A stretch of DNA of 64,000 nt, from positions 192,301-256,300 of the forward strand of contig CAZTUJ010000001.1 in NCBI GenBank assembly GCA_964616855.1. The letters run 5' to 3'. Origin of the DNA: an uncultured Gammaproteobacteria bacterium. GTDB lineage: Bacteria > Patescibacteriota > Patescibacteriia > Patescibacteriales > UBA12465. The translations under genes were made by a program, and so were the position numbers. Positions 1-64,000 of this stretch are shown one piece after another. The stretch's first letter is position 1. Every line of letters begins with the position of its first letter. The notes beneath the pieces were generated by a model. That model was not told where the DNA came from. It did not search any database and worked only from the letters and a program-made list of their open reading frames with translations.

Positions 1-1548
1 TCAATCGATTGCGTTTTATTGTTAGTGGACGCACAGGAAGGGCCGATGCCGCAAACTAAATTTGTGCTCAAGAAATCTTTGGAATTAGGTTTAAAGCCGA
101 TTGTGGTGATTAATAAGATTGATAAGCCGGCGGCTCGTCCGGTGGAGGTGGTAGAAATGGTTTATGAATTATTTTTGGATTTAGGGGCTAGCGATGAACA
201 GTTAGATTTTCCGGTAATTTATGCCGCTTCTAAGCAGGGAATTGCCAAGAGGGAATTAGCGGATGAATCAGATAATCTTAGCCCACTTTTAGATTTGATT
301 TTAACTCATGTTGCTCCCGCTTCTTCGGCGGAGGCTTTTGCCAAACCCTTACTCGCTCAGCCTTTCAATCTTGCCTATGATAACTTTTTAGGTCGTTGCG
401 CTATTTGCCGGGTTTATGAAGGTAAAATTAAAGCGGCTCAGAATGTTTTTATTGAAAATTTGGATGGTCAAACTCGGGCACGAAAAACTACCAAGCTTTT
501 TACCTTTAAAGGTGTTGGTCGTCAGGAAGTAACGGAAGCGGAAGCAGGCGATATCGTGATGGTCGCCGGCCTGGCCGATATTTATATTGGTGAGACTATT
601 GCTGAGAGTGCTGATCAACCGGCTTTACCCGCGATTAAGATTGACGAACCGACTATTGCCTTGAATTTTTTAATTAATAACTCTCCTTTTGCCGGCCGGG
701 AAGGTAAATTTGTAACTAATCGCCAGTTAAAAGAACGTTTAGAAAAAGAATTGGAAGTAAACGTCGGTCTCAAGATTGATTTTTCGGAAACTAATTATTA
801 CCGCGTTTTCGGGCGGGGAGAATTACATATTGCCATTCTCTTAGAAAATCTTCGCCGTGAAGGTTATGAATTACAGGTTTCTCAGCCACAAGTAATTATT
901 AAGGAAGAGGAGGGCGTCAAAGTTGAGCCTTTTGAAGAAGTGACGATTGACGTGCCGGAAAATTTATCAGGCGTGGTGATTGAGAAAGTTTCTAAACGCC
1001 GCGGCCAGATGACTAACTTTAAAACCCATAACAGTCAGTCCCGTCTAACCTTTGCCATGCCCACTCGGGGTCTGCTTGGTTATCGCAACGAATTTATCGT
1101 TGATACTCGCGGTGAAGGCATCCTTTGTGCTCAAGTATTAGGCTTCCAGCCTTATGCCGGAGAGATTGATAAGAATGACTTAGGCTCCATGGTCTCAATG
1201 ATCACCGGCAAGGCTTTGGCATTTGCCCTTTGGAATTTACAGGAGCGGGGCGTCCTTTACATTGCTCCTAATACGGAAGTCTACGAAGGCATGGTTATTG
1301 GTAATGTGGCCAAAGGTAATGATTTAGCGGTTAACCCGATTAAGGGTAAACAGTTAACTAATGTCCGCGCCTCTGGCTCTGATGAAGCGATTCAGCTCAC
1401 CCCACCTGTGCCTTTGACGATTGAACTCGGCTTAGGCATCATGAATGCGGATGAATATTTAGAAATTACTCCTCATAATGTCCGTTTACGCAAGCAGTAT
1501 CTTACTGAGGTTGATCGCCAAAGAGCAAAAAGAGCCAAGACTGATTAA
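1..1548 (+). CDS. typA: TypA/BipA ribosome-associated GTPase, N-terminus cut by window edge
   Basis: Frame 1 is open from nt 1 (SIDCVLLLVDAQEGPMPQTKFVLKK). It has an NKxD G4 motif (VVINKIDKP), EF-Tu/EF-G-like middle domains and a BipA-type C-terminal region (ADEYLEITPHNVRLRK). TAA stop at 1546-1548. Confidence 0.9.
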   Translation, partial: SIDCVLLLVDAQEGPMPQTKFVLKKSLELGLKPIVVINKIDKPAARPVEVVEMVYELFLDLGASDEQLDFPVIYAASKQGIAKRELADESDNLSPLLDLILTHVAPASSAEAFAKPLLAQPFNLAYDNFLGRCAICRVYEGKIKAAQNVFIENLDGQTRARKTTKLFTFKGVGRQEVTEAEAGDIVMVAGLADIYIGETIAESADQPALPAIKIDEPTIALNFLINNSPFAGREGKFVTNRQLKERLEKELEVNVGLKIDFSETNYYRVFGRGELHIAILLENLRREGYELQVSQPQVIIKEEEGVKVEPFEEVTIDVPENLSGVVIEKVSKRRGQMTNFKTHNSQSRLTFAMPTRGLLGYRNEFIVDTRGEGILCAQVLGFQPYAGEIDKNDLGSMVSMITGKALAFALWNLQERGVLYIAPNTEVYEGMVIGNVAKGNDLAVNPIKGKQLTNVRASGSDEAIQLTPPVPLTIELGLGIMNADEYLEITPHNVRLRKQYLTEVDRQRAKRAKTD

Positions 1549-1565
1549 GTTTAGCAATAGAAATA

Positions 1566-1590
1566 AAAAGCCGTGAATAACGGCTTTTTT
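1566..1590 (+). terminator. Rho-independent terminator after typA
   Basis: Stem gccgt (1570-1574) pairs with acggc (1580-1584) around a 5-nt loop. It is flanked by an A-run and followed by a T6 tract (1585-1590). Confidence 0.75.
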
Positions 1591-1681
1591 GTATCATGTC
1601 AACATATTGCCCGACCGCCTGATAACGACTATAATATTATTAGAAACACCTATTAATTTTTATTTAAGATTATTGTTTTTT

Positions 1682-2545
1682 ATGTCTAATTTACCTTTAA
1701 TTGGTTTTATCGGTCAGGGCTTTATTGGCAAGAATTACGCTGATGATTTTGAGGCGCGTGGTTTTACAGTTATACGTTATTCCCAGGAAGAGCCTTATCT
1801 CGCTAACCGCGAACGGATTGCCATCTGCGATTTTGTCTTTATTGCCGTGCCCACCCCCACCACTCCCCAAGGTTTTAGTTCCGCTATTTTAGAAGAAGTC
1901 TTAGCTTTAGTTGGTCCCGGGAAGGTTGCTGTCATTAAATCCACTATTCTCCCCGGCACCTGTGCGTCTTTGCAAGAAAAATATCCTGATCGTTTTATTT
2001 TTCATAGTCCGGAATTTTTAACCGAAAAAACTGCTGCTTGGGACGCCGCGCACCCTAGTCGTAATATTGTCGGCTATCCCGTTGATGATGCTATCTATCG
2101 GGCTAAGGCCGAAGAAATTTTAGATCTCTTGCCGCCGGCACCACTGCGTCTGGCTTGCCGGGCCAAAGAAGCGGAGTTGGTTAAATATGCGGCCAATTGC
2201 TTTTTATTTTTGAAAGTTATTTATGCTAACATCCTTTATGATTTAGCCGCTAAGGAGGGTAGTGATTGGGAAAATATTAAAGCGGGAATGGCGGCTGATC
2301 CTCGGATTGGTGCCAGTCATCTTGATCCGGTGCATGCTTCCGGCACTAATATTCAGAGCGGCCGAGGCGCCGGTGGTCATTGCTTTGTTAAAGATTTTGC
2401 CGCTTTTTTAAACTATGCCCGTGACTGCGAATTAGATTTAGCCAGTATTGATTTCTTGGCAGCGGCGGAAGCAAAAAATCTTAGCCTTTTAAATACTAGC
2501 GGCAAAGACGCAGAAATTATTGCTAGCGTCTATGGTCAAAGTTAA
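1682..2545 (+). CDS. UDP-glucose/GDP-mannose dehydrogenase family protein, short form lacking the usual C-terminal domain
   Basis: ATG at 1682 (MSNLPLIGFIGQGFIG Rossmann start); the track ORF start at 1589 is an upstream extension. Family blocks are HSPEFLTEKTAAWD, AKEAELVKYAANCFL and the catalytic-Cys block GRGAGGHCFVKD. The protein ends about 45 aa after the Cys. Confidence 0.6.
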   Translation: MSNLPLIGFIGQGFIGKNYADDFEARGFTVIRYSQEEPYLANRERIAICDFVFIAVPTPTTPQGFSSAILEEVLALVGPGKVAVIKSTILPGTCASLQEKYPDRFIFHSPEFLTEKTAAWDAAHPSRNIVGYPVDDAIYRAKAEEILDLLPPAPLRLACRAKEAELVKYAANCFLFLKVIYANILYDLAAKEGSDWENIKAGMAADPRIGASHLDPVHASGTNIQSGRGAGGHCFVKDFAAFLNYARDCELDLASIDFLAAAEAKNLSLLNTSGKDAEIIASVYGQS

Positions 2546-2547
2546 TT

Positions 2548-3867
2548 TTGTTTTCTTTCATGTTGAATAAATTGTTAAAATTGATGACCAAAATTACTCC
2601 CGCCTCTTATCGTTGGCTGTGGGAGCATGATGGCTTTAAGCGTTATTTTTTTAATACCGGCTGGATGTTTGCGGGCCAAATTTTTGCTTTAATTTTGTCT
2701 TTTTTTATTGGCGCTTGGATGGCCCGCTATCTCGGTCCAGAAGATTACGGCACTATTAATTATGCCTTAGCTTTTGCCGGACTTTTTGGTTTTATTGCCA
2801 GCTTTGGTGTGGATAGTATTTTAGTGCGGGAATTAGTGAAGAGTCCGGAGAAAAAGGAAGAGTTACTGGGTACTAGTTTCGTTCTTAAGTTGTTAGGAGC
2901 CCTGATGGCCATTATTTTTACGGTTATTGCCACTTTCATGGTTGAACAAAGCTCCTTTAACCGGATTTTAATTATTATTTTCACGACTAGTTTTATTTTT
3001 CAGTCTTTGAACGTAGTTAGTGCTTTTTTTCAATCTCGAGTAGAAGCAAAAAATAATGTCTGGTCTCAAGTTGGCGCTGGTTTGCTTAGCAGCCTCCTTA
3101 AAATTGTCTTTATTCTTTCGGGGGCGGGCTTAGGGTGGTTGATGCTGATTTTTACCCTGGATGCCGCTTGGCAGTCTTTACTATTGGTCTTGATTTATCG
3201 CCGCCGCGGTTACCGCTTAGGTGCTTGGCGTCTTCGTTGGTCTTTGGCTAGGCAAATTGTCTCGACCTCTTGGCTCCTGATGTTGTCAGCGGCTGTTTCT
3301 TTTATTTTGTTAAGAATTGACCAGGTGATGATCGGCCAAATGTTGGGCACGGTTGAAGTCGGTCTGTATGCGGTGGCCGTTAAATTTGTTGAGGTCTGGT
3401 ATTTTTTACCAGGAATCATTTCCGCCTCTCTTTTTCCGGCAATTTTGAATGCAAAAAAAACTGATATTAATATTTATCGCCGGCGCTTATTTCATTTTTT
3501 TGTGTTTATGTTGGTCTTTTCTTTGGTGGTCGCTCTCGGGACCGTGGCTTTGTCTTATTACTTAGTGGTGGGTTTATTTGGAGTCGAGTATCTCCCGGCG
3601 GTGGCAGTGTTGAGAGTTTATGCTTGGTCAAGCGTGGGTTTATTTTTAAATTGGGCTTTTTATCAGCAATTAATTGCTGAAGACCGCTTATACCTTATCT
3701 TTTTTAGTAATTTTGCGGGCATGGCCCTGAATGTTTGTTTAAATTTTTTATTTATTGCCCGTTTCGGGATCATCGGGGCCGCTTGGGCGACGCTTATTTC
3801 TTATTTATTAGTGCCAGCGATTATTTTTTGGCATTTTCAGCGCGGCAATAAGTCGATTTCGTCTTAG
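2548..3867 (+). CDS. Wzx-like polysaccharide/oligosaccharide flippase (MOP/PST family)
   Basis: 439-aa polytopic membrane protein. The N-terminal FFNTGWMFAGQIFALILSFFIGAWMARYLGPEDYG and the repeated hydrophobic helices are typical of polysaccharide biosynthesis (Wzx) proteins. TTG at 2548 or ATG at 2560. Confidence 0.7.
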   Translation: MFSFMLNKLLKLMTKITPASYRWLWEHDGFKRYFFNTGWMFAGQIFALILSFFIGAWMARYLGPEDYGTINYALAFAGLFGFIASFGVDSILVRELVKSPEKKEELLGTSFVLKLLGALMAIIFTVIATFMVEQSSFNRILIIIFTTSFIFQSLNVVSAFFQSRVEAKNNVWSQVGAGLLSSLLKIVFILSGAGLGWLMLIFTLDAAWQSLLLVLIYRRRGYRLGAWRLRWSLARQIVSTSWLLMLSAAVSFILLRIDQVMIGQMLGTVEVGLYAVAVKFVEVWYFLPGIISASLFPAILNAKKTDINIYRRRLFHFFVFMLVFSLVVALGTVALSYYLVVGLFGVEYLPAVAVLRVYAWSSVGLFLNWAFYQQLIAEDRLYLIFFSNFAGMALNVCLNFLFIARFGIIGAAWATLISYLLVPAIIFWHFQRGNKSISS

Positions 3868-3891
3868 TCTAATTATTTTACTTTTATTTTT

Positions 3892-3922
3892 AAAAAGACC
3901 GACACTGATAGTCGGTCTTTTG
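3892..3922. terminator. Bidirectional hairpin terminator between convergent flippase and GT4 genes
   Basis: Stem agaccgac (3896-3903) pairs with gtcggtct (3911-3918) around a 7-nt loop, with an A5 run upstream and a T-run downstream. Confidence 0.75.
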
Positions 3923-3938
3923 GTACTTATCTAAAGAT

Positions 3939-5039
3939 TTAGCTGATATTTAAAATCTCTTGCAGGCGTCGACGGAAATGGGCGAGGGTATAGTATTGCT
4001 GATAGCGAGCTTGGCCGCGAGCACCCATGATATTCCGTAGTTCGGGGTCAGCAATGAGAGTGTTGAGAGCGCCCGCCAGCGCCTGGCTGTCGGCTGGTTG
4101 GACAGAGAGACCATTAATTCCATCTTGGCCAACTTCTTCAACGCTGGTTTGGAGATAGGTGTTAACTATGGCTTTGCCGGCGGCCATGGCTTCCAGTTGG
4201 ACTAAGCCGAAGGCTTCACTTTTCGCGGTGGAGGGAAAGAGAAAAATGTCAGCTGCTAAGAAGAAGGGGTGAAGGTGGGCCTGGGGTTTAATGATGGTGA
4301 TTTTATCTTCTAAATTATTATCTTTAATTAATTGACGTAAGTTTTTTTCTTCCGGACCAGTGCCGATAATTAATAATTTAGCCTTAACTTCCGTCATCGC
4401 TTTGATCGCGTAGCTGAGACCTTTATAATACACTAGGCGGCCAACGGCGAGGATGAGGCTCTCCCGCTGACTATATTTTTCTCTGATTAATTGGGCTTCA
4501 GCCTGATCGCCTTGGCTGTAGTCAATATCAACACCATAGGGTACGGCACGGCATTTATCGGCAAATTGGGAGAGCAGGGGGGAGTGTTTAATAAGATTAT
4601 TGCCGCTAGTAAGGATTAGTCCCGCTCTTTTCAAGCTGGCTTTTATTAAGGGCATGACCAAAATTTTGCTAATTTTTTGGCGGACGATATCGGCGTGGTA
4701 ATAGATAACTAATTTATGTTTGGGAATGAAGGGGCAGATTAGAGCGGCCAAGGGGAAGGGGTAGTGGATGATGATACGGTCATATTGTAAACAGAGACGG
4801 CAACTGAGCCGGAAAAAATCTAAAGACAAGGGCATGCCTAAGGCCTTTCCTAAAGAGGCCGCGCGATAGACTTTAACGCCGTTGATTATTTCTTCGCTTC
4901 GCCTTCCTTTTTCTTGGCAAGCTAAGACCGCTGTTTCATCACCAGCTTGGTCGCTAAATCCTTCGGCGATGTTTTGGACCACCGTTTCAATGCCGCCGAT
5001 TACCGGATAGTATAATTTATTTATCTGTAGAATTTTCAT
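3939..5039 (-). CDS. Glycosyltransferase family 4 (GT-B)
   Basis: N-terminal MKILQINKLYYPVIGGIE and the C-terminal GT4 signature FLFPSTAKSEAFGLVQLEAMAAGKAIVNT. Confidence 0.8.
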   Translation of the reverse strand: MKILQINKLYYPVIGGIETVVQNIAEGFSDQAGDETAVLACQEKGRRSEEIINGVKVYRAASLGKALGMPLSLDFFRLSCRLCLQYDRIIIHYPFPLAALICPFIPKHKLVIYYHADIVRQKISKILVMPLIKASLKRAGLILTSGNNLIKHSPLLSQFADKCRAVPYGVDIDYSQGDQAEAQLIREKYSQRESLILAVGRLVYYKGLSYAIKAMTEVKAKLLIIGTGPEEKNLRQLIKDNNLEDKITIIKPQAHLHPFFLAADIFLFPSTAKSEAFGLVQLEAMAAGKAIVNTYLQTSVEEVGQDGINGLSVQPADSQALAGALNTLIADPELRNIMGARGQARYQQYYTLAHFRRRLQEILNIS

Positions 5040-6111
5040 GGTGGTGAATGAGGTCTATTAATTGCTTGCTAGATTTTTCCCAGCTGAAACGACGAGCATT
5101 TATCTCCCCCTGGGCGACTAAACGAGCCGCCAGTTTCGGCTGATTAAGGAGTTGATTGATTTTATCATTTATATCACTGGGATTTCTGCCATCGAAGAAG
5201 AGAACGGAATCAGCCGCTACTTCTCTAAAGGCCGGAATATCGGAACAGAGTACTGGTATTTTAGAAATTTGGGCTTCTAAAATGGGAATACCGAAGCCTT
5301 CATACAGGGAGGGGAAAATTAAGGCCTGGGCGCCGGCTAAAAGGCGATATTTTTCCTGTTCGTCCACAAAGCCGGTGAATCTAATCCCGGGGCCGGCCAT
5401 GGCTACTAACTTTTCCATCTTCTTATCCATTTTGCCAATAATCAGTAATTCACAATCTTGGAATTTACCGTTAGCCTGGAGGCGGGCCTTAATTAGGCTG
5501 CTAAGATTTTTGCGGGCTCGGGCGTTACCAATGGCAACAAAATATGGCATATTAATCGGCTCTGAAGCTTCAGTGGGCTCCTGAGAGGCGGTGGGTAGGG
5601 TGGGCAAACCTCCGTAGATGACTTTGATTTTTTCCGCCTTGATGTGTAAATGTTGACTGAGCTCGCGGCGGGAGAATTCGGAAATGGTAACAATTTCTTG
5701 GGAAAAGTTTTTAGCAAAAAATAAACAGGCGCGCCAGTACATCTTTCCTGTCAGCGAGCTTTCATTTTTAAAGATAAACGGAGCGGCATCATAGAGGGCG
5801 ACAATTTTTTTAGAAAATAGCCAGGGTGAATCCAGCGACGGACAGAAGAGGAAATCAAATTTTTCTTTTTTCAATATTTGCGGGAGACGTAATTGTTGAT
5901 AACCAAAAAGGCGTAGGCGACTAGGCTTGGAGAAGTGCTTTACTTCAAGCTTAATATGACTAGGGAGAGACTGGAGAAAGGCGGCTGATTTTTCGTTAGC
6001 AAAAACCGTGATCTCGTCTTTGGTCTCTGGCCAAGCATGCAATAAGCCGGCAAGAAAACTCTCGATGCCTTGATAGCTGGTGTAGGGCAGGGCGTTGATG
6101 GCAATTTTCAT
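5017..6111 (-). CDS. Glycosyltransferase family 4 (GT-B)
   Basis: IFPSLYEGFGIPILEAQISKIPVLCSDIPAFREVA signature. The stop overlaps the downstream GT4 start by 23 nt. Confidence 0.8.
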   Translation of the reverse strand: MKIAINALPYTSYQGIESFLAGLLHAWPETKDEITVFANEKSAAFLQSLPSHIKLEVKHFSKPSRLRLFGYQQLRLPQILKKEKFDFLFCPSLDSPWLFSKKIVALYDAAPFIFKNESSLTGKMYWRACLFFAKNFSQEIVTISEFSRRELSQHLHIKAEKIKVIYGGLPTLPTASQEPTEASEPINMPYFVAIGNARARKNLSSLIKARLQANGKFQDCELLIIGKMDKKMEKLVAMAGPGIRFTGFVDEQEKYRLLAGAQALIFPSLYEGFGIPILEAQISKIPVLCSDIPAFREVAADSVLFFDGRNPSDINDKINQLLNQPKLAARLVAQGEINARRFSWEKSSKQLIDLIHHHENSTDK

Positions 6112-6941
6112 AAAGAAAAGTTTCTTATTTTCTCTTGGCAGAAGAGAAAAATAATATAAGGAAGGCGTAATATTTTAAGAAGAGCGGCTTGAGGGCGGCC
6201 ATGATGCTTGCGGAAATAATAATCTTGGGAACGATAATAGACTCGGCGTTTAGCTAGGCTCGGGGCTAAACTTTGTCCGCCGAGATGCACTAAGCTAGTA
6301 GAGAGACAGACGGCGACGCGATATTGCTGTTGCCAGGCGCGGCGGCAGAGATCAACATCTTCAAAGTAAAGGAAAAATTGTTCATCCCAGCCCTTTAAAT
6401 CCTTAAAGGTTTCTCGTTTAATCATTAAAGCACAGCCACTTACCCAATCAACCGCTAGATAGCTTGAATCAGGTTTTGGTTCTAGATTTTTTTGCTGTCG
6501 TTTAAAGATTAATTTTTTTAATTTCGGAAAATTACCAAAAGCGGCTTTTTGATAACTGCCATCAGGCAGAGCGAGTCTCGGGGAAATAATACCCAAAGTC
6601 TCGTCTTGGCGAAAAAGATGAAGACAGTCGCTCAGAATGTCGGCGCTAATGATGGTGTCGCTATTAAGAAAGAAAAGAAAATCACCTTGAGCAATAGCCG
6701 CCCCCTGATTGTTGGCACCGGCAAAGCCCAAGTTTTTCTGATTGGCAATTAATTTTATTTTTTCACCATATTTAGCCTGGATACCTTCGGTGCTACCGTC
6801 GGCGGAGGCGTTATCAATTATGATTACTTCTAAATCATTTGGCCAGAAGCCATTTTTTTCTCCTAAAGCAAAAAGACCGTCGAGACAATTTTCGGTCAGT
6901 TTCAGAGTCTTATAGTTAATTATAATTACGGAAAAGAGCAT
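6108..6941 (-). CDS. Glycosyltransferase family 2
   Basis: MLFSVIIINYKT..., IIIDNASADGS and FLNSDT (DxD-type) motifs. There is a 4-nt overlap with the downstream gene. Confidence 0.8.
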   Translation of the reverse strand: MLFSVIIINYKTLKLTENCLDGLFALGEKNGFWPNDLEVIIIDNASADGSTEGIQAKYGEKIKLIANQKNLGFAGANNQGAAIAQGDFLFFLNSDTIISADILSDCLHLFRQDETLGIISPRLALPDGSYQKAAFGNFPKLKKLIFKRQQKNLEPKPDSSYLAVDWVSGCALMIKRETFKDLKGWDEQFFLYFEDVDLCRRAWQQQYRVAVCLSTSLVHLGGQSLAPSLAKRRVYYRSQDYYFRKHHGRPQAALLKILRLPYIIFLFCQEKIRNFSL

Positions 6942-6946
6942 AGAGG

Positions 6947-7867
6947 CTAGAGACGTAGCATTCTTTTTACTAGGTTATAAAGATGTAATTTTCTTAAGGA
7001 TAAGGATAAAATAAGTTTGCTCAAGTCTTTAATCCTCAGTATTTTTCTAATTCTCACTTGACGCTCGAAGTCAGGCGGTAAAAATTCTTTGTTAGCAATA
7101 ATAATCTTACGATAGTAGTCTTTCCAGATTTGGTCATAGTAGAGAAAATGTTTAATCTTATTTTTTTTGCCCCAGGATTCATTATCGCCGCGGTTACGGA
7201 CAATTTGAGTAGCGATAATACCAGCACTGTATTCATGGTCAGCATAAAGTAAGAGGGAGGGCAGGGGAAATAAGTCTAAGGGCTTATTAAATTTTTCGAA
7301 GATGTAATAATTTTTTTGGAATAGGCTTCTTTTAATTAGCCAATTAGAGCAGAGAGTAAGATAATAATCGATGCTTGTATAAAATTTTGTGCTCAATAAA
7401 GAAAACAATTCTCGTCGATTTGTCGCTATAAAATCCTGGTCTAGCTGTAATAAATTTTTATATTCACGCGGACTTTCTCCTCTAAAACCCAGTAAGTTGC
7501 AGATAATTAAGTCGGTATTTTTATTTTTAATAAAATTTAGAATGGTTTGCAGAGCATTTTCTGATTGTAAGTCATCATCGGAAAATACCCAGATGTAGTC
7601 ACCATCAGCCAAAGAAGCAACTTTAATAATGCCGGGTACTAATTTTCGGGGTTGATCGTCTCGGATATATTGAATATTGCAAAAATTGTTTGTAAATTTT
7701 TCTGCCACCTCCGCGGTGTTGTCACTGCTTTGGTTGTCTAGAATAAAAATATTAACCGCGGCCATCACTTCTGGGTTTTGAAATTGACGGACAATACTCT
7801 CGAGACATTCATCCAAGAATCTGGCACGATTATAGGTGGGAATGCAGATGCTAATGACTGGTTTCAT
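6947..7867 (-). CDS. Glycosyltransferase family 2
   Basis: ISICIPTYNRARFLDECLESI, ILDNQSSDNT and VFSDDD motifs. Confidence 0.75.
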   Translation of the reverse strand: MKPVISICIPTYNRARFLDECLESIVRQFQNPEVMAAVNIFILDNQSSDNTAEVAEKFTNNFCNIQYIRDDQPRKLVPGIIKVASLADGDYIWVFSDDDLQSENALQTILNFIKNKNTDLIICNLLGFRGESPREYKNLLQLDQDFIATNRRELFSLLSTKFYTSIDYYLTLCSNWLIKRSLFQKNYYIFEKFNKPLDLFPLPSLLLYADHEYSAGIIATQIVRNRGDNESWGKKNKIKHFLYYDQIWKDYYRKIIIANKEFLPPDFERQVRIRKILRIKDLSKLILSLSLRKLHLYNLVKRMLRL

Positions 7868-7868
7868 A

Positions 7869-10070
7869 TTATTTTAAATCATCAATTATCTTCTCAATCA
7901 TTTGCTGGAAGCTGAGACTGGGCTTCCAGTTGGTAATAGTTTTTAATTTACCGGCATCACCGACTAAGAAAGTTTTTTGAGGACTGAGCATGCCTTTCTT
8001 CTCTTGGACAAATTTACGCCAGTCCAAATCTAGATAATTAAAAGTAATATTGACAAAATCTTGAACGGAATGGGCTTGACCTGTAGCAATAATGAAATCA
8101 TCAGCTTTTTCTGTTCGTAAAATTAGCTGCATGGCACGAATGTAGTCATAGGCATAACCCCAGTCGACTTTGGCATTTAAGTCGCCTAAAATAAGTTGGT
8201 CGCTTTTACCATTTTTAATATCAAGGGCGCCTTTAATTATTTTCATGGAAACAAAGCTTTCGGAGCGATATTTGGACTCGTGGTTATAGAAAATGCCGGC
8301 GGTGGCGAAGAGACCATATTTTTCTCGATAGAATTTACTTAGCCAGAAGCCGTTCATTTTAGTGAGGCCATAGACAGTATTGGGGTTGCAAGGAGTTGTT
8401 TCAGTTTGAAAATTTTCAGAGTTATCTCCAAAAATCAGGGAAGAGCTGGCGTAGAAGATATGGCTAGCAGAAGAAAAAAGACGGACGCCTTCAAGAAAAT
8501 TGAGAAAAGACAAAACGTTGGTTTGGTAGCTTTGAGCGACTCTGCCATCTTCTTTTTTGTCTCTGTCTTGAGAAGAATGATGGAAGGCGGCTAAGTAATA
8601 AATTTCATCCGGTTGCCATTCCTTTAGGAAGGCGGCCACTGCTTGCTCATTATTAATATCAATTTTTTGCTGCCAGTTAGTCTCTCGGGTGCAGAGAGAG
8701 TCTTTGCCAATGCCGACTATTTTATAATCCTGCGTAGATAAATCATCAAATAAAATTTTTCCGTCTTGGCCGCCCACGCCGATAATAACCGCCTTTTTTT
8801 TATTGGATAAATCTTCTTGACTAATAATCTTAATGGTCGGCAAGGGGAAAATTAATTTACCGCCATTTTTTAGAAATTCTTGTTCCCGATTGACGATATT
8901 ATCTTGGAAGTGCCAGGGTAATACTAAGAAGTAGTCAGGCTTGGTCGCCTTTGCTTCTTTTTCGGAGACAATGGGAATAAGGGTGCCGGGAGTGCGGCGC
9001 TGAAATTTATATTCATTAACATCGGCAATACAGGTTAAATCCGCTGCCGACAGTTGGCAGTATTGTAAGATAACGTTGCCTTTAGTGGAAGCACCGTAGC
9101 CATAAACTTTATGGCCTTCTTTTTTAAGATCGGTTAGAAGTTTTTTAAGTTCTTGCCGGTGTTTTTCTGTCTGTAGGCGGAAATTTTCATAGATCGCCAT
9201 TTGGTTAAAGCCTCTTTTTTCTTCATCATCAAGAGCGTCTTTAATTAAAGATTCGGCTTCTTGGTGTTTAGAGTCACGATGAGCCAAAGTTAAGCAGAAA
9301 CTGGCACCGTTAATCTTATTAAATTCTAGATTGATTATTTTTAGTCCCGCCCGCTCCGCCATCCATTGGAATTGTTTGAGAGCATAAAATTCTAAGTGTT
9401 CATGGCAGATAGTGTCGTAGGAAACATTATCGATCATCGCTGGCAGGTAGCTTTGTTCAACCACCCAGATTCCTTTTTCGTCTAGCACCGCGGCAATATC
9501 TTTCATGATGGCTAAGGGGTCGGGTAGGTCATAGAACATGGCAATTGAGCTGATGACCTTGGCTTTTTTATCTCCCTTTAGTTTCTTTACCACCGCGGCT
9601 GAGAAAAAAGAAGCTTCTTTAACAACATCGGCCGGATAGTATTCTTGGAATTTTTCCGCAGTCGGATCAATGCCCAGTAAGTCTAATTTCCGATTACGAT
9701 ATTGAGAAAGCAGTGTGCCGTCATTACTGGCAATGTCTATAATTAAATCATCGTCAGCTAGCTCCATCCTTGCTTCTATCTTGGCCACTATTTCCCCTAA
9801 ATGTGTCACCATGGAGGAGTTCAGTCCGGAGCGATAGCCATAGTTATCACCATAAAGCTTCTCCATGCTGTAGTCGTGCTGAAGCTGGACTAAGCCGCAA
9901 TGCTGACTGGTATCTTCATGGAAACATTTAACAATAGCCAGGGGTCCGCTCTCGACCACTTCATCAACTTGGGGAAAGACGCCGGTTAAGGCCTGTTCGC
10001 CTAAGTCAAGAATAGGGACTAAATTTTCATTACCGCAGATGCGGCAACGGTTAATTTTTTGGTAGAGCAT
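7869..10070 (-). CDS. Fusion protein: NDP-hexose C-methyltransferase-like module (zinc ribbon + SAM MTase + C-terminal domain) joined to a Gmd/Rmd-like short-chain dehydrogenase/reductase
   Basis: The methyltransferase module spans aa 1-~420 (nt ~8811-10070). It has a Cys4 cluster (C9, C12, C49, C58), the SAM-fold block LIIDIASNDGTL and the TylC3-type C-terminal region YGYGASTKGNVILQY...FLVLPW. The SDR module spans aa ~425-733 (nt 7872-8798). It has GVGGQDG, YGLTK (YxxxK), FYNHES and VDWGYAYDY, collinear with the neighbouring Gmd, but SSSL replaces the Gmd STSE. Confidence 0.75.
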   Translation of the reverse strand: MLYQKINRCRICGNENLVPILDLGEQALTGVFPQVDEVVESGPLAIVKCFHEDTSQHCGLVQLQHDYSMEKLYGDNYGYRSGLNSSMVTHLGEIVAKIEARMELADDDLIIDIASNDGTLLSQYRNRKLDLLGIDPTAEKFQEYYPADVVKEASFFSAAVVKKLKGDKKAKVISSIAMFYDLPDPLAIMKDIAAVLDEKGIWVVEQSYLPAMIDNVSYDTICHEHLEFYALKQFQWMAERAGLKIINLEFNKINGASFCLTLAHRDSKHQEAESLIKDALDDEEKRGFNQMAIYENFRLQTEKHRQELKKLLTDLKKEGHKVYGYGASTKGNVILQYCQLSAADLTCIADVNEYKFQRRTPGTLIPIVSEKEAKATKPDYFLVLPWHFQDNIVNREQEFLKNGGKLIFPLPTIKIISQEDLSNKKKAVIIGVGGQDGKILFDDLSTQDYKIVGIGKDSLCTRETNWQQKIDINNEQAVAAFLKEWQPDEIYYLAAFHHSSQDRDKKEDGRVAQSYQTNVLSFLNFLEGVRLFSSASHIFYASSSLIFGDNSENFQTETTPCNPNTVYGLTKMNGFWLSKFYREKYGLFATAGIFYNHESKYRSESFVSMKIIKGALDIKNGKSDQLILGDLNAKVDWGYAYDYIRAMQLILRTEKADDFIIATGQAHSVQDFVNITFNYLDLDWRKFVQEKKGMLSPQKTFLVGDAGKLKTITNWKPSLSFQQMIEKIIDDLK

Positions 10071-10080
10071 AGATAGGCGG

Positions 10081-11103
10081 CTATTGATTATTATTTTGAA
10101 GATCGTGTTCCATCATAATTTTTACCAATTCTTTAAAACCTACTCGCGGTTGCCAATTTAATTGTTTCCTAGCTTTACTGCTGTCACCGATGAGTAGTTC
10201 TACTTCGGTGGGGCGGAAATATTTAGGGTCAATATCAATTAAAACTTTTCCGGAAAGGCGGTCCACTCCTTTTTCTTCTAAACCAGAGCCCTGCCATTCA
10301 ATTTGATAGCCGGCCAAAGCAAAGGCTTCCTCGCAAAATTCGCGGATACTGTGCGTTTCACCGGTGGCGATGACGTAGTCATCGGCTTTTTCTTGTTGAA
10401 GCATCAGCCACATGGCTTCGACGTAGTCCGGAGCATAGCCCCAGTCTCTTTTGGCGTCTAAATTACCTAAACTGATTTTTTCTTTTTTGCCTTGTTTAAT
10501 TTCCGTAATGCCAGTGGTGATTTTCCGGGTTACAAAAATCTTTCCCCGACGAGGCGATTCGTGGTTGAAGAGGATGCCGTTGCAAGCAAAGATATTATAG
10601 GCTTCACGGTGGTTGACCACGGTCCAGAAGGAGAAGAGCTTAGCCACTCCATAAGGTGAGCGCGGATAGAAAGGAGTTTTTTCAGTCTGAGGGGTTTCTT
10701 GAACCTTGCCAAAAAGTTCGGAAGTAGAAGCTTGATAGAATTTGGGTTTGATGCCGGCGTTTTTAATAGCATCTAATAGACGCAGGGTGCCGAGGCCATC
10801 AATCTCCGCTGTATATTCTGGAATCTGGAAAGAGATATGAACATGTGATTGGGCGCCGAGGTTATAGATTTCATCCGGCTGTATTTGTTCTAACAAACGG
10901 CTAAGATTGCTGGAGTCAATTAAATCACCGTAGTGAAGGTGAAAGCGGTCACCCCCAGTTTGTAAAATGTGATCAATCCTTTCAGTGTTAAAAACCGAAG
11001 AAGCGCGGCGAATACCGTGGACTTCATAGCCTTTTTCTAAGAGCAGTTCGGCCAGATAGGAACCATCTTGGCCGGTGATGCCGGTAATGAGAGCTTTTTT
11101 CAT
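10081..11103 (-). CDS. gmd: GDP-mannose 4,6-dehydratase
   Basis: [56 protein letters not shown] and [17 protein letters not shown] at 11103 is preferred over the GTG at 11121, which would overlap the upstream stop at 11114-11116. Confidence 0.9.
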
Positions 11104-11113
11104 ATTTTTTAAA

Positions 11114-12988
11114 TTAGGCACTTTTATCTTTCTTTTTAAATACTAAAGTGGCAAAGGCATAGCGGTGAGGTCCATATTGAAAATCTGGTTCAGGACAAGA
11201 CCAGTGCGGAGTATCAATGAGCTCGCAATCAGGGATGAGCTCCAGTAGCCTTATTTGTAAATCATTTTTTGTGTATAGCCTTTCATCCTCCATCGGTTTA
11301 TCCTGTCCTGCTTGCCAGTTTTCTAAATAATCACAGGTGATAATAGCTGTGCCGCCGGGTGCCAGGAGCGCGGCTATATCTTTGATAAAAGTTTCGTCAT
11401 CACCAACGTGTTCGATTACGGAAGTGGAAAAAATTAATTGGTAGGAATTGAGGATGGTTGTCGGTTTACTCATATATTCTCGTAAGGAATAATTGCTAAC
11501 CGGATCAATTTCTTCAATTTTAAGTCCCATTTTTTTCAAGCTCAAAGCGGCTGTGTCTTCGTAGCTGCCGACGCATAATATTTTTGAGGTAGTGTTTTCT
11601 GGGAGAAGGCGCCAGACAGTATCAAAAACAAAGGCTTGCTGTATATTGGCGGCGACAATTTTTTGGGCATAAATTTTTGGCGCCAAGAGAGATAACATTT
11701 TTTCCGCCGGAGCGTAGAGTTGCCTAGCCTTTTCATCAAGGATACGATTAAAGGAGTTATCGTTACCCAAGCTAATCGCTTGATATTTTATAGGAGCTAT
11801 TTCTATTTCAGTATTTTCTTCAGTCGCAGATGAGTCTCGTAGCCAAGAAAAATTTTCTTGAGGTTTTTGGAGTAAGCGGTAAACTTTGTTTTTAATTTTT
11901 CCGCGGATACTGATATTTTTTTCTGGGCGTTGATTAAAAATATTATTTAGAATGCGTTCATAGTCCCAGCATAAATTTTCTGGACTCCAATCTTGATATT
12001 TTTCCCAAAGAGGAGCGAAGCCGTTATTGGCAATTGTTAGTAAATCATTTTTTTCTACACAGATGGAGGGTTTAAGGTCGCGGATATGGCGGAACATGGA
12101 GCTGCTAGAAATGGCAATTGGTTTTTTTACCGACATTGCGACATCAACTGCACTAGATAGACCGCGGTCACCATTATCACCGTAGAGAAAGATATTAATA
12201 GTGTTGCCCGCTAGGAAGTTGCGCAATTGTTCGTCGTTTAAGAAATCGTGGGTAACGGTAAGTTTAATTTTTGGATTTTTAATTAAGGCTTGGCAATCTC
12301 TGGCAATTTTTCTAGCATTATCACCATTTTTATCAACAAAGTCGGCGCTAGGAATGTTGAATCTAATTAAAGCTTCGGGTAGGGTTTTTTCAGCGAGAGC
12401 GACAATCTTTCCAAAACCTTTATTGCTTGTACCGAAGCCAAAACTACCGATGGTGAAAATAGCGGGTGAGCCGCCGCCCTCATAGCGTTTAATCAATCTT
12501 CCTGTTTTGTAGACTAGAGGATTAAATAGTCGCAAAGATGGGTCGGGGGTGATGTAAAAATCAAATAGAGAGTTATTGAGCCGACGGTTGATTAAAAATT
12601 GATTGCGATAAGCGATGGCGTTATCAGCAACCGCTTGGGTCACTTCGTGAATAATACCAATCTGGGGAATTTTTATTTTACTAATTCTATTCCAGAATAA
12701 TCTTGGCAGTATTTTTTGGCTCAGCCAAGGCATTGTAATAGGATGGTAGTTATAGATGATACCGTCAGGCTGATGTTGTGCTATTAGTGCCTTTAACTCG
12801 TTGAGACTGGAGCATTCGGTGGGGATAAAATTATATTTTTGAGAAGATTGCAAAATATCAATAATATCTTTACCAAATTCATAAACCCCGCAATGGGTGC
12901 GGCGGTGAGAAACAAATAGTATTTTTTTATTATGGTTTAAAGGCTGTTCAAGATTATTCATAATCAAAAATTTATTGAGTTGCCCCAA
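11114..12988 (-). CDS. Two-domain protein: GT-B-like glycosyltransferase-like N-terminal region plus C-terminal class I SAM-dependent methyltransferase
   Basis: C-terminal aa ~465-560 carry [15 protein letters not shown] (a motif I-like block), [16 protein letters not shown] and [14 protein letters not shown]. The N-terminal ~350 aa have a Rossmann-like GT-B C-half pattern ([18 protein letters not shown]...[11 protein letters not shown]). Start is TTG at 12988 or ATG at 12961. Confidence 0.6.
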
Positions 12989-12989
12989 T

Positions 12990-14327
12990 TTATCTCCCCT
13001 CCCGCCCTAAGACGGTGGCAATCGTTTTTAGGGCGATGGTGGCGTCGAGATAGGGGGAGCGATGCTTAATATAATATAAGTCGTGCTGCAACTTTTTTAA
13101 AGTATCAACCGGGGAGGAGGAATGATATTCACCCGAAACTTGATCCCAGCCACTTAAGCCTGGTTTTACTAAGAGGCGGGTATTATAGAAAGGTAATTGT
13201 TTCTCCAACTCAGCCGAAAATTCTGGTCTTTCCGGACGCGGGCCGATAAAACTCATTTCACCTTTGATCACATTGATTAACTGGGGAATTTCGTCTAAGC
13301 GCGTGGAGCGCAGAAAAGAACCAATTGCGGTAATGCGGTTGTCGTTGATTGTCGTCATCGCGCCATCATTATTTTTTACCCGCATGGTCCGGAATTTATA
13401 TAATTTAAAAGCGCGGCCATTTTTACCAAGGCGCTCTTGAGTGAAGATGGCTGGTCCGGAGCTGCTTAGTTTTACCATTAAGGCAATTAGTGGCCAGAAA
13501 GGTAGGGAGAGCAAGAAGATAATAGCGGCCAGGATGAAGTCCAGGCTTTGTTTAAGAAAATCAAAATAATTTTTTTCACCTTCTTGCAGATTTTCTAGGA
13601 ACCAATCTTGATTAATACTTTCTACCGGCACCTCTTCATTGATTTGTTCATAAAAATTGGTGTAAGAAATGAAGCTAACGCGGTAGCGGAGCAGGGCAAA
13701 TAAACTACTACTAATCATTTCGTTTGCCCCTAAGTCGTCAGCCAGGACAACAATGCGGATATTTTTGGTGCGGATATTTTTTTCTAAATCGGCCAATTCT
13801 GCGGCGTGGCTGATTATTTGGACAATTTGATAACCTAAACCCGGTTTTTTAGCCAGGCTGGCCACTAGGGCAGCGGTTTTTTCATTGTTGCCGATAATGG
13901 CTAAGTTGTTTTGCCAGGCATTAGCACTAGCCAGCCAATAGGCCAGACGTCGCCATAACAAAAAAGCAGCCAAGGCGATGGCGGTAAAAATGGCTAGATT
14001 GGTTTTAGGGGCGATGTCCGCCCGGGGAAAGATATAGAAATAAAGGGCGGCCAGCAGGGAAGCAGCGATGACGCTATTGAAGGTGCGGCGGGTAAAGTTT
14101 TTAATCGCCGCCATTTGGCGGAGACTATAGAGACTATTGATATAAAAAACTAAAATAAAAATTACGAAGACACCAAAAAAATAGCGCCAATGTCCCTGCC
14201 AGTAGGGTGTTAAATCTTGTTGGCCATCAATTAGGCGGTAGCGCACAAACAGCGTTAAAGCTAAAGCGGCGTGGAGAATTAATAAATCTCCGGCTAAGAA
14301 GATTATTTTTTTCAGGCGATGTTTCAT
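12990..14327 (-). CDS. Polyprenyl-phosphate glycosyl-1-phosphate transferase (WbaP/bacterial sugar transferase family), initiating enzyme
   Basis: N-terminal TM helices plus a C-terminal bacterial sugar transferase domain (PAIFTQERLGKNGRAFKLYKFRTM, DEIPQLINVIKGEMSFIGPRPERPEF). ATG at 14327 (MKHRLKK) is preferred over the track start at 14372. Confidence 0.85.
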   Translation of the reverse strand: MKHRLKKIIFLAGDLLILHAALALTLFVRYRLIDGQQDLTPYWQGHWRYFFGVFVIFILVFYINSLYSLRQMAAIKNFTRRTFNSVIAASLLAALYFYIFPRADIAPKTNLAIFTAIALAAFLLWRRLAYWLASANAWQNNLAIIGNNEKTAALVASLAKKPGLGYQIVQIISHAAELADLEKNIRTKNIRIVVLADDLGANEMISSSLFALLRYRVSFISYTNFYEQINEEVPVESINQDWFLENLQEGEKNYFDFLKQSLDFILAAIIFLLSLPFWPLIALMVKLSSSGPAIFTQERLGKNGRAFKLYKFRTMRVKNNDGAMTTINDNRITAIGSFLRSTRLDEIPQLINVIKGEMSFIGPRPERPEFSAELEKQLPFYNTRLLVKPGLSGWDQVSGEYHSSSPVDTLKKLQHDLYYIKHRSPYLDATIALKTIATVLGREGR

Positions 14328-14412
14328 ATTTATGCCTAAATCATAGCAATAAAAATATGGAAAAGCAACCAAAAAAGAGCTCCTCGGTTTAGTGTTTTAA
14401 TTAGGGTTACTA

Positions 14413-14441
14413 TTGACATTAGTTTATAAAAATGATATAAT
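14413..14441 (+). promoter_or_regulatory. Near-consensus sigma70-type promoter for the 14479 gene
   Basis: TTGACA (14413-14418), an exact 17-nt spacer, then TATAAT (14436-14441) preceded by TGa (extended -10). Confidence 0.7.
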
Positions 14442-14478
14442 TTAGCTATGTTAAAAGTGTCTGCATTTTTATATATTT

Positions 14479-15834
14479 ATGCTTAAATTCAATAAAAAAA
14501 CTTATATTTCTGCCTTTTTTGCCCTTTCCTTTTCCTTTTCCTTTTTAGGAATGTTTTTAATTAATATTAGCCAAGTAAAGGCTTTAAGCCCAGAAATTAA
14601 TCAAGTTAAAGTTCCTGGAGAAGCAACTGTTTATTATCTCAACCATGCTACCCATCAGCGCAAGGCTTATATTAATGAGGCCGTTTTTATCGATTACGGT
14701 AATACTTGGGAGGCAGTGCGAACTATTAGTCCGGAAGAATTAGCCAATTGGCCGGAAGCACAGTTAATTAAGACTGCTGATAGTGAAGATTTATATTATA
14801 TTCAAGAAGGCAAGAAGGTGAAAATTAAGAGTTATCAGGATATTATTGACTATAAATTAAGTTCAGTTCTACCTTTAACTGTGAGTGCTTTTGAATTATC
14901 TCAATACGAAGAGCAAGGCTCTTATCAAGAAACCGGATTGCTAAAAGCGCTAGGTTTAGAAATTTCTCAATCTTTAATTAATAATCAGCAATCGGGTAAT
15001 GTCTTAGTGCCGGGCACCCTGGATAACCAAGTGATGTTGCTTCACTTTCAGGCGCGTAACGAAGCCGTATCGGTGCAAAGTCTTCGTTTCAACTCCGGCG
15101 GCCTCTATGACTCTAAGCTAGTTGATGATATTTATTTAGTTAACGCTGCTACCGGGGAACGGTTAAAGGGTCATAGCACGGTACATGATCGTGAAGTGTC
15201 GCTTTATTTGAATCAAGGCGTTTTATTAATTCCAGCCGGTGCCACCGTTGATTTACGCGTTATGCTCGATCTTAAGAGTATTAGCAGCGTCGGCGGTCAA
15301 GATTTACGCTTGCAATTGCTTAGTGCCGATTCTATTGGTGCTTCCGCCGCCGCTACAGGCAATTTCCCTTTAGTTTCCTCTACCTTTTATATGGTGGAAG
15401 CTAATTCCATTCTTGGTCGGGTAGAAGCAACAGAGAATAGTTTGAATGGTAATGGTAGTGCCCGCAATCTCGGTGTTTTTACGCTTGCCGAAACTAGCGG
15501 CCAAGAAGATGTTTATATCAAAGAGATGGTCTTTAGTAACGAAGGTACGGCGGGACGTAATGATTTAGATACTTTTAAGCTGAAAAAAGATGGTAAAATA
15601 ATTGCTTCGGCTAAGACCATGGATCGTAATCGTCTTGTTTTTGATATCTCCTATCTCCGTATACCTGCCAACACCAGAGTCCAGTTGACGCTTAGCGCTA
15701 ATCTAACTAATGATTACCAGAGCCAGAGTGCGGTTGATTTAAGTCTAGAAAGACTAACGGCCGTGGGGCGGACTTATGAGTTTTCGCTCAGCCCCTTAAT
15801 TACCAATCTTCAAGAAAGCTTCCTCTTGCCATAA
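14479..15834 (+). CDS. Secreted/anchored hypothetical protein with N-terminal YYL-KR modules and repeated beta-rich domains
   Basis: N-terminal hydrophobic signal/anchor (ISAFFALSFSFSFLGMFLINISQVKA). Two short modules follow (TVYYLNHATHQRKAYI and DLYYIQEGKKVKI), then two similar beta-rich halves. No family was recognised. Confidence 0.6.
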   Translation: MLKFNKKTYISAFFALSFSFSFLGMFLINISQVKALSPEINQVKVPGEATVYYLNHATHQRKAYINEAVFIDYGNTWEAVRTISPEELANWPEAQLIKTADSEDLYYIQEGKKVKIKSYQDIIDYKLSSVLPLTVSAFELSQYEEQGSYQETGLLKALGLEISQSLINNQQSGNVLVPGTLDNQVMLLHFQARNEAVSVQSLRFNSGGLYDSKLVDDIYLVNAATGERLKGHSTVHDREVSLYLNQGVLLIPAGATVDLRVMLDLKSISSVGGQDLRLQLLSADSIGASAAATGNFPLVSSTFYMVEANSILGRVEATENSLNGNGSARNLGVFTLAETSGQEDVYIKEMVFSNEGTAGRNDLDTFKLKKDGKIIASAKTMDRNRLVFDISYLRIPANTRVQLTLSANLTNDYQSQSAVDLSLERLTAVGRTYEFSLSPLITNLQESFLLP

Positions 15835-15840
15835 TCGCTA

Positions 15841-15866
15841 AAAACAGGCACAAATGCCTGTTTTTT
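15841..15866 (+). terminator. Rho-independent terminator
   Basis: Stem caggca (15845-15850) pairs with tgcctg (15855-15860), with an A-run before it and a T6 tract (15861-15866) after it. Confidence 0.8.
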
Positions 15867-15868
15867 GT

Positions 15869-15897
15869 TTGGCGACAAGCCTAAGTTATGATATACT
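15869..15897 (+). promoter_or_regulatory. Candidate extended -10 promoter for the 15946 gene
   Basis: ttggcg (15869-15874), a 17-nt spacer, then TGaTATACT (tatact at 15892-15897). Confidence 0.5.
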
Positions 15898-15945
15898 AAA
15901 AAGAGCTTTCCAGCTGATAAATTTTTTAATTTTAGATTTAAATAT

Positions 15946-18747
15946 ATGTGCAGTCGGACCAAGTTTTCTCTTTTTGTCCTTGCTTTAGCCCTGGGCTTTT
16001 TCTTAGTGCCTTCGGCTCAGGCGGCTGTTTGCAACACCGATACTCAAATTAATCTGGTGGCACGTGACCCCGGAGGAGCTTATATCCCCGGAGTGAAGGC
16101 GGAATTGTATTATCAGGTTATTGATGCTAATGGTAAGCCTAAGCCCGGCAACCGGGCGGCGAGTGCGACCGCCAACGCCATGACTGGTATTGCTACTTTA
16201 AAATTCCGTAATAGTGCCGCCGAAAGCGGAGTTTACGCTTTGAAAATTCAGTCAATTACCAAAGATTTTACTAGTTTTTGGTATTATGGCTTAGAGCTAG
16301 CCTGTGGCCAGCAATTAAGCCTAGAGAAGACCCTTAGTGGCTTTAATTTTGTTATTCGCGATTATAATGGCGACCTGCTTTATAATACTAATTTTAATGT
16401 CTATACTCAGCGCTACGATGTTGATGGTAATCCGATAAAGCAAACTAAAGATTTAGTAGCGACTTTAAATACTGGTAGTAGCGGCGGCGCTAAGGCCTAC
16501 GTGCCTCAGGGCAGTGTCCGCAGCCTTGATGGTAGTCAGGGTGATTATTATGTCCTCGAGCTGACGCGCAATGGTAAAAAATTTGAACTCTACGGTCTTA
16601 AAGCCGTAGACACTTTATTAACTAACGTGGAATATTATTCCAGTGCTTTTAAGGTCACTTTACGTAGTTCGGCGGGAGCCCTTTTCCCGGGAAAGACTAA
16701 AGTAGAGGTCTATGAACAGATTGTGGATGAGGATGACAACGAGGCTAAAGGAGATAAGATTGGTGAGTTTCAGACTAATGATGATGGCTATGGTATCTTT
16801 GAAAATCCTTCCGGTGTTTATGTCCTGGGAGTAAAAGGAGATAATGGCCAGTATGACTACCTCTGGGATGTAGAAATTGCGGAAGGGCAGTTGAATGAAT
16901 ATGACTGGCAGGTTGGTTCTTCATGGGAGGCGGGCACAGAAACTTGTACGGAAAATTCCAAATTTACTTTAAACTTACTGGGTGTTGGCGGTGAGGTTCT
17001 TAGTGGCTTTAAATATGAGCTTTATGAGCAAGATGTTGATATTTATAGCCGGCCAACGGCAGGCAAGAAAATCGGCAGTGGCACGACCAATGTCTCTGGC
17101 CGAGCAGAATTAAGTTTTAAGCCCGATCCTCGTAAAAATTATGCTCTCAAGATTTATGACAAAAAGGCAGATTTAGGGGAATTCTGGTTTTTTAATGCCA
17201 TTCGTTTTACCTGTTCCTATGATCGCATCGTGACTAAGAGCTTGCCTTATTTGAAAATTATTTTACGCGATGGCGCGGGTAATTTGAAGAAAGATTTTTC
17301 TTTTTCTGTCTATGAGCAGTCCTTTGATGTTGATAATAAACCGGTAAAGGATGCTAAAAAACTGATTACTTCTTTAAAGACCGGTACTAATGGGACTGCC
17401 ATTTTGTATCTCGCTCCGGCTCATGCCTATGATCAAAATAAGCGCGGTCTTTATGTTTTTTCCGCGACTTTAAATAAGAGTGTTTTTGATGCTTATAATA
17501 TTGCTGTCACCGCTGACAAGAACGCGACCTTTGAATATATTTTTAGTGACCTCTCTGTTAGCGTTAAGACGGCCGCTGGTCAGGCGGTCGGTAATAAGGA
17601 TGTGCGCCTTTACGAACAGATTAAAAACGGTTCTAGTTACAGTTTAGGCAACTTGTTAAGCAGCGGTAAGACCGATAGTTCCGGCAACTTGCATTTAGAA
17701 TATCCCGCCGGTACTTATGCCCTAGTAGTCAGCGACGCCTTTAAACGCGACAATATTTTTTGGAACGCTATTTTGAAAGACCGTCAAGCTAACCGGGCGA
17801 CAATTAGTCTTAACGTAACGCGGGTATCTTTAGCCAGCACTTTAGGTGAGTTAATGCCGGCTGGGACTTTGCTTAAAATTTATTCTTTATATGAAAGCGA
17901 GGGCGCTTATTATAAAGATAAAGAAGTGGGTAGTGTTAAATTAGCCGCCAACAAACAGGGAGAGATACAATTGGCCGCTGGTCCTTATCTCATCTCCTAT
18001 ATTGATAAAACTAAGGGTGAGTTTGGTCAAGCTTTTTGGGCGCAGAATAATAAGATTCAGACCTTGAGCTTGAAGATGGATAAGAGCCAGCAGATTATTG
18101 CCGGCCAGAAGTTTAGTTTGAGCAAACCGGCTCTTTCTACTTTAAATATGATTGTTCCTGCCAGCAGCGCTCAAAACCAGACAGTGACGGCCAGTGGCTC
18201 CTTAAATAAGCGTTTAGCTGGCAATATTCTCTTACAAGTTGAGGATAAGGGACAGGCCTGGTATCTTAATCCCAAAGATTTGAAGCGTTATTATTTGGCT
18301 GATGGTGCGGCCGCTTATCAGATTATGCGTCGCGCTGGTGTCGGCATTACTGACGCTGACTTGCGTAAGATTCCTATTGGTATCGATAATCGTTTTGCCA
18401 AGAATGATAGCGACGGCGATCTTTTACCAGATGGTTTAGAGGTAGCGATTGGCACCGACCCCAAAGATAGTGATTCTGATAATGATTCTTATCTTGATGG
18501 CGAAGAATTACGCTCAGGCTTTAATCCTAGTGGTAAGGGTAGCCTGCACTTTGATTCTTCTTTTACCAATAACCAGAAGGGTAAGATTTTGTTACAAGTG
18601 GAGAAGAATGGTGAAGCTTGGTATGTTAGCCCCCAGGATGCTAAGCGTTATTATTTAGGAAATGGCGATTTAGCTTTTCAAATTATGCGCTACCTTAGCT
18701 TGGGTATTAGTAATAAGAATTTAGATAGCATCAGCGTCGGTCAATAA
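15946..18747 (+). CDS. Large secreted repeat protein (about seven ~100-aa beta-sandwich-like modules, an Asp-rich calcium-binding-like linker and a duplicated C-terminal module)
   Basis: Signal peptide FSLFVLALALGFFLVPSAQA/AV. The recurrent signature xxYEQ..D..G/N.P appears as AELYYQVIDANGKP, FNVYTQRYDVDGNP, VEVYEQIVDEDDNE, YELYEQDVDIYSRP, FSVYEQSFDVDNKP, VRLYEQIKNGSSY and LKIYSLYESEGAY. The linker reads DSDGDLLPDGLEVAIGTDPKDSDSDNDSYLDGEE. Confidence 0.75.
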   Translation: MCSRTKFSLFVLALALGFFLVPSAQAAVCNTDTQINLVARDPGGAYIPGVKAELYYQVIDANGKPKPGNRAASATANAMTGIATLKFRNSAAESGVYALKIQSITKDFTSFWYYGLELACGQQLSLEKTLSGFNFVIRDYNGDLLYNTNFNVYTQRYDVDGNPIKQTKDLVATLNTGSSGGAKAYVPQGSVRSLDGSQGDYYVLELTRNGKKFELYGLKAVDTLLTNVEYYSSAFKVTLRSSAGALFPGKTKVEVYEQIVDEDDNEAKGDKIGEFQTNDDGYGIFENPSGVYVLGVKGDNGQYDYLWDVEIAEGQLNEYDWQVGSSWEAGTETCTENSKFTLNLLGVGGEVLSGFKYELYEQDVDIYSRPTAGKKIGSGTTNVSGRAELSFKPDPRKNYALKIYDKKADLGEFWFFNAIRFTCSYDRIVTKSLPYLKIILRDGAGNLKKDFSFSVYEQSFDVDNKPVKDAKKLITSLKTGTNGTAILYLAPAHAYDQNKRGLYVFSATLNKSVFDAYNIAVTADKNATFEYIFSDLSVSVKTAAGQAVGNKDVRLYEQIKNGSSYSLGNLLSSGKTDSSGNLHLEYPAGTYALVVSDAFKRDNIFWNAILKDRQANRATISLNVTRVSLASTLGELMPAGTLLKIYSLYESEGAYYKDKEVGSVKLAANKQGEIQLAAGPYLISYIDKTKGEFGQAFWAQNNKIQTLSLKMDKSQQIIAGQKFSLSKPALSTLNMIVPASSAQNQTVTASGSLNKRLAGNILLQVEDKGQAWYLNPKDLKRYYLADGAAAYQIMRRAGVGITDADLRKIPIGIDNRFAKNDSDGDLLPDGLEVAIGTDPKDSDSDNDSYLDGEELRSGFNPSGKGSLHFDSSFTNNQKGKILLQVEKNGEAWYVSPQDAKRYYLGNGDLAFQIMRYLSLGISNKNLDSISVGQ
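16030..18060 (+). repeat. Coding tandem array of about seven divergent ~100-aa modules
   Basis: The Y-E/T-Q...D..N/G.P signature listed above recurs about every 100 aa. The repeats are visible at the protein level only. Confidence 0.6.
18220..18744 (+). repeat. Duplicated ~55-aa C-terminal module (18220-18383 and 18580-18744) flanking an Asp-rich linker (18403-18511)
   Basis: GNILLQVEDKGQAWYLNPKDLKRYYLADGAAAYQIMRRAGVGITDADLRKIPIG aligns with GKILLQVEKNGEAWYVSPQDAKRYYLGNGDLAFQIMRYLSLGISNKNLDSISVG. Confidence 0.8.
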
Positions 18748-18748
18748 T

Positions 18749-19747
18749 ATGATGGCATCAACTCCAGTTCAATTCACTTGGCCACCGATTGGTCAGGATC
18801 GAGCCGCTGCTTTTTTAGAAAAAAGTTTAACTGCCGGTAATATTGCTCAGACCTATATTTTTGCTGGTCCGAAAGATTTAGGTAAAGCCAGTCTAGCTTT
18901 AGCCTTTGCCCATAATTTATGGCGAACAGACGGGGTGGCCGCGGGTGACGATAACTTTGAGAGTCTTAATAGTGATCTTTATATTTTGGAAAAAGAGACG
19001 GATAAGAAGCAGATTGGGGTCGAGCAGGCTCGTGACTTTATCAAGCGCTTGTCGCTCAGCTCATTTCTTAATTCCTATAAGATTGGTATTATTAAAGAGG
19101 CTGAGACTTTGTCTGCAGAAGCGCAAAATGCTCTCTTAAAAACCTTAGAAGAACCACGAGAGAAAGTGATTATTATTCTTTTAGTTGAAGAATTAAGCGC
19201 TTTAATGCCCACGATTGCTTCCCGTAGCCAAATTTTGTATTTTTATCCCGTGGCTAGTTCTTCGGTTTATGACTATTTATTGGCCAGTCTGGACATCAAG
19301 CGTTCTTTAGCTAAAGATTTAGCCGCCGCTGCTTTAGGCCGACCCTTACGGGCGCGGCAATGGGCAGAGGATAAAGAGGCTTATCAAGAGCATCTTGACC
19401 GCGTGCGCCTTTTATTTGATTTTTTACAAATATCTTTAGCGGAACGTCTGGCTGTAATTGCGGCGGCGGGCACAGAGACCAGTCTTAGTCGTGAGACAGC
19501 TGAGGAATATTTGGCTGGCTGGGAGAGTCTCTGGCGCGATTATCTACTTTTATCTTTAGGCCAGACCGACCGTCTCCGTTATCCTTTTTTATTGCCTGAT
19601 TGGCAAAAATTTACTTTAGCCCCGACAGAAACAGAACGCCTTCGTCACGCTTTGGCTTGCCTGAGCCAATTGCGCCAAGCCCGCGCCTTCCTTCAAGGCT
19701 TTGTTAATCCTAAAAATGTTTTAGAAAGTTTAGCGATTTATTTTTAA
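18749..19747 (+). CDS. holB: DNA polymerase III delta-prime subunit
   Basis: AQTYIFAGPKDLGKASLALAFAHNL (a degenerate P-loop typical of delta-prime), NALLKTLEEP and SRSQILYF motifs. Confidence 0.8.
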   Translation: MMASTPVQFTWPPIGQDRAAAFLEKSLTAGNIAQTYIFAGPKDLGKASLALAFAHNLWRTDGVAAGDDNFESLNSDLYILEKETDKKQIGVEQARDFIKRLSLSSFLNSYKIGIIKEAETLSAEAQNALLKTLEEPREKVIIILLVEELSALMPTIASRSQILYFYPVASSSVYDYLLASLDIKRSLAKDLAAAALGRPLRARQWAEDKEAYQEHLDRVRLLFDFLQISLAERLAVIAAAGTETSLSRETAEEYLAGWESLWRDYLLLSLGQTDRLRYPFLLPDWQKFTLAPTETERLRHALACLSQLRQARAFLQGFVNPKNVLESLAIYF

Positions 19748-19751
19748 TATT

Positions 19752-20870
19752 ATGTCTCATCTCAAATTATTAATCTTACTGCTCGCGGTCGCCCTCCTCG
19801 GCTCTGCCTGCACTATCTCTCTCGGCTCTGGTGGCTTGTCTAATAGTGCTGGTGTTAATGACGGTGGCGTTTGGCTTAGCGGTGACAAGGGTAGCACTTG
19901 GAAGCAATCATCTTTAATTCCGACCATTAGTGGCAAGCCTCAAAGTTTGGGCGGCGTTGATGTTAATGTTATTACGGCTGACCCTCAAGATAGTGCGGCC
20001 GTTTATCTGGGCACCGCTGGTAAGGGGCTGTACTATACTTATAATATTAGTAAGGGTTGGAATGAGGTAAAGAATTTGGGGCAGGGCACAATTAATGATG
20101 TAAAAGTGGACCCTAAAGAAAAATGTTCTATCTACGCGGCTATTACCAATCGTCTTTATCGTTCTGTTGATTGCGGTCGTACTTGGCAACAGGTCTATTA
20201 TGACAACAATCCCGGCGTCAGTGTTTCCGCTATCGCCATTGATCATTATAATAGTAATAATATTTATATTGGCACTTCTCGTGGGGATATTATTAAAAGT
20301 ATTGATCGAGGAGCATCTTGGCGCACTATCCAACGCGTTAATGAGGCTCTTGCTCGTTTGATTATCTCCCCCCAAGACAGTCGTTTAATCTTTGTGGCGA
20401 CGGTTAAGAATAATATCTACAGCTTTAATTCTAATTCCGTCACTAACGCCGGTGATTCCGCTAACGTGGAGCAGAATTTTTCTGTAGAAAATTGGACCGA
20501 TTTAAGTACAATTTTAAAAGACTTTAAGCTTGGTTCAGGTTTTCGCGATATTGTTATTTGCGCGGCGGACGGAAGTTTGTTCTTGGCAACCGATAAAGCC
20601 ATCGTGCACTCTCCTGACCGGGGTATCACTTGGGAAAACATTAAGTTGATTACTCCGGAGAAAGACGCTATTATTAACGCCGTGGCCGTTAATCCTAAAA
20701 ATTCCCAAGAAATATATTACGTTACCAATACCACCTTTTTCCGTTCTTTAGATGGAGGTGTTACCTGGACAACGAAGAAGCTCAATACTACTCGTGCCGG
20801 CTGGGAGCTCTTAATTGATATGAATAACCCCGATATTATCTATTTGGGGACTAAAAAATTAGAACAATAA
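19752..20870 (+). CDS. Secreted (possibly lipid-anchored) BNR/Asp-box beta-propeller protein, Ycf48/sortilin-like
   Basis: Signal peptide ending LLGSAC. Five Asp-box repeats are present: SGDKGSTW, SVDCGRTW, SIDRGASW, SPDRGITW and SLDGGVTW. Confidence 0.7.
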   Translation: MSHLKLLILLLAVALLGSACTISLGSGGLSNSAGVNDGGVWLSGDKGSTWKQSSLIPTISGKPQSLGGVDVNVITADPQDSAAVYLGTAGKGLYYTYNISKGWNEVKNLGQGTINDVKVDPKEKCSIYAAITNRLYRSVDCGRTWQQVYYDNNPGVSVSAIAIDHYNSNNIYIGTSRGDIIKSIDRGASWRTIQRVNEALARLIISPQDSRLIFVATVKNNIYSFNSNSVTNAGDSANVEQNFSVENWTDLSTILKDFKLGSGFRDIVICAADGSLFLATDKAIVHSPDRGITWENIKLITPEKDAIINAVAVNPKNSQEIYYVTNTTFFRSLDGGVTWTTKKLNTTRAGWELLIDMNNPDIIYLGTKKLEQ

Positions 20871-20884
20871 ATAAATATAATTTT

Positions 20885-21439
20885 ATGAATCCTTACCTTG
20901 CTGCTAAACAATCAGACTTTGAAGGCGTTCTTGATTTCTTCAAGCGCGATATTGGTTCTTTACGAACCGGCCGGGCTAATCCGGCGGTCTTAGATAATAT
21001 TCAAGTTGAAGCTTATGGCGTCATGAATCCGCTGAACGCTGTTGCTAATATCGCTGTAGCTGATGCCCGCTCCATTACGGTCTCCCCTTGGGATAAGGGG
21101 GTTTCAAAAGCAATTGAAAAGGCTATTATTGAAGCTGATTTAGGTTTAGGCGTTGTTAATGAAGGCGATAAAATTCGTCTGACTGTCCCGGCTTTAACGG
21201 AAGAGACTCGGAAAGAGACGGTAAAAAAATTGAATGAAAAGATGGAGAAGGCGCGTATTATTATTCGTCAGGCTAGGGAAGAAGTTCGTAATGCGATTGA
21301 AAAGGCAGCGGAGGAGAAAGCGATGTCGGAAGACGAGAAGTTCCGGGGGATGAAAGAATTAGACGAATGTGTAGCTAAGAAAAATGAAGAATTGAAGGAA
21401 TACCGTGACCGCAAAGAGAAAGATATAATGGAAATTTAA
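20885..21439 (+). CDS. frr: Ribosome recycling factor
   Basis: 184 aa, with DFFKRDIGSLRTGRANPAVLDNIQVEAYG and LTEETRKE typical of Frr. Confidence 0.95.
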   Translation: MNPYLAAKQSDFEGVLDFFKRDIGSLRTGRANPAVLDNIQVEAYGVMNPLNAVANIAVADARSITVSPWDKGVSKAIEKAIIEADLGLGVVNEGDKIRLTVPALTEETRKETVKKLNEKMEKARIIIRQAREEVRNAIEKAAEEKAMSEDEKFRGMKELDECVAKKNEELKEYRDRKEKDIMEI

Positions 21440-21442
21440 TTT

Positions 21443-22585
21443 ATGATTACTACTTTAATCTTCATTTTGGTTTTATCGGTCTTAGTGTTCGCTCATGAAC
21501 TCGGTCATTTTTGGACTGCCCGGAAATTGGGCGTTAAGGCGGAGGAATTTGGTTTTGGTTTTCCACCTCGGGCTTTTGGTTTTTACCGAGATATTAAAGG
21601 TAAATGGCGTCGTTTTGGTGGTAATCGTGCTTTGGAAGATTTACCGGCGGAACAGGCACCGGCTGATACCGTTTATTCTTTAAACTGGTTACCAATCGGT
21701 GGTTTCGTTCGCATTAAGGGTGAGAACGGTGAAGGCAAACAGGACCCTGATAGTTTTGCCGCTAAGTCTTTGTGGCGCCGCGCTTTAATTTTGTCTGCTG
21801 GTGTCATTATGAATGTTATTTTAGCAGCGATGTTGCTTTCTTTGGGTTACATGATTGGTTTGCCTCAAGGCATTGATGATGTCCGACCTTCAGCCCATAT
21901 TACTAAAGCCGAGGTTATTGTGATGGAAACTTTAGCAGACTCACCTGCTCAGCGCGCTGGTTTGCAGGCGGGGGATGTGATTGTGTCGGTTAACGGTGAA
22001 GAGGTAAATAGCAGTGAAGCACTCCAAGCCCTAGTAGCGGCTAGTAATGGCCAGACAACCGAATTTTTAATCAAGGGACAAACGGAGGAAAAAAGTTTGC
22101 AGATTACCCCAGAAATTATTAGTAGCACGGGTAAGCCTGGTATTGGTGTTTCAATCTACGCTTCCGGAACCGTACGTTATCCTTTCTTCATCGCTATTTG
22201 GGAGGGAATTCGCGCTACTGGTTTGATGTTTTGGGCAATTATCGTGGCTTTTGCTGTTTTGATTAGAGATTTGTTTTTAGGGGTGGGCGTGGGTGGTCAA
22301 GTAGCCGGCCCAGTGGGGATTGCTACTTTAACGGGGCAGGTGGCAGGACTAGGCTTTGCTTATCTTTTGCAATTTATGGCTTTGCTCTCCCTTAACCTTG
22401 CTTTAATTAATATTTTGCCCTTTCCCGCTCTTGATGGTGGTCGCCTCCTTTTCTTATTGATTGAAAAGTTTAAAGGCAAACCAGTACGGCAGTCGGTCGA
22501 AGTCTTAATTCATACTATTGGTTTTTGGTTACTGATTCTGCTGATTATCGTGGTTACTTATAAGGATATTGTTCGTTTATTTTGA
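21443..22585 (+). CDS. rseP: RseP-type site-2 metalloprotease (M50) with PDZ domain
   Basis: HELGHFWTARKLGV (HExxH in TM1), the PDZ-like segment SPAQRAGLQAGDVIVSVNGE, and the C-terminal LNLALINILPFPALDGG motif. Confidence 0.85.
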   Translation: MITTLIFILVLSVLVFAHELGHFWTARKLGVKAEEFGFGFPPRAFGFYRDIKGKWRRFGGNRALEDLPAEQAPADTVYSLNWLPIGGFVRIKGENGEGKQDPDSFAAKSLWRRALILSAGVIMNVILAAMLLSLGYMIGLPQGIDDVRPSAHITKAEVIVMETLADSPAQRAGLQAGDVIVSVNGEEVNSSEALQALVAASNGQTTEFLIKGQTEEKSLQITPEIISSTGKPGIGVSIYASGTVRYPFFIAIWEGIRATGLMFWAIIVAFAVLIRDLFLGVGVGGQVAGPVGIATLTGQVAGLGFAYLLQFMALLSLNLALINILPFPALDGGRLLFLLIEKFKGKPVRQSVEVLIHTIGFWLLILLIIVVTYKDIVRLF

Positions 22586-22630
22586 TTCACTTATTAATTT
22601 GGCCACTGAATAATTTTGGCCCCGAACTAT

Positions 22631-22954
22631 ATGAAAATTAACTTGAAAGCTACTCGTCTAGAATTAACTGATGCTATTTATGACTATGTGCAGACGAAAA
22701 TTGATATGTTGGAAAAATATTTAGGCGATACGGTTGTTATTAATTGCGATGTTGAACTCGAAAAGGCGGTTGGCGGTCAGCATAAAGGTGAAATCTTTCG
22801 GGCCGAAGTTAACTTGCAGATTCCCAAGGAAATTTTACGGGTAGAGAAAACGGAGGCAGATTTATATAAGGCGATTGATAAAGTTAAGGACCATCTGGAG
22901 GAAATGATTATTAGTCACCGTGAAAAGCAGCGTGATCAGAGAAGGGGAAAATAA
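22631..22954 (+). CDS. hpf: Ribosome hibernation promoting factor / RaiA family (short form)
   Basis: MKINLKATRLELTDAIYDYVQTKIDMLEKYL is an S30AE-family N-terminus. ATG at 22631 is preferred over the track start at 22616. Confidence 0.8.
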   Translation: MKINLKATRLELTDAIYDYVQTKIDMLEKYLGDTVVINCDVELEKAVGGQHKGEIFRAEVNLQIPKEILRVEKTEADLYKAIDKVKDHLEEMIISHREKQRDQRRGK

Positions 22955-22981
22955 ATAAAATTATTCATTTATTACCTGTGG

Positions 22982-23010
22982 AAAACAGACGCCTTCTGCG
23001 TCTGTTTTTT
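22982..23010 (+). terminator. Rho-independent terminator ending the holB-to-hpf block
   Basis: Stem cagacgc (22986-22992) pairs with gcgtctg (22998-23004) around a 5-nt loop, followed by a T6 tract (23005-23010). Confidence 0.8.
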
Positions 23011-23033
23011 GTTTTCCCCTTTATTTTTGCATC

Positions 23034-23092
23034 TTGCTCGCATACACAATATATAGTATAATAGTTATTAATTATCACACTATATGTTGATA
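23034..23092 (+). promoter_or_regulatory. Candidate nrd promoter overlapped by two NrdR-box-like palindromes
   Basis: Box 1, acacaatatatagtat (23044-23059), matches the published NrdR-box consensus (approximately acaCwAtATaTwGtgt) at 15 of 16 positions by eye. Box 2 is weaker: acactatatgttgata at 23077-23092 matches 12 of 16, or the register two nt upstream. A possible -35 ttgctc (23034-23039) sits 17 nt upstream of TATAAT (23057-23062), which overlaps box 1. Confidence 0.55.
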
Positions 23093-23121
23093 TATTATTT
23101 TTTAAGTAATTTCTTTATTTT

Positions 23122-24426
23122 ATGAATCAAGCAAGCGTAAATAATGATAAATACCACTTTTTGGTGCAGAAAAGGAACGGATCAGTTGTTCCTTTTAATC
23201 TGGATAAAATTGGTAATGCTATTTTTAAGGCCGCGGCCGCTACTGGCCTAGAGTCGCGGGAAGAGGCTGACAGCTTAGCTCTTCAAGTCGCTGATAAATT
23301 ATTGGCTCAGGCGACGGGTGAAACCGCTGCTTTTTGCCCCTCGGTAGAAAGTATCCAAGACTTGGTGGAGGAAGTGTTAATGGCCAGTCCTTTTCCAGAA
23401 GTCGCTAAAGCCTATATCCTCTATCGTGAAAAAAGAGCAGCCATGAGAAGGCGTGATCTTTTTAAGAAAAGAGTTAATTTAAAACCCTACGAGTATCCGG
23501 AGCTTTATGAATATGTCAGCGCCATTCGCCATTCTTATTGGATTCATACAGAATTCAATTATTTGAGTGATATTCAGGATTTTAAAACGGCTGTTAATGA
23601 AGCCGAGCGTCACGCCATTAAGCATTCAATGTTGGCGATTGCTCAGATTGAAGTGGCGGTCAAAGCTTTCTGGGGCGATATTTATAAAAAAATACCAAAA
23701 CCGGAAGTGGCAGCGGTGGGCTTTACTTTTGCCGAAAGCGAAGTGCGCCACATGGATGCCTATTCCCACCTTTTAGAAATTCTCGGTTTGAACGAAGAGT
23801 TTGCCAAGATTAAAGAAATGCCTGTCTTGATGGAGCGGGTGGAGTATTTGGAGAATGCGGTCAGTACGGCCAAGAGCGAAGAAGATAAAGATTATGCTTT
23901 AGCTATTCTGTTGTTCTCTCTTTTTATTGAACATGTTTCTCTTTTTTCTCAATTCTTAATCATGATGTCTTTTAATAAGCATCGGAATTTGTTTAAGGGT
24001 ATTTCCAATGCTGTTGAAGCGACCTCTAAAGAAGAGCAGATTCACGGCCTTTTCGGTATTGAAGTGATTAATTTAATTAAGACCGAGCACCCGGAGTGGT
24101 TTGATGATGATTTTAAGGGCCAGATTCTCCAAGCTTGCCGCCGCGCTTTTGAGTCAGAACAGAAAGTAGTCGATTGGATTTTAGAAAAAGGCGAACTGGA
24201 TTTCTTGCCTAAAGCGGTCATTATTGAATTTATTAAAAACCGTCTCAATAATTCCTTAGCTAGCATCGGCTTAGAACGGATTTTCACAGTTGACGATAAA
24301 TTGCTGGAACAGACGGAGTGGTTTGATGAAGAAGTGGTCACCACCAAGCATGGCGATTTCTTCGTGAAGCGCTCGATTAACTATAACAAGCGGAGTCAAA
24401 GCATTACCGGCGATGATCTGTTTTAA
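23122..24426 (+). CDS. nrdB: Class I ribonucleotide reductase beta (radical-generating) subunit with N-terminal ATP-cone
   Basis: aa ~13-108 form an ATP-cone (FLVQKRNGSVVPFNLDKIGNAIFKA...VAKAYILYREKRAAMRRR). The ferritin-like core has metal ligand blocks AESEVRHMDAYSH (ExxH plus a Tyr 4 residues after the His), LFIEHVSLFSQF and SKEEQIHGLFG. Confidence 0.85.
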   Translation: MNQASVNNDKYHFLVQKRNGSVVPFNLDKIGNAIFKAAAATGLESREEADSLALQVADKLLAQATGETAAFCPSVESIQDLVEEVLMASPFPEVAKAYILYREKRAAMRRRDLFKKRVNLKPYEYPELYEYVSAIRHSYWIHTEFNYLSDIQDFKTAVNEAERHAIKHSMLAIAQIEVAVKAFWGDIYKKIPKPEVAAVGFTFAESEVRHMDAYSHLLEILGLNEEFAKIKEMPVLMERVEYLENAVSTAKSEEDKDYALAILLFSLFIEHVSLFSQFLIMMSFNKHRNLFKGISNAVEATSKEEQIHGLFGIEVINLIKTEHPEWFDDDFKGQILQACRRAFESEQKVVDWILEKGELDFLPKAVIIEFIKNRLNNSLASIGLERIFTVDDKLLEQTEWFDEEVVTTKHGDFFVKRSINYNKRSQSITGDDLF

Positions 24427-24456
24427 TTCTTTTATTAATTTTAAATTATATTTTTT

Positions 24457-26136
24457 ATGCAATGGTTAAATGAATATTCACGGTCTTTCTTAGCAAAAGG
24501 CTATCTTAATAAAGGAACAGACGCCGAGCAGCGGATTAGAGATATTGCTAATAGCGCGGAAAAGATTTTAAATAAGCCCGGTTTTGCCGATAAATTTTAT
24601 GACTATATGTCTCGTGGCTACTATTCTCTGGCCTCGCCCATCTGGTCTAATTTCGGCCTGTCCAAGGGTTTCCCTATTAGCTGTTTTTCCTCTTATTTAG
24701 GAGATGATATGGGCCAGATTCTCTTTACCCAAGCAGAAGTGGGTATGATGAGTAAGTATGGCGGGGGTACGGCTGGCTATTTCGGAGACTTGCGGGGCCG
24801 GGGTACGGCTATTAAAGATAACGGCACCTCCTCAGGGGCGGTACATTTTATGCAACTCTTTGAAACCCTGGTTAATGTTGTTAGCCAAGGTTCAGTCCGC
24901 CGCGGTCACTTCGCTCCTTATTTGCCGGTGGAGCACCCTGATATTGAAGAGTTCCTGAATTTGGGTACAGAAGGTAACTCCATTCAAGAGATGACCTACG
25001 GTGTTACTGTAAGTGACCAGTGGCTTACAGATATGGAAAATGGCGACAGTCAGAAGCGGGCCATCTGGGCGAAGATTTTACAGAGACGCAGCCAGATGGG
25101 CTACCCTTATATCTTTTTTACCGATACAGTTAATAACAACACTGTTGATGTTTATAAGGATAAGAAACTGAAAATTAACGCCAGTAATCTTTGTTCGGAA
25201 ATATTGTTACCCTCTAATGAGCAGTGGTCCTTTGTGTGCGATCTTTCTTCTTTAAATCTCCTTTACTATGATGATTGGAAAAATACGGATGCCGTGGAAA
25301 CTTTGGTATATTTCTTAGATGCCGTCATGAGTGATTTTATTAGCCGCTTGGAAGAAATGCGCGACAGTAATGATTCCCGCAAACAGCAGTCCTTTACTTT
25401 TATGAAGAGAGCTTATGATTTTGCTACCCAGAATCGGGCTTTAGGTTTAGGGGTTTTGGGTTGGCACTCTTTATTGCAGAGCAAGATGATGCCTTTAGAT
25501 AGTCGGGAGAGCGCCCGTTTGAATGTGGCAATTTTCAAAGATATCCAAGAGCAGGCCTACGCCGCTTCGAAGAAGATGGCGCTTGAATACGGCGAGCCGG
25601 AAGTTTTAAAGGGTTATGGTCGCCGTAATACTACTTTAATGGCGATCGCTCCGACCACCTCTTCCGCTTTTATTTTAGGTCAGGTTTCCCAGAGCATTGA
25701 GCCGATTTGGTCTAACTGCTACGTTAAAGATATTGATAAGATGAAGGTGACAATTAAGAATAAGCAACTAGAGAAATTATTAGAAGAAAAAGGACAGAAT
25801 TCTAAAGAGGTTTGGGCAAGTATTCGTGATAATGATGGTTCAGTTCAGCAGCTATCTTTTTTAAGTCCAGAGGAGAAGGAAATCTTTAAGACTTTCCAGG
25901 AAATTAGCCAGAAGGTTATTATTGAGCATGCGGCCGCCCGTCAAGCCTATATTGATCAGGGTCAATCTCTCAACTTAGCTATCAATCCGGCTGTCCCCGC
26001 TAAGGAAATTAACGCTTTATATATGTATGCCTGGAAGTTGGGCATTAAGACCCTTTACTACCAGCACAGCATTAATGCCGCTCAACAGTTCGGGCGTTTA
26101 AAAGATTTACAGAATTGTCAGTCTTGCCAGTCCTAG
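24457..26136 (+). CDS. nrdA: Class I ribonucleotide reductase alpha subunit, short form without ATP-cone
   Basis: 559 aa. Active-site blocks are FPISCFSS, INASNLCSEILLP (Asn-x-Cys-x-Glu) and FVCDLSSLNL, with a C-terminal redox pair CQSCQS. No ATP-cone-like N-terminus is present. Confidence 0.85.
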   Translation: MQWLNEYSRSFLAKGYLNKGTDAEQRIRDIANSAEKILNKPGFADKFYDYMSRGYYSLASPIWSNFGLSKGFPISCFSSYLGDDMGQILFTQAEVGMMSKYGGGTAGYFGDLRGRGTAIKDNGTSSGAVHFMQLFETLVNVVSQGSVRRGHFAPYLPVEHPDIEEFLNLGTEGNSIQEMTYGVTVSDQWLTDMENGDSQKRAIWAKILQRRSQMGYPYIFFTDTVNNNTVDVYKDKKLKINASNLCSEILLPSNEQWSFVCDLSSLNLLYYDDWKNTDAVETLVYFLDAVMSDFISRLEEMRDSNDSRKQQSFTFMKRAYDFATQNRALGLGVLGWHSLLQSKMMPLDSRESARLNVAIFKDIQEQAYAASKKMALEYGEPEVLKGYGRRNTTLMAIAPTTSSAFILGQVSQSIEPIWSNCYVKDIDKMKVTIKNKQLEKLLEEKGQNSKEVWASIRDNDGSVQQLSFLSPEEKEIFKTFQEISQKVIIEHAAARQAYIDQGQSLNLAINPAVPAKEINALYMYAWKLGIKTLYYQHSINAAQQFGRLKDLQNCQSCQS

Positions 26137-26144
26137 AATATATG

Positions 26145-26181
26145 AAAAATCCGCGCTTTGTTAAAAGTCGCGGATTTTTTT
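26145..26181. terminator. Hairpin terminator between convergent nrdA and small membrane gene
   Basis: Stem atccgcg (26149-26155) pairs with cgcggat (26169-26175), with additional inner pairing, an A5 run upstream and a T7 run downstream. Confidence 0.75.
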
Positions 26182-26202
26182 GTTGGGTCTGTAGCGGTGG
26201 CG

Positions 26203-26466
26203 TTATTCTTTTTTTACCCTTATTAACCCCAGCATCAAACCAATAAGACTGGCGGCGAGGTTGGGGTAGGAAATACCCGGCCAGATTCCAATGGCTAGTC
26301 CGAGAAAGACGAGAAATAGAATTACCAGGGAAAAAATGAAAAAACCTTTTAATGCCGCTTTTGATTTTAATGTAAGCAGGCGAATGCTTGTACCGATGAT
26401 TATGCTGACGGTCAGCATGCCAGCAATAATCCATAATTGCCAGAGTTCAAAATTTTCTACTAACAT
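26203..26466 (-). CDS. Small hypothetical membrane protein (87 aa, about 3 TM helices)
   Basis: Hydrophobic segments WQLWIIAGMLTVSIIIG, GFFIFSLVILFLVFLGLAIGIW and LAASLIGLMLGLI. The terminator lies downstream. No family was recognised. Confidence 0.45.
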   Translation of the reverse strand: MLVENFELWQLWIIAGMLTVSIIIGTSIRLLTLKSKAALKGFFIFSLVILFLVFLGLAIGIWPGISYPNLAASLIGLMLGLIRVKKE

Positions 26467-26619
26467 ATGTCGTGTTTTTAAGGTGGATATAAAATGAACT
26501 GACTTGGTTTTAACATTTTCTTATAAAAGAGTCAATATTTATTAAATACAGAAAGCATATTATACTGAAATAAGCGCTTTTGGCGTAATTTTTGTCATTT
26601 AGCGTTTAATTATCTATTT

Positions 26620-29364
26620 ATGAATATCTTGAACAAAATTCTAGGTGATCCTAATGATAAAATCATTAAAGAAATCAGGAAAGTTGTTGATAAAATCAAT
26701 GTTCTAGAGACTGATTTTCAGGCTTTAGAATTGACTCAACTGCAGGAAAAAACCGCTGATTTTAAAGAAAGATTGAAAGCAGGCACCAGTTTGGATGAAC
26801 TTTTACCGGAAGCTTTTGCTAATATGCGCGAGGCCTCACGGCGGATTTTAGGTCAGCGTCATTATGATGTCCAGTTGATTGGTGGTATTGTTTTGCACCG
26901 TGGCCAGATTGCGGAAATGAAAACCGGTGAAGGTAAGACTTTGGTGGCCACTTTGCCTTTATATTTAAACGCCTTAGAAGGTAAGGGGGTACACTTAATC
27001 ACCGTTAATGACTATTTGGCCCGAATTGGTGCTGGTTGGATGGCCCCTCTCTATTTTGCTCTTGGTTTAAGCACTAGTGTCATTGTTCATGACGCTGCTT
27101 TTCAGTATGACCCGGAATATAACGACGAGAGTCAGTATGATGAGCGCTTGCGCCATTTCCGTCCTATTTCCCGTCGGGCCGCCTATTATTGCGATATTAC
27201 TTACGGTACTAATAATGAATTTGGTTTCGATTATCTGCGCGACAATATGGCCTATAGCCTAGATCAAACTGTCCAGCGCTCTTTGCATTATGCCATCGTT
27301 GATGAAATTGATTCTATCTTAATTGATGAAGCTCGCACCCCTTTGATTATTAGCGCTCCTGCCGAAGAGTCGGGTGATAAGTATTTGAAATTTTCACAGT
27401 TGGTGCAGAGATTGACTGAAAATGAAGATTATAATGTTGATGAAAAATTAAAAGCTGCTACTTTAACCGAAGCTGGTATTAATAAGATTGAAGAATGGTT
27501 AGGCGTCGGTAATATTTATGTTACTGGTGGCGTTAAAGATGTTCATCACCTTGAGCAAGCTTTGAAGGCGATGGTTTTATTCCATCGTGACCGTGACTAT
27601 GTCGTTAAAGACGGGGAAATTATCATCGTTGATGAATTTACCGGCCGCATGATGCCAGGACGGCGCTATAGCGAAGGCTTGCATCAGGCAATTGAAGCTA
27701 AAGAAGGGGTTAAGGTGCAGAAAGAATCGCAGACCATGGCCACCATTACCTTCCAGAATCTATTTCGTATGTACGGCAAGCTTGCTGGTATGACCGGTAC
27801 AGCTTTAACCGAGGCGGAAGAATTTTTCAAAATATATAAATTAGAAACAGTCGTTATCCCGACCAATAAGCCCAACGTCCGTAAAGATTTAAATGATTTA
27901 ATCTATCGCACGGAAGAAGATAAGTTCACAGCTGTTATTAAAGAAATCAAAAGACGTAATGAATTAGGCCAGCCGATTCTCATTGGTACAATTTCCATTG
28001 AAAAGAATGAAATTTTAGCGGGGATGATGGAGAGGGAAGGTTTGCGTCCACAAATGTTGAACGCTAAAAATCACCAGAAAGAAGCGGAGATCATTTCTCA
28101 GGCGGGACGTCCGGGGGCTATCACGCTAGCCACGAATATGGCCGGACGTGGCGTCGATATTATTTTAGGAGGTAATCCCGATGCTGACGATGTCGCTGCC
28201 ATCGCTGTTGCCAAAGAAGAACAGGAACGAGTCCGGGCTTTAGGTGGCCTGCATGTTATTGGTACCGAGCGTCATGAATCTCGTCGTATTGATAATCAGT
28301 TGCGTGGTCGCGCTGGTCGTCAAGGCGATCCTGGCTCTTCCCAATTCTATGTTTCTACCGATGATGACTTGATGCGTATTTTTGGTGGTGACCGGATGAA
28401 ATCAATGATGAAGACTTTGAAATTACCGCCAGATGTACCGATTGAAAATGGCATGATTTCCAAGTCTTTAGAATCCGCTCAGAAGAAGGTGGAAGGTAAT
28501 AACTTTGATATCAGAAAACATTTAGTTGAATATGATGATGTGATTAATAAGCACCGGGAGGCTATCTATCGCCGCCGCCGGGAAATTTTGGAAGCGGCTG
28601 AACTTGATACCGAAGCAAATAGGGCTGTTCCTTTGGAGAAATTTGGGGCAATGGTTAAAGTCCAGGTTGATGAAGAAATTGCTAAAATTGTTAGCTTCCA
28701 TACCGCCGGTGATAAAGCGGAGGAATGGAACTTGGCAGAGATTGCCGAAACGATGCGAGCAATGTTCAACGCCGGTCCAGAGTTAATGGAGAAGTTAAAG
28801 ACTATTGCTGGGGCGGGTAATGATGAGGGCCGTCAGGCTGTGCTTGATTATTTGAAACAAAGCGCCGTCGACGCCTATAGCGCTTTGGTAGAAAAATTTG
28901 CTCAAGCCAATATTGATTTTGCTGATGTTGCTAAAGGGATGCTTTTACGCTCGATTGATCAGATGTGGGTTGAGCATTTAGAGACCATGGATTATATGCG
29001 CCGTGGTATCGGTTTACGCGGCTATGGCCAGCGCGATCCCTTGGTGGAGTATAAGCGGGAAGCTTTCCGGATGTATCATGAATTGCTCGATCTTATCCGC
29101 CAGCAATTAGTCTATTCTGTTTATCGCACAGCGGACGCTTTGCAAATGGCCCCAGCCGCTCTTTTAAAGTTAGGAGAAAGCGAGCAGCCTAAGAATTTAC
29201 GCTTGGAGGGCGCACCCAAAGAAATGGAAAAATTAAGTGCCAAGCGCGATAACTTTGATTTAGTCAGAGAAAAAGCTAAGGATGAATCTGGCCGCACTAT
29301 TGGTCGCAATGATCCCTGTCCTTGTGGGAGTGGGAAGAAATATAAGAAATGTTGTGGAAAATAA
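26620..29364 (+). CDS. secA: Preprotein translocase ATPase SecA
   Basis: MKTGEGKTLVATLP (Walker A), the DEID block (VDEIDSILIDEARTPLIIS), TNMAGRGVDI, and the C-terminal zinc motif CPCGSGKKYKKCCG. Confidence 0.95.
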   Translation: MNILNKILGDPNDKIIKEIRKVVDKINVLETDFQALELTQLQEKTADFKERLKAGTSLDELLPEAFANMREASRRILGQRHYDVQLIGGIVLHRGQIAEMKTGEGKTLVATLPLYLNALEGKGVHLITVNDYLARIGAGWMAPLYFALGLSTSVIVHDAAFQYDPEYNDESQYDERLRHFRPISRRAAYYCDITYGTNNEFGFDYLRDNMAYSLDQTVQRSLHYAIVDEIDSILIDEARTPLIISAPAEESGDKYLKFSQLVQRLTENEDYNVDEKLKAATLTEAGINKIEEWLGVGNIYVTGGVKDVHHLEQALKAMVLFHRDRDYVVKDGEIIIVDEFTGRMMPGRRYSEGLHQAIEAKEGVKVQKESQTMATITFQNLFRMYGKLAGMTGTALTEAEEFFKIYKLETVVIPTNKPNVRKDLNDLIYRTEEDKFTAVIKEIKRRNELGQPILIGTISIEKNEILAGMMEREGLRPQMLNAKNHQKEAEIISQAGRPGAITLATNMAGRGVDIILGGNPDADDVAAIAVAKEEQERVRALGGLHVIGTERHESRRIDNQLRGRAGRQGDPGSSQFYVSTDDDLMRIFGGDRMKSMMKTLKLPPDVPIENGMISKSLESAQKKVEGNNFDIRKHLVEYDDVINKHREAIYRRRREILEAAELDTEANRAVPLEKFGAMVKVQVDEEIAKIVSFHTAGDKAEEWNLAEIAETMRAMFNAGPELMEKLKTIAGAGNDEGRQAVLDYLKQSAVDAYSALVEKFAQANIDFADVAKGMLLRSIDQMWVEHLETMDYMRRGIGLRGYGQRDPLVEYKREAFRMYHELLDLIRQQLVYSVYRTADALQMAPAALLKLGESEQPKNLRLEGAPKEMEKLSAKRDNFDLVREKAKDESGRTIGRNDPCPCGSGKKYKKCCGK

Positions 29365-29368
29365 ATAT

Positions 29369-29782
29369 ATGAAAATTTGTAGTGCATGTCTATTGGGGGT
29401 TAAATGTCGCTACGATAATAAAGGCAAGGCAAACGAGAAGATATTAGAATTATCAAAAAGAGAAGTCTTGATTCCTATTTGTCCCGAGCAATTAGGTGGC
29501 TTACCAACTCCGAGGGAAGCCGCCGAACAAATGGGTAAAAAGATTATTACAAAATCAGGGGAAGATGTTACGGATAGTTTTAAGAAAGGCGCTAAGGAAG
29601 TCTTAAAGATAGCTAAGCTATACGGTATTAAGGAAGCAATCCTGAAACAAAAAAGTCCTTCTTGTGGGTGCGGTCAGGTTTATGATGGGGGTTTTTCCGG
29701 GAAAATTATTAAGGGCAATGGTATTACAGCCTCTTTATTAGAAAAGAATGGGATTAAAATAATGACTGAGGAAGATTTATAA
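29369..29782 (+). CDS. DUF523 family protein (2-thiouracil desulfurase TudS-like)
   Basis: MKICSACLLGVKCRYDNKG...PICPEQLGGLPTPR...KSPSCG is the conserved Cys pattern of DUF523. ATG at 29369; the track start at 29282 overlaps secA. Confidence 0.65.
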   Translation: MKICSACLLGVKCRYDNKGKANEKILELSKREVLIPICPEQLGGLPTPREAAEQMGKKIITKSGEDVTDSFKKGAKEVLKIAKLYGIKEAILKQKSPSCGCGQVYDGGFSGKIIKGNGITASLLEKNGIKIMTEEDL

Positions 29783-29834
29783 AATTTTTAAGCCATAGTA
29801 ATAAAGTTAATGAAGGCTGTGAAAAGCAAAAAGT

Positions 29835-30290
29835 ATGAATTATTCTCTAAGTAAAGAAGCCTCTAAATCTTTTATTCAATTTTTTTCAGCTTCCTGGCTA
29901 GCTTTTATTGGCCTCTCTCCTTATTTCTTAGTGGCGATGGCCTTGATTGATTTAAATGCTGACTTCGGTTTTGCCTTATATGGTATTCTGTTTGATTATT
30001 TAAGTATCCCGTTTGCCTTAGTAGTTATTTTCTTTATTTTTAAAAAGAATTTGCTCAGAGTTGATTTTTTTAAAAAGTTTGTGGCGGAAAATGTTAAGAA
30101 AGTTTTTCTATCCGGAGTCATCCTTTTTTACTTAATCAGCTTTATTTCCATTATTATTAATATCAATAGTTTTTTTCCAGTCTTAATGATTGTTTTCTTT
30201 TCATTTTTTGCCTTTCCCTTTATGTGGGTCTTATTAAAATTTGGTTATAATTTTTTTAAGAGGATGAATGACTCCATTAAAGATATTTAA
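29835..30290 (+). CDS. Hypothetical polytopic membrane protein
   Basis: 151 aa, very AT-rich, with 4 hydrophobic segments. No family was recognised. Confidence 0.45.
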   Translation: MNYSLSKEASKSFIQFFSASWLAFIGLSPYFLVAMALIDLNADFGFALYGILFDYLSIPFALVVIFFIFKKNLLRVDFFKKFVAENVKKVFLSGVILFYLISFISIIININSFFPVLMIVFFSFFAFPFMWVLLKFGYNFFKRMNDSIKDI

Positions 30291-30325
30291 GATTTGTAAT
30301 TTTTGCCCGCCTGATCATTTCCTAT

Positions 30326-30757
30326 ATGATTCATAAAAGTTTGCCCGCTGTTTTTAATCCGAAGTTTGCTGTTGTCAGTTGCTATTTAGAAAATGATGGC
30401 GATATTTTACTCCTGCGCCGGCAAGACCATAAACCAGAAGGAAACTCTTGGGGATTGCCTGCTGGTAAGATTGACGACGGCGAAGATAAAATGTCGGCGA
30501 TGGTGAGAGAAATTTTTGAAGAAACAGGCCTGCTCATTGATTCAAAGGACCTAGAATATGTCGATAAGATTTATGTCCAATATCCTGACTACCATTTTAT
30601 TTATCATTCTTTCCGTTTAGTTTTAAAGTCAAAACCGCCCATTAAGATTAGTCCGAATGAACACAAAGAATACGTCTGGTTATCACCGCAAGCAGCCTTA
30701 GACCTAGAATTAATTAGAGATCTAGATGCTTGTATTAAAGATTTCTACGGTGTTTAA
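30326..30757 (+). CDS. NUDIX hydrolase
   Basis: Nudix box GLPAGKIDDGEDKMSAMVREIFEETGL. Confidence 0.8.
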   Translation: MIHKSLPAVFNPKFAVVSCYLENDGDILLLRRQDHKPEGNSWGLPAGKIDDGEDKMSAMVREIFEETGLLIDSKDLEYVDKIYVQYPDYHFIYHSFRLVLKSKPPIKISPNEHKEYVWLSPQAALDLELIRDLDACIKDFYGV

Positions 30758-30792
30758 TAATTATTCTCCGCTGGCGTTACCTTAAATTTTTT

Positions 30793-31311
30793 ATGAATTG
30801 GCAAAAGCTTTCCGAAGATCAAATTAAAGACGGTTGGCGCAAGATTCTTGCCCGTACTTTTCTGATGCCAAACGGCAAAGAAGCTGTCTTTGAAATTGAA
30901 CAAGAGCCGGAGATAGCTTGTGTGGTTGCCTTTACTCCCGACGAGAGGATTGTGATTGCCAAACAGTTTCGTCCCGGTCCCGAAAAGGTTTTGTGGGAAT
31001 TACCTGGCGGTATTATTGATCCAGGAGAAACGCCAATCGCGGCCGCTAGCCGAGAACTTTTAGAAGAGACTGGTTATCAGGGGGAGATGGAATATATTGG
31101 CACCGCTTATGACTGTGCTTATTCCACAGGTCGCCGTCACTGTTTCATTGTCAAAAATGCCCAAGTCGTGCAAGCCCAAATGCCAGAAGAAAATGAATTT
31201 ATTACCGTGGAAACTCTGGATTTACCTGCTTTTCGTCATCTCCTGCGGAGCGGAGAGCTAACTGATCCTGGAGTTGGCTATCTGGCTTTAGATTATTTGA
31301 ATCTATTATAG
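30793..31311 (+). CDS. NUDIX hydrolase (ADP-ribose pyrophosphatase-like)
   Basis: Nudix box ELPGGIIDPGETPIAAASRELLEETGY. Confidence 0.8.
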   Translation: MNWQKLSEDQIKDGWRKILARTFLMPNGKEAVFEIEQEPEIACVVAFTPDERIVIAKQFRPGPEKVLWELPGGIIDPGETPIAAASRELLEETGYQGEMEYIGTAYDCAYSTGRRHCFIVKNAQVVQAQMPEENEFITVETLDLPAFRHLLRSGELTDPGVGYLALDYLNLL

Positions 31312-31316
31312 AATTT

Positions 31317-31973
31317 ATGTCTGAAAAGCAATTAAATTTTCTTAATATCTTTGAAACTTCTAAAAAAGAAGAGGCGTCTTCATCTGAATCGGAATATTTA
31401 GTTAAAAATGGAGAGAACGATTATGAAGATCCGCTCGTTTTTGATTTAGAGGAAAAAAGATTAAGGGAGGAAGCAGAATTAATTTCTCGAAAAGAAAGAG
31501 AAAAGAATGAATTAGAATTAAAACGAAGTCAGCGCCAGCGATTATTAGATTCTCATTCACCTCGTCACCCATCTGATTTTCAGTCCGTCTTACCAGAAAT
31601 ACAGCAGTATGCCGAGAGATCGCGTTCATATCGTGCTGTTTATGAAAGTTCTTCTCCAGAGCAAAAATCAGAGCTTTATCCACGCTTAGTTTGGCCAGAT
31701 ACTTACGAAGAGCCGGAATATCGCGAAAGTGCCCGCCTTTATATTAATTATCTAGAAGCAGTAAAGAGGGAAAGGGAAGAACAATCCGAGAATAAAATGA
31801 AATCCTCATTTTCAAAAAAGAAGAAGGAGAAGAAGACGTTGACTCCTACTAAGAAGCAGGAAAAAGTTATTATTAGAAGATCATTAGTCGAAGCTGATGC
31901 CCAGGAGGATGATGACGCACCCAATCCTTATGGCGATATCTATCCTTATAGTCGAAATTGGCGCTCTAAGTAA
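31317..31973 (+). CDS. Hypothetical highly charged (E/K/R/S-rich) probably disordered protein
   Basis: 218 aa with no hydrophobic core segments, low-complexity runs (KKKKEKK, REREEQSE) and scattered Tyr/Pro motifs. Confidence 0.5.
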   Translation: MSEKQLNFLNIFETSKKEEASSSESEYLVKNGENDYEDPLVFDLEEKRLREEAELISRKEREKNELELKRSQRQRLLDSHSPRHPSDFQSVLPEIQQYAERSRSYRAVYESSSPEQKSELYPRLVWPDTYEEPEYRESARLYINYLEAVKREREEQSENKMKSSFSKKKKEKKTLTPTKKQEKVIIRRSLVEADAQEDDDAPNPYGDIYPYSRNWRSK

Positions 31974-31996
31974 TTTTTAAAATTATTTTATAAATA

Positions 31997-34927
31997 TTGA
32001 ACGATAAGTCTATGTCTACTGCAAATGATAAGAATGTTTCTGAAAGTCTCAGTTTTCCCGAAGCTGAAGAAAAGGTATTAGCTTTTTGGCGGGAAGGCGG
32101 GATTTTTGATAAGTCTCTTACTAAGGAGGCGCCTAAAGGCGATTACGTCTTTTATGATGGGCCTCCTTTCGCTACCGGCACTCCTCATTATGGTCACCTA
32201 GTTGCTAGCGTGATGAAGGATGTGGTTCCGCGCTATCAAACAATGCGGGGCTATCGGGTGGCGCGGAAGTGGGGCTGGGATTGTCACGGTTTACCGATTG
32301 AAAATATTGTTGAGAAAGAATTAGGCACAAAGAGCAAGAAGGATATCGAAGAGCTTGGCATTGGCAAATTTAACGATCTCTGCCGCTCCAAGGTGTTAAC
32401 CTATGCTGCTGAATGGGAGAAAGTTATTGGTCGCCTTGGTCGCTGGGTTGATTTTGCTAATGCTTACAAGACCATGGACTTGGATTACATGGAAAGCATT
32501 TGGTGGACCTTCAAGCAGTTATGGGATCGAGATTTAATTTACAAAGACTATCGCTCAATGCATATTTGTCCGCGTTGTGAAACCACTCTTTCTCAATCAG
32601 AAGTAACTGAAGGCTATAAAGATATTAAAGACTTATCAGCGATTGCTAAGTTTGAATTAGTCGATGAACCTGGAACTTTCGTGCTCGCCTGGACTACCAC
32701 CCCCTGGACTCTAATCGGCAATGTTGCTTTAGCGGTAGGGAAAGATATTAATTATGTAAAAGTGAAATTAGAGGATTCTTTATATATCGTGGCGAAAGAG
32801 CGCTTATCAGAAATTTTTAAGGAAAAATCTGCTGACATTATTTCCGAATGTAAAGGCTCTGATTTAATAAGCAAAGCGTATAAACCCCTTTTCAATTATT
32901 ACTCTGAGGATGAGAATTTAGAAAATCATCAAAACGGCTGGAAAATCTACGCCGCTGATTTTGTTACGACTACTGATGGCACGGGGGTAGTTCACATTGC
33001 GCCTGCTTTTGGTGAGGATGATATGAATTTAGGGAGGCAGGAAAAATTACCCTTTATTCAGCATGTTGGTTTAGATGGTATTTTCAAACCGGAGGTTAAG
33101 GACTTTTTAGGTTTACACGTTAAACCTTTGGAGGATCACATGGCTACTGATATTGAGATTATTAAATATTTAGCTGGTCATGGCTTGTTGTTCCATAAAG
33201 AAAAATATGAACATAGTTATCCGCATTGTTGGCGTTGCGACACCCCTTTGATTAATTATGCCACCTCTTCTTGGTTCGTGGGTGTCACCAAGATTAAAGA
33301 GCGTCTTTTGGATACGGCCAAGGAAATTAATTGGTCACCAGACTATATTAAAAATGGCCGATTTGGCAACTGGCTGGAAGGGGCACGTGATTGGTCAATT
33401 TCCCGTCAGCGTTTTTGGGCGAGCGCCATTCCGATTTGGGAATGCCCCTCCGGCCATCATCATGTTGTTTCTTCTGTTAAGGAACTGGAAGAGAAAACAG
33501 GGCAGAGGATTGACGATATTCATAAAGATAAAGTTGATGATCTGAAATTTGCCTGTGCTGAGTGTGGAGCAGAGATGAAGCGCATCCCCGATGTTATTGA
33601 TTGCTGGTTTGAATCTGGTTCTATGCCTTATGCGCAATTACATTATCCTTTTGAGAATAAAGACAAGCTGGAGGCTGATTTTCCCGCTCAGTTTATTGCT
33701 GAAGGCGCGGATCAAACAAGGGCTTGGTTTTATTATTTACACGTCATTGCTGGTGGTGTCCGCGATAGCCATGCCTTCCAAAATGTTATTGTTAACGGGA
33801 TTGTTTTAGCCGAAGACGGCAAGAAAATGTCAAAGAAGCTTAAAAATTATCCCGACCCTTCGCTGGTGATGGAAAAATATGGAGCGGATGCTTTGCGCGC
33901 CTATCTTCTGTCCTCACCGGTAATGCAGGCAGAAAATCTTAATTTTTCTGAAAGTGGTGTCCAAGAAGCTCTGCGTAAGAATGTTATGACCTTATGGAAT
34001 GTTTATCGCTTTTATGCGACCTACGCTCCTGACTATGATAATCGTGAAGTGGTGACTGATAATATTTTAGACGCTTGGATTCTAGCGAAGTTCAAAACTT
34101 TATTAGCTGAGGTTGCGCAAGCGATGGAAAAATATAATTTACCTAAAGCCGTGCGCCCGATTACCGAATTTATTGATGAATTATCAACTTGGTATTTACG
34201 CCGCAGCCGTGAGCGCTTTAAGAGTGAGGATGAAAATGATAAGCAGGCGGCTTTAGCGATGTCCCGTTTTGTTTTATTGGAATTAGCTAAAGTGATGGCT
34301 CCTTTCTTGCCTTTTGTCGCGGAAAGGTTGTGGCAAGAAGTCTCAGGACGTAGCTTTCAGCAACGCAATGAGTCAGTGCATTTAGAGAATTGGTCAGAAC
34401 TAGGCGATTTGAGTCCGGAGGAAAAAGAAATTTTAGCGAGAATGACTTTAACTAGGCAGGCGGCGGAAAGCGGTTTGTCTGCTCGCGATAGCGCTGGTAT
34501 TAAAATCAGACAAATGTTGAGTGCCGCTAACTTTCAGGGCGGTGGCGATTTGCCGGAGCTTTACCAGGAGCTTTTAGCGGAAGAGCTTAATGTCCAGACA
34601 ATCTCTTGGTTGGGCGGAGAAGGGAATTTAAGTTTAAATTTAGATACCGTTATTACCCCTGAACTGCAGTTAGAGGGTAATAAGCGTGAGCTTATCCGCA
34701 CCATTAACGCTTTAAGAAAAGAAGCCGGTTTAACCGTTGCCGATAAGATAGAGATTTGGCTTGATGGTTCTGAGATGGCCCTAAGTTGGCTCAGCGCGGC
34801 TAGCGAAGAGATTAAAAAGGCGACTTTAGCCCCTAGTCTCCAAAGTGGCAAGGCGGATAAGGCTTTGGCGGTTAAGAGCCTAAAATTAGAATCAGGGAAT
34901 TTGGAAATTCAAATCGTCCAAATTTAA
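31997..34927 (+). CDS. ileS: Isoleucyl-tRNA synthetase (type 2-like)
   Basis: PPFATGTPHYGH (HIGH region), the CP1 editing region (TTTPWTL), and KMSKKL (the KMSKS loop). TTG at 31997 or ATG at 32012. Confidence 0.95.
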   Translation: MNDKSMSTANDKNVSESLSFPEAEEKVLAFWREGGIFDKSLTKEAPKGDYVFYDGPPFATGTPHYGHLVASVMKDVVPRYQTMRGYRVARKWGWDCHGLPIENIVEKELGTKSKKDIEELGIGKFNDLCRSKVLTYAAEWEKVIGRLGRWVDFANAYKTMDLDYMESIWWTFKQLWDRDLIYKDYRSMHICPRCETTLSQSEVTEGYKDIKDLSAIAKFELVDEPGTFVLAWTTTPWTLIGNVALAVGKDINYVKVKLEDSLYIVAKERLSEIFKEKSADIISECKGSDLISKAYKPLFNYYSEDENLENHQNGWKIYAADFVTTTDGTGVVHIAPAFGEDDMNLGRQEKLPFIQHVGLDGIFKPEVKDFLGLHVKPLEDHMATDIEIIKYLAGHGLLFHKEKYEHSYPHCWRCDTPLINYATSSWFVGVTKIKERLLDTAKEINWSPDYIKNGRFGNWLEGARDWSISRQRFWASAIPIWECPSGHHHVVSSVKELEEKTGQRIDDIHKDKVDDLKFACAECGAEMKRIPDVIDCWFESGSMPYAQLHYPFENKDKLEADFPAQFIAEGADQTRAWFYYLHVIAGGVRDSHAFQNVIVNGIVLAEDGKKMSKKLKNYPDPSLVMEKYGADALRAYLLSSPVMQAENLNFSESGVQEALRKNVMTLWNVYRFYATYAPDYDNREVVTDNILDAWILAKFKTLLAEVAQAMEKYNLPKAVRPITEFIDELSTWYLRRSRERFKSEDENDKQAALAMSRFVLLELAKVMAPFLPFVAERLWQEVSGRSFQQRNESVHLENWSELGDLSPEEKEILARMTLTRQAAESGLSARDSAGIKIRQMLSAANFQGGGDLPELYQELLAEELNVQTISWLGGEGNLSLNLDTVITPELQLEGNKRELIRTINALRKEAGLTVADKIEIWLDGSEMALSWLSAASEEIKKATLAPSLQSGKADKALAVKSLKLESGNLEIQIVQI

Positions 34928-34931
34928 TTTT

Positions 34932-34960
34932 TAGACAAAATCTCGTTTTTTTGCTATAAT
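34932..34960 (+). promoter_or_regulatory. Strong candidate promoter for the lemA operon
   Basis: tagaca (34932-34937, 5 of 6 to TTGACA), a 17-nt spacer, then TGcTATAAT (tataat at 34955-34960). Confidence 0.6.
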
Positions 34961-34965
34961 TATAA

Positions 34966-35016
34966 GGCTAATTTATTAAATTAGCCGGCAAGGGAATTGA
35001 TTCCCTGGTCCCGGCC
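34966..35016 (+). promoter_or_regulatory. Structured 5' leader (two hairpins) upstream of lemA
   Basis: Hairpin 1: ggctaattt (34966-34974) pairs with aaattagcc (34978-34986). Hairpin 2: agggaa (34991-34996) pairs with ttccct (35001-35006), nested inside gccgg (34984-34988)/ccggc (35011-35015). The outer stem of hairpin 2 competes with the 3' arm of hairpin 1. No U-tract follows. Confidence 0.4.
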
Positions 35017-35026
35017 ACATTAAATT

Positions 35027-35584
35027 ATGACTATTTGGATTATTCTCGGCCTCATCGTACTTTTAGCTTTAGTGCTGATAGCGATGTATAATGGCCTTAT
35101 TCGTGTTAAGAACCGCGTTGACGAAGCTTGGAGTGATATTGACGTTCAATTAAAGAGACGCCATGATTTGATTCCTAACCTTGTTGAGACTGTTAAAGGC
35201 TATGCTGCCCATGAACAAGTGACTTTAGAGAACGTGATTAAAGCCCGTAATGAGGCGATGAACGCTCAAGAGAGCCGTGATCCCAATGCGGTCTTAAAAG
35301 CAGAGAATGCACTTTCTTCTACCTTGAAGTCAATTTTTGCTCTTGCGGAAAGTTATCCGGATTTGAAGGCTAATCAGAACTTCTTAGAATTACAGAGAGA
35401 ATTAACTGATACTGAAGACAAGATTATGGCCTCCCGCCGCTTCTATAATACTAATGTCCGTGATTTCAATACTAAGCTTCAAGTTTTTCCGACTAATATC
35501 TTCGGCCGAATGCTCGGCTTTAAAGATTATTCTTTCTTTGAAGCAGCCGAATCGGAAAAGGAGCCAGTGGCCGTTAAATTTTAG
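35027..35584 (+). CDS. lemA: LemA family membrane protein
   Basis: N-terminal TM helix followed by YNGLIRVKNRVDEAWSDIDVQLKRRHDLIPNLVETVKGYAAHE and RRFYNTNVRDFN, typical of LemA. Confidence 0.85.
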   Translation: MTIWIILGLIVLLALVLIAMYNGLIRVKNRVDEAWSDIDVQLKRRHDLIPNLVETVKGYAAHEQVTLENVIKARNEAMNAQESRDPNAVLKAENALSSTLKSIFALAESYPDLKANQNFLELQRELTDTEDKIMASRRFYNTNVRDFNTKLQVFPTNIFGRMLGFKDYSFFEAAESEKEPVAVKF

Positions 35585-35606
35585 GATTATTTAATAATTA
35601 AAATAT

Positions 35607-36365
35607 ATGTGGATTTACATTGTTGTTGCTTTCATCATTTTAATTCTCGCTTTTTTAAAGCAGGTTAATCAGTATGAACGCGGAGTGGTCTTTACCATGG
35701 GTCGCTATTCCTATGTTATGCAACCTGGTTGGCGTCTTTTAATTCCGGTTTTTCAGTCTTTCCGCAAAGTTGATATCCGGGTGAAGGCGGTTGATGTTCC
35801 TGATCAGAAGGCGATTACTCGTGATAATGTTTCGGTTACCGTGAATGCGGTTATTTATTATAAAGTGGCGGCGGCGGAAAAAGTTATCATTGAAGTTGAA
35901 AATTATCAATATGCCATTTCGCAGTATGCGCAAACCACTATGCGCAACATCGTTGGTGAAGTTACCTTGGATGAATTACTAGCTCAGCGCGACAAAATTG
36001 CTGATCGCATCAGAGAAATAGTGGAAAAGGAAACGGGTGATTGGGGTATCCAAGTTAATAATGTGGAATTGAAGGATGTATCTTTGCCTGAATCAATGGA
36101 AAGAACGATTGCTAAGCAAGCAGAAGCAGAAAGAGAGAAGCGGGCAGTGATTATTAACTCTGAAGGTGAATTAGCGGCCTCCACCAACATCTCCCAAGCC
36201 GCTAAAGTGTTAGCAGAGACTCCTGGCGCCTTGCATTTACGCACCTTGCAGGCGATTAATGATATTTCTTCAGATAGTTCTAATACCGTAGTTTTCCTGA
36301 CACCAGTAGAAGTATTGAGAGCCTTTGATGGCTTTGCTAAAAAAATGACCCAAGACAATAAATAG
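35607..36365 (+). CDS. SPFH/band-7 (stomatin-like) membrane protein
   Basis: N-terminal TM helix, then VNQYERGVVFTMGRY, DVPDQKAITRDNVSVTVNAVIYYKV and AKQAEAEREKRA. Confidence 0.85.
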   Translation: MWIYIVVAFIILILAFLKQVNQYERGVVFTMGRYSYVMQPGWRLLIPVFQSFRKVDIRVKAVDVPDQKAITRDNVSVTVNAVIYYKVAAAEKVIIEVENYQYAISQYAQTTMRNIVGEVTLDELLAQRDKIADRIREIVEKETGDWGIQVNNVELKDVSLPESMERTIAKQAEAEREKRAVIINSEGELAASTNISQAAKVLAETPGALHLRTLQAINDISSDSSNTVVFLTPVEVLRAFDGFAKKMTQDNK

Positions 36366-36375
36366 GGAATTAAGT

Positions 36376-37293
36376 ATGACAAACTTATATTCATATAGTG
36401 CTGTCAATAAGCGAAAAACCTGGTTTTTAATGACCGGGTTTTTCATCTTTATCATGCTGGTCGGTTACGTCTTCGCTCAGGTGATGGATGAGCCCGGCAT
36501 TGTCTATTTAGCGGTGATTATTAGTGTGGTAATGAGCTTTGTCAGCTATTGGTATAGTGACAAAATTGTTCTATCAATGTCTGGCGCTAAAGAAGTGGAT
36601 AAAAATAGTGGTCGCGAACTTTATCGCCTGGTAGAGAATCTTTGTATAGCCGCCGGTTTGCCCGTGCCCAAAATTTATATTATTGAAGATAGCGCCCCCA
36701 ACGCTTTTGCTACTGGCCGTGATCCTGAGCACGCCGCTATCGCTGTTACCTCTGGTATTTTAGGAAAATTGGAGAAAGTCGAGTTAGAGGGAGTGATTGC
36801 CCATGAGCTTTCTCATATTGGTAACCGCGATATCCTTATTTCTACCATCGCTACCGTGTTGGTAGGAGTGGTGGTGTTGTTAGCCGATTGGTTCCGGCAT
36901 TGGTCATTTTTAGGTGGCCGCCGAAATAATAGCGACAGCAATAATAATAATCAGTTGGGGATGATTATGGTGGTCTTAGCCCTCGTCTTTGCCATTTTGG
37001 CTCCAATTTTTGCTCAACTCTTGCAATTAGCCGTTTCGCGCAAAAGAGAATTTGCCGCCGATGCCGATGCCGCTCTGTTAACCCGTTACCCGGAAGGATT
37101 GGCGCGAGCCTTAGAAAAACTTAGTGCTGACCGTGAACCCTTGGAAGCGGCTAATCGGGCCACCGCTCATATGTATATCGTCTCTCCTTTTAAAGGAAAA
37201 GAGGGTAAAGGTCAGATTTCTTGGTTTACTAAAATGTTTATGACTCATCCGCCGATTACTGAAAGAATTGCTAAATTGCGTGGCTCTTTATAA
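36376..37293 (+). CDS. htpX: HtpX-type M48 zinc metalloprotease
   Basis: PNAFATGRDPEHAAIAVTSGIL, the HELSHIGNRD (HExxH) motif, EFAADADAA and the C-terminal THPPITERI. Confidence 0.9.
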   Translation: MTNLYSYSAVNKRKTWFLMTGFFIFIMLVGYVFAQVMDEPGIVYLAVIISVVMSFVSYWYSDKIVLSMSGAKEVDKNSGRELYRLVENLCIAAGLPVPKIYIIEDSAPNAFATGRDPEHAAIAVTSGILGKLEKVELEGVIAHELSHIGNRDILISTIATVLVGVVVLLADWFRHWSFLGGRRNNSDSNNNNQLGMIMVVLALVFAILAPIFAQLLQLAVSRKREFAADADAALLTRYPEGLARALEKLSADREPLEAANRATAHMYIVSPFKGKEGKGQISWFTKMFMTHPPITERIAKLRGSL

Positions 37294-37297
37294 ATAT

Positions 37298-38359
37298 ATG
37301 GATATTAAGGATTTTGAAAATCGTCATGATTGGCTGAAAGTTTGGTCAGGTAAATGGAGCTTTCATTCTTGCTCTCAGTTTGGCGAGATGTGGTCTGTTC
37401 GTCCGGCTATAGGTGGCGTTCCGGCTTATCCTTACGTCGTTTACATTCACCGGCAGACTAGCAGTGATTGTTGGGTGAGTCAGCTTGATCGTGATAATTT
37501 TTGTCATCTTCTGAGATCAGAAATTGAACAAGATGAGAATCGAGCTCAGTCTTTAGCGGATTCCCTAAAATCAAGTACTGACAATACCTTGGCTTTTATT
37601 AAAGAACACTCCGAACAGAAAGTTGACCGGTTAATTTATGATAATTTTTGGGAGCATATCGCTGTTTATTATTTAGCCCATATTTACATTAAGTATATTG
37701 TTGATTATCTTTCTCCTGAGCAGTTGGAAAAATATCTACCCATTTTTGAAGAGGCGCGGGTTTATGCCGAGCCGGTTTTTCATGAACAGGAACTTTTCAT
37801 GACTATTATTGCCGAGCAAATTGCCCAGTCTAACAAGTTAGCTACGGAATTAATCCTTTGCACTACTAAAGAAGAATTACACTCTTATTTTCAAAAAGGG
37901 ATTCTACCAGCGGTGGCATTATTGCAACAAAGATTTGAATTGTCTGCCCAATTTTTTTCCAGAGGCCAACGGCAAGAATTTATTGGTGCGGAGGCCGAGC
38001 GGGCAGAGTCTATTCTCTTGCCTGAACCCGGAGAGCACTTGCTCAAAGGGCAGACCGCCTATCCTGGCCAAGCTCGTGGCCGGGTGCGGATTGTCCGCGA
38101 TCCCTTACATTATCAAGGTGACTTTGTTGAAGGCGATATTTTGGTTACCGGTATGACCAGGCCGGAATATCTACCTTTCATGAGAAAGTCGGCCGGTTTC
38201 ATTACTGACGCTGGCGGCATTCTTTCCCATGCGGCGATTACTGCTAGGGAATTAAAGAAGCCTTGTATTATCGGGACGCAGACGGCTACAAAAGTATTAC
38301 AGGACGGCGACTGGGTGCTCATGGATGCTGATTTAGGGACGGTTACAAGAATAAATTAG
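37298..38359 (+). CDS. Protein with unknown ~240-aa N-terminal region and C-terminal PEP-utilizing-enzyme mobile (phosphohistidine swivel) domain
   Basis: C-terminus reads GQARGRVRIVRDP...GDILVTGMTRPEYLPFMRKSAGFITDAGGILSHAAITARELKKPCIIGT, the PpsA/PPDK swivel signature with the His. No ATP-grasp or PEP-binding TIM domain is present. ATG at 37298, 4 nt after the htpX stop. Confidence 0.7.
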   Translation: MDIKDFENRHDWLKVWSGKWSFHSCSQFGEMWSVRPAIGGVPAYPYVVYIHRQTSSDCWVSQLDRDNFCHLLRSEIEQDENRAQSLADSLKSSTDNTLAFIKEHSEQKVDRLIYDNFWEHIAVYYLAHIYIKYIVDYLSPEQLEKYLPIFEEARVYAEPVFHEQELFMTIIAEQIAQSNKLATELILCTTKEELHSYFQKGILPAVALLQQRFELSAQFFSRGQRQEFIGAEAERAESILLPEPGEHLLKGQTAYPGQARGRVRIVRDPLHYQGDFVEGDILVTGMTRPEYLPFMRKSAGFITDAGGILSHAAITARELKKPCIIGTQTATKVLQDGDWVLMDADLGTVTRIN

Positions 38360-38382
38360 TTAGTAAATAAATTATATAATTT

Positions 38383-39333
38383 ATGAATACTCAAGAAATT
38401 TACGAATTAGCAATTAGTCAAGGATTGAAAGCAGATTTACGCGGGGAAGCTTTTGTGCAAAAGCATTTAGATAAGCTGAAGAAAAAATATGAAGATTTAA
38501 GTGAAAAAGAAAAGCTCGCCTTTGACCAGGAGTCTTTGTCTAATCCCTATTCCGATTCGCGCGTTCTTTTTGCCGGCGCCCCTAAGGATGTAAAAAAGAT
38601 TTTGGCTGGCATTGATATTGAGGGACCGGAATTATTATATGCCCAGCAGCGTGGTGATATTGATTTAGTAATTGCCCATCATCCTGAGGGCTTGGCCCTG
38701 GCTGATATTTCCACAGTGATGCATTTACAAGCTCAAGTTTTAGCTCAGTATGGTGTGCCGATTAATGTAGCCGAATCCGTTATTCAACCGCGGATTTCCG
38801 AAGTGACACGTGGAGTTAGTCCCATTAATCATCAGCGCGCGGTTGATTTTGCCCGTTTGCTTGGTTTAGATTTTATATGCTTGCATACGCCCGCCGACAA
38901 TTTATCGGCACAATTTGTGATTAAAGCCATTGAGCAGGAAGGTGATAAGCTGGAAACAGTGGGCGAGTTGGTTGATTTTTTAAAAACTATTCCTGAATAT
39001 GCAGCGGCAGAAAAGTTGAAGGCTGGTCCTAAAATCTTCGCCGGCACACCTGAGCGTAGTCTAGGTAAAGTCGTCGTCACTGAGTTTACCGGTGGCACTA
39101 GTGGTTCCAAAGATATTTATGAAAAGATGTCTCAATACGGGATTGGTACTGTTATTGGCATGCACATGAATGAAGAACACCGCAAAGAGGCGGAGAAATA
39201 TCATATTAACGTTATTATCGCCGGGCATATGTCTTCGGATTCTCTAGGTATGAATTTACTTTTAGATGAAATTGAAAAACAGGGAATTGAAATTATCCCG
39301 ATTTCTGGCTTAATTCGAGTAAAGCGTTTCTAA
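38383..39333 (+). CDS. NIF3-like (DUF34) putative dinuclear-metal protein
   Basis: DLVIAHHPEG, ICLHTPADN and IIAGHMSSDSLG resemble the His-rich NIF3 metal-site blocks. This was assigned by eye only. Confidence 0.45.
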   Translation: MNTQEIYELAISQGLKADLRGEAFVQKHLDKLKKKYEDLSEKEKLAFDQESLSNPYSDSRVLFAGAPKDVKKILAGIDIEGPELLYAQQRGDIDLVIAHHPEGLALADISTVMHLQAQVLAQYGVPINVAESVIQPRISEVTRGVSPINHQRAVDFARLLGLDFICLHTPADNLSAQFVIKAIEQEGDKLETVGELVDFLKTIPEYAAAEKLKAGPKIFAGTPERSLGKVVVTEFTGGTSGSKDIYEKMSQYGIGTVIGMHMNEEHRKEAEKYHINVIIAGHMSSDSLGMNLLLDEIEKQGIEIIPISGLIRVKRF

Positions 39334-39337
39334 ATAT

Positions 39338-39363
39338 AAACTCCGCCGCAAGGCGGAGTTTTT
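39338..39363 (+). terminator. Rho-independent terminator ending the lemA operon
   Basis: Stem ctccgcc (39341-39347) pairs with ggcggag (39352-39358) around loop gcaa, followed by a T5 tract. Confidence 0.85.
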
Positions 39364-39437
39364 AGAACTTAATAATCATTATCGCTTATTTCTGTCAAGA
39401 TTTAATTATATTGGCGGATATATTATACTAAGAGCAT

Positions 39438-40022
39438 ATGCTCGCTTACCTTCACGGCCGAATTTTGGCTAAAAGCAACAATTATCTAATATTAGAAGTA
39501 AATAGCGTCGGCTACCAAATTTTTGTGGGTGAGGCTTTTTTATCGTCTTTGAAAGTGGGGGAAGAACAGGAATTTTACCTTTCTCACCAGGTACGCGAAG
39601 ATGCCTCCGACTTATATGGTTTCCGGAATTTATCGGAGTTAGAACTGTTCCAATTATTACTTTCTGTTTCTGGCGTTGGCCCGAAATCAGCTCTGGGCGT
39701 TTTATCAATCGCTTCCGCTGATGATATTCGTGAAGCGGTTATCCGCGGCGACGCCGCTTTACTCACTAAGGTCGCTGGCATTGGCAAAAAGACGGCGGAA
39801 AGAGTGGTGTTGGAGTTAAAAAATAAGATTGCTAAAAATATCAATGGTGCTATTTTAGGAGCGACTTTGCCAGCCGGTCTCAGTGATGAGCTTGATGCTT
39901 TAATGTCACTCGGCTATTCCTTGCCTGACGCTCGTACCGCTCTAAATGATTTAGATCCCAGTCTTAATGATAGCGGCGAGCGCGTCAAAGCTGCTTTGAA
40001 GAAATTGGCACGAAAGTCATAG
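39438..40022 (+). CDS. ruvA: Holliday junction branch-migration complex subunit RuvA
   Basis: MLAYLHGRI...VNSVGYQIFV, and the HhH motifs SVSGVGPKSALGVLS and KVAGIGKKTAERVVLELK. Confidence 0.9.
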   Translation: MLAYLHGRILAKSNNYLILEVNSVGYQIFVGEAFLSSLKVGEEQEFYLSHQVREDASDLYGFRNLSELELFQLLLSVSGVGPKSALGVLSIASADDIREAVIRGDAALLTKVAGIGKKTAERVVLELKNKIAKNINGAILGATLPAGLSDELDALMSLGYSLPDARTALNDLDPSLNDSGERVKAALKKLARKS

Positions 40023-40053
40023 TTGATTAATTAGCTTAATTGAATTGAATTAT

Positions 40054-41490
40054 ATGGGTAAAAATGAAAAAAAAACAATTACTAAACAAGCAGTTGATTT
40101 TCCGGCTTGGTATCAAGACGTGGTTCGAGAGGCAGAGCTGGCAGAGACTTCTGAAGTCAGAGGCTGCGGTATTGTCAGGCCCTATGGTTTAAAAATTTGG
40201 GAGTTAATCAAAGCTGAGCTTAGCCGTAAATTAGAAGATGACGGCGTTGAGAATGTTTATTTTCCAATTTTTGTGCCCTTGGAAAATTTAGAAGCGGAAA
40301 AAGATCACGTGGAAGGATTTTCCCCGGAATTGGCCGTAGTTACTCATGCTGGCGGCGAAGAATTAGTTAACAAGTTAGCTATTCGCCCCACCAGTGAGGC
40401 GGCGATGTATCGAACTTACGCTAAGTGGATTCAGAGTTATAAAGATTTGCCCTTACGTTTAAATCAATGGGCTAACGTTGTTCGTTGGGAGAAACGTCCA
40501 CGTGCCTTTCTCCGTTGGAGCGAGTTTTTATGGCAAGAAGGTCATACTGTTTTTGCTTCTGAAGAAGAGGCTAGGGCAGAGGTAAAGAAGATGCTTGATA
40601 TCTATCGCTCTCTTTATGATTTTCTAGCTATCCCTACTTTTACCGGTCGTAAGTCAGAAAGTGAAAAATTTGCGGGAGCGGTTATGACTTTAACGGCCGA
40701 AGTAATGGCCAAGGACGGCAAAGCGATTCAGGGGGCTACTAGCCATTATTTAGGTACTAATTTTGCTAAAGTGTTTGATGTGAAATATCTTGGGGCTGAT
40801 GGGGAGACTCATTTAGGGCATCAAAATAGCTGGGGCTTGTCTTGGCGTTCAGTCGGGGCTGTTGTGATGGTTCATGGCGATGACAACGGTTTACGCCTAC
40901 CGCCTAATATTGCTCCTTTGCAAGTTGTGATTGTGCCGATCTATAAAGATGATTCTTCAAAGGATAAAGTTTTAAATTATTGTGAGAAAATCAATAGCTC
41001 TTTAAAGGGCAAATATCGTTTAAAAACTGATTTGCGCGATGCTCAAACTCCTGGATTTAAGTTTAACTACTGGGAAGTACGCGGTGTGCCTGTCCGTTTA
41101 GAAATTGGCTCCAAGGAAGCTGATGCTAATAAAGTCACTATTTTCCGCCGGGACAATGACACCAAAGAAGAAATTGATTTAAGTGAACTACCGAATCGTC
41201 TGGAGAAATTAATGCAAGAAATTCATGTTAATCTCTATAATCAAGCTTTAGCTTTTTCTGAGAAAAATATTCACCGAATTGAAAGCTGGGAAGAAATTGG
41301 CGAAAAAACTGGCTGGTTTGAAGCTAGCTGGAGCGAAGAGGCTGATACCGAAAAACAATTGAAAGAAAAATACGGAATAGTTTCCCGGGTGTTGTTAAGC
41401 GGCAAGGAAGGGGAAGCGCCTAAGAATAAAAAATGTTTTATCAGCGGCAAGCCGGCTAAGCACGATTGGCTTTTTGCTAAATGTTATTAA
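40054..41490 (+). CDS. proS: Prolyl-tRNA synthetase, archaeal/eukaryote-like type
   Basis: FPAWYQDVVREAELAETSEVRGCGIVRPYG, class II motifs (IRPTSEA, FLWQEGHT), no bacterial INS editing domain, and a C-terminal ...FAKCY. ATG at 40054 (a TTG at 40045 is also possible). Confidence 0.9.
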   Translation: MGKNEKKTITKQAVDFPAWYQDVVREAELAETSEVRGCGIVRPYGLKIWELIKAELSRKLEDDGVENVYFPIFVPLENLEAEKDHVEGFSPELAVVTHAGGEELVNKLAIRPTSEAAMYRTYAKWIQSYKDLPLRLNQWANVVRWEKRPRAFLRWSEFLWQEGHTVFASEEEARAEVKKMLDIYRSLYDFLAIPTFTGRKSESEKFAGAVMTLTAEVMAKDGKAIQGATSHYLGTNFAKVFDVKYLGADGETHLGHQNSWGLSWRSVGAVVMVHGDDNGLRLPPNIAPLQVVIVPIYKDDSSKDKVLNYCEKINSSLKGKYRLKTDLRDAQTPGFKFNYWEVRGVPVRLEIGSKEADANKVTIFRRDNDTKEEIDLSELPNRLEKLMQEIHVNLYNQALAFSEKNIHRIESWEEIGEKTGWFEASWSEEADTEKQLKEKYGIVSRVLLSGKEGEAPKNKKCFISGKPAKHDWLFAKCY

Positions 41491-41502
41491 TCTACCCTCC
41501 AT

Positions 41503-42549
41503 ATGTTCAATAAACTTATTGGAAAATTTAGCCATGACCTCGGCATTGACCTGGGTACTAAGAATACCTTAATCGTGATGAGCGAGAAGGGTTTGGTTGT
41601 TAACGAACCTTCGGTGGTGGCTATTAATAAACGGACTAATGAAATTCTGGAAGTCGGGACGGCTGCCAAGAAAATGGTGGGCAAGACTCCGGCGCATATT
41701 GAAGCTATTAAGCCTTTAGTAGACGGGGTGATTTCTGATTTTGAAGTTACGGAAAAAATGTTGAAATACTTTATTAATAAAGTTCACCAAGAACATTTTG
41801 CCCTTATTCCTCGCCCTCGCGTGGTTATTGGCATTCCTTTAGATTTAACCGAAGTAGAGAAGAAGGCGGTAGAAGACGCCGCTCGTTCAGCGGGTGCGCG
41901 CAAGGTCTATTTAGTAGAGGAGGCGATGGCTTCGGCGGTGGGCGCTCATTTGCCGGTGACAGAGGCAACCGCCACGATGATTGTCGATATTGGTGGTGGC
42001 AGCACAGAGATTGCCGTTATTTCTTTGGGCGGCGTGGTTACTTGGAAATCGTTGCGTTTGGCTGGTAATGAATTTGACAGCAATATCATTGAGTACATCC
42101 GTGAAGAATTTAATATTTTAATTGGTGAGCAGTTGGCGGAAGAAATAAAGATTACTATCGGTTCGGCTATTCAAAATGGCGAGACCCAAGAGATGGAGGT
42201 TCGCGGTCGGGATTTAATTAACGGTTTGCCTAAAGCGATTATTGTTAATGATAAGCAGATTAGGGAAGCGATTGGCCGGACAGTGGGTAAAATAATTGAG
42301 AACATCAAGACTATTTTAGAAACCACCCCGCCAGAACTTGTTTCTGATATTTATGAAAGTGGGATTTACTTATCTGGCGGTGGCGCTTTACTCCGAGGCT
42401 TAGATCAGGCTATTTCTTCAGCCGCCAAGATTCCCGTGAAGATCGTTGATGATCCTTTAACTTGCGTTGTTCGTGGGGCTGGTATCTTGATTAGTGATCC
42501 GGAACTATTATCCAAAGTCACTTTAAATAATGTTTCTCTGGACAAATAA
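41503..42549 (+). CDS. mreB: Actin-like rod-shape protein MreB
   Basis: LGIDLGTKNTLI, NEPSVVAI, MIVDIGGGSTEIAVISLGG and IYLSGGGALLRGLD. mreC and mreD follow. Confidence 0.9.
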   Translation: MFNKLIGKFSHDLGIDLGTKNTLIVMSEKGLVVNEPSVVAINKRTNEILEVGTAAKKMVGKTPAHIEAIKPLVDGVISDFEVTEKMLKYFINKVHQEHFALIPRPRVVIGIPLDLTEVEKKAVEDAARSAGARKVYLVEEAMASAVGAHLPVTEATATMIVDIGGGSTEIAVISLGGVVTWKSLRLAGNEFDSNIIEYIREEFNILIGEQLAEEIKITIGSAIQNGETQEMEVRGRDLINGLPKAIIVNDKQIREAIGRTVGKIIENIKTILETTPPELVSDIYESGIYLSGGGALLRGLDQAISSAAKIPVKIVDDPLTCVVRGAGILISDPELLSKVTLNNVSLDK

Positions 42550-42552
42550 TTT

Positions 42553-43362
42553 ATGCGTCTGCCTTGGAAATCAAGAAAATTTTGGCGTTGGTTGGCGGCA
42601 ATCGTTTTTATTTTTCTCTTGCACTTTTTAGGAGCTTCTCGCCCCTTAGAAAATTATTTAAGCGTTGCTATCCGTCCTTTGGGGCGCTCTCTGCATCGTC
42701 TTGGTTCTTGGTTTCAGGGGCAACCATCCGATTCTTCGGCTGAAGAATTAGCAGCGGCCCTTAGCCGCACTCAGGAACAGCTGGCTCGGGCGACCGTTGA
42801 TCAGGCGCAATTACAGCTTTTACTAGAAGAGAATGCCAAGCTTCACCAGCAGCTTGATTTTTTAAATAATAACCATTATCGCGCTGTGAGCGCTAATATT
42901 GTTTCCCGTCAAAATCTCTTTGATGCCGCCGAGAATGCTCAAGATATTATTTTAGACAAGGGGGCTAATGATGGCCTTCATCCCGGTTTAGGTGTAATTA
43001 ATGAATCAGGAGTGATTATTGGTAAAATTGTAGAGGTAAAAGATAATAGTGCTCGTGCTTGTTTAACTACTAGCGCTGATTGTCAGTTAGCGGCCGCTAT
43101 TATTAACGGCAGCCGTACGATTGGTTTGTCGGAAGGGGAATTAGGACTGACTATTAAGATGAATTATATCCCCCAGATGGAAAAAATCTCCCCTGAAGAT
43201 ATTGTTATTACTTCCGGTTTAGGTGATAGCATTCCCCGTGGTTTAGTGATCGGTCGAGTTTCTCAGGTGAATAATCAGAGCAATGAAATTTGGCAAGATG
43301 TCACTATTGAGCCGGTGGCCTCTTTGCATGATTTAACTGTCGTTTCTGTGGTTTTACCCTAG
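42553..43362 (+). CDS. mreC: Rod-shape protein MreC
   Basis: N-terminal TM helix, a coiled-coil (LQLLLEENAKLHQQLDFL), a beta-barrel region (VINESGVIIGKIVEV, VITSGLGDSIPRGLVIGRV) and its position after mreB. Confidence 0.8.
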   Translation: MRLPWKSRKFWRWLAAIVFIFLLHFLGASRPLENYLSVAIRPLGRSLHRLGSWFQGQPSDSSAEELAAALSRTQEQLARATVDQAQLQLLLEENAKLHQQLDFLNNNHYRAVSANIVSRQNLFDAAENAQDIILDKGANDGLHPGLGVINESGVIIGKIVEVKDNSARACLTTSADCQLAAAIINGSRTIGLSEGELGLTIKMNYIPQMEKISPEDIVITSGLGDSIPRGLVIGRVSQVNNQSNEIWQDVTIEPVASLHDLTVVSVVLP

Positions 43363-43365
43363 TTT

Positions 43366-43905
43366 ATGTCTAAAAAGATTGCCAACATTGTTTTTTTATT
43401 AATTGCTGCCGGCTTTTTGGCTTTAGCTCAATTTTCTTTAATCAGCGCCTTACCTTGGCCCTGGAGTAATTTTAATCTCGCAGTCATTTTTTATATTTTC
43501 GCCTTTTTAGCCTTAGGTCGTGATCAAGCTTGGTTGCTGGCGGCTGCCTCTGGTTGGTTTTTGGATGTCTGGAGTTTTCAGCCCTTTGGCGTCTCTTTAC
43601 TATCCTTAACTCTAAGCGCTTTAATTGTCTATCTAGTTTTAGAGAATTTCCTTACCAACCGTTCCTTATATTCCTTTTTACTTTTAACGGTGATTGGTTT
43701 ATTTGCAGAAACAGTTCTCTATAATATTTTGCTAACTATTTTTGACTGGTCAGGGGCGGCTGGAAAGTTTTTCCTTTTTAACGGTGCCTTTTGGGAATCT
43801 TTAGCTTGGAGTTTATTATTAGGTTTATTGGTTGTTGGCCTCTTTTTTAATCTTCTGGCATCGGCGAGTCACCGGCTTAAGCCTTTCTTTTTGAAACGTC
43901 GCTAA
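43366..43905 (+). CDS. mreD: MreD-like polytopic membrane protein
   Basis: 179 aa with about 5 TM helices, immediately after mreC (tag-ttt-atg junction). Assigned mainly by position. Confidence 0.55.
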   Translation: MSKKIANIVFLLIAAGFLALAQFSLISALPWPWSNFNLAVIFYIFAFLALGRDQAWLLAAASGWFLDVWSFQPFGVSLLSLTLSALIVYLVLENFLTNRSLYSFLLLTVIGLFAETVLYNILLTIFDWSGAAGKFFLFNGAFWESLAWSLLLGLLVVGLFFNLLASASHRLKPFFLKRR

Positions 43906-43936
43906 TTTATGTTATGATATTAGCAGTTTTACTTTT

Positions 43937-44929
43937 ATGAAATACGATATTATTACAATTGGTGGTGCCACTAAGGACATTGCTTTTTTAACCGCTGAGG
44001 GTGTCTTAATTGATAATCATCGCGATATCCTTAGACAGAAACTTTTAGCCTTTGAGTATGGCGCTAAAATAACAATTGACCATTTTCACAACCTTTTTGG
44101 AGGAGGAGCCGCTAATGCGGCCGTCAATTTTGCTTCTTCTGGTTTTCAGGTTGCCTGTTTAGCTCGGATTGGGGCTGATGATAGCGGTCAGGCCATCGTC
44201 GATAATCTTAATAAGCAGGGGGTGGCAGTTGATCTCCTTTCTCAAGATCGTAGCGCCGCCACGGGCTTGTCTTTTATTTTAGTGGCTAAGGGCGGGGAGC
44301 GTATTATCTTTACCAGCCGTGGCGCTAATGATAATTTAAAGATCGGCGAGAGTGACCGTAAAATTTTAGCGGGGGCAAAGTGGCTTTATCTCGCCTCTTT
44401 GTCTGGTAATTGGTTAAAAAATATTAATTATATTTTTACCCAAAGTGGACCGAAGATTGCTTGGAATCCAGGGCTGTCTCAATGTCAGGCGGGTTTAAAA
44501 AAACTAGCTCCATTTTTAAAGAAGACCGATGTTTTTTGTATTAATAAAGATGAAGCAATTGAGCTTGTTTTAAGCGATTCCCGTTATCATGGTCAGAGTC
44601 CGGATTTTTTAAACAGTGTTAAAAATCTATTATTGGCCTTAAAAGAAAAAGTTTCAGGAATTGTTCTGATCACCGATGGCCAATATGGCGCTGATGTTTA
44701 TGACGGCAAACGTTTTTATCATCAGGCGGTGTTAAAAGAGAAAAAGCGTGTCGATATCACGGGTGTCGGGGATGTCTTTAATTCTTCTTTTGTCGCCGGT
44801 TTAGAAATTACCAAAGGAGATATTAAAAAATCTTTATATTTAGGAGCAAAAAATACGGCTTCAAAAATTGCTTATTTCGGTGCTCAAAACGGCTTACTTG
44901 ATTTAAGAAAAATAAAGAAATTTAATTAA
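43937..44929 (+). CDS. PfkB-family carbohydrate kinase
   Basis: DIITIGGATKDI, GGGAANAAVNFASSG, and the anion-hole/catalytic motif DITGVGDVFNSSFVAG. Confidence 0.8.
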   Translation: MKYDIITIGGATKDIAFLTAEGVLIDNHRDILRQKLLAFEYGAKITIDHFHNLFGGGAANAAVNFASSGFQVACLARIGADDSGQAIVDNLNKQGVAVDLLSQDRSAATGLSFILVAKGGERIIFTSRGANDNLKIGESDRKILAGAKWLYLASLSGNWLKNINYIFTQSGPKIAWNPGLSQCQAGLKKLAPFLKKTDVFCINKDEAIELVLSDSRYHGQSPDFLNSVKNLLLALKEKVSGIVLITDGQYGADVYDGKRFYHQAVLKEKKRVDITGVGDVFNSSFVAGLEITKGDIKKSLYLGAKNTASKIAYFGAQNGLLDLRKIKKFN

Positions 44930-44936
44930 TAGCTAT

Positions 44937-45389
44937 ATGATTAATGGTGTTATTGTTAGAGAGTTAAAGAAATTTGCAGATGAGCGTGGTTGGTTGACGG
45001 AAATCTATCGACGCGATGAGACTGACTCTAGCCCAGCGATGTCTTACGTAAGCCTTACTTTACCGGGAGTAGTTAGAGGGCCACACGAACATGTTTATCA
45101 GAGTGATTATTTTGTTTTTATTGGTCCCGGCCGTTTTCGTCTTCACCTTTGGGATCGCCGGTCTGACTCTAGTACTAAGGGAGAAAAAATGGAAATAGAA
45201 GTGGGTGAGGGCAATCCTTGTTCAGTCTTGGTGCCACCGGGCGTGGTACATGGTTATCAGTGTATTTCTGAAATTCCCGCTCTCTCAATTAATTTACCCG
45301 ATAAGCTGTATAAAGGCGTGGCTAAAAATGACGATATTGACGAAATTCGCTGGGAAATTGATCCCGCTAGTCCGTATAAAATCAGTTAA
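44937..45389 (+). CDS. RmlC-like cupin (dTDP-4-dehydrorhamnose 3,5-epimerase family, short)
   Basis: FADERGWLTEIYR, VVRGPHEH and PPGVVHGYQC are collinear with RmlC motifs, but the protein is only 150 aa. Confidence 0.6.
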   Translation: MINGVIVRELKKFADERGWLTEIYRRDETDSSPAMSYVSLTLPGVVRGPHEHVYQSDYFVFIGPGRFRLHLWDRRSDSSTKGEKMEIEVGEGNPCSVLVPPGVVHGYQCISEIPALSINLPDKLYKGVAKNDDIDEIRWEIDPASPYKIS

Positions 45390-45398
45390 TTTTTAAGT

Positions 45399-45794
45399 AT
45401 GTGTATTTTTTGCCAAATCGTTGCTGGAGAAATTCCGTCTTACAAAGTTTACGAAGATGAGCGTGTTTTCGCTTTTCTAGATATCAAGCCGGTACATCCA
45501 GGTCATATTTTAGTGGTTCCTAAAAAGCACGCCGCTAATTTAGAAGAGATATCAGCTGACGATTTACAGGCGCTTATTTTAGTTGTTCAGAAAATGGGCC
45601 GGCTTTTAAAAGAGCGTTTAGGCTATCCAGCCTATAATGTTTCGGAAAATAATGACCCTTTGGCTGGGCAGGAGATTCCGCACCTGCATTTTCACCTAAT
45701 TCCGCGTCTAGCCGGTGATGGCCTTGCCCCTTGGCGCAAAGAAGAGTATGCTCCGGGGGGGATGGAAGAGGTATTAAAGAAATTAACGGATTAA
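45399..45794 (+). CDS. HIT-family nucleotide hydrolase/transferase (Hint-like)
   Basis: CIFCQIVAGEIPSYKVYEDERVFAFLDIKPVHPGHILVVPKKH and the histidine triad HLHFHLIP. Confidence 0.9.
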   Translation: MCIFCQIVAGEIPSYKVYEDERVFAFLDIKPVHPGHILVVPKKHAANLEEISADDLQALILVVQKMGRLLKERLGYPAYNVSENNDPLAGQEIPHLHFHLIPRLAGDGLAPWRKEEYAPGGMEEVLKKLTD

Positions 45795-45798
45795 TTTT

Positions 45799-46764
45799 AT
45801 GAATTTACTCGTTACCGGCGGGGCTGGCTTTATCGGCTCCAATTTTATCCACTATTGGCTGGCTAAGTACCCTGAGGATAGTATTATTAATCTTGATATT
45901 CTCAGCTATGCCGGTAATTTGAATAATCTTTTAGATATCTCCACCAATCCCCATTACCATTTTATTCAAGGAGATATTGCTGATAGTGCTTTAGTTGATA
46001 GTCTAATGCCGGGCATCGATGCCATTGTTCACTTTGCCGCTGAAAGCCACGTTGATCGCTCAATTGTTAATAGCGCTGATTTTGTCCATACTAATGTTGA
46101 AGGTACACGAGTTTTACTGGACGCGGCTAAGCGCCATGGCGGCATCCGCTTCCATCATATTTCTACGGATGAAGTTTTTGGAGCTTTACCTTTAGACGGG
46201 TCTAAGTTTTCCGAGACTACACCCTATGATCCTCGTTCTCCCTACAGCGCTTCTAAAGCTTCTTCTGACCACTTGGTGCGCGCTTATTTCCATACGCATA
46301 AATTACCAATTACGATTTCCAACTGCTCCAATAATTACGGCCCCTACCAGTATCCTGAGAAATTAATTCCTTTATTTATTACTAACCTTATTGACGGCAA
46401 GAAAGTACCGGTTTACGGACAGGGAAGTAATGTGCGTGACTGGATTCATGTTGATGACCATAATCGTGGCGTTGATTTAATCTTGCATCAAGGGAAAATT
46501 GGTGAGACTTATTGTCTGGGTGGAGATAGTGAACGCAGTAATTTAGAAATAACCAAAAATATCTTATCTTTAATGGCGAAAGATGAAGACATGATTACTT
46601 ATGTTGAAGATCGTCTCGGTCACGATTTGCGCTATGCTATTGATTTTTCCAAGGCAAAAACAGAGTTAGGTTGGGAGCCTTTAATTCCTTTTACGGAAGG
46701 CCTGCAAGCGACTGCTGCCTGGTATCGTGATCATGAAGCTTGGTGGCGGCCATTAAAGAAATAA
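45799..46764 (+). CDS. rfbB: dTDP-glucose 4,6-dehydratase
   Basis: LVTGGAGFIGSNF, HFAAESHVDRS, ISTDEVFG, YSASKASSDH, and the C-terminal RYAID...GWEP...T..WY. Confidence 0.9.
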   Translation: MNLLVTGGAGFIGSNFIHYWLAKYPEDSIINLDILSYAGNLNNLLDISTNPHYHFIQGDIADSALVDSLMPGIDAIVHFAAESHVDRSIVNSADFVHTNVEGTRVLLDAAKRHGGIRFHHISTDEVFGALPLDGSKFSETTPYDPRSPYSASKASSDHLVRAYFHTHKLPITISNCSNNYGPYQYPEKLIPLFITNLIDGKKVPVYGQGSNVRDWIHVDDHNRGVDLILHQGKIGETYCLGGDSERSNLEITKNILSLMAKDEDMITYVEDRLGHDLRYAIDFSKAKTELGWEPLIPFTEGLQATAAWYRDHEAWWRPLKK

Positions 46765-46794
46765 TATTTTGCTATTTAGATAATTTATACATAT

Positions 46795-47223
46795 ATGTCC
46801 AGCAAGAAAATTTTTATCTTAGAGGATGACGTCAATATTCTCTATGGCCTAGAGGCTCAATTCAGTGCTGATGAATTTTTAGTAGAGTCCAGCGAAGGCG
46901 AGGAAGACTTGGAAGAATTGCTGAGCAATATCCGCAGCTTCAATCCTAATTATTTAATTTTGGATTTAATTTTACCTAAGCTCGACGGTTTCGAGGTAGT
47001 GAAGAGAATTAAGGAGGATGAGGAAACGAGCGAGTTGCCAATTTTTATTTTCACCGATTTAAGTGATGAAGACAGCAAGAACCGGAGTTTGGAGTTGGGG
47101 GCTGATTATTATTTTATCAAAGAAGAGTTTGATACTTACGAGTTTGCCGAAAAAGTGAAAAAAATTATTGGTAATCAGGAAAAAGAGGAGGAAGAAGAGT
47201 CCGCGGACACTTACGAAGATTAA
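46795..47223 (+). CDS. Stand-alone response-regulator receiver domain with acidic tail
   Basis: ILEDD acidic pocket, phospho-acceptor context YLILDLILPKLDG, IFIFTD (Thr) and YYFIKEE (Lys). There is no output domain, and the C-terminal tail is EKEEEEESADTYED. Confidence 0.8.
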   Translation: MSSKKIFILEDDVNILYGLEAQFSADEFLVESSEGEEDLEELLSNIRSFNPNYLILDLILPKLDGFEVVKRIKEDEETSELPIFIFTDLSDEDSKNRSLELGADYYFIKEEFDTYEFAEKVKKIIGNQEKEEEEESADTYED

Positions 47224-47333
47224 TTTTTGGAATTTTACTTGATTTGACTCCTCGGCTTGATTCGGGGTAATATATAGAGCTATTAAGAGGATTTTCTTGT
47301 CTCTTAAATTTTTGTTTGATTCTAGCATAATTT

Positions 47334-48341
47334 ATGTTTATAAAGCGTATCGGTATCGATTTAGGCACTACTTACACCTTGGTATATTTACCGCGGCGGG
47401 GGATTGTAATTAACGAACCTTCAGTGGTAGCTGTTTCCATTGATGACAATAAAATTTTAGCTGTTGGTAACGAAGCTAAGGATATGTTGGGTCGCACCCC
47501 TGATACTATTGTCGCGGCCCGCCCCCTTAAAGACGGAGTAATTGCCGATTATCGCACCACTGAAGCGATGATTCGTTATTTTATTAACAAAACTTTAGGC
47601 GGCATTCGCCTTTTCCGACCTGAAGTAATGGTGGCAGTACCGGCGGGTATTTCTTCCACGGAAAGGCGCGCGGTGATTGAGGCTACCATCGCCGCCGGGG
47701 CTAAGGCAGCTTATATTATTAAAGAGCCCGTGGCGGCCGCGATTGGGGCTGATATTCCGATTGGTTCTGCGACTGGTCACATGATTATTGACATTGGCGG
47801 TGGCACCGCAGAAATGGCCGTTATTTCTCTGGGCGGCATTGTCGCCTCTACTTCTGTGCGCGTGGGCGGCAATAAATTTGATGCCGCTATCTTAGAGCAT
47901 ATTCGTAAGAAATATAATTTAGCAATTGGCGAGCGCACGGCTGAGGAGATTAAGATTAATATCGGCTCCGCTCTTTACGTTGAAGATAAGTTGTATATGG
48001 AAATTCGCGGCCGGGATATGGTAACCGGATTGCCGCGCAGTATCACCGTTTCTAGCGATGACGTCACGGAAGCAATCCAGAATGAGTTGGAAGCAATTGT
48101 GGCCGCGGCCAAGAAAGTTTTACAGAAGACTCCTCCCGAGTTGGCGGCTGATATTATGGATAAAGGCATTATTCTTTCTGGAGGTAGTTCTTTGCTCCGC
48201 AATATGGATCAGCTCATTGCTCGCACCACTGGTGTCCCGGCTTATGTGGCTGATGATGCTCTCTTGTGCGTTGCCAAGGGAACCGGCATCGCTTTAGATA
48301 ACCTTGATTCTTATAAGCGTAGTATTTTAGCGACTAAATAG
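47334..48341 (+). CDS. mreB: Second MreB/Mbl-type actin homolog
   Basis: IGIDLGTTYTLV, NEPSVVAV, MIIDIGGGTAEMAVISLGG and IILSGGSSLLRNMD. By eye it is roughly half identical to the mreB at 41503. Confidence 0.85.
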   Translation: MFIKRIGIDLGTTYTLVYLPRRGIVINEPSVVAVSIDDNKILAVGNEAKDMLGRTPDTIVAARPLKDGVIADYRTTEAMIRYFINKTLGGIRLFRPEVMVAVPAGISSTERRAVIEATIAAGAKAAYIIKEPVAAAIGADIPIGSATGHMIIDIGGGTAEMAVISLGGIVASTSVRVGGNKFDAAILEHIRKKYNLAIGERTAEEIKINIGSALYVEDKLYMEIRGRDMVTGLPRSITVSSDDVTEAIQNELEAIVAAAKKVLQKTPPELAADIMDKGIILSGGSSLLRNMDQLIARTTGVPAYVADDALLCVAKGTGIALDNLDSYKRSILATK

Positions 48342-48352
48342 TTTTTATCTAT

Positions 48353-49564
48353 ATGGTTATTGGTATTGACGCTTCACGCGCCAACCGCTCTCTCCGCACG
48401 GGTACGGAATGGTATTCCTTCTATATCATTGGACACCTAGCGGCGCTTGATCGGGAAAATCAATATATTCTCTACCTCGATAAGGAACCGGCGGCTGACT
48501 TAGCTGCAGTTTTAGCTCCTTATTCTAATTTTAGTTTTAAAATTCTACATTGGCCTTGGCGTTATTTTTGGACCTTGGGTCGTTTTTCTCGGGAAATGCT
48601 ATTTCATCGCCCTGATGTTTTATTTGTACCAGCTCACTCTTTGCCTTTGATTCATCCTCGACGTACGGTTAATACCATTCATGATATCGCCTTTGCCCGC
48701 GAGTGTGGACTCTATCAGAAAAAATGTGTGCGTTTGGAAACTAAGGTTGGTAAAAATTTATTAAATGTTATTACCCGCTTGTTAACGCGCGGCCGCTATG
48801 ACTCTAATTCTTTGGATTATCTAGTTTGGTCAACCTCTTACGCGCTGAAGCATGCTTGGAAAATTATTGCTGTTTCCTCTTTTACTAAGCAGGAAATAAT
48901 TTCTGTTTATTCTGAGCGTTACGCCGATAAGATTAAGGTCGTTCATAACGGTTATCAGCGTTCTCTTTATTCGCCGGTAGCGGCTACACCGGAACGCCAT
49001 AAAATTTTAGAAAAATATGGTTTAGAGGAGCCCTTCTTTCTCTATGTCGGCCGTTTGGAAAAAAAGAAAAACACCCCCGCTTTAGTGGAATCATTTTCAG
49101 TTTTTAAGGAGGCCCATCCAGGTGATAATTATAAATTAGTTTTAATTGGCAACGCCGGTTTCGGTTATGATGAGGTTAAATATATTATTGAAGAATATAA
49201 TCTGACCCGTTCGGTTGTAATGCCGGGCTGGGTAGCTGAAGAAGATTTGCCCGCGATTTTCAGCGCCGCCACGGCCTTTATTTTTCCGTCCCTCCATGAG
49301 GGCTTTGGCATTCCCGTTTTACAGGCAATGGCTTGTGGTGTTCCAACTCTAGTTTCTGATTTGCCCGTGCTTAAAGAAATTGCCGGTGAAGCTGCTCTTT
49401 ATTTCAATCCTCGCGATCGCGCGGCTATGGCGGCGGCGCTAATTGCTATCAGCAGTAGCACTGAGCTACATCATCGCTTATCGGCTCAAGGCCTAATTCG
49501 TGCTCAGCAGTTTAGCTGGGAACAATCTGCCCGCGAAACTCTCCAGGTTTTAACAGGGAAATAG
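48353..49564 (+). CDS. Glycosyltransferase family 4
   Basis: IFPSLHEGFGIPVLQAMACGVPTLVSDLPVLKEIAG. Confidence 0.8.
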   Translation: MVIGIDASRANRSLRTGTEWYSFYIIGHLAALDRENQYILYLDKEPAADLAAVLAPYSNFSFKILHWPWRYFWTLGRFSREMLFHRPDVLFVPAHSLPLIHPRRTVNTIHDIAFARECGLYQKKCVRLETKVGKNLLNVITRLLTRGRYDSNSLDYLVWSTSYALKHAWKIIAVSSFTKQEIISVYSERYADKIKVVHNGYQRSLYSPVAATPERHKILEKYGLEEPFFLYVGRLEKKKNTPALVESFSVFKEAHPGDNYKLVLIGNAGFGYDEVKYIIEEYNLTRSVVMPGWVAEEDLPAIFSAATAFIFPSLHEGFGIPVLQAMACGVPTLVSDLPVLKEIAGEAALYFNPRDRAAMAAALIAISSSTELHHRLSAQGLIRAQQFSWEQSARETLQVLTGK

Positions 49565-49610
49565 ATAATTTTTTGTCTTTTTTTAATATTTTCTTGGTCT
49601 CCTTTAATCT

Positions 49611-49638
49611 TTGAATAAGTAATTAAATATGTTATGAT
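49611..49638 (+). promoter_or_regulatory. Candidate promoter for the protease gene
   Basis: ttgaat (49611-49616), a 16-nt spacer, then tatgat (49633-49638). An aaaggtg SD-like element precedes the ATG at 49648. Confidence 0.35.
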
Positions 49639-49647
49639 AAAGGTGTT

Positions 49648-51687
49648 ATGAAACGATTCGTGACATCTTTTTTTGCATTTTTGCTTCTCATGGTTCCAGC
49701 TGCTGGTGCCAGTTTTTTGCCGAACGATAGCTACTATCATAATCAATGGTATTTGACGCGCGTGCAGGCGCCTGCTGCTTGGGAAAAGGCAAATAGTAGT
49801 CCTAATATAAAAATTGCAGTGGTTGATGCTGGCGTCCAAATTGATCACCCTGATTTAGAAGGCAACATTTGGGTTAATACTAAAGAGGTGCCTGGTAATA
49901 AGATTGATGATGACCATAATGGTTTTATTGATGATGTAAATGGTTGGGATTTTGTGGAAAATATACCTGATCCTTCACCTAAATTTGATGAGGGTTGGAC
50001 GGAGTCTGGGGTTTCCCATGGGACGATGGTTGCTGGGATTATTGCCGCTACTGGTAATAATCGCCAAGGTATTACCGGAGTAACTTGGCGGGCTCAGATT
50101 ATGCCTTTGCGTGCCTTAAATGATAAGGGGGAAGGGCGTGTCGGCGCCGTCGTGCGGGCCATTGATTATGCGGTTCATAACGGAGCGGATATTATTAATT
50201 TAAGTTTTGTTGGTTTCAACTATAGCCAAGCTTTACAAGATGCCATCCAGCGGGCTTACGATGCCGGGGTAATTGTTGTCGCGGCCGCCGGCAACGAGCA
50301 GGAAGATGGGGAAGGTTATAATACTGATAAGCATCCGATTTATCCCGCTTGTTATGACGGTAAAAACGGGGAGAACATGGTGATTGGTGTGGCCGCCACT
50401 GATGCTCTTGATCAGAAAGCTGATTTTTCTAGCTATGGCTTTAAGTGTGTAGATGTTGCTGCTCCTGGCGTCAGTTTTTTTAGCACCATCACCTACGGGG
50501 GCAATCCCATGGAAAGAGATAAATACTATGATGGCTTTTGGTCAGGTACCTCCATGGCGACACCAGTTATTAGTGGTTCACTCGCTTTAGTAGCGGAAGC
50601 TAATCCGCAGTTGAAGCCTACTGAGGTTGTAAATATTCTTTTGCAATCAGCTGACAATATTAGTCGCCTTAATCCTGTTTATTTAGGTCAGCTTGGTTCG
50701 GGTCGTGTTAATTTAGATAGAGCTTTAAATACCGCTCAAGAAAAATTATACGCTCATCTTGGTCGTCTTCTGATTAGTCCTGAATCTGGTCTCCCAATGG
50801 CCAGTAGTAGTCCGGAGCTAAACATTACGGATAGAGGTGGCTCTGTTTTGCATCATTGGCCAGTGAGCGAGGCCGCTGGTGGTGTGTTTGCTTCCGGTGA
50901 TGTTGATGCTAATGGTGAAGATGAGGTGATTAGTGCCGCCGCCTCCGGTCAGGAACCTTTTGTCAGTATCTACGGACCGGATGGCACTTTGCGTGGACGT
51001 TTCTTAGTTTTTGATCGGCGCTTTAAAGGCGGTTTCAGTTTAGCGGTGGCCGATATTAATGATGATGGTTTTGAAGAAATTATTGTTGGGGCTGGCGCCG
51101 GCGGCGGACCGCATGTCCGAATTTTTGATCATAAAGGACGTTTGCGCGGTCAATTTTTTGCTTTTGAAAATAATTTTCGCGGCGGGGTGAATGTGGCAGC
51201 GGGTAATATCGATGGCCAAGGAGCGGCGGAAATTATCGCTGCGCGTGGCGTGGGCGGAACTCCAGAGATTAAGATTTTCGATCGGCGTGGTCTTTTACAG
51301 GGACAATTTTTTGCTTTTGAAAATAAATTTCGCGGTGGCCTGAATGTGGCAGTGGCTAATATTGATGGACGTAATAATCGTAATCAAGACGAAATTATTG
51401 TTGCCCCCGGTGCGGGAAGAGAGCCGTTGATTAAAGTATTTTCCAATAAAGCGGTGTTGAAATCTTCTTTTTTAGCCTTTGGTCGTAACTTTCAGGGCGG
51501 GGTGAATGTAGCGGCGGGCGATATTGATAATGATGGTCGCGCTGATATTGTTACCGGTGCCAGTGCTGGGGCCATGCCGCACGTCCGGATCTTCAGTGGT
51601 CAAGGTGAACTTAAAGAATCTTTTTATGCTTTTCCCGACGGTTTTACCGGCGGTGTCAATCTTAGTGTTATTGATTTTATCAATTAA
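49648..51687 (+). CDS. Secreted subtilisin-like (S8) serine protease fused to a C-terminal FG-GAP/integrin-alpha-like beta-propeller
   Basis: Signal peptide. The catalytic triad contexts are VAVVDAGV (Asp), SHGTMVAG (His) and GTSMATP (Ser). At least five ~51-aa repeats of F.AF...F.GGVNVAAG(D/N)IDGDG..EII...G.GG.P.(V/I)(R/K)IF follow. Confidence 0.85.
   Translation: MKRFVTSFFAFLLLMVPAAGASFLPNDSYYHNQWYLTRVQAPAAWEKANSSPNIKIAVVDAGVQIDHPDLEGNIWVNTKEVPGNKIDDDHNGFIDDVNGWDFVENIPDPSPKFDEGWTESGVSHGTMVAGIIAATGNNRQGITGVTWRAQIMPLRALNDKGEGRVGAVVRAIDYAVHNGADIINLSFVGFNYSQALQDAIQRAYDAGVIVVAAAGNEQEDGEGYNTDKHPIYPACYDGKNGENMVIGVAATDALDQKADFSSYGFKCVDVAAPGVSFFSTITYGGNPMERDKYYDGFWSGTSMATPVISGSLALVAEANPQLKPTEVVNILLQSADNISRLNPVYLGQLGSGRVNLDRALNTAQEKLYAHLGRLLISPESGLPMASSSPELNITDRGGSVLHHWPVSEAAGGVFASGDVDANGEDEVISAAASGQEPFVSIYGPDGTLRGRFLVFDRRFKGGFSLAVADINDDGFEEIIVGAGAGGGPHVRIFDHKGRLRGQFFAFENNFRGGVNVAAGNIDGQGAAEIIAARGVGGTPEIKIFDRRGLLQGQFFAFENKFRGGLNVAVANIDGRNNRNQDEIIVAPGAGREPLIKVFSNKAVLKSSFLAFGRNFQGGVNVAAGDIDNDGRADIVTGASAGAMPHVRIFSGQGELKESFYAFPDGFTGGVNLSVIDFIN
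50880..51684 (+). repeat. Coding tandem repeats (period about 153 bp) encoding FG-GAP blades
   Basis: For example, 51151-51215 and 51304-51368 differ at only 7 of 65 nt by eye (caattttttgcttttgaaaataa...gaatgtggcag...gatgg). Confidence 0.8.
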
Positions 51688-51691
51688 AAAT

Positions 51692-52714
51692 ATGTCTAAA
51701 CAAGTAATTTTTGACAAGAAAAATGTATTAGTAGCGGGTGGCGCCGGTTTCATCGGCTCTCATTTGTGCGATGAACTGGTTAAAACCTGTAAGGTTATCT
51801 GCGTTGATAATTTTTCTACTAGCAGCGAGGGCAACATTGATCACCTTCTATCTAATCCGGATTTTGTTTTTATTAATCATGATATTAGTAAGCCCATCAA
51901 CTGGTTGGCTTTACCGGAGCTGAAGAAGTTTAAGCTTGAATTCCAAGGTCTGCAGGAAATCTATAACCTGGCCTGCCCGATGTCACCTAAGAATTTTTTG
52001 AATAATCGTCTGGCCACTTTAGCCGCTAATTCTTTAGGGGTGTTAAATATGCTTGATCTGGCTCTAGCTTTTAAATCAAAAATACTTCATTTCTCTTCCT
52101 CAGTTGTTTATGGCCCCCGTCAGACTGAGGCTTCTGATCATAAAGTTGCTGAGGGCGAGTTAGGATTAATCGATCATTTGTCTTCACGTAGTTCCTATGA
52201 TGAGGGTAAGCGCTTCGCTGAAACTCTAGTCGCTAATTATCGCGATATTTTTCAATTGGATGCGAAAATTTTACGTCTTTTTCGGGTCTATGGTCCGCGC
52301 ATGGAGCTGGATGATGAACAGATGATTCCTGACTTTATTAACAATGCTTTAGATGGTAAAGATTTAGTAATTTTTGGCAATGAACGCTTTTCTTCTTCTT
52401 TTTGTTATATTGATGATGCTATTGATGGTGCTTTGAAGTTCATGCACTCTAAGCATCAGGGGCCGATTAATATTGGTTCAGATGTGGATGTTAATTTAAC
52501 AGATTTAGCGATGATGATTATTCAAGAAACTTCTTCTGATTCCAATATTGCTTATACTGATAGTCGTATCTTCGTCAGCGAATTAGCTTTACCTGATATT
52601 AAATTAGCTAAAGAAGAATTGGGATGGATGCCAGTGGTAACTTTGGAGAATGGCTTAAAGAAAACAATATTTTCTCTTCAGGCGCAGAAGCGTTTGCGCA
52701 GCTTTCAATCCTAG
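51692..52714 (+). CDS. UDP-glucuronate decarboxylase-like (UXS-type) NAD-dependent SDR
   Basis: ATG at 51692 (MSKQVIFDKKNVLVAGGAGFIGSHLCDELV...CVDNFSTSSEGN). Also YDEGKRFAE (YxxxK) and RLFRVYGPRM. The track start at 51524 overlaps the protease gene. Confidence 0.7.
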   Translation: MSKQVIFDKKNVLVAGGAGFIGSHLCDELVKTCKVICVDNFSTSSEGNIDHLLSNPDFVFINHDISKPINWLALPELKKFKLEFQGLQEIYNLACPMSPKNFLNNRLATLAANSLGVLNMLDLALAFKSKILHFSSSVVYGPRQTEASDHKVAEGELGLIDHLSSRSSYDEGKRFAETLVANYRDIFQLDAKILRLFRVYGPRMELDDEQMIPDFINNALDGKDLVIFGNERFSSSFCYIDDAIDGALKFMHSKHQGPINIGSDVDVNLTDLAMMIIQETSSDSNIAYTDSRIFVSELALPDIKLAKEELGWMPVVTLENGLKKTIFSLQAQKRLRSFQS

Positions 52715-52729
52715 TAATTTAAATTTTAC

Positions 52730-52758
52730 AAAAACTCCCGTGTAAGCGGGAGTTTTTT
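52730..52758. terminator. Bidirectional hairpin terminator between convergent genes
   Basis: Stem ctcccg (52735-52740) pairs with cgggag (52747-52752), with an A5 run upstream and a T6 run downstream. Confidence 0.8.
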
Positions 52759-53815
52759 AGTTGGTTTTTACTATTTTTTTGAAAGCCGCCGCTAAAGCGG
52801 TGCTATCTCCGGGCGGCACCAGGGTTAAATCTAGGAAGGGAGAAAGCTCAGGGATGCCACCGATATCAGACGCGAGGCCGCGGAGGCCATGGCTCGCTGC
52901 TTCCCAGAGACTAGTAGGGGAATTTTCATAGACTAAAGAGGGAACCACGACAACATCAGTTTTGTTTAGGAGTTGTTCGACGCCAGCTCGGTCTAAATTG
53001 TCAAGATAAGAGACATTACTATAGTTAGTGCTTTCTTTTTCCAACCAAGGGGAAAGACTACCTTTACCGGCAATCGTTAAATTTGCCTCTTCGTTGTTAA
53101 GAGTGGCTTTCTGCCAGGCGGCGAGTAGTATGGCTAGACCTTTATGTTTTTCGGCTTGGCCAATGAAAGCAAAAGCTACCGGTTTATTAAGAATTTTCGT
53201 TTCTTGACGCTTTATCTGGAAATTAAGTCGGACTTCGCTTTTTTGTTTTTTAAAAAATCCTTTTTTTTGATGAAGCGTCAGTAACCACTGAGAAGGGGAA
53301 ATAATGTTTTTTGCCCCCTGGATTGACCAGCGGGTACCGATTTGATAGCAACGGGCAAGCAGGGAATCAATAATTTTTTCTTCTCCCCAATACATTAGTC
53401 CTGAGGGGTGGAGCAGTTGAATATCATGTAAAATATGCTCATGTTTAATTTGATGTTTGGCCAAGAGGCGGGGCAAGTAAAAACCAAGGCCGATGAGATT
53501 ATGGGTAATAACTAAACTTGGTTTGCGCTCTTTGATTATTTTTTTTAATTGGTGGTGATGCCAGGGATAAAGGAGTTGTCCTAGATGCCAGATTATTTTT
53601 TGTAGATTATTGTAAGTAGAAAGTCGTTCGTAGTGGGAATTAAGATAATAAATATCTTTTTCTTGAGAACGTTCAGCTCCCGGAAGTTTAGTAGTGATAA
53701 TAAAAACTTCGTGGCCGGCAGTACGCAAATCATTAGCCATTTTGTGGGCCACAATTTCTGCGCCACTATTACGGCCGTAAGGAGGATAAAGATTGTTGGC
53801 TATGCCGATAATCAT
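52757..53815 (-). CDS. Glycosyltransferase family 4
   Basis: MIIGIANNLYPPYGRNSGAEIVAHKMA, and the C-terminal VVVPSLVYENSPTSLWEAASHGLRGLASDIGGIPE. Confidence 0.75.
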   Translation of the reverse strand: MIIGIANNLYPPYGRNSGAEIVAHKMANDLRTAGHEVFIITTKLPGAERSQEKDIYYLNSHYERLSTYNNLQKIIWHLGQLLYPWHHHQLKKIIKERKPSLVITHNLIGLGFYLPRLLAKHQIKHEHILHDIQLLHPSGLMYWGEEKIIDSLLARCYQIGTRWSIQGAKNIISPSQWLLTLHQKKGFFKKQKSEVRLNFQIKRQETKILNKPVAFAFIGQAEKHKGLAILLAAWQKATLNNEEANLTIAGKGSLSPWLEKESTNYSNVSYLDNLDRAGVEQLLNKTDVVVVPSLVYENSPTSLWEAASHGLRGLASDIGGIPELSPFLDLTLVPPGDSTALAAAFKKIVKTN

Positions 53816-53818
53816 AAT

Positions 53819-54997
53819 TTAGTAATTTTCTGAAAATTCGTCCAAGATGCGGTCAGCCACTTTTTCCCAAGCATACTTTTCTTCTACTAGCGTGCGGGCG
53901 GCTTTTGCCATTTTTTGGCGGAGATTTTCATCTTGAATTAGGGTGTTAATTTTAGCGGCAAGATCGCCGACATCACCAGGCTCACAACGCAAACCCTGTT
54001 CGCCGTCCCTAAAGACGCTGCGCACCCCGGGCAAGTTACTAGCGATTACTGGCAGGCCACAAGCCATAGCTTCAATTAGGACTAAGCCGAAGGCTTCATG
54101 AGCGTTGATAGAGGGGAGAACTAGAATATCAGCACTCTGGTATTGGCGGATTAATTCTTCTTCAGTGACGCGTCCGAGAAAATTAACTTGCCGTTTGATA
54201 CCAAGACTGTTTACCTGGGCTTCATATTGAGAGCGCAAATCGCCATCGCCGATAATATTAAGGCTAACTGAGGATTTAAGCATGGGTAGAGCTTTAAAAA
54301 GGACACTTAAACCTTTGAAATAATGAGCACTGTCCAAGCCACCCACAAAGAGCAGGGTGTGTCCGCCTCTTTTAATAAAGCGTCGCGTGACAAAGTTAAC
54401 GATATCAGCGGCGCGGGCATTAATACCTTTTTCCGCACCACTAATTTTCGGACGAAAGATTTCCGTTTCTACACCGAAGGGGACAGCTTTTATTTTTTCT
54501 GGATACATTCTGGTAATTGCCGCTAGTTGCCCATTTTCAGCGTAGTCTAAAGTGCTGACAATAATTTTTTCCGCCCTTTTCATTAATTTTGTTAATAAAC
54601 AGCGTGAAGGTAGGGCTAGCAATTTTTTAGCCCCGCGCAGGGCAGGCGTGTCCATGTGGTAATGAATAATTAATCTTTGTTTTTTGCGAAAACGGCTGAG
54701 AAGAAAGATTAACAAATCGGCACCGAAAAAAGGATAATGCAGGTAGATTAAGTCATAGGATAAGAGGCGAAAGGGGAGGGTAAGAGGGAAGGCGCCATGA
54801 CCAGCGCGGAGGCGTGGTCGAAGAAAAACTAAACGTTGGACGCCTATTGGTGCTTGAGGATTTTTTTCATTTTGGGGCGCTAAAGAGAAAGTCGTGAGCT
54901 GATGTTCTCGACTTAAGATTTCTCCTAAACGATAAGCGCTCTGGCCGATACCACCGGCATAGGGTGGAAAGGCGCAGACGATTTGAGCTATTTTCAT
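53819..54997 (-). CDS. Glycosyltransferase family 4
   Basis: MKIAQIVCAFPPYAGGIGQSAYRL, and LVLPSINAHEAFGLVLIEAMACGLPVIASNLPGVRSVF. Confidence 0.8.
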   Translation of the reverse strand: MKIAQIVCAFPPYAGGIGQSAYRLGEILSREHQLTTFSLAPQNEKNPQAPIGVQRLVFLRPRLRAGHGAFPLTLPFRLLSYDLIYLHYPFFGADLLIFLLSRFRKKQRLIIHYHMDTPALRGAKKLLALPSRCLLTKLMKRAEKIIVSTLDYAENGQLAAITRMYPEKIKAVPFGVETEIFRPKISGAEKGINARAADIVNFVTRRFIKRGGHTLLFVGGLDSAHYFKGLSVLFKALPMLKSSVSLNIIGDGDLRSQYEAQVNSLGIKRQVNFLGRVTEEELIRQYQSADILVLPSINAHEAFGLVLIEAMACGLPVIASNLPGVRSVFRDGEQGLRCEPGDVGDLAAKINTLIQDENLRQKMAKAARTLVEEKYAWEKVADRILDEFSENY

Positions 54998-55013
54998 AGA
55001 AATTTTTCCGAGA

Positions 55014-55334
55014 TTATTGTTTAAGGGTAATGGTGCGCACCAAGTCGGTTAGTTCTTTTTCTAACTTACTGATTTTTAGACGCAGTTTAAAGATAAAATA
55101 AAACAAGCTAATAACGGCGAGGTAAAGTAAAAAGTTGATGCCAGAGCCGGAAAAGCCTGCGCTAACCAGGACTTTATCCAGTAGACGGATGAAGATAATG
55201 GCTATTCCACCTAAGGACCAGAAAGCTAACCAGAAGAGGAATTCATTACCTCCGATCTGGCCTTTTTTCTTCTGGACTAAGAGTCTCCAGATAAAGATAG
55301 CAATAAATGCTAGAGCGATTGCTTGTTGTAACAT
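55014..55334 (-). CDS. Small membrane protein, DUF2304-like
   Basis: 106 aa with four hydrophobic segments and a C-terminal amphipathic KLRLKISKLEKELTDLV. The size, topology and GT neighbourhood fit DUF2304. Assigned by eye only. Confidence 0.45.
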   Translation of the reverse strand: MLQQAIALAFIAIFIWRLLVQKKKGQIGGNEFLFWLAFWSLGGIAIIFIRLLDKVLVSAGFSGSGINFLLYLAVISLFYFIFKLRLKISKLEKELTDLVRTITLKQ

Positions 55335-55337
55335 ATT

Positions 55338-55366
55338 TTGACAAAGATTATTATCTATTATAGGAT
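55338..55366 (+). promoter_or_regulatory. Weak candidate promoter in the divergent intergenic region
   Basis: TTGACA (55338-55343), a 17-nt spacer, then taggat (55361-55366). Confidence 0.3.
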
Positions 55367-55389
55367 AAAAAGATTTCTAGTTCATTTTA

Positions 55390-55836
55390 TTGTTCAATCC
55401 TAATATTCACATCATGAAACAATTATGGAAAAGCCAGGCTTTAGGGCTGCTTTGGTTTTTGATTATTTATACCCTTATTCGCTTAGTTTTGCGACAGCCG
55501 GCGGCCGCTATTCAGGATGCAGAAATTTTGATAATTGTTGGGTCAGCTTTGGCTTTTTGTTGGCTGACTTTAGCTTTTATTAAAGAGAGCTTATCAGGCT
55601 TATCGGCTTCTTTGAATTTAAGTGTGACTACTATTTTTTTCTTTTTCAATTGGGGTGACTTTGGTTTTTTGAAAGCTGAGATTGCCCTGGGCTCATTATT
55701 AATCGTATCGGTAATTATCTTCGGATATGAATTAATAAAAGCTTTGCAAAAAGAGAGGGAAGCTTGGTTTCCGGTGTTGATAAATGTGACCGTTCTCCTG
55801 TTTTTCTTATTTTTAATGGAGAAGATGGTCTCATAA
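55390..55836 (+). CDS. Hypothetical polytopic membrane protein
   Basis: 148 aa with about 4 TM segments. TTG at 55390 or ATG at 55414. No family was recognised. Confidence 0.45.
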   Translation: MFNPNIHIMKQLWKSQALGLLWFLIIYTLIRLVLRQPAAAIQDAEILIIVGSALAFCWLTLAFIKESLSGLSASLNLSVTTIFFFFNWGDFGFLKAEIALGSLLIVSVIIFGYELIKALQKEREAWFPVLINVTVLLFFLFLMEKMVS

Positions 55837-55869
55837 GTTCCTTCAACTTTTCAGCCTAAAAACTGAAAG

Positions 55870-55897
55870 AAGGGCGTTCGCAAGAGCGCCTTTTTTT
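55870..55897. terminator. Bidirectional hairpin terminator
   Basis: Stem ggcgtt (55873-55878) pairs with agcgcc (55885-55890) with one G-U pair. It is followed by a T7 run and preceded by a second small hairpin (tttcag/ctgaaa, 55848-55868). Confidence 0.7.
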
Positions 55898-56555
55898 ATT
55901 GACTAATTTTTTGGATGAACAGATCTTTGAGAATGCGGATGCCGCCAGAAAATTTCTGACCGTATTTATGATAGGTAACGGTAATCGGTACTTCTTTTAT
56001 CCGCCAGTGGCCACGGCTCAGTTTAATTAGGATTTCGCTACAATGGGCCATTTCGTTATTTTCAATACGGAAACTTTGGGCTACTTCTTTGGTATAGGCG
56101 CGGAAACCACTTTGGGGATCGCTAGTCTTGACGCCAAAGAAACGGTTGACTAGGCGTCCTAGCGGCCAGATGAGGTATTTTTTTAATTTTGGTAAATCCG
56201 ATTTTTTTCCTAAGAAGCGGGAGCCGAAAACAACGTCAGCCTCACCTTTTTTAATAGGAGCAACGATGTCGGCAATTTCTGAAGCCGCAAATTGGTCGTC
56301 GGCATCAAAGTGGACAATAATATCTGCTCCTAACTTTAAAGCATAGTCACTGCCGGTCTGTAAAGCCGCACCCTGACCGCGGTTAATCGGATGTCTTAAT
56401 ACAAAAACGCCGGCTTCTTTTGCCAGGGCGCTTGTCCGGTCGCGGGAACAATCGTCTACTACTATCACTGTATCTACTAAGTCTTTGACCTTGTCAACGA
56501 CGGAACGGATATGTTTTTCCTCATTCCAGGCAGGAATGACGCAGGCTACTTTCAT
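55896..56555 (-). CDS. Glycosyltransferase family 2, polyprenol-phosphate sugar synthase-like (DPM1/GtrB-type)
   Basis: MKVACVIPAWNEEKHI, VIVVDDCSRDRT, HFDADDQF (DxD) and VVFGSRF, in a compact 219-aa single-domain protein. Confidence 0.85.
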   Translation of the reverse strand: MKVACVIPAWNEEKHIRSVVDKVKDLVDTVIVVDDCSRDRTSALAKEAGVFVLRHPINRGQGAALQTGSDYALKLGADIIVHFDADDQFAASEIADIVAPIKKGEADVVFGSRFLGKKSDLPKLKKYLIWPLGRLVNRFFGVKTSDPQSGFRAYTKEVAQSFRIENNEMAHCSEILIKLSRGHWRIKEVPITVTYHKYGQKFSGGIRILKDLFIQKISQ

Positions 56556-57661
56556 ATTTTTTTACGGATTTGGGCCCAGGCAGCAATCTCTTCAATATTA
56601 ATTAAGCCTAGTTCGGCTTTAGCCAGGGCCTCTTGAATCAGCGGTTGATAGCCGGCTTGGAGGCGTCCGTCTGGCAGGAAGCGCATAATTTCAAAAATTG
56701 CTGTTTTGGGAGCGATATTGCCTTGGCGGCAGTGTTTACAACCATGGTTTTGGAATAGTTTTTTCGGCCAGAAATTACGGACCGAGGGCCAGGCACTCAG
56801 TATAGTTTTTTTAATTTCCGGACCAGGGTCAAAGCTGTGTAGGCAACGAGTACAAGGACGTTTGAATAATTTTTGGGCACTGATAAAAATTAATTGTTCG
56901 GCAATAGCGGCGGCACTTAAGCCGGTGCGGCGAAGAATTTTAACCGCGCTCGCAGCATCTTTAGCACTTAAGGTGAGAATGACTAAGCGGCCAGTCGCGG
57001 CCAGGCGGAATACATTTTTTAAATCTTCTGAGTTTAAAGGAGCGTCGATTCCGATTAGCTCGCTATCAAAACGGGCAACTCTTTCCAGAGCTGTGGTAGG
57101 ACTAGAATATTTTTGCAGATTGATAGTATTAATTCCGGAGAGAGGGTTGACGGGGTAAGTCTCTAGAGAGTAGGCGCTGCGTCCAGCGGCTGCCAAGGAA
57201 AGTAGGGAATAATAGGTGCTGGTGGCGCCATTTTCTTCGGGTGAAACAATAATAATAACCCCGGCTCTTTTTTTAATTCCTTGGCGATAAATTTCTTGTT
57301 GTTCTTTATTGGCACCAAGGGCAGATATTCTTTTTATGAATGGAGTTTCTGAGCTGAGAGTAATAATTAATTTTTCGCCTTCACGAGAAGGGAGGAGGGT
57401 AGCGCGGCCGCTAATTAGATTTTGTTTGTCGGTGATCTTAAAACGTTTGTTTGCAAATAGTTCATTTTCAGAGGCGCCAACCAGTCGGCGAAAGGTCTCA
57501 GCGACGCTGATTTCTGTTTCTCTATCAAGGCGGAGATAATCTGTGTTTTCTCCGCGCCCGCAAGTACAAACTAAAGTCGCCCCCTTTTTTTCTAAGTGGA
57601 GATGGCTGTGGCCCTTTTCTTGGGCATAGCGACAGATGGTCTTGGCGATTTTTTCTGACAT
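56552..57661 (-). CDS. GspE/PilB-family secretion-ATPase homolog with degenerate nucleotide-binding motifs (predicted pseudo-ATPase)
   Basis: Collinear with the GspE/PilB N2 and C-terminal domains. The Walker A position reads SPEENGAT (nt 57221-57244) instead of GPTGSGKT. The Asp-box reads ETYPVN, Walker B reads LIGIDAPLNSED instead of (V/I)(M/L)VGEIRD, and the His-box reads GRLVILTLSAKD instead of GHLV.STLHTN. The tetracysteine CTRC...CKHC is retained. There is a 4-nt overlap with the downstream GT2. Confidence 0.7.
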   Translation of the reverse strand: MSEKIAKTICRYAQEKGHSHLHLEKKGATLVCTCGRGENTDYLRLDRETEISVAETFRRLVGASENELFANKRFKITDKQNLISGRATLLPSREGEKLIITLSSETPFIKRISALGANKEQQEIYRQGIKKRAGVIIIVSPEENGATSTYYSLLSLAAAGRSAYSLETYPVNPLSGINTINLQKYSSPTTALERVARFDSELIGIDAPLNSEDLKNVFRLAATGRLVILTLSAKDAASAVKILRRTGLSAAAIAEQLIFISAQKLFKRPCTRCLHSFDPGPEIKKTILSAWPSVRNFWPKKLFQNHGCKHCRQGNIAPKTAIFEIMRFLPDGRLQAGYQPLIQEALAKAELGLINIEEIAAWAQIRKKI

Positions 57662-57786
57662 AATCTCATTATATCATTATCCGCTTGATTTTTAAAATGG
57701 CCAATAATATGATATTATATATAAATAAGATGGCAGCAATAGAGTTTGGCAGCTATTTTTGATTTTTTTAGTTATTTTCCTAATTT

Positions 57787-58221
57787 TTGGCAAAATTTAT
57801 TAAATTTATGGCTTTTTCTTTTTACAGCCGTTGGTATACTTGGCGGCGAGCTCTGGGCGTTTTTTTAAGCTCCTATTGGCGTTATCGCCCTAATCGTCGC
57901 TATTTAGTGTTAGCACTTATTATCCAGGTCGTACTTTGGTTCTTCGCTTATAGGATTTTTGCCACCGTCGGTCAAGATCTTTTTGTCGCCCATTATAATG
58001 TTGACTTCGGTATTGACGCTATTGGAGACGGTCGCCGGGTTTTCAGCTCTCCGCTTTTAGCACTAGGCGTTATTGTCCTTAATTTTTTATTAACGGCTAT
58101 TTTTGCTCGGCGCGAGCATTTTCATTTTCTCAGTCACGCTTTCGGTTTACTAACAGTCTTTACTCAAATTTTAGCAGCCTTAGTTTTAATGTCTCTTTAT
58201 TTGATAAATTTTCTCGCCTAA
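57787..58221 (+). CDS. Hypothetical membrane protein preceding mraY
   Basis: About 3 TM segments. TTG at 57787 or ATG at 57808. No family was recognised. Confidence 0.45.
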   Translation: MAKFIKFMAFSFYSRWYTWRRALGVFLSSYWRYRPNRRYLVLALIIQVVLWFFAYRIFATVGQDLFVAHYNVDFGIDAIGDGRRVFSSPLLALGVIVLNFLLTAIFARREHFHFLSHAFGLLTVFTQILAALVLMSLYLINFLA

Positions 58222-58227
58222 CCTTTT

Positions 58228-59277
58228 ATGCTTATTTTCTACATTGTTAAAATTCTATTGTTATCCGCTTTAGCTTTTATTTTTGCCATGGCTTGTACAC
58301 CCGCTTTAACCAATTTTTTATATAAGTATAAGCTAGGCAAGCAAATCCGTAATGGTGGGGATACCCCAATTTTTAGTAAGCTTCATGCGCATAAAGCCGG
58401 GACGCCGACGATGGGTGGAATTTTAATTTGGGGAACGGTTTTAGTTTTTATGGTGCTTTTTTCTTTTTTGGCTGATGTTATGCCTGGTGATATTTTTAAA
58501 TATTTGAATTTTTTCTCCCGCTCAGAAACTTTGTTGCCTTTAGGGGCCTTAGTGGCGAGTGCTATTATTGGTCTATTGGATGATTGGCTTGATGTCAGCG
58601 GCCGTGGTGTTTTTGGCGGTGGGGGGTTAAAACTGAAACATCGTCTTTTGATTTATGCCTTAATTGCCGCGGCTGGCGCTGCCTGGTTTTATTTTAAACT
58701 TGATTGGACGGTTTTTCATATTCCTTTTTTCGGTAATTTTGAAATTTCTTGGTGGTATATCCCGGTATTTATCTTTGTCATTGTGGCCACTTCTTTTTCT
58801 GTTAACGAAACAGATGGCCTCGATGGTTTGGCTGGTGGCACTTTGATGATTGCTTTTGCCGCTTATGGTATCATCGCCTTTGCTTTGGGTCGCTATGAAT
58901 TAGCGGCTTTCTGCGGAGTTATTATTGGCGCCTTACTCGCCTTTCTTTGGTTTAATATTCCTCCCGCCCGTTTTTATATGGGGGATACGGGTGCCATGAG
59001 TCTCGGAGTGACTTTAGGGGTGATTGCGATGTTGACCAATAGCGCTCTCTTTCTGCCTTTGATTGGCCTGATTTTTTTAATTGAGTCTTTGTCAGTAATT
59101 ATTCAGATGCTTTCTAAAAAGTTCCGTGGTAAAAAGGTGTTTTTGTCCTCGCCTATCCATCACCATTTTCAAGCTTTAGGTTGGCCAGAGTCAAAAATTG
59201 TTATGCGTTTCTGGGTGATTGCCTCCATGGGTGCCGTTTTAGGACTATTAATCTTTTTAGCTGATAGGCAGTGGTAG
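58228..59277 (+). CDS. mraY: Phospho-N-acetylmuramoyl-pentapeptide transferase
   Basis: HAHKAGTPTMGG, LLDDWLD, NETDGLDGLAGG, FYMGDTGAMSLG and SSPIHHHFQ. Confidence 0.95.
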   Translation: MLIFYIVKILLLSALAFIFAMACTPALTNFLYKYKLGKQIRNGGDTPIFSKLHAHKAGTPTMGGILIWGTVLVFMVLFSFLADVMPGDIFKYLNFFSRSETLLPLGALVASAIIGLLDDWLDVSGRGVFGGGGLKLKHRLLIYALIAAAGAAWFYFKLDWTVFHIPFFGNFEISWWYIPVFIFVIVATSFSVNETDGLDGLAGGTLMIAFAAYGIIAFALGRYELAAFCGVIIGALLAFLWFNIPPARFYMGDTGAMSLGVTLGVIAMLTNSALFLPLIGLIFLIESLSVIIQMLSKKFRGKKVFLSSPIHHHFQALGWPESKIVMRFWVIASMGAVLGLLIFLADRQW

Positions 59278-59284
59278 AAAATTT

Positions 59285-60439
59285 ATGAAAATAATGAAGA
59301 AGCTAAAAAATTTTTTAGCGCCGAGTGCGCAAGAGCATGAAGCCGACCCTTGGTTCCTTTTGGGCGTGGGGAGTTTGTTGCTGATTGGCTTGGTGATGCT
59401 TTCTAGCGCCTCTTCGGTGGTATCTTACGCTCGCTTTGGCAACACCTATCATTATTTTTTTCATCAATTAATCGCCGCTTTTATCGGCGTGGGTCTCTTC
59501 TTTGTTTTTTACCGAATTGATTATCGTTTTTGGCGGCGTTACGCTTTGTGGGCTTTAATTTTTTCGGTCGTTCTTTTGGTGTTAGTTTTTATTCCCGGAT
59601 TGCGGGCCGAGCACGGTACCGCGCGTAGCTGGATTATCGTTTTTGGCCAGTCTCTCCAGCCGGCGGAATTTGTTAAATTAGGTTTTTTGATTTATCTAGC
59701 TACCTGGCTAGAGGCGAAAAAAGGGCAGCTAAAGGAGGCCGGTAGCGGTATCATGCCTTTTCTTAGTAGTCTGTTGATTATCGCCGCTTTAATGCTCGCT
59801 CAGCCAGATTTGGGAACTTTATTTATTATTCTTTTTGCCGCTTTTGCTGCTTTCTTTGTAGCCGGAGGTAAATTTTCCCATATTGTTCTTACGATGGTGC
59901 TGGGGGCTTCGGCTTTAGCCCTTATGTTCTATGCCAGCTCTTCTTATCAAAGCGATCGTTTTCGCTGTTATCAAGACCCCGCTTACGATATTCAAGAGGA
60001 GTGTTATCAGATTAATCAATCTTTGATTGCTGTCGGTTCTGGCGGCTGGCTAGGCCGAGGGCTTGGGCAAAGTCGGCAGAAATTTATGTATTTGCCGGAA
60101 GTTTGGGGTGATTCCATCTTTCCAATTATTGCCGAAGAGGTTGGTTTTATCTTTAGTGCTCTTTTGATCGCCCTCTATGGATTAATATTTTACCGTGGCT
60201 TGAAAATTGCCAAACACGCTCCAGATATTTATGGCAGTGCTCTGGCTACTGGTATTATTGCTTGGTTAGCTGTTCAAACTTTTTTAAATATCGGGGGCAT
60301 GATTAATTTAATTCCCATGACCGGCGTGCCCTTGCCCTTTGTTTCTGCTGGGGGCTCTTCAATTTTATCTACACTAATGGCCATCGGCATTCTGGCTAAT
60401 ATCAGTAAGCATAGTAAATATGAAAGACGCGGCAAATAA
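59285..60439 (+). CDS. ftsW: SEDS-family peptidoglycan glycosyltransferase (FtsW by dcw context)
   Basis: SLQPAEFVKL, QPDLGT, SDRF, LPEVWGDSIFPIIAEEVGF and IPMTGVPLPFVSAGGSS. Confidence 0.85.
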   Translation: MKIMKKLKNFLAPSAQEHEADPWFLLGVGSLLLIGLVMLSSASSVVSYARFGNTYHYFFHQLIAAFIGVGLFFVFYRIDYRFWRRYALWALIFSVVLLVLVFIPGLRAEHGTARSWIIVFGQSLQPAEFVKLGFLIYLATWLEAKKGQLKEAGSGIMPFLSSLLIIAALMLAQPDLGTLFIILFAAFAAFFVAGGKFSHIVLTMVLGASALALMFYASSSYQSDRFRCYQDPAYDIQEECYQINQSLIAVGSGGWLGRGLGQSRQKFMYLPEVWGDSIFPIIAEEVGFIFSALLIALYGLIFYRGLKIAKHAPDIYGSALATGIIAWLAVQTFLNIGGMINLIPMTGVPLPFVSAGGSSILSTLMAIGILANISKHSKYERRGK

Positions 60440-61517
60440 GTTAATAGTTATTTCTGGTGGTGGCAGCGGTGGGCCGAGCACAGCGCCTTTGGCTTTGGCG
60501 GTCGCTTTCCGGAACTTGGATGCGTCCGCTCGTTTTTTATTTATTGGTAATGATCCTAAATTAGAAAAAGATTTGTTTGCAGACATTTTTCAGTCTTTAG
60601 GGGCTAATTATTTGGCTTTACCGGCGGGGAAGTGGCGACGTTATTTTTCTTTATTTAATATTTTGGATTTTTTTAAGATTTTAAGCGGTTTCATTCAATC
60701 TTATTTCCTTTTTCGGCGTCTGCGCCCGGCTTTAATTATTTCCGCTGGTTCTTTTGCAAGTGTACCGGTAGTTTGGGCGGGACGTTTCTGCGGAGCAAAA
60801 ATCTTAATTCATCAGCAGGATGTTCGTCCGGGTTTAGCTAATCGTTTAATGATTCGGGCAGCTGACCGGGTCAGTGTTGCTTTCCCCAAGTCTTTAGCTG
60901 ATTATGGTAATCGCGCCGTTTTGATTGGCAATCCTAGCCTCAGCTCTGTTTCCGCTGCTGACCAGGAAAGAGTGAGAGGAAAATTTAACTTAGTTTCCAG
61001 TCATCCTTTGCTTTTGGTAACGGGTGGCGGCACTGGCGCCTTAGCCCTTAATCGCTTATTTTTTGAAGCTCTGCGTGATTTACCCGCTGATTGGCAGATT
61101 ATTCATCAAACTGGTATTGGTAAAGGGGAGGGCGCCCCTAGTCGTTTCGCCTATCAGGCAATTGAGACCTTATCCCATGAAGATTTTAAAGCTCTTTTGT
61201 CTTTGGCGGATATGGTGGTTTCGCGGGCCGGTTTAGGAGTGATGACGGAGTTATCGATTCTAGCCAAGTCTTGCTTGCTTTTGCCAATTCCTCATTCCCA
61301 CCAAGAAGATAACGCTGCCTACTTTGCCGAAAAACAAGCGGCCATCGTTTTGAATCAAGAGGGTTTAAAAGCGGCGAGCTTAGCCACAGAATTGCGAGAA
61401 TTGTGGGCGGATAAAAATAGACGTCAATCATTATCTAACAATATCCAGGGATTGTTGCCAGCGGACGCGGCTGACCGGGGGGCCTTGTTAATTCGGGAAA
61501 TATTAAAGGGAGTTTAA
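60420..61517 (+). CDS. murG: UDP-GlcNAc:lipid I GlcNAc transferase MurG
   Basis: VISGGGSGGPSTAPLALA (G-loop), VPVVWAGRF...ILIHQQD, LLVTGGGTGA, and VSRAGLGVMTELS...LLPIPHS..DNA. Confidence 0.85.
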   Translation: MKDAANKLIVISGGGSGGPSTAPLALAVAFRNLDASARFLFIGNDPKLEKDLFADIFQSLGANYLALPAGKWRRYFSLFNILDFFKILSGFIQSYFLFRRLRPALIISAGSFASVPVVWAGRFCGAKILIHQQDVRPGLANRLMIRAADRVSVAFPKSLADYGNRAVLIGNPSLSSVSAADQERVRGKFNLVSSHPLLLVTGGGTGALALNRLFFEALRDLPADWQIIHQTGIGKGEGAPSRFAYQAIETLSHEDFKALLSLADMVVSRAGLGVMTELSILAKSCLLLPIPHSHQEDNAAYFAEKQAAIVLNQEGLKAASLATELRELWADKNRRQSLSNNIQGLLPADAADRGALLIREILKGV

Positions 61518-61520
61518 TTT

Positions 61521-62924
61521 ATGAATATTTTGCACTATCAAAAATTTTATCTGCTGGGCATTAAAGGTGTGGGCATGACCATGTTAGCGCAATTTTTACG
61601 AGCCCAAGGCAAGGAGGTTGGCGGTGTTGATGTCGCCGATGTCTTTATGACTGATCAGGTCTTGCGCCGGGCCCATATTAAGGTGCGTGTTGGTTTCGAT
61701 GCCGCTTGTTTACCTAAGGACGCGGTAATTATTTACTCCAGCGCCTATACCGAAGAAAATAACTCGGAAAGAGCTTATTTGTCGGCTCATCCGGAAAAGT
61801 TTAAAAAATTTCCAGTTTTAAATTATGCGCAAGCGATCGGCGCTCTTTTTAGCTCCTATCAGGGCTTAGCGGTTTGTGGCAGCCATGGCAAGACCACAAC
61901 CGCGGCTTGGCTGGGCTTTGTTTTAAAACGAGCTGGCCTTGATCCTAATATTTTAGTTGGTGCCCGCGTACCCCAACTTAAGGGTAGTGCTGTTTTAGGG
62001 TCTTCTCCTTATTTTATTGCCGAAGCCGATGAATATCAGAATAAACTTCAATATTTCCAACCTCACGGTATTATATTAAATAATATTGATTTTGATCACC
62101 CCGATTATTTTAAAAACAAGCGGGCTTATTTCCAAGTCTTTGTTGATTTTATTTCGAAATTGAAAAAGAGCGGATTCTTAGTGGCAAATGCTGGCGATGC
62201 TCAGATTAGAAGTTTATTACCTGCGGTCAAAGGAAAGATATTTTCTTACGCTCTAGCGGAATCAGCCCCGAAGGGTCTTACTGTTTCTTTGTTGGCTCAT
62301 TCCTTGCGTCAAGAAAAAACTTGGCAATATTTTCAAGTTAATGATTGGGGAGAATTTAAAATTAGTTTACTAGGTCGACATAATGTAGAAAATGCTTTGG
62401 CTGTTTTAGCTGGTGGCCTAGCCCTTAACTTAGATCCTCGGACTTTAAAGAAGCATTTAGCCGCCTTTAAAGGCGCATCCCGTCGAGCGGAACTACTCGG
62501 CCGTTATCGAGGGATCCCAGTATTTGATGATTACGGGCATCATCCTACGGAAGTAAAGGCGACACTACAAGCTTTTAAGGAAACTTATCCGGACAAACGT
62601 TTAGTGGTAATTTTCCATCCTCACACCTTTACTCGCACCAAGGCTTTGTTTGCAGATTTTGTAAATAGTTTCTCCGCTGCTGATGTTTTAGGTATTTTAG
62701 AAATATATGGTTCGGCTCGGGAAAAACAGGGAGGTATCTCCAGTAGTGATTTAGTGGCCGCCCTTAAAAAAAATGGGAGAAAAAAACCGGTGGTCTATTT
62801 GTCTGATTTTGATCAGGCCCTGAATTGGCTGCGTAAGACTTTAGACCAAAATGATGTTTTACTGTTGATTGGCGCCGGTGATATTTTCCGTATAGGCAAA
62901 AAATTACTTGAAAAAAAGAACTGA
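61521..62924 (+). CDS. murC: UDP-N-acetylmuramate--L-alanine ligase
   Basis: FYLLGIKGVGMTMLAQFL, VCGSHGKTTT, EADEYQ, NIDFDHPDYF and DDYGHHPTE. Confidence 0.9.
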   Translation: MNILHYQKFYLLGIKGVGMTMLAQFLRAQGKEVGGVDVADVFMTDQVLRRAHIKVRVGFDAACLPKDAVIIYSSAYTEENNSERAYLSAHPEKFKKFPVLNYAQAIGALFSSYQGLAVCGSHGKTTTAAWLGFVLKRAGLDPNILVGARVPQLKGSAVLGSSPYFIAEADEYQNKLQYFQPHGIILNNIDFDHPDYFKNKRAYFQVFVDFISKLKKSGFLVANAGDAQIRSLLPAVKGKIFSYALAESAPKGLTVSLLAHSLRQEKTWQYFQVNDWGEFKISLLGRHNVENALAVLAGGLALNLDPRTLKKHLAAFKGASRRAELLGRYRGIPVFDDYGHHPTEVKATLQAFKETYPDKRLVVIFHPHTFTRTKALFADFVNSFSAADVLGILEIYGSAREKQGGISSSDLVAALKKNGRKKPVVYLSDFDQALNWLRKTLDQNDVLLLIGAGDIFRIGKKLLEKKN

Positions 62925-62961
62925 CAGCAAATTTAAGACTGTTGGTTTATATTTTATCGAT

Positions 62962-63281
62962 ATGAAAAAAATATATAGATACTTAATATTTAGTGTTCTA
63001 GCGATATTGGTGGTTGGCGTTGCTTGGTTTTTTGACTTTTCGCCATCATCTTTAGTTAATAGATTGTTACAAATTAATCGAGTTGAAGCCGCCGTGCCCG
63101 GAACTCTTATTAAGACTAAGGATATTTCCTCTGTTTATTATTTGGGTACAGATAATAAGCGTTACGTTTTTCCTTCCGATTAACAAATAATACTTTTGCT
63201 AGTACTAATGGTGTTGGGTTGTGGGAGTATCAGTCATCTGATAATGTCTTTTCTAACAATATAATTATACCGCCAAGATAA
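62962..63281 (+). pseudogene. Decayed gene remnant: N-terminal fragment of a YYL-KRY-module surface protein, then an out-of-frame beta-helix-like fragment
   Basis: ATG at 62962 gives a TM anchor (YLIFSVLAILVVGVAWFF) and ...ISSVYYLGTDNKRYVFPSD, then TAA at 63181-63183. A different frame (63186-63281) reads NNTFASTNGVGLWEYQSSDNVFSNNIIIPPR*, which resembles a parallel beta-helix repeat. Confidence 0.4.
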
Positions 63282-63303
63282 ATAGTTTAGATTTTAAGTT
63301 CAA

Positions 63304-63337
63304 GAAAAAATCCGGCCATTGGGGTCGGATTTTTTTC
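63304..63337. terminator. Bidirectional hairpin terminator
   Basis: Stem atccggcc (63310-63317) pairs with ggtcggat (63323-63330) with one G-U pair, flanked by an A6 run upstream and a T7 run downstream. Confidence 0.75.
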
Positions 63338-63351
63338 TTCACTTTTTAAAT

Positions 63352-64000
63352 TTACATTTTGTTTAAAATCGCCTGGGCGATGAGAATTTTCCCAGGGTTG
63401 AGGCTGCTCCCGAATTCAGTCAGAATTTTGTGCTGTTCGCTAGCAATGTCTTCGATACTGCTTTGCTTCGTCCACAGTCTGATCGTTTTTATGGCGGCTA
63501 CTGTTGGCCAGACTTCTTTATGGTTAATGTGATTGCTTATGAGAGCATCATATACCGTGATTCCTTTCTCAAGGTTGCTGATAAGGCTAATCAGTAGCAT
63601 CCAGTGGCGACGGCAGAAGCGATAATTCGCTTTTCCTATTTCATCATCACCGTTGCTTCGATTTGCTTCTTTGAAGATTTTTGTCTTGTTGGTAAAGTCC
63701 GCAGACGCAAACTCCTTTTCCAACAATTGAGCGTGGCGTTCAGCTAATTTATGTCGCCGGCCGTTTTGTTTTTTAGCCAGGGGCATAAGTTTTTTAATTT
63801 CCGCATCAGTCTGCAAGCTGGCGACTACGCGGTTGAAGCCGGCATCGTTGAGCCAAGCCAGGGAACGTACCGCTCCTAAGAGTTCGGGTATTTGTTCTTC
63901 CGGGCTATCGAGGAAGTAGCTGCTGATTTTATCAGCGATATTCACTTTTTCAGTTTTGGTGGCATTTTTCCATTCTTGCCCCAATTGCAGAATTTCTGCC
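63352..64000 (-). CDS. Hypothetical protein, N-terminus beyond window end
   Basis: The reading frame stays open past the track start (63984) to nt 64000 (...AEILQLGQEWKNATK). It is soluble and probably helical, and no family was recognised. TAA stop at 63352-63354. Confidence 0.5.
   Translation of the reverse strand, partial: AEILQLGQEWKNATKTEKVNIADKISSYFLDSPEEQIPELLGAVRSLAWLNDAGFNRVVASLQTDAEIKKLMPLAKKQNGRRHKLAERHAQLLEKEFASADFTNKTKIFKEANRSNGDDEIGKANYRFCRRHWMLLISLISNLEKGITVYDALISNHINHKEVWPTVAAIKTIRLWTKQSSIEDIASEQHKILTEFGSSLNPGKILIAQAILNKM

Follow-up and report, generated by a model that had tools for sequence, protein, structure and literature searches.

A probable PilB-derived pseudo-ATPase encoded next to a GacI/PpgS-like glycosyltransferase in Patescibacteria

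Gene organization of the locus

The window, which is the whole stretch of Patescibacteria DNA analysed here (64 kb), possesses a 369-aa ORF related to secretion and pilus ATPases. It precedes a set of glycosyltransferase genes on the minus strand and diverges from a cell-wall gene cluster on the plus strand. The features of the locus are given below with the evidence for each.

56552..57661, minus strand: probable PilB-derived pseudo-ATPase, 369 aa (T2SSE and PilF matches, AF2 model)
55896..56555, minus strand: GT2 glycosyltransferase, 219 aa, putative GacI/PpgS-like polyprenyl-phosphate sugar synthase (Pfam, NCBIfam, alignment A2)
56552..56555, minus strand: ATGA stop/start overlap of pseudo-ATPase and GT2, predicted translational coupling (DNA and ORF coordinates)
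55014..55334, minus strand: DUF2304 small membrane protein, putative activator partner of GT2 of the GacJ/Rv3632 type (Pfam DUF2304, 58 bits; role from 10.1101/180810)
53819-54997, minus strand: GT4 glycosyltransferase 1 (profile matches and synteny)
52757-53815, minus strand: GT4 glycosyltransferase 2 (profile matches and synteny)
57668..57696, minus strand: promoter-like site TTTAAA-17-TGnTATAAT (consensus scan only)
57787..59277, plus strand: divergent anchor, a conserved membrane protein of about 140 aa (57787-58221) followed by MraY (58228-59277) (profile matches)

GT2 matched the Pfam family Glycos_transf_2 with 93.8 bits. Its catalytic blocks, DxD among them, are conserved, and alignment A2 shows a conserved FDADDQF block. 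Its top NCBIfam match was PpgS at 165.7 bits, which is below the equivalog cut-off of 370. The pairing of a GT2 of about 220 aa carrying DxD with a DUF2304 protein, as in GacI/GacJ, was found by Pfam in the window and is present in all the related loci. In the window, a gene on the opposite strand stands between the two. Two GT4 genes (52757..54997) close the gene string, which is conserved in synteny across the related loci. No specific NCBIfam family was found for the two GT4s, the small membrane proteins or DUF2304, and an Rfam scan of the 64-kb window found nothing. On the divergent side, FtsW, MurG and MurC lie beyond MraY. As the promoter predicted by the consensus scan ends 7 nt ahead of the pseudo-ATPase ATG, the mRNA may be leaderless.

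The earlier note, made from the sequence alone, had described a 4-nt overlap between the stop of the PilB-like gene and the start of GT2, and this was found as ATGA at 56552-56555. The same overlap is present in 19 related loci with degenerate forms, whereas canonical PilB genes have instead a spacer of 21-121 nt before GT2.

Domain organization and predicted fold of the pseudo-ATPase

The 369-aa ORF matched the Pfam T2SSE domain with 72.6 bits (cut-off 24.9), and a HMMER search of PDB matched it to Thermus PilF (5it5, E 1.6e-20). Superposition of its AF2 monomer model (pLDDT 86, pTM 0.83) on the cores of PilF, PilB and GspE gave TM values of up to 0.78, and Foldseek placed it on PilF 5oiu with TM 0.78 and E 1e-29. 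The proposed collinearity with the N2 and C-terminal ATPase domains of type II secretion and type IV pilus ATPases is thus borne out by profile, alignment and model, which together predict an N2 domain followed by a RecA-like C-terminal domain as in PilB/GspE ATPases. These are the only domains in the protein. The MshEN/N1 domain is absent, and the start of the protein corresponds to PilB residue ~174. None of the NCBIfam equivalog cut-offs for PilB, GspE, TfpB and ComGA was reached; the scores against their cut-offs were 89/676 (PilB), followed by 85/617, 80/850, 74/630 and 43/300.

Degeneration of the catalytic motifs

The protein was aligned to Thermus PilF (5it5) with HMMER to set the register of the motifs, which were located as follows.

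57221..57244, minus strand: degenerate Walker A SPEENGAT, residues 140-147 (aligned with PilF GPTGSGKS)
57146..57172, minus strand: degenerate Asp box YSLETYPVN, residues 164-172 (aligned with PilF TIEDPVEYE)
57032..57067, minus strand: degenerate Walker B DSELIGIDAPLN, residues 199-210 (PilF alignment and orthologues)
56954..56995, minus strand: degenerate His box TGRLVILTLSAKDA, residues 223-236 (PilF alignment and orthologues)
56729..56854, minus strand: zinc-type tetracysteine module, C270-x2-C273 ... C308-x2-C311 (aligned with PilF CEHC...CERC)

In Walker A, GPTGSGKSFT of PilF is replaced by SPEENGATST, so that the P-loop Lys is changed to Ala and two Glu residues are found in the loop. 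This Lys is missing in all 22 aligned core orthologues (alignment A1) and also in the core members P0001-P0031 and P0046-P0049, and E143, G145 and S148 are invariant among the 22. The Asp box of PilF, TIEDPVEYEIPG, reads SLETYPVNPLSG, with SLETYPVN in place of IEDPVEY; Y164, S165, E167 and P170 are invariant in the same 22 orthologues. Walker B is changed from DPDIIMVGEIRD to DSELIGIDAPLN, where GE becomes DA. The hhhhGE pattern is absent here, IGIDA standing in place of MVGEI with Ala for the catalytic Glu, and the invariant D206 occupies the position of the Walker B Gly. In the His box, TGHLVIATLHTNDA of PilF corresponds to TGRLVILTLSAKDA and neither His is kept. The second Arg of the N2 domain is also missing in the window clade. 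All four motif losses named in the earlier note, namely a Walker A without Lys at 57221-57244, an Asp box reading ETYPVN, a Walker B without catalytic Glu and a His box without either His, were therefore recovered in the PilF alignment. Misregistered motifs, the error considered for these readings, were ruled out by this alignment and the fold match. As judged from alignment and model, the motif loss is real and the predicted fold is kept.

The tetracysteine of PilF, CEHC...CERC, aligns with CTRC...CKHC, which corresponds to the predicted zinc module of the PilB/GspE subgroup. The codons of the first CxxC (C270, C273) were confirmed on the DNA, and C270, C273 and C311 do not vary in the orthologue alignment, where at least 90% of sequences also have C308. 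The retention of these cysteines, as claimed before, holds for the window clade; it does not extend to further members of its orthologous group, which have lost the zinc motif.

D206 is preceded by four hydrophobic residues, as in a classical Walker B, and many sister orthologues keep GxxxxGK[ST]. Both features would fit a protein which still works as an NTPase through non-canonical residues, with D206 as the Walker B Asp. We consider this very improbable, as the P-loop of the window clade has two Glu and no Lys, and the catalytic Glu, the His-box His residues and the second N2-domain Arg are gone along with it. Of 64 invariant residues, 14 fall at the old nucleotide site, which takes up 53 of the 369 positions. 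Because this enrichment is marginal (p = 0.05), no new ligand site is claimed.

Conservation and selection

At least 30 full-length orthologues of the pseudo-ATPase were found with identities of 45-86%, and the degenerate motifs are themselves kept across the 22 aligned orthologues. The dN/dS of the pseudo-ATPase (0.060) is close to that of GT2 (0.059) and MurG (0.064). Because the gene is under purifying selection, its product must still be in use. At the same time, it evolves much faster than its neighbours, with 28-33% identity between relatives in which GT2 shows 57-62% and MraY 75-81%. The rate of change in the membrane protein of about 140 aa is close to that of the pseudo-ATPase.

Such fast evolution, the loss of the gene in some sister lineages and a frameshifted copy at one locus (L044) might be expected if the gene were a remnant of a lost pilus operon, without function and heading for deletion. 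This is the least credible of the explanations considered, being contradicted by the dN/dS of 0.06, by intact full-length ORFs of constant size in about 50 contigs across deep divergence, and by the conservation of the very residues that were substituted into the former motifs. A decaying pseudogene was rejected on dN/dS and conservation, and the pseudo-enzyme reading of the earlier note stands.

Locus states in related Patescibacteria

Several of the relatives are labelled Ca. Falkowbacteria. Comparison of related loci distinguished a series of states at one position. In L105, canonical PilB, PilC and pilin-like genes adjoin MraY. In L069, L078 and L086, a canonical PilB with MshEN and T2SSE domains lies immediately upstream of the same GT2. 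L103/P0092 has a full-length form with the His box lost, and L104/P0157 has a truncated form with the His box lost and 64% identity to PilB. About 49 loci have short forms without the N-terminal region and Walker B Glu, most of which keep GK[ST]. The window represents the state in which the Walker A Lys is also lost, and in the GT2 tree its clade is nested within these short forms. Finally, the PilB-like gene is absent, with the membrane protein and dcw genes unchanged, in L031, L034, L061, L094, L095, L037, L040, L041, L075 and L080.

The same divergent arrangement with MraY is found beside canonical PilB in L105, L069 and L103. We conclude with high confidence that the gene and the canonical PilB divergent from the MraY-FtsW-MurG cluster are positional orthologues, and that the gene encodes a PilB-derived pseudo-ATPase maintained by selection. 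In the NJ tree the degenerate family is monophyletic, and the proteins closest to it are likewise long-branched and partly degenerate; this sequence-based tree supports an origin in situ, short of proof. By profile score, L069-type PilB (271 bits) stands slightly above other canonical PilBs (235-257 bits), a difference too small to settle an origin in situ by itself.

The check for a conserved GT2 pairing gave a mixed result. The pairing occurs in about 50 independent contigs, but it is no straightforward sign of a functional link because the gene sits at the ancestral position of canonical PilB by the dcw cluster. The locus series, with canonical PilB directly upstream of GT2, therefore indicates that the adjacency is partly inherited. 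At least 10 sister loci have GT2-DUF2304 and no PilB-like gene. As GT2-DUF2304-GT4-GT4 exists without such a gene in these loci and also in other arrangements, the pseudo-ATPase is dispensable for this pathway in general.

The divergent membrane protein (137-150 aa) and MraY are present in all locus states, and the similar evolutionary rate of this protein could mean that the pseudo-ATPase is a scaffold for it and for MraY/FtsW/MurG rather than a part of the GT2 operon. We judge this improbable, since the membrane protein and dcw genes remain unchanged at loci which lack the PilB-like gene and the shared intergenic region is the sole signal of coupling.

Absence of pilus genes at the locus

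Pfam scanning of window ORFs of at least 100 aa found no PilC, PilM/N/O or pilin domain, and no prepilin motif was found in window ORFs of at least 40 aa, in agreement with the absence of such genes claimed in the earlier note. PilC, pilins and a second PilB were also absent from the whole 64-kb window and from 7-8 kb around about 50 loci of the degenerate form. The PilC/GspF platform and pilins that accompany a pilus ATPase are therefore not encoded with the gene, either in the window or in the flanks of these related loci.

A dead PilB could still dock on a PilC/PilM platform, or mix with active PilB encoded elsewhere, and tune pilus assembly, its position before GT2 being a leftover. The gene is after all the positional orthologue of a pilus PilB, and some lineages have canonical PilB beside GT2 too. 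Canonical PilB proteins of a highly conserved family (74-90% identity) occur widely across the phylum, also in genomes labelled Falkowbacteria, and Patescibacteria are reported to have well conserved type IV pili (10.1101/2024.11.25.624915). We nevertheless consider a pilus regulator rather unlikely. Besides the absence of partner genes, the N-terminal region of canonical PilB is missing, and the stop/start coupling to GT2 arose in degenerate forms only.

A possible scaffold for glycolipid synthesis

Of the roles considered, the most likely, which we propose tentatively, is that the pseudo-ATPase is a non-hydrolysing scaffold or regulator tied to the GT2 polyprenyl-phosphate sugar synthase. 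The scaffold or regulator of glycolipid synthesis suggested in the earlier note is thus plausible. The ancestor of this Patescibacteria group would have possessed a pilB-pilC-pilin operon divergent from mraY-ftsW-murG, and the platform and pilin genes are gone from the locus in the window lineage. Comparison of loci shows stepwise losses in PilB, of the N-terminal MshEN region, then the His box, the Walker B Glu and lastly the Walker A Lys, with the N2/C-terminal domain fold apparently retained, along with the zinc module in the window clade. The product would not hydrolyse ATP, probably would not bind it in the canonical manner, and may be a cytoplasmic, probably oligomeric adaptor. The ATGA overlap might fix the ratio of this adaptor to the GacI-like synthase. 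It could then organise or gate the glycolipid step of GT2 and the later DUF2304 and GT4 steps, at the place where cell-wall precursors are made. GT2 and DUF2304 as a known enzyme/activator pair, together with the overlap in degenerate-form loci, support this explanation. Against the GT2 link, canonical PilB adjoins GT2 too, and the adjacency may be inherited and not functional. The GT2 gene strings that have no PilB-like gene, the fast evolution of the protein and the marginal enrichment of invariant residues at the old nucleotide site also count against the proposal. Taken whole, a PilB-descended pseudo-ATPase which is now a GT2-linked scaffold or regulator seems to us evenly poised between right and wrong.

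In GacI-GacJ of Streptococcus pyogenes and PpgS-Rv3632 of Mycobacterium tuberculosis, the small DUF2304 partner binds to its GT2 and stimulates it (10.1101/180810). The window has a similar pair of GT2 and DUF2304 small membrane protein. It differs in the low PpgS score of its GT2 and the opposite-strand gene parting the two, and the described pairs have no PilB-like partner. If the GacI/GacJ-like link is true, the pseudo-ATPase would add a new regulatory layer to polyprenyl-phosphate sugar synthesis in ultrasmall bacteria whose envelope biology is almost unknown.

PilB of Myxococcus xanthus signals for exopolysaccharide production apart from pilus assembly and ATP hydrolysis, and signalling persists in its Walker A K-to-A mutant (review PMC11656802). 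By analogy, this gives a PilB precedent for the pseudo-ATPase, in which a PilB fold may also affect polysaccharide output. Unlike the M. xanthus protein, which is an active motor that has an additional role, the pseudo-ATPase has lost its chemistry naturally and permanently, and its link to glycans is inferred from gene order. EcpK, a bacterial tyrosine pseudokinase, is a degenerate P-loop protein which is reported to form a non-catalytic part of an envelope polysaccharide pathway (PMC12004946). The retention of a degenerate P-loop protein beside such a pathway may be common to both, as an analogy only, since EcpK has a BY-kinase/MinD-like fold and ancestry unrelated to secretion ATPases.

A more doubtful idea is that of a natural ex-motor, in which the PilB ring, after the platform and pilins left the locus, would have stayed on to regulate or scaffold envelope glycolipid synthesis independently of nucleotides. 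If true, a moonlighting, non-motor function of PilB would be older than the catalytic loss, and the locus series (canonical, His box, Walker B, Walker A, gene lost) would be a rare record of the change of an AAA+-like secretion motor to a pseudo-enzyme.

Relation to known PilB proteins and annotation

The pseudo-ATPase shares with PilB/PilF/GspE (T2SSE, PF00437) the predicted fold, the zinc-type module and the blocks R-x-x-x-x-P...GEK and AQ[KR]L, and with Patescibacteria PilB the genomic position by mraY. It is set apart from them by the missing catalytic residues, MshEN/N1 domain and PilC/pilin partners and by its low PilB equivalog score. A full-text literature search found no account of a naturally degenerate PilB or of such a family. 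Secretion and pilus ATPases have been viewed as obligate motors; a family under selection without catalytic motifs implies that the fold is useful beyond ATP hydrolysis. With its graded series of states, this syntenic locus offers a comparative system for the change from motor to pseudo-enzyme and also shows the surfaces kept once catalysis is gone. Recognition of the family corrects a systematic mis-annotation in Patescibacteria, as counting the pseudo-ATPase as PilB would overstate pilus capacity. In databases the protein is named 'T2SS/T4P/T4SS ATPase' or 'TadA', that is, as an active ATPase.

Identity, motifs and fold of the PilB-like protein

The gene studied encodes a PilB/GspE-fold protein and is situated upstream of a GT2 glycosyltransferase gene.

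56552-57661, minus strand, PilB-like ORF of 369 residues

Pfam assigned the protein to T2SSE (72.6 bits against a cut-off of 24.9), and it widely missed all the NCBIfam equivalog models for PilB, GspE, TfpB and ComGA, for example with 89 against 676 bits. The closest solved structures were Thermus PilF, Vibrio GspE/EpsE and Geobacter PilB (E 1e-20 to 1e-14). Residue-by-residue alignment to PilF confirmed the motif register given in the earlier note and bore out its claim that the catalytic motifs are degenerate while the zinc tetracysteine is kept. From PilF to the window protein, Walker A changes from GPTGSGKSFT to SPEENGATST, the Asp box from TIEDPVEYEIPG to SLETYPVNPLSG, Walker B from DPDIIMVGEIRD to DSELIGIDAPLN and the His box from TGHLVIATLHTNDA to TGRLVILTLSAKDA; the CTRC...CKHC cysteines match CEHC...CERC of PilF. 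In the N2 domain, the first arginine (R86) is retained and the second is lost (canonical vLRLL, here IITLS). The AlphaFold2 model, built with 22 orthologues as input, was confident (pLDDT 86, pTM 0.83) and superposes on the cores of PilF, PilB and GspE with TM up to 0.78. On the basis of this PilF-like model and the motif alignment, the fold is kept and the chemistry lost. The gene was rated as a pseudo-enzyme branch of a known secretion ATPase family. No account of a PilB/GspE family with natural degeneration came up in full-text literature searches; as their coverage is incomplete, this is absence of evidence only.

Conservation and selection

A search of 5.8 billion proteins identified 31 relatives with at least 45% identity, all except one full length (363-372 aa), and below this identity there was a sharp fall to canonical PilBs at about 26%. 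The source names of orthologues are 'ATPase, T2SS/T4P/T4SS family', 'TadA' and 'GspE/PilB-like', and several are labelled Patescibacteria or Candidatus Falkowbacteria. In the alignment of 22 orthologues, E143, G145, S148, Y150 and S152 near the old P-loop are invariant, along with Y164, S165, E167, P170, D199, D206, R225, L226 and the cysteines C270, C273 and C311. Conservation extends to the residues which replace the lost motifs. Against the relative at locus L008 (92% identical), dN/dS of the pseudo-ATPase was 0.060, equal to that of GT2 (0.059) and MurG (0.064). The gene is maintained by purifying selection; a decaying pseudogene is ruled out by this ratio and the conserved replacement residues. 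At one related locus, L044, the PilB-like gene upstream of GT2 (61-1121, plus strand) is split in two overlapping ORFs, which points either to a frameshifted pseudogene or to an error in the assembly.

Gene neighbourhood

The pseudo-ATPase gene and the one behind it overlap by their stop and start codons in an ATGA (56552-56555), as had been noted. The following same-strand genes encode a 219-aa GT2, for which PpgS was the best model with a score below cut-off, a DUF2304 membrane protein and two GT4 enzymes. The GT2 and DUF2304 arrangement is that of GacI/GacJ (PpgS/Rv3632), in which the polyprenyl-phosphate sugar synthase becomes far more efficient when bound by the small protein (10.1101/180810). 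A PilB-like partner of GacI/GacJ-type enzymes was not found described in full-text searches of incomplete coverage. An opposite-strand gene lies within the series.

55390-55836, plus strand, fast-evolving polytopic membrane protein gene (about 148 aa) between GT2 and DUF2304

With DUF2304 set apart by this gene, GT2 forms a two-gene unit with the pseudo-ATPase; the promoter-like site of the unit ends 7 nt before the pseudo-ATPase ATG. The membrane protein is only 57% identical to its L008 copy while its neighbours show 88-99%; its gene has a dN/dS of 0.17 and is found in some related loci and missing from others.

Divergently upstream are the genes for a conserved polytopic membrane protein of about 140 aa, then MraY, FtsW, MurG and a MurC-like ligase. 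The reported absence of pilus genes nearby held within the window: ORFs of at least 100 aa contained no PilC, PilM/N/O or pilin domain in Pfam scans, and those of at least 40 aa no prepilin signature in a motif search.

Locus states and stepwise loss of the motifs

In every orthologue context retrieved the gene string was the same, and the GT2 pairing is conserved across genomes: cell-wall (dcw) genes, a small membrane protein, then, divergently transcribed, the PilB-like gene, GT2, DUF2304, GT4 and GT4. The contexts include those of distant orthologues from a profile search covering 1.84 billion representatives. By this search, the window clade, in which the Walker A lysine is missing, stands at the far end of a broader orthologous group. 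Most members of this group (335-390 aa) still possess GxxxxGK[ST], all have lost the Walker B glutamate and the second histidine, and a subgroup of about 335 aa lacks the cysteines as well. Residual NTPase activity is unlikely in the window clade and conceivable in the GK[ST]-retaining relatives, in which the invariant D206, following four hydrophobic residues, is also kept.

Scanning of metagenome contigs with GT2 as bait gave 80 loci (54-95% GT2 identity), in which the gene upstream of GT2 showed four states. State A (5-6 loci) has a canonical 578-584-aa PilB with MshEN domain and all motifs intact (Pfam 443 bits), and state B (about 49 loci) a short degenerate form. In state C (10 loci) the PilB-like gene is missing and the small membrane protein is directly divergent from GT2, while state D (5-8 loci) has another gene upstream, an epimerase in scanned loci, and no dcw cluster. 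The ATGA overlap with GT2 occurs in 19 degenerate-form loci, while canonical PilB is spaced 21-121 nt from it. In L031, a locus without the PilB-like gene, a 442-aa protein that combines a pilin-type methylation motif at its N-terminus with a Fib_succ_major domain directly follows GT2-DUF2304 (6849-8174, plus strand). L100 has a still more degenerate 314-aa PilB-like ORF (6898-7839, minus strand; P-loop region SQMRPSEKNEIFYA; no zinc module), which does not precede the GT2 operon but lies on the other strand, 6 kb downstream.

Canonical PilB at this locus belongs to a highly conserved Patescibacteria family (74-90% identity). In the Falkowbacteria-labelled L105 it occupies the same position, adjoining the small membrane protein and MraY, with PilC (T2SSF) and two pilin-like genes behind it. 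Two intermediates are found at this position: P0092 (L103) keeps its full length and intact Walker A and B motifs but has lost the His box; P0157 (L104), truncated at the N-terminus and likewise without a His box, shares 64% identity with canonical PilB. Identity to the L105 PilB is 75% for state A, 64% for P0157, 43-48% for P0092, P0072 and P0088, 33% for P0096, 28% for P0067 and 22-25% for the window clade. The data show the window gene to be a positional orthologue of pilus PilB whose catalytic motifs were lost in stages. In the neighbour-joining tree of GT2, the states group by lineage and the lysine-less clade is nested within lysine-retaining short forms; on this tree the Walker A lysine was lost at least twice more, independently. 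As the GT2 and PilB trees are distance trees without support values, we infer the order of these events. As an evolutionary record, this series of steps at a single locus is unusually clear and of appeal to pilus, pseudo-enzyme and CPR specialists, tempered by the uncultured hosts.

In L105 the dcw cluster (2414-6916, minus strand) is broken by an amidohydrolase, an acetyltransferase, a HigB/HTH toxin-antitoxin pair and an ornithine carbamoyltransferase-like gene. Outside the window, ten PilBs of about 1000 aa (P0054, P0057, P0058, P0061-P0063, P0065, P0066, P0068 and P0071) possess two complete tandem ATPase modules with canonical or near-canonical motifs; the labelled ones are Paceibacterota/Parcubacteria.

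Possible role

A role with the GT2 operon is a candidate reading. Co-transcription apparently kept across deep divergence counts for it, as does the tight coupling seen with degenerate forms and not with canonical PilB. Myxococcus xanthus provides a precedent: there, PilB modulates exopolysaccharide output, and this effect persists in a Walker A K-to-A mutant (PMC11656802). Against it count the PilB-GT2 adjacency, which is older than the degeneration, the existence of the GT2 operon without a PilB-like gene in sister lineages, and the far faster evolution of the pseudo-ATPase than of its neighbours. The main rival is that the pseudo-ATPase is a pilus-linked regulator.

Other genes in the window

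Ribonucleotide reductase subunits are encoded at 23122-24426 and 24457-26136 (both plus strand). The large subunit has all-alpha and barrel domains only and the small one an N-terminal ATP-cone domain, so allosteric control may sit on the radical-generating subunit. Of two MreB paralogues (plus strand), that at 41503-42549 is followed by MreC and MreD, and that at 47334-48341 adjoins a GT4/S8 peptidase/epimerase block. An S8 subtilase (49648-51687, plus strand) carries FG-GAP repeats and has a mycosin-like best NCBIfam match; most related loci conserve it beside the GT4/epimerase genes. Glycan synthesis is also represented by a second, large cluster (1589-14372), which contains a UDP-glucose dehydrogenase-like gene, a Wzx-type flippase, two GT4 and two GT2 enzymes, a 733-aa C-methyltransferase/sugar dehydratase fusion, a GDP-mannose dehydratase and an initiating sugar transferase.
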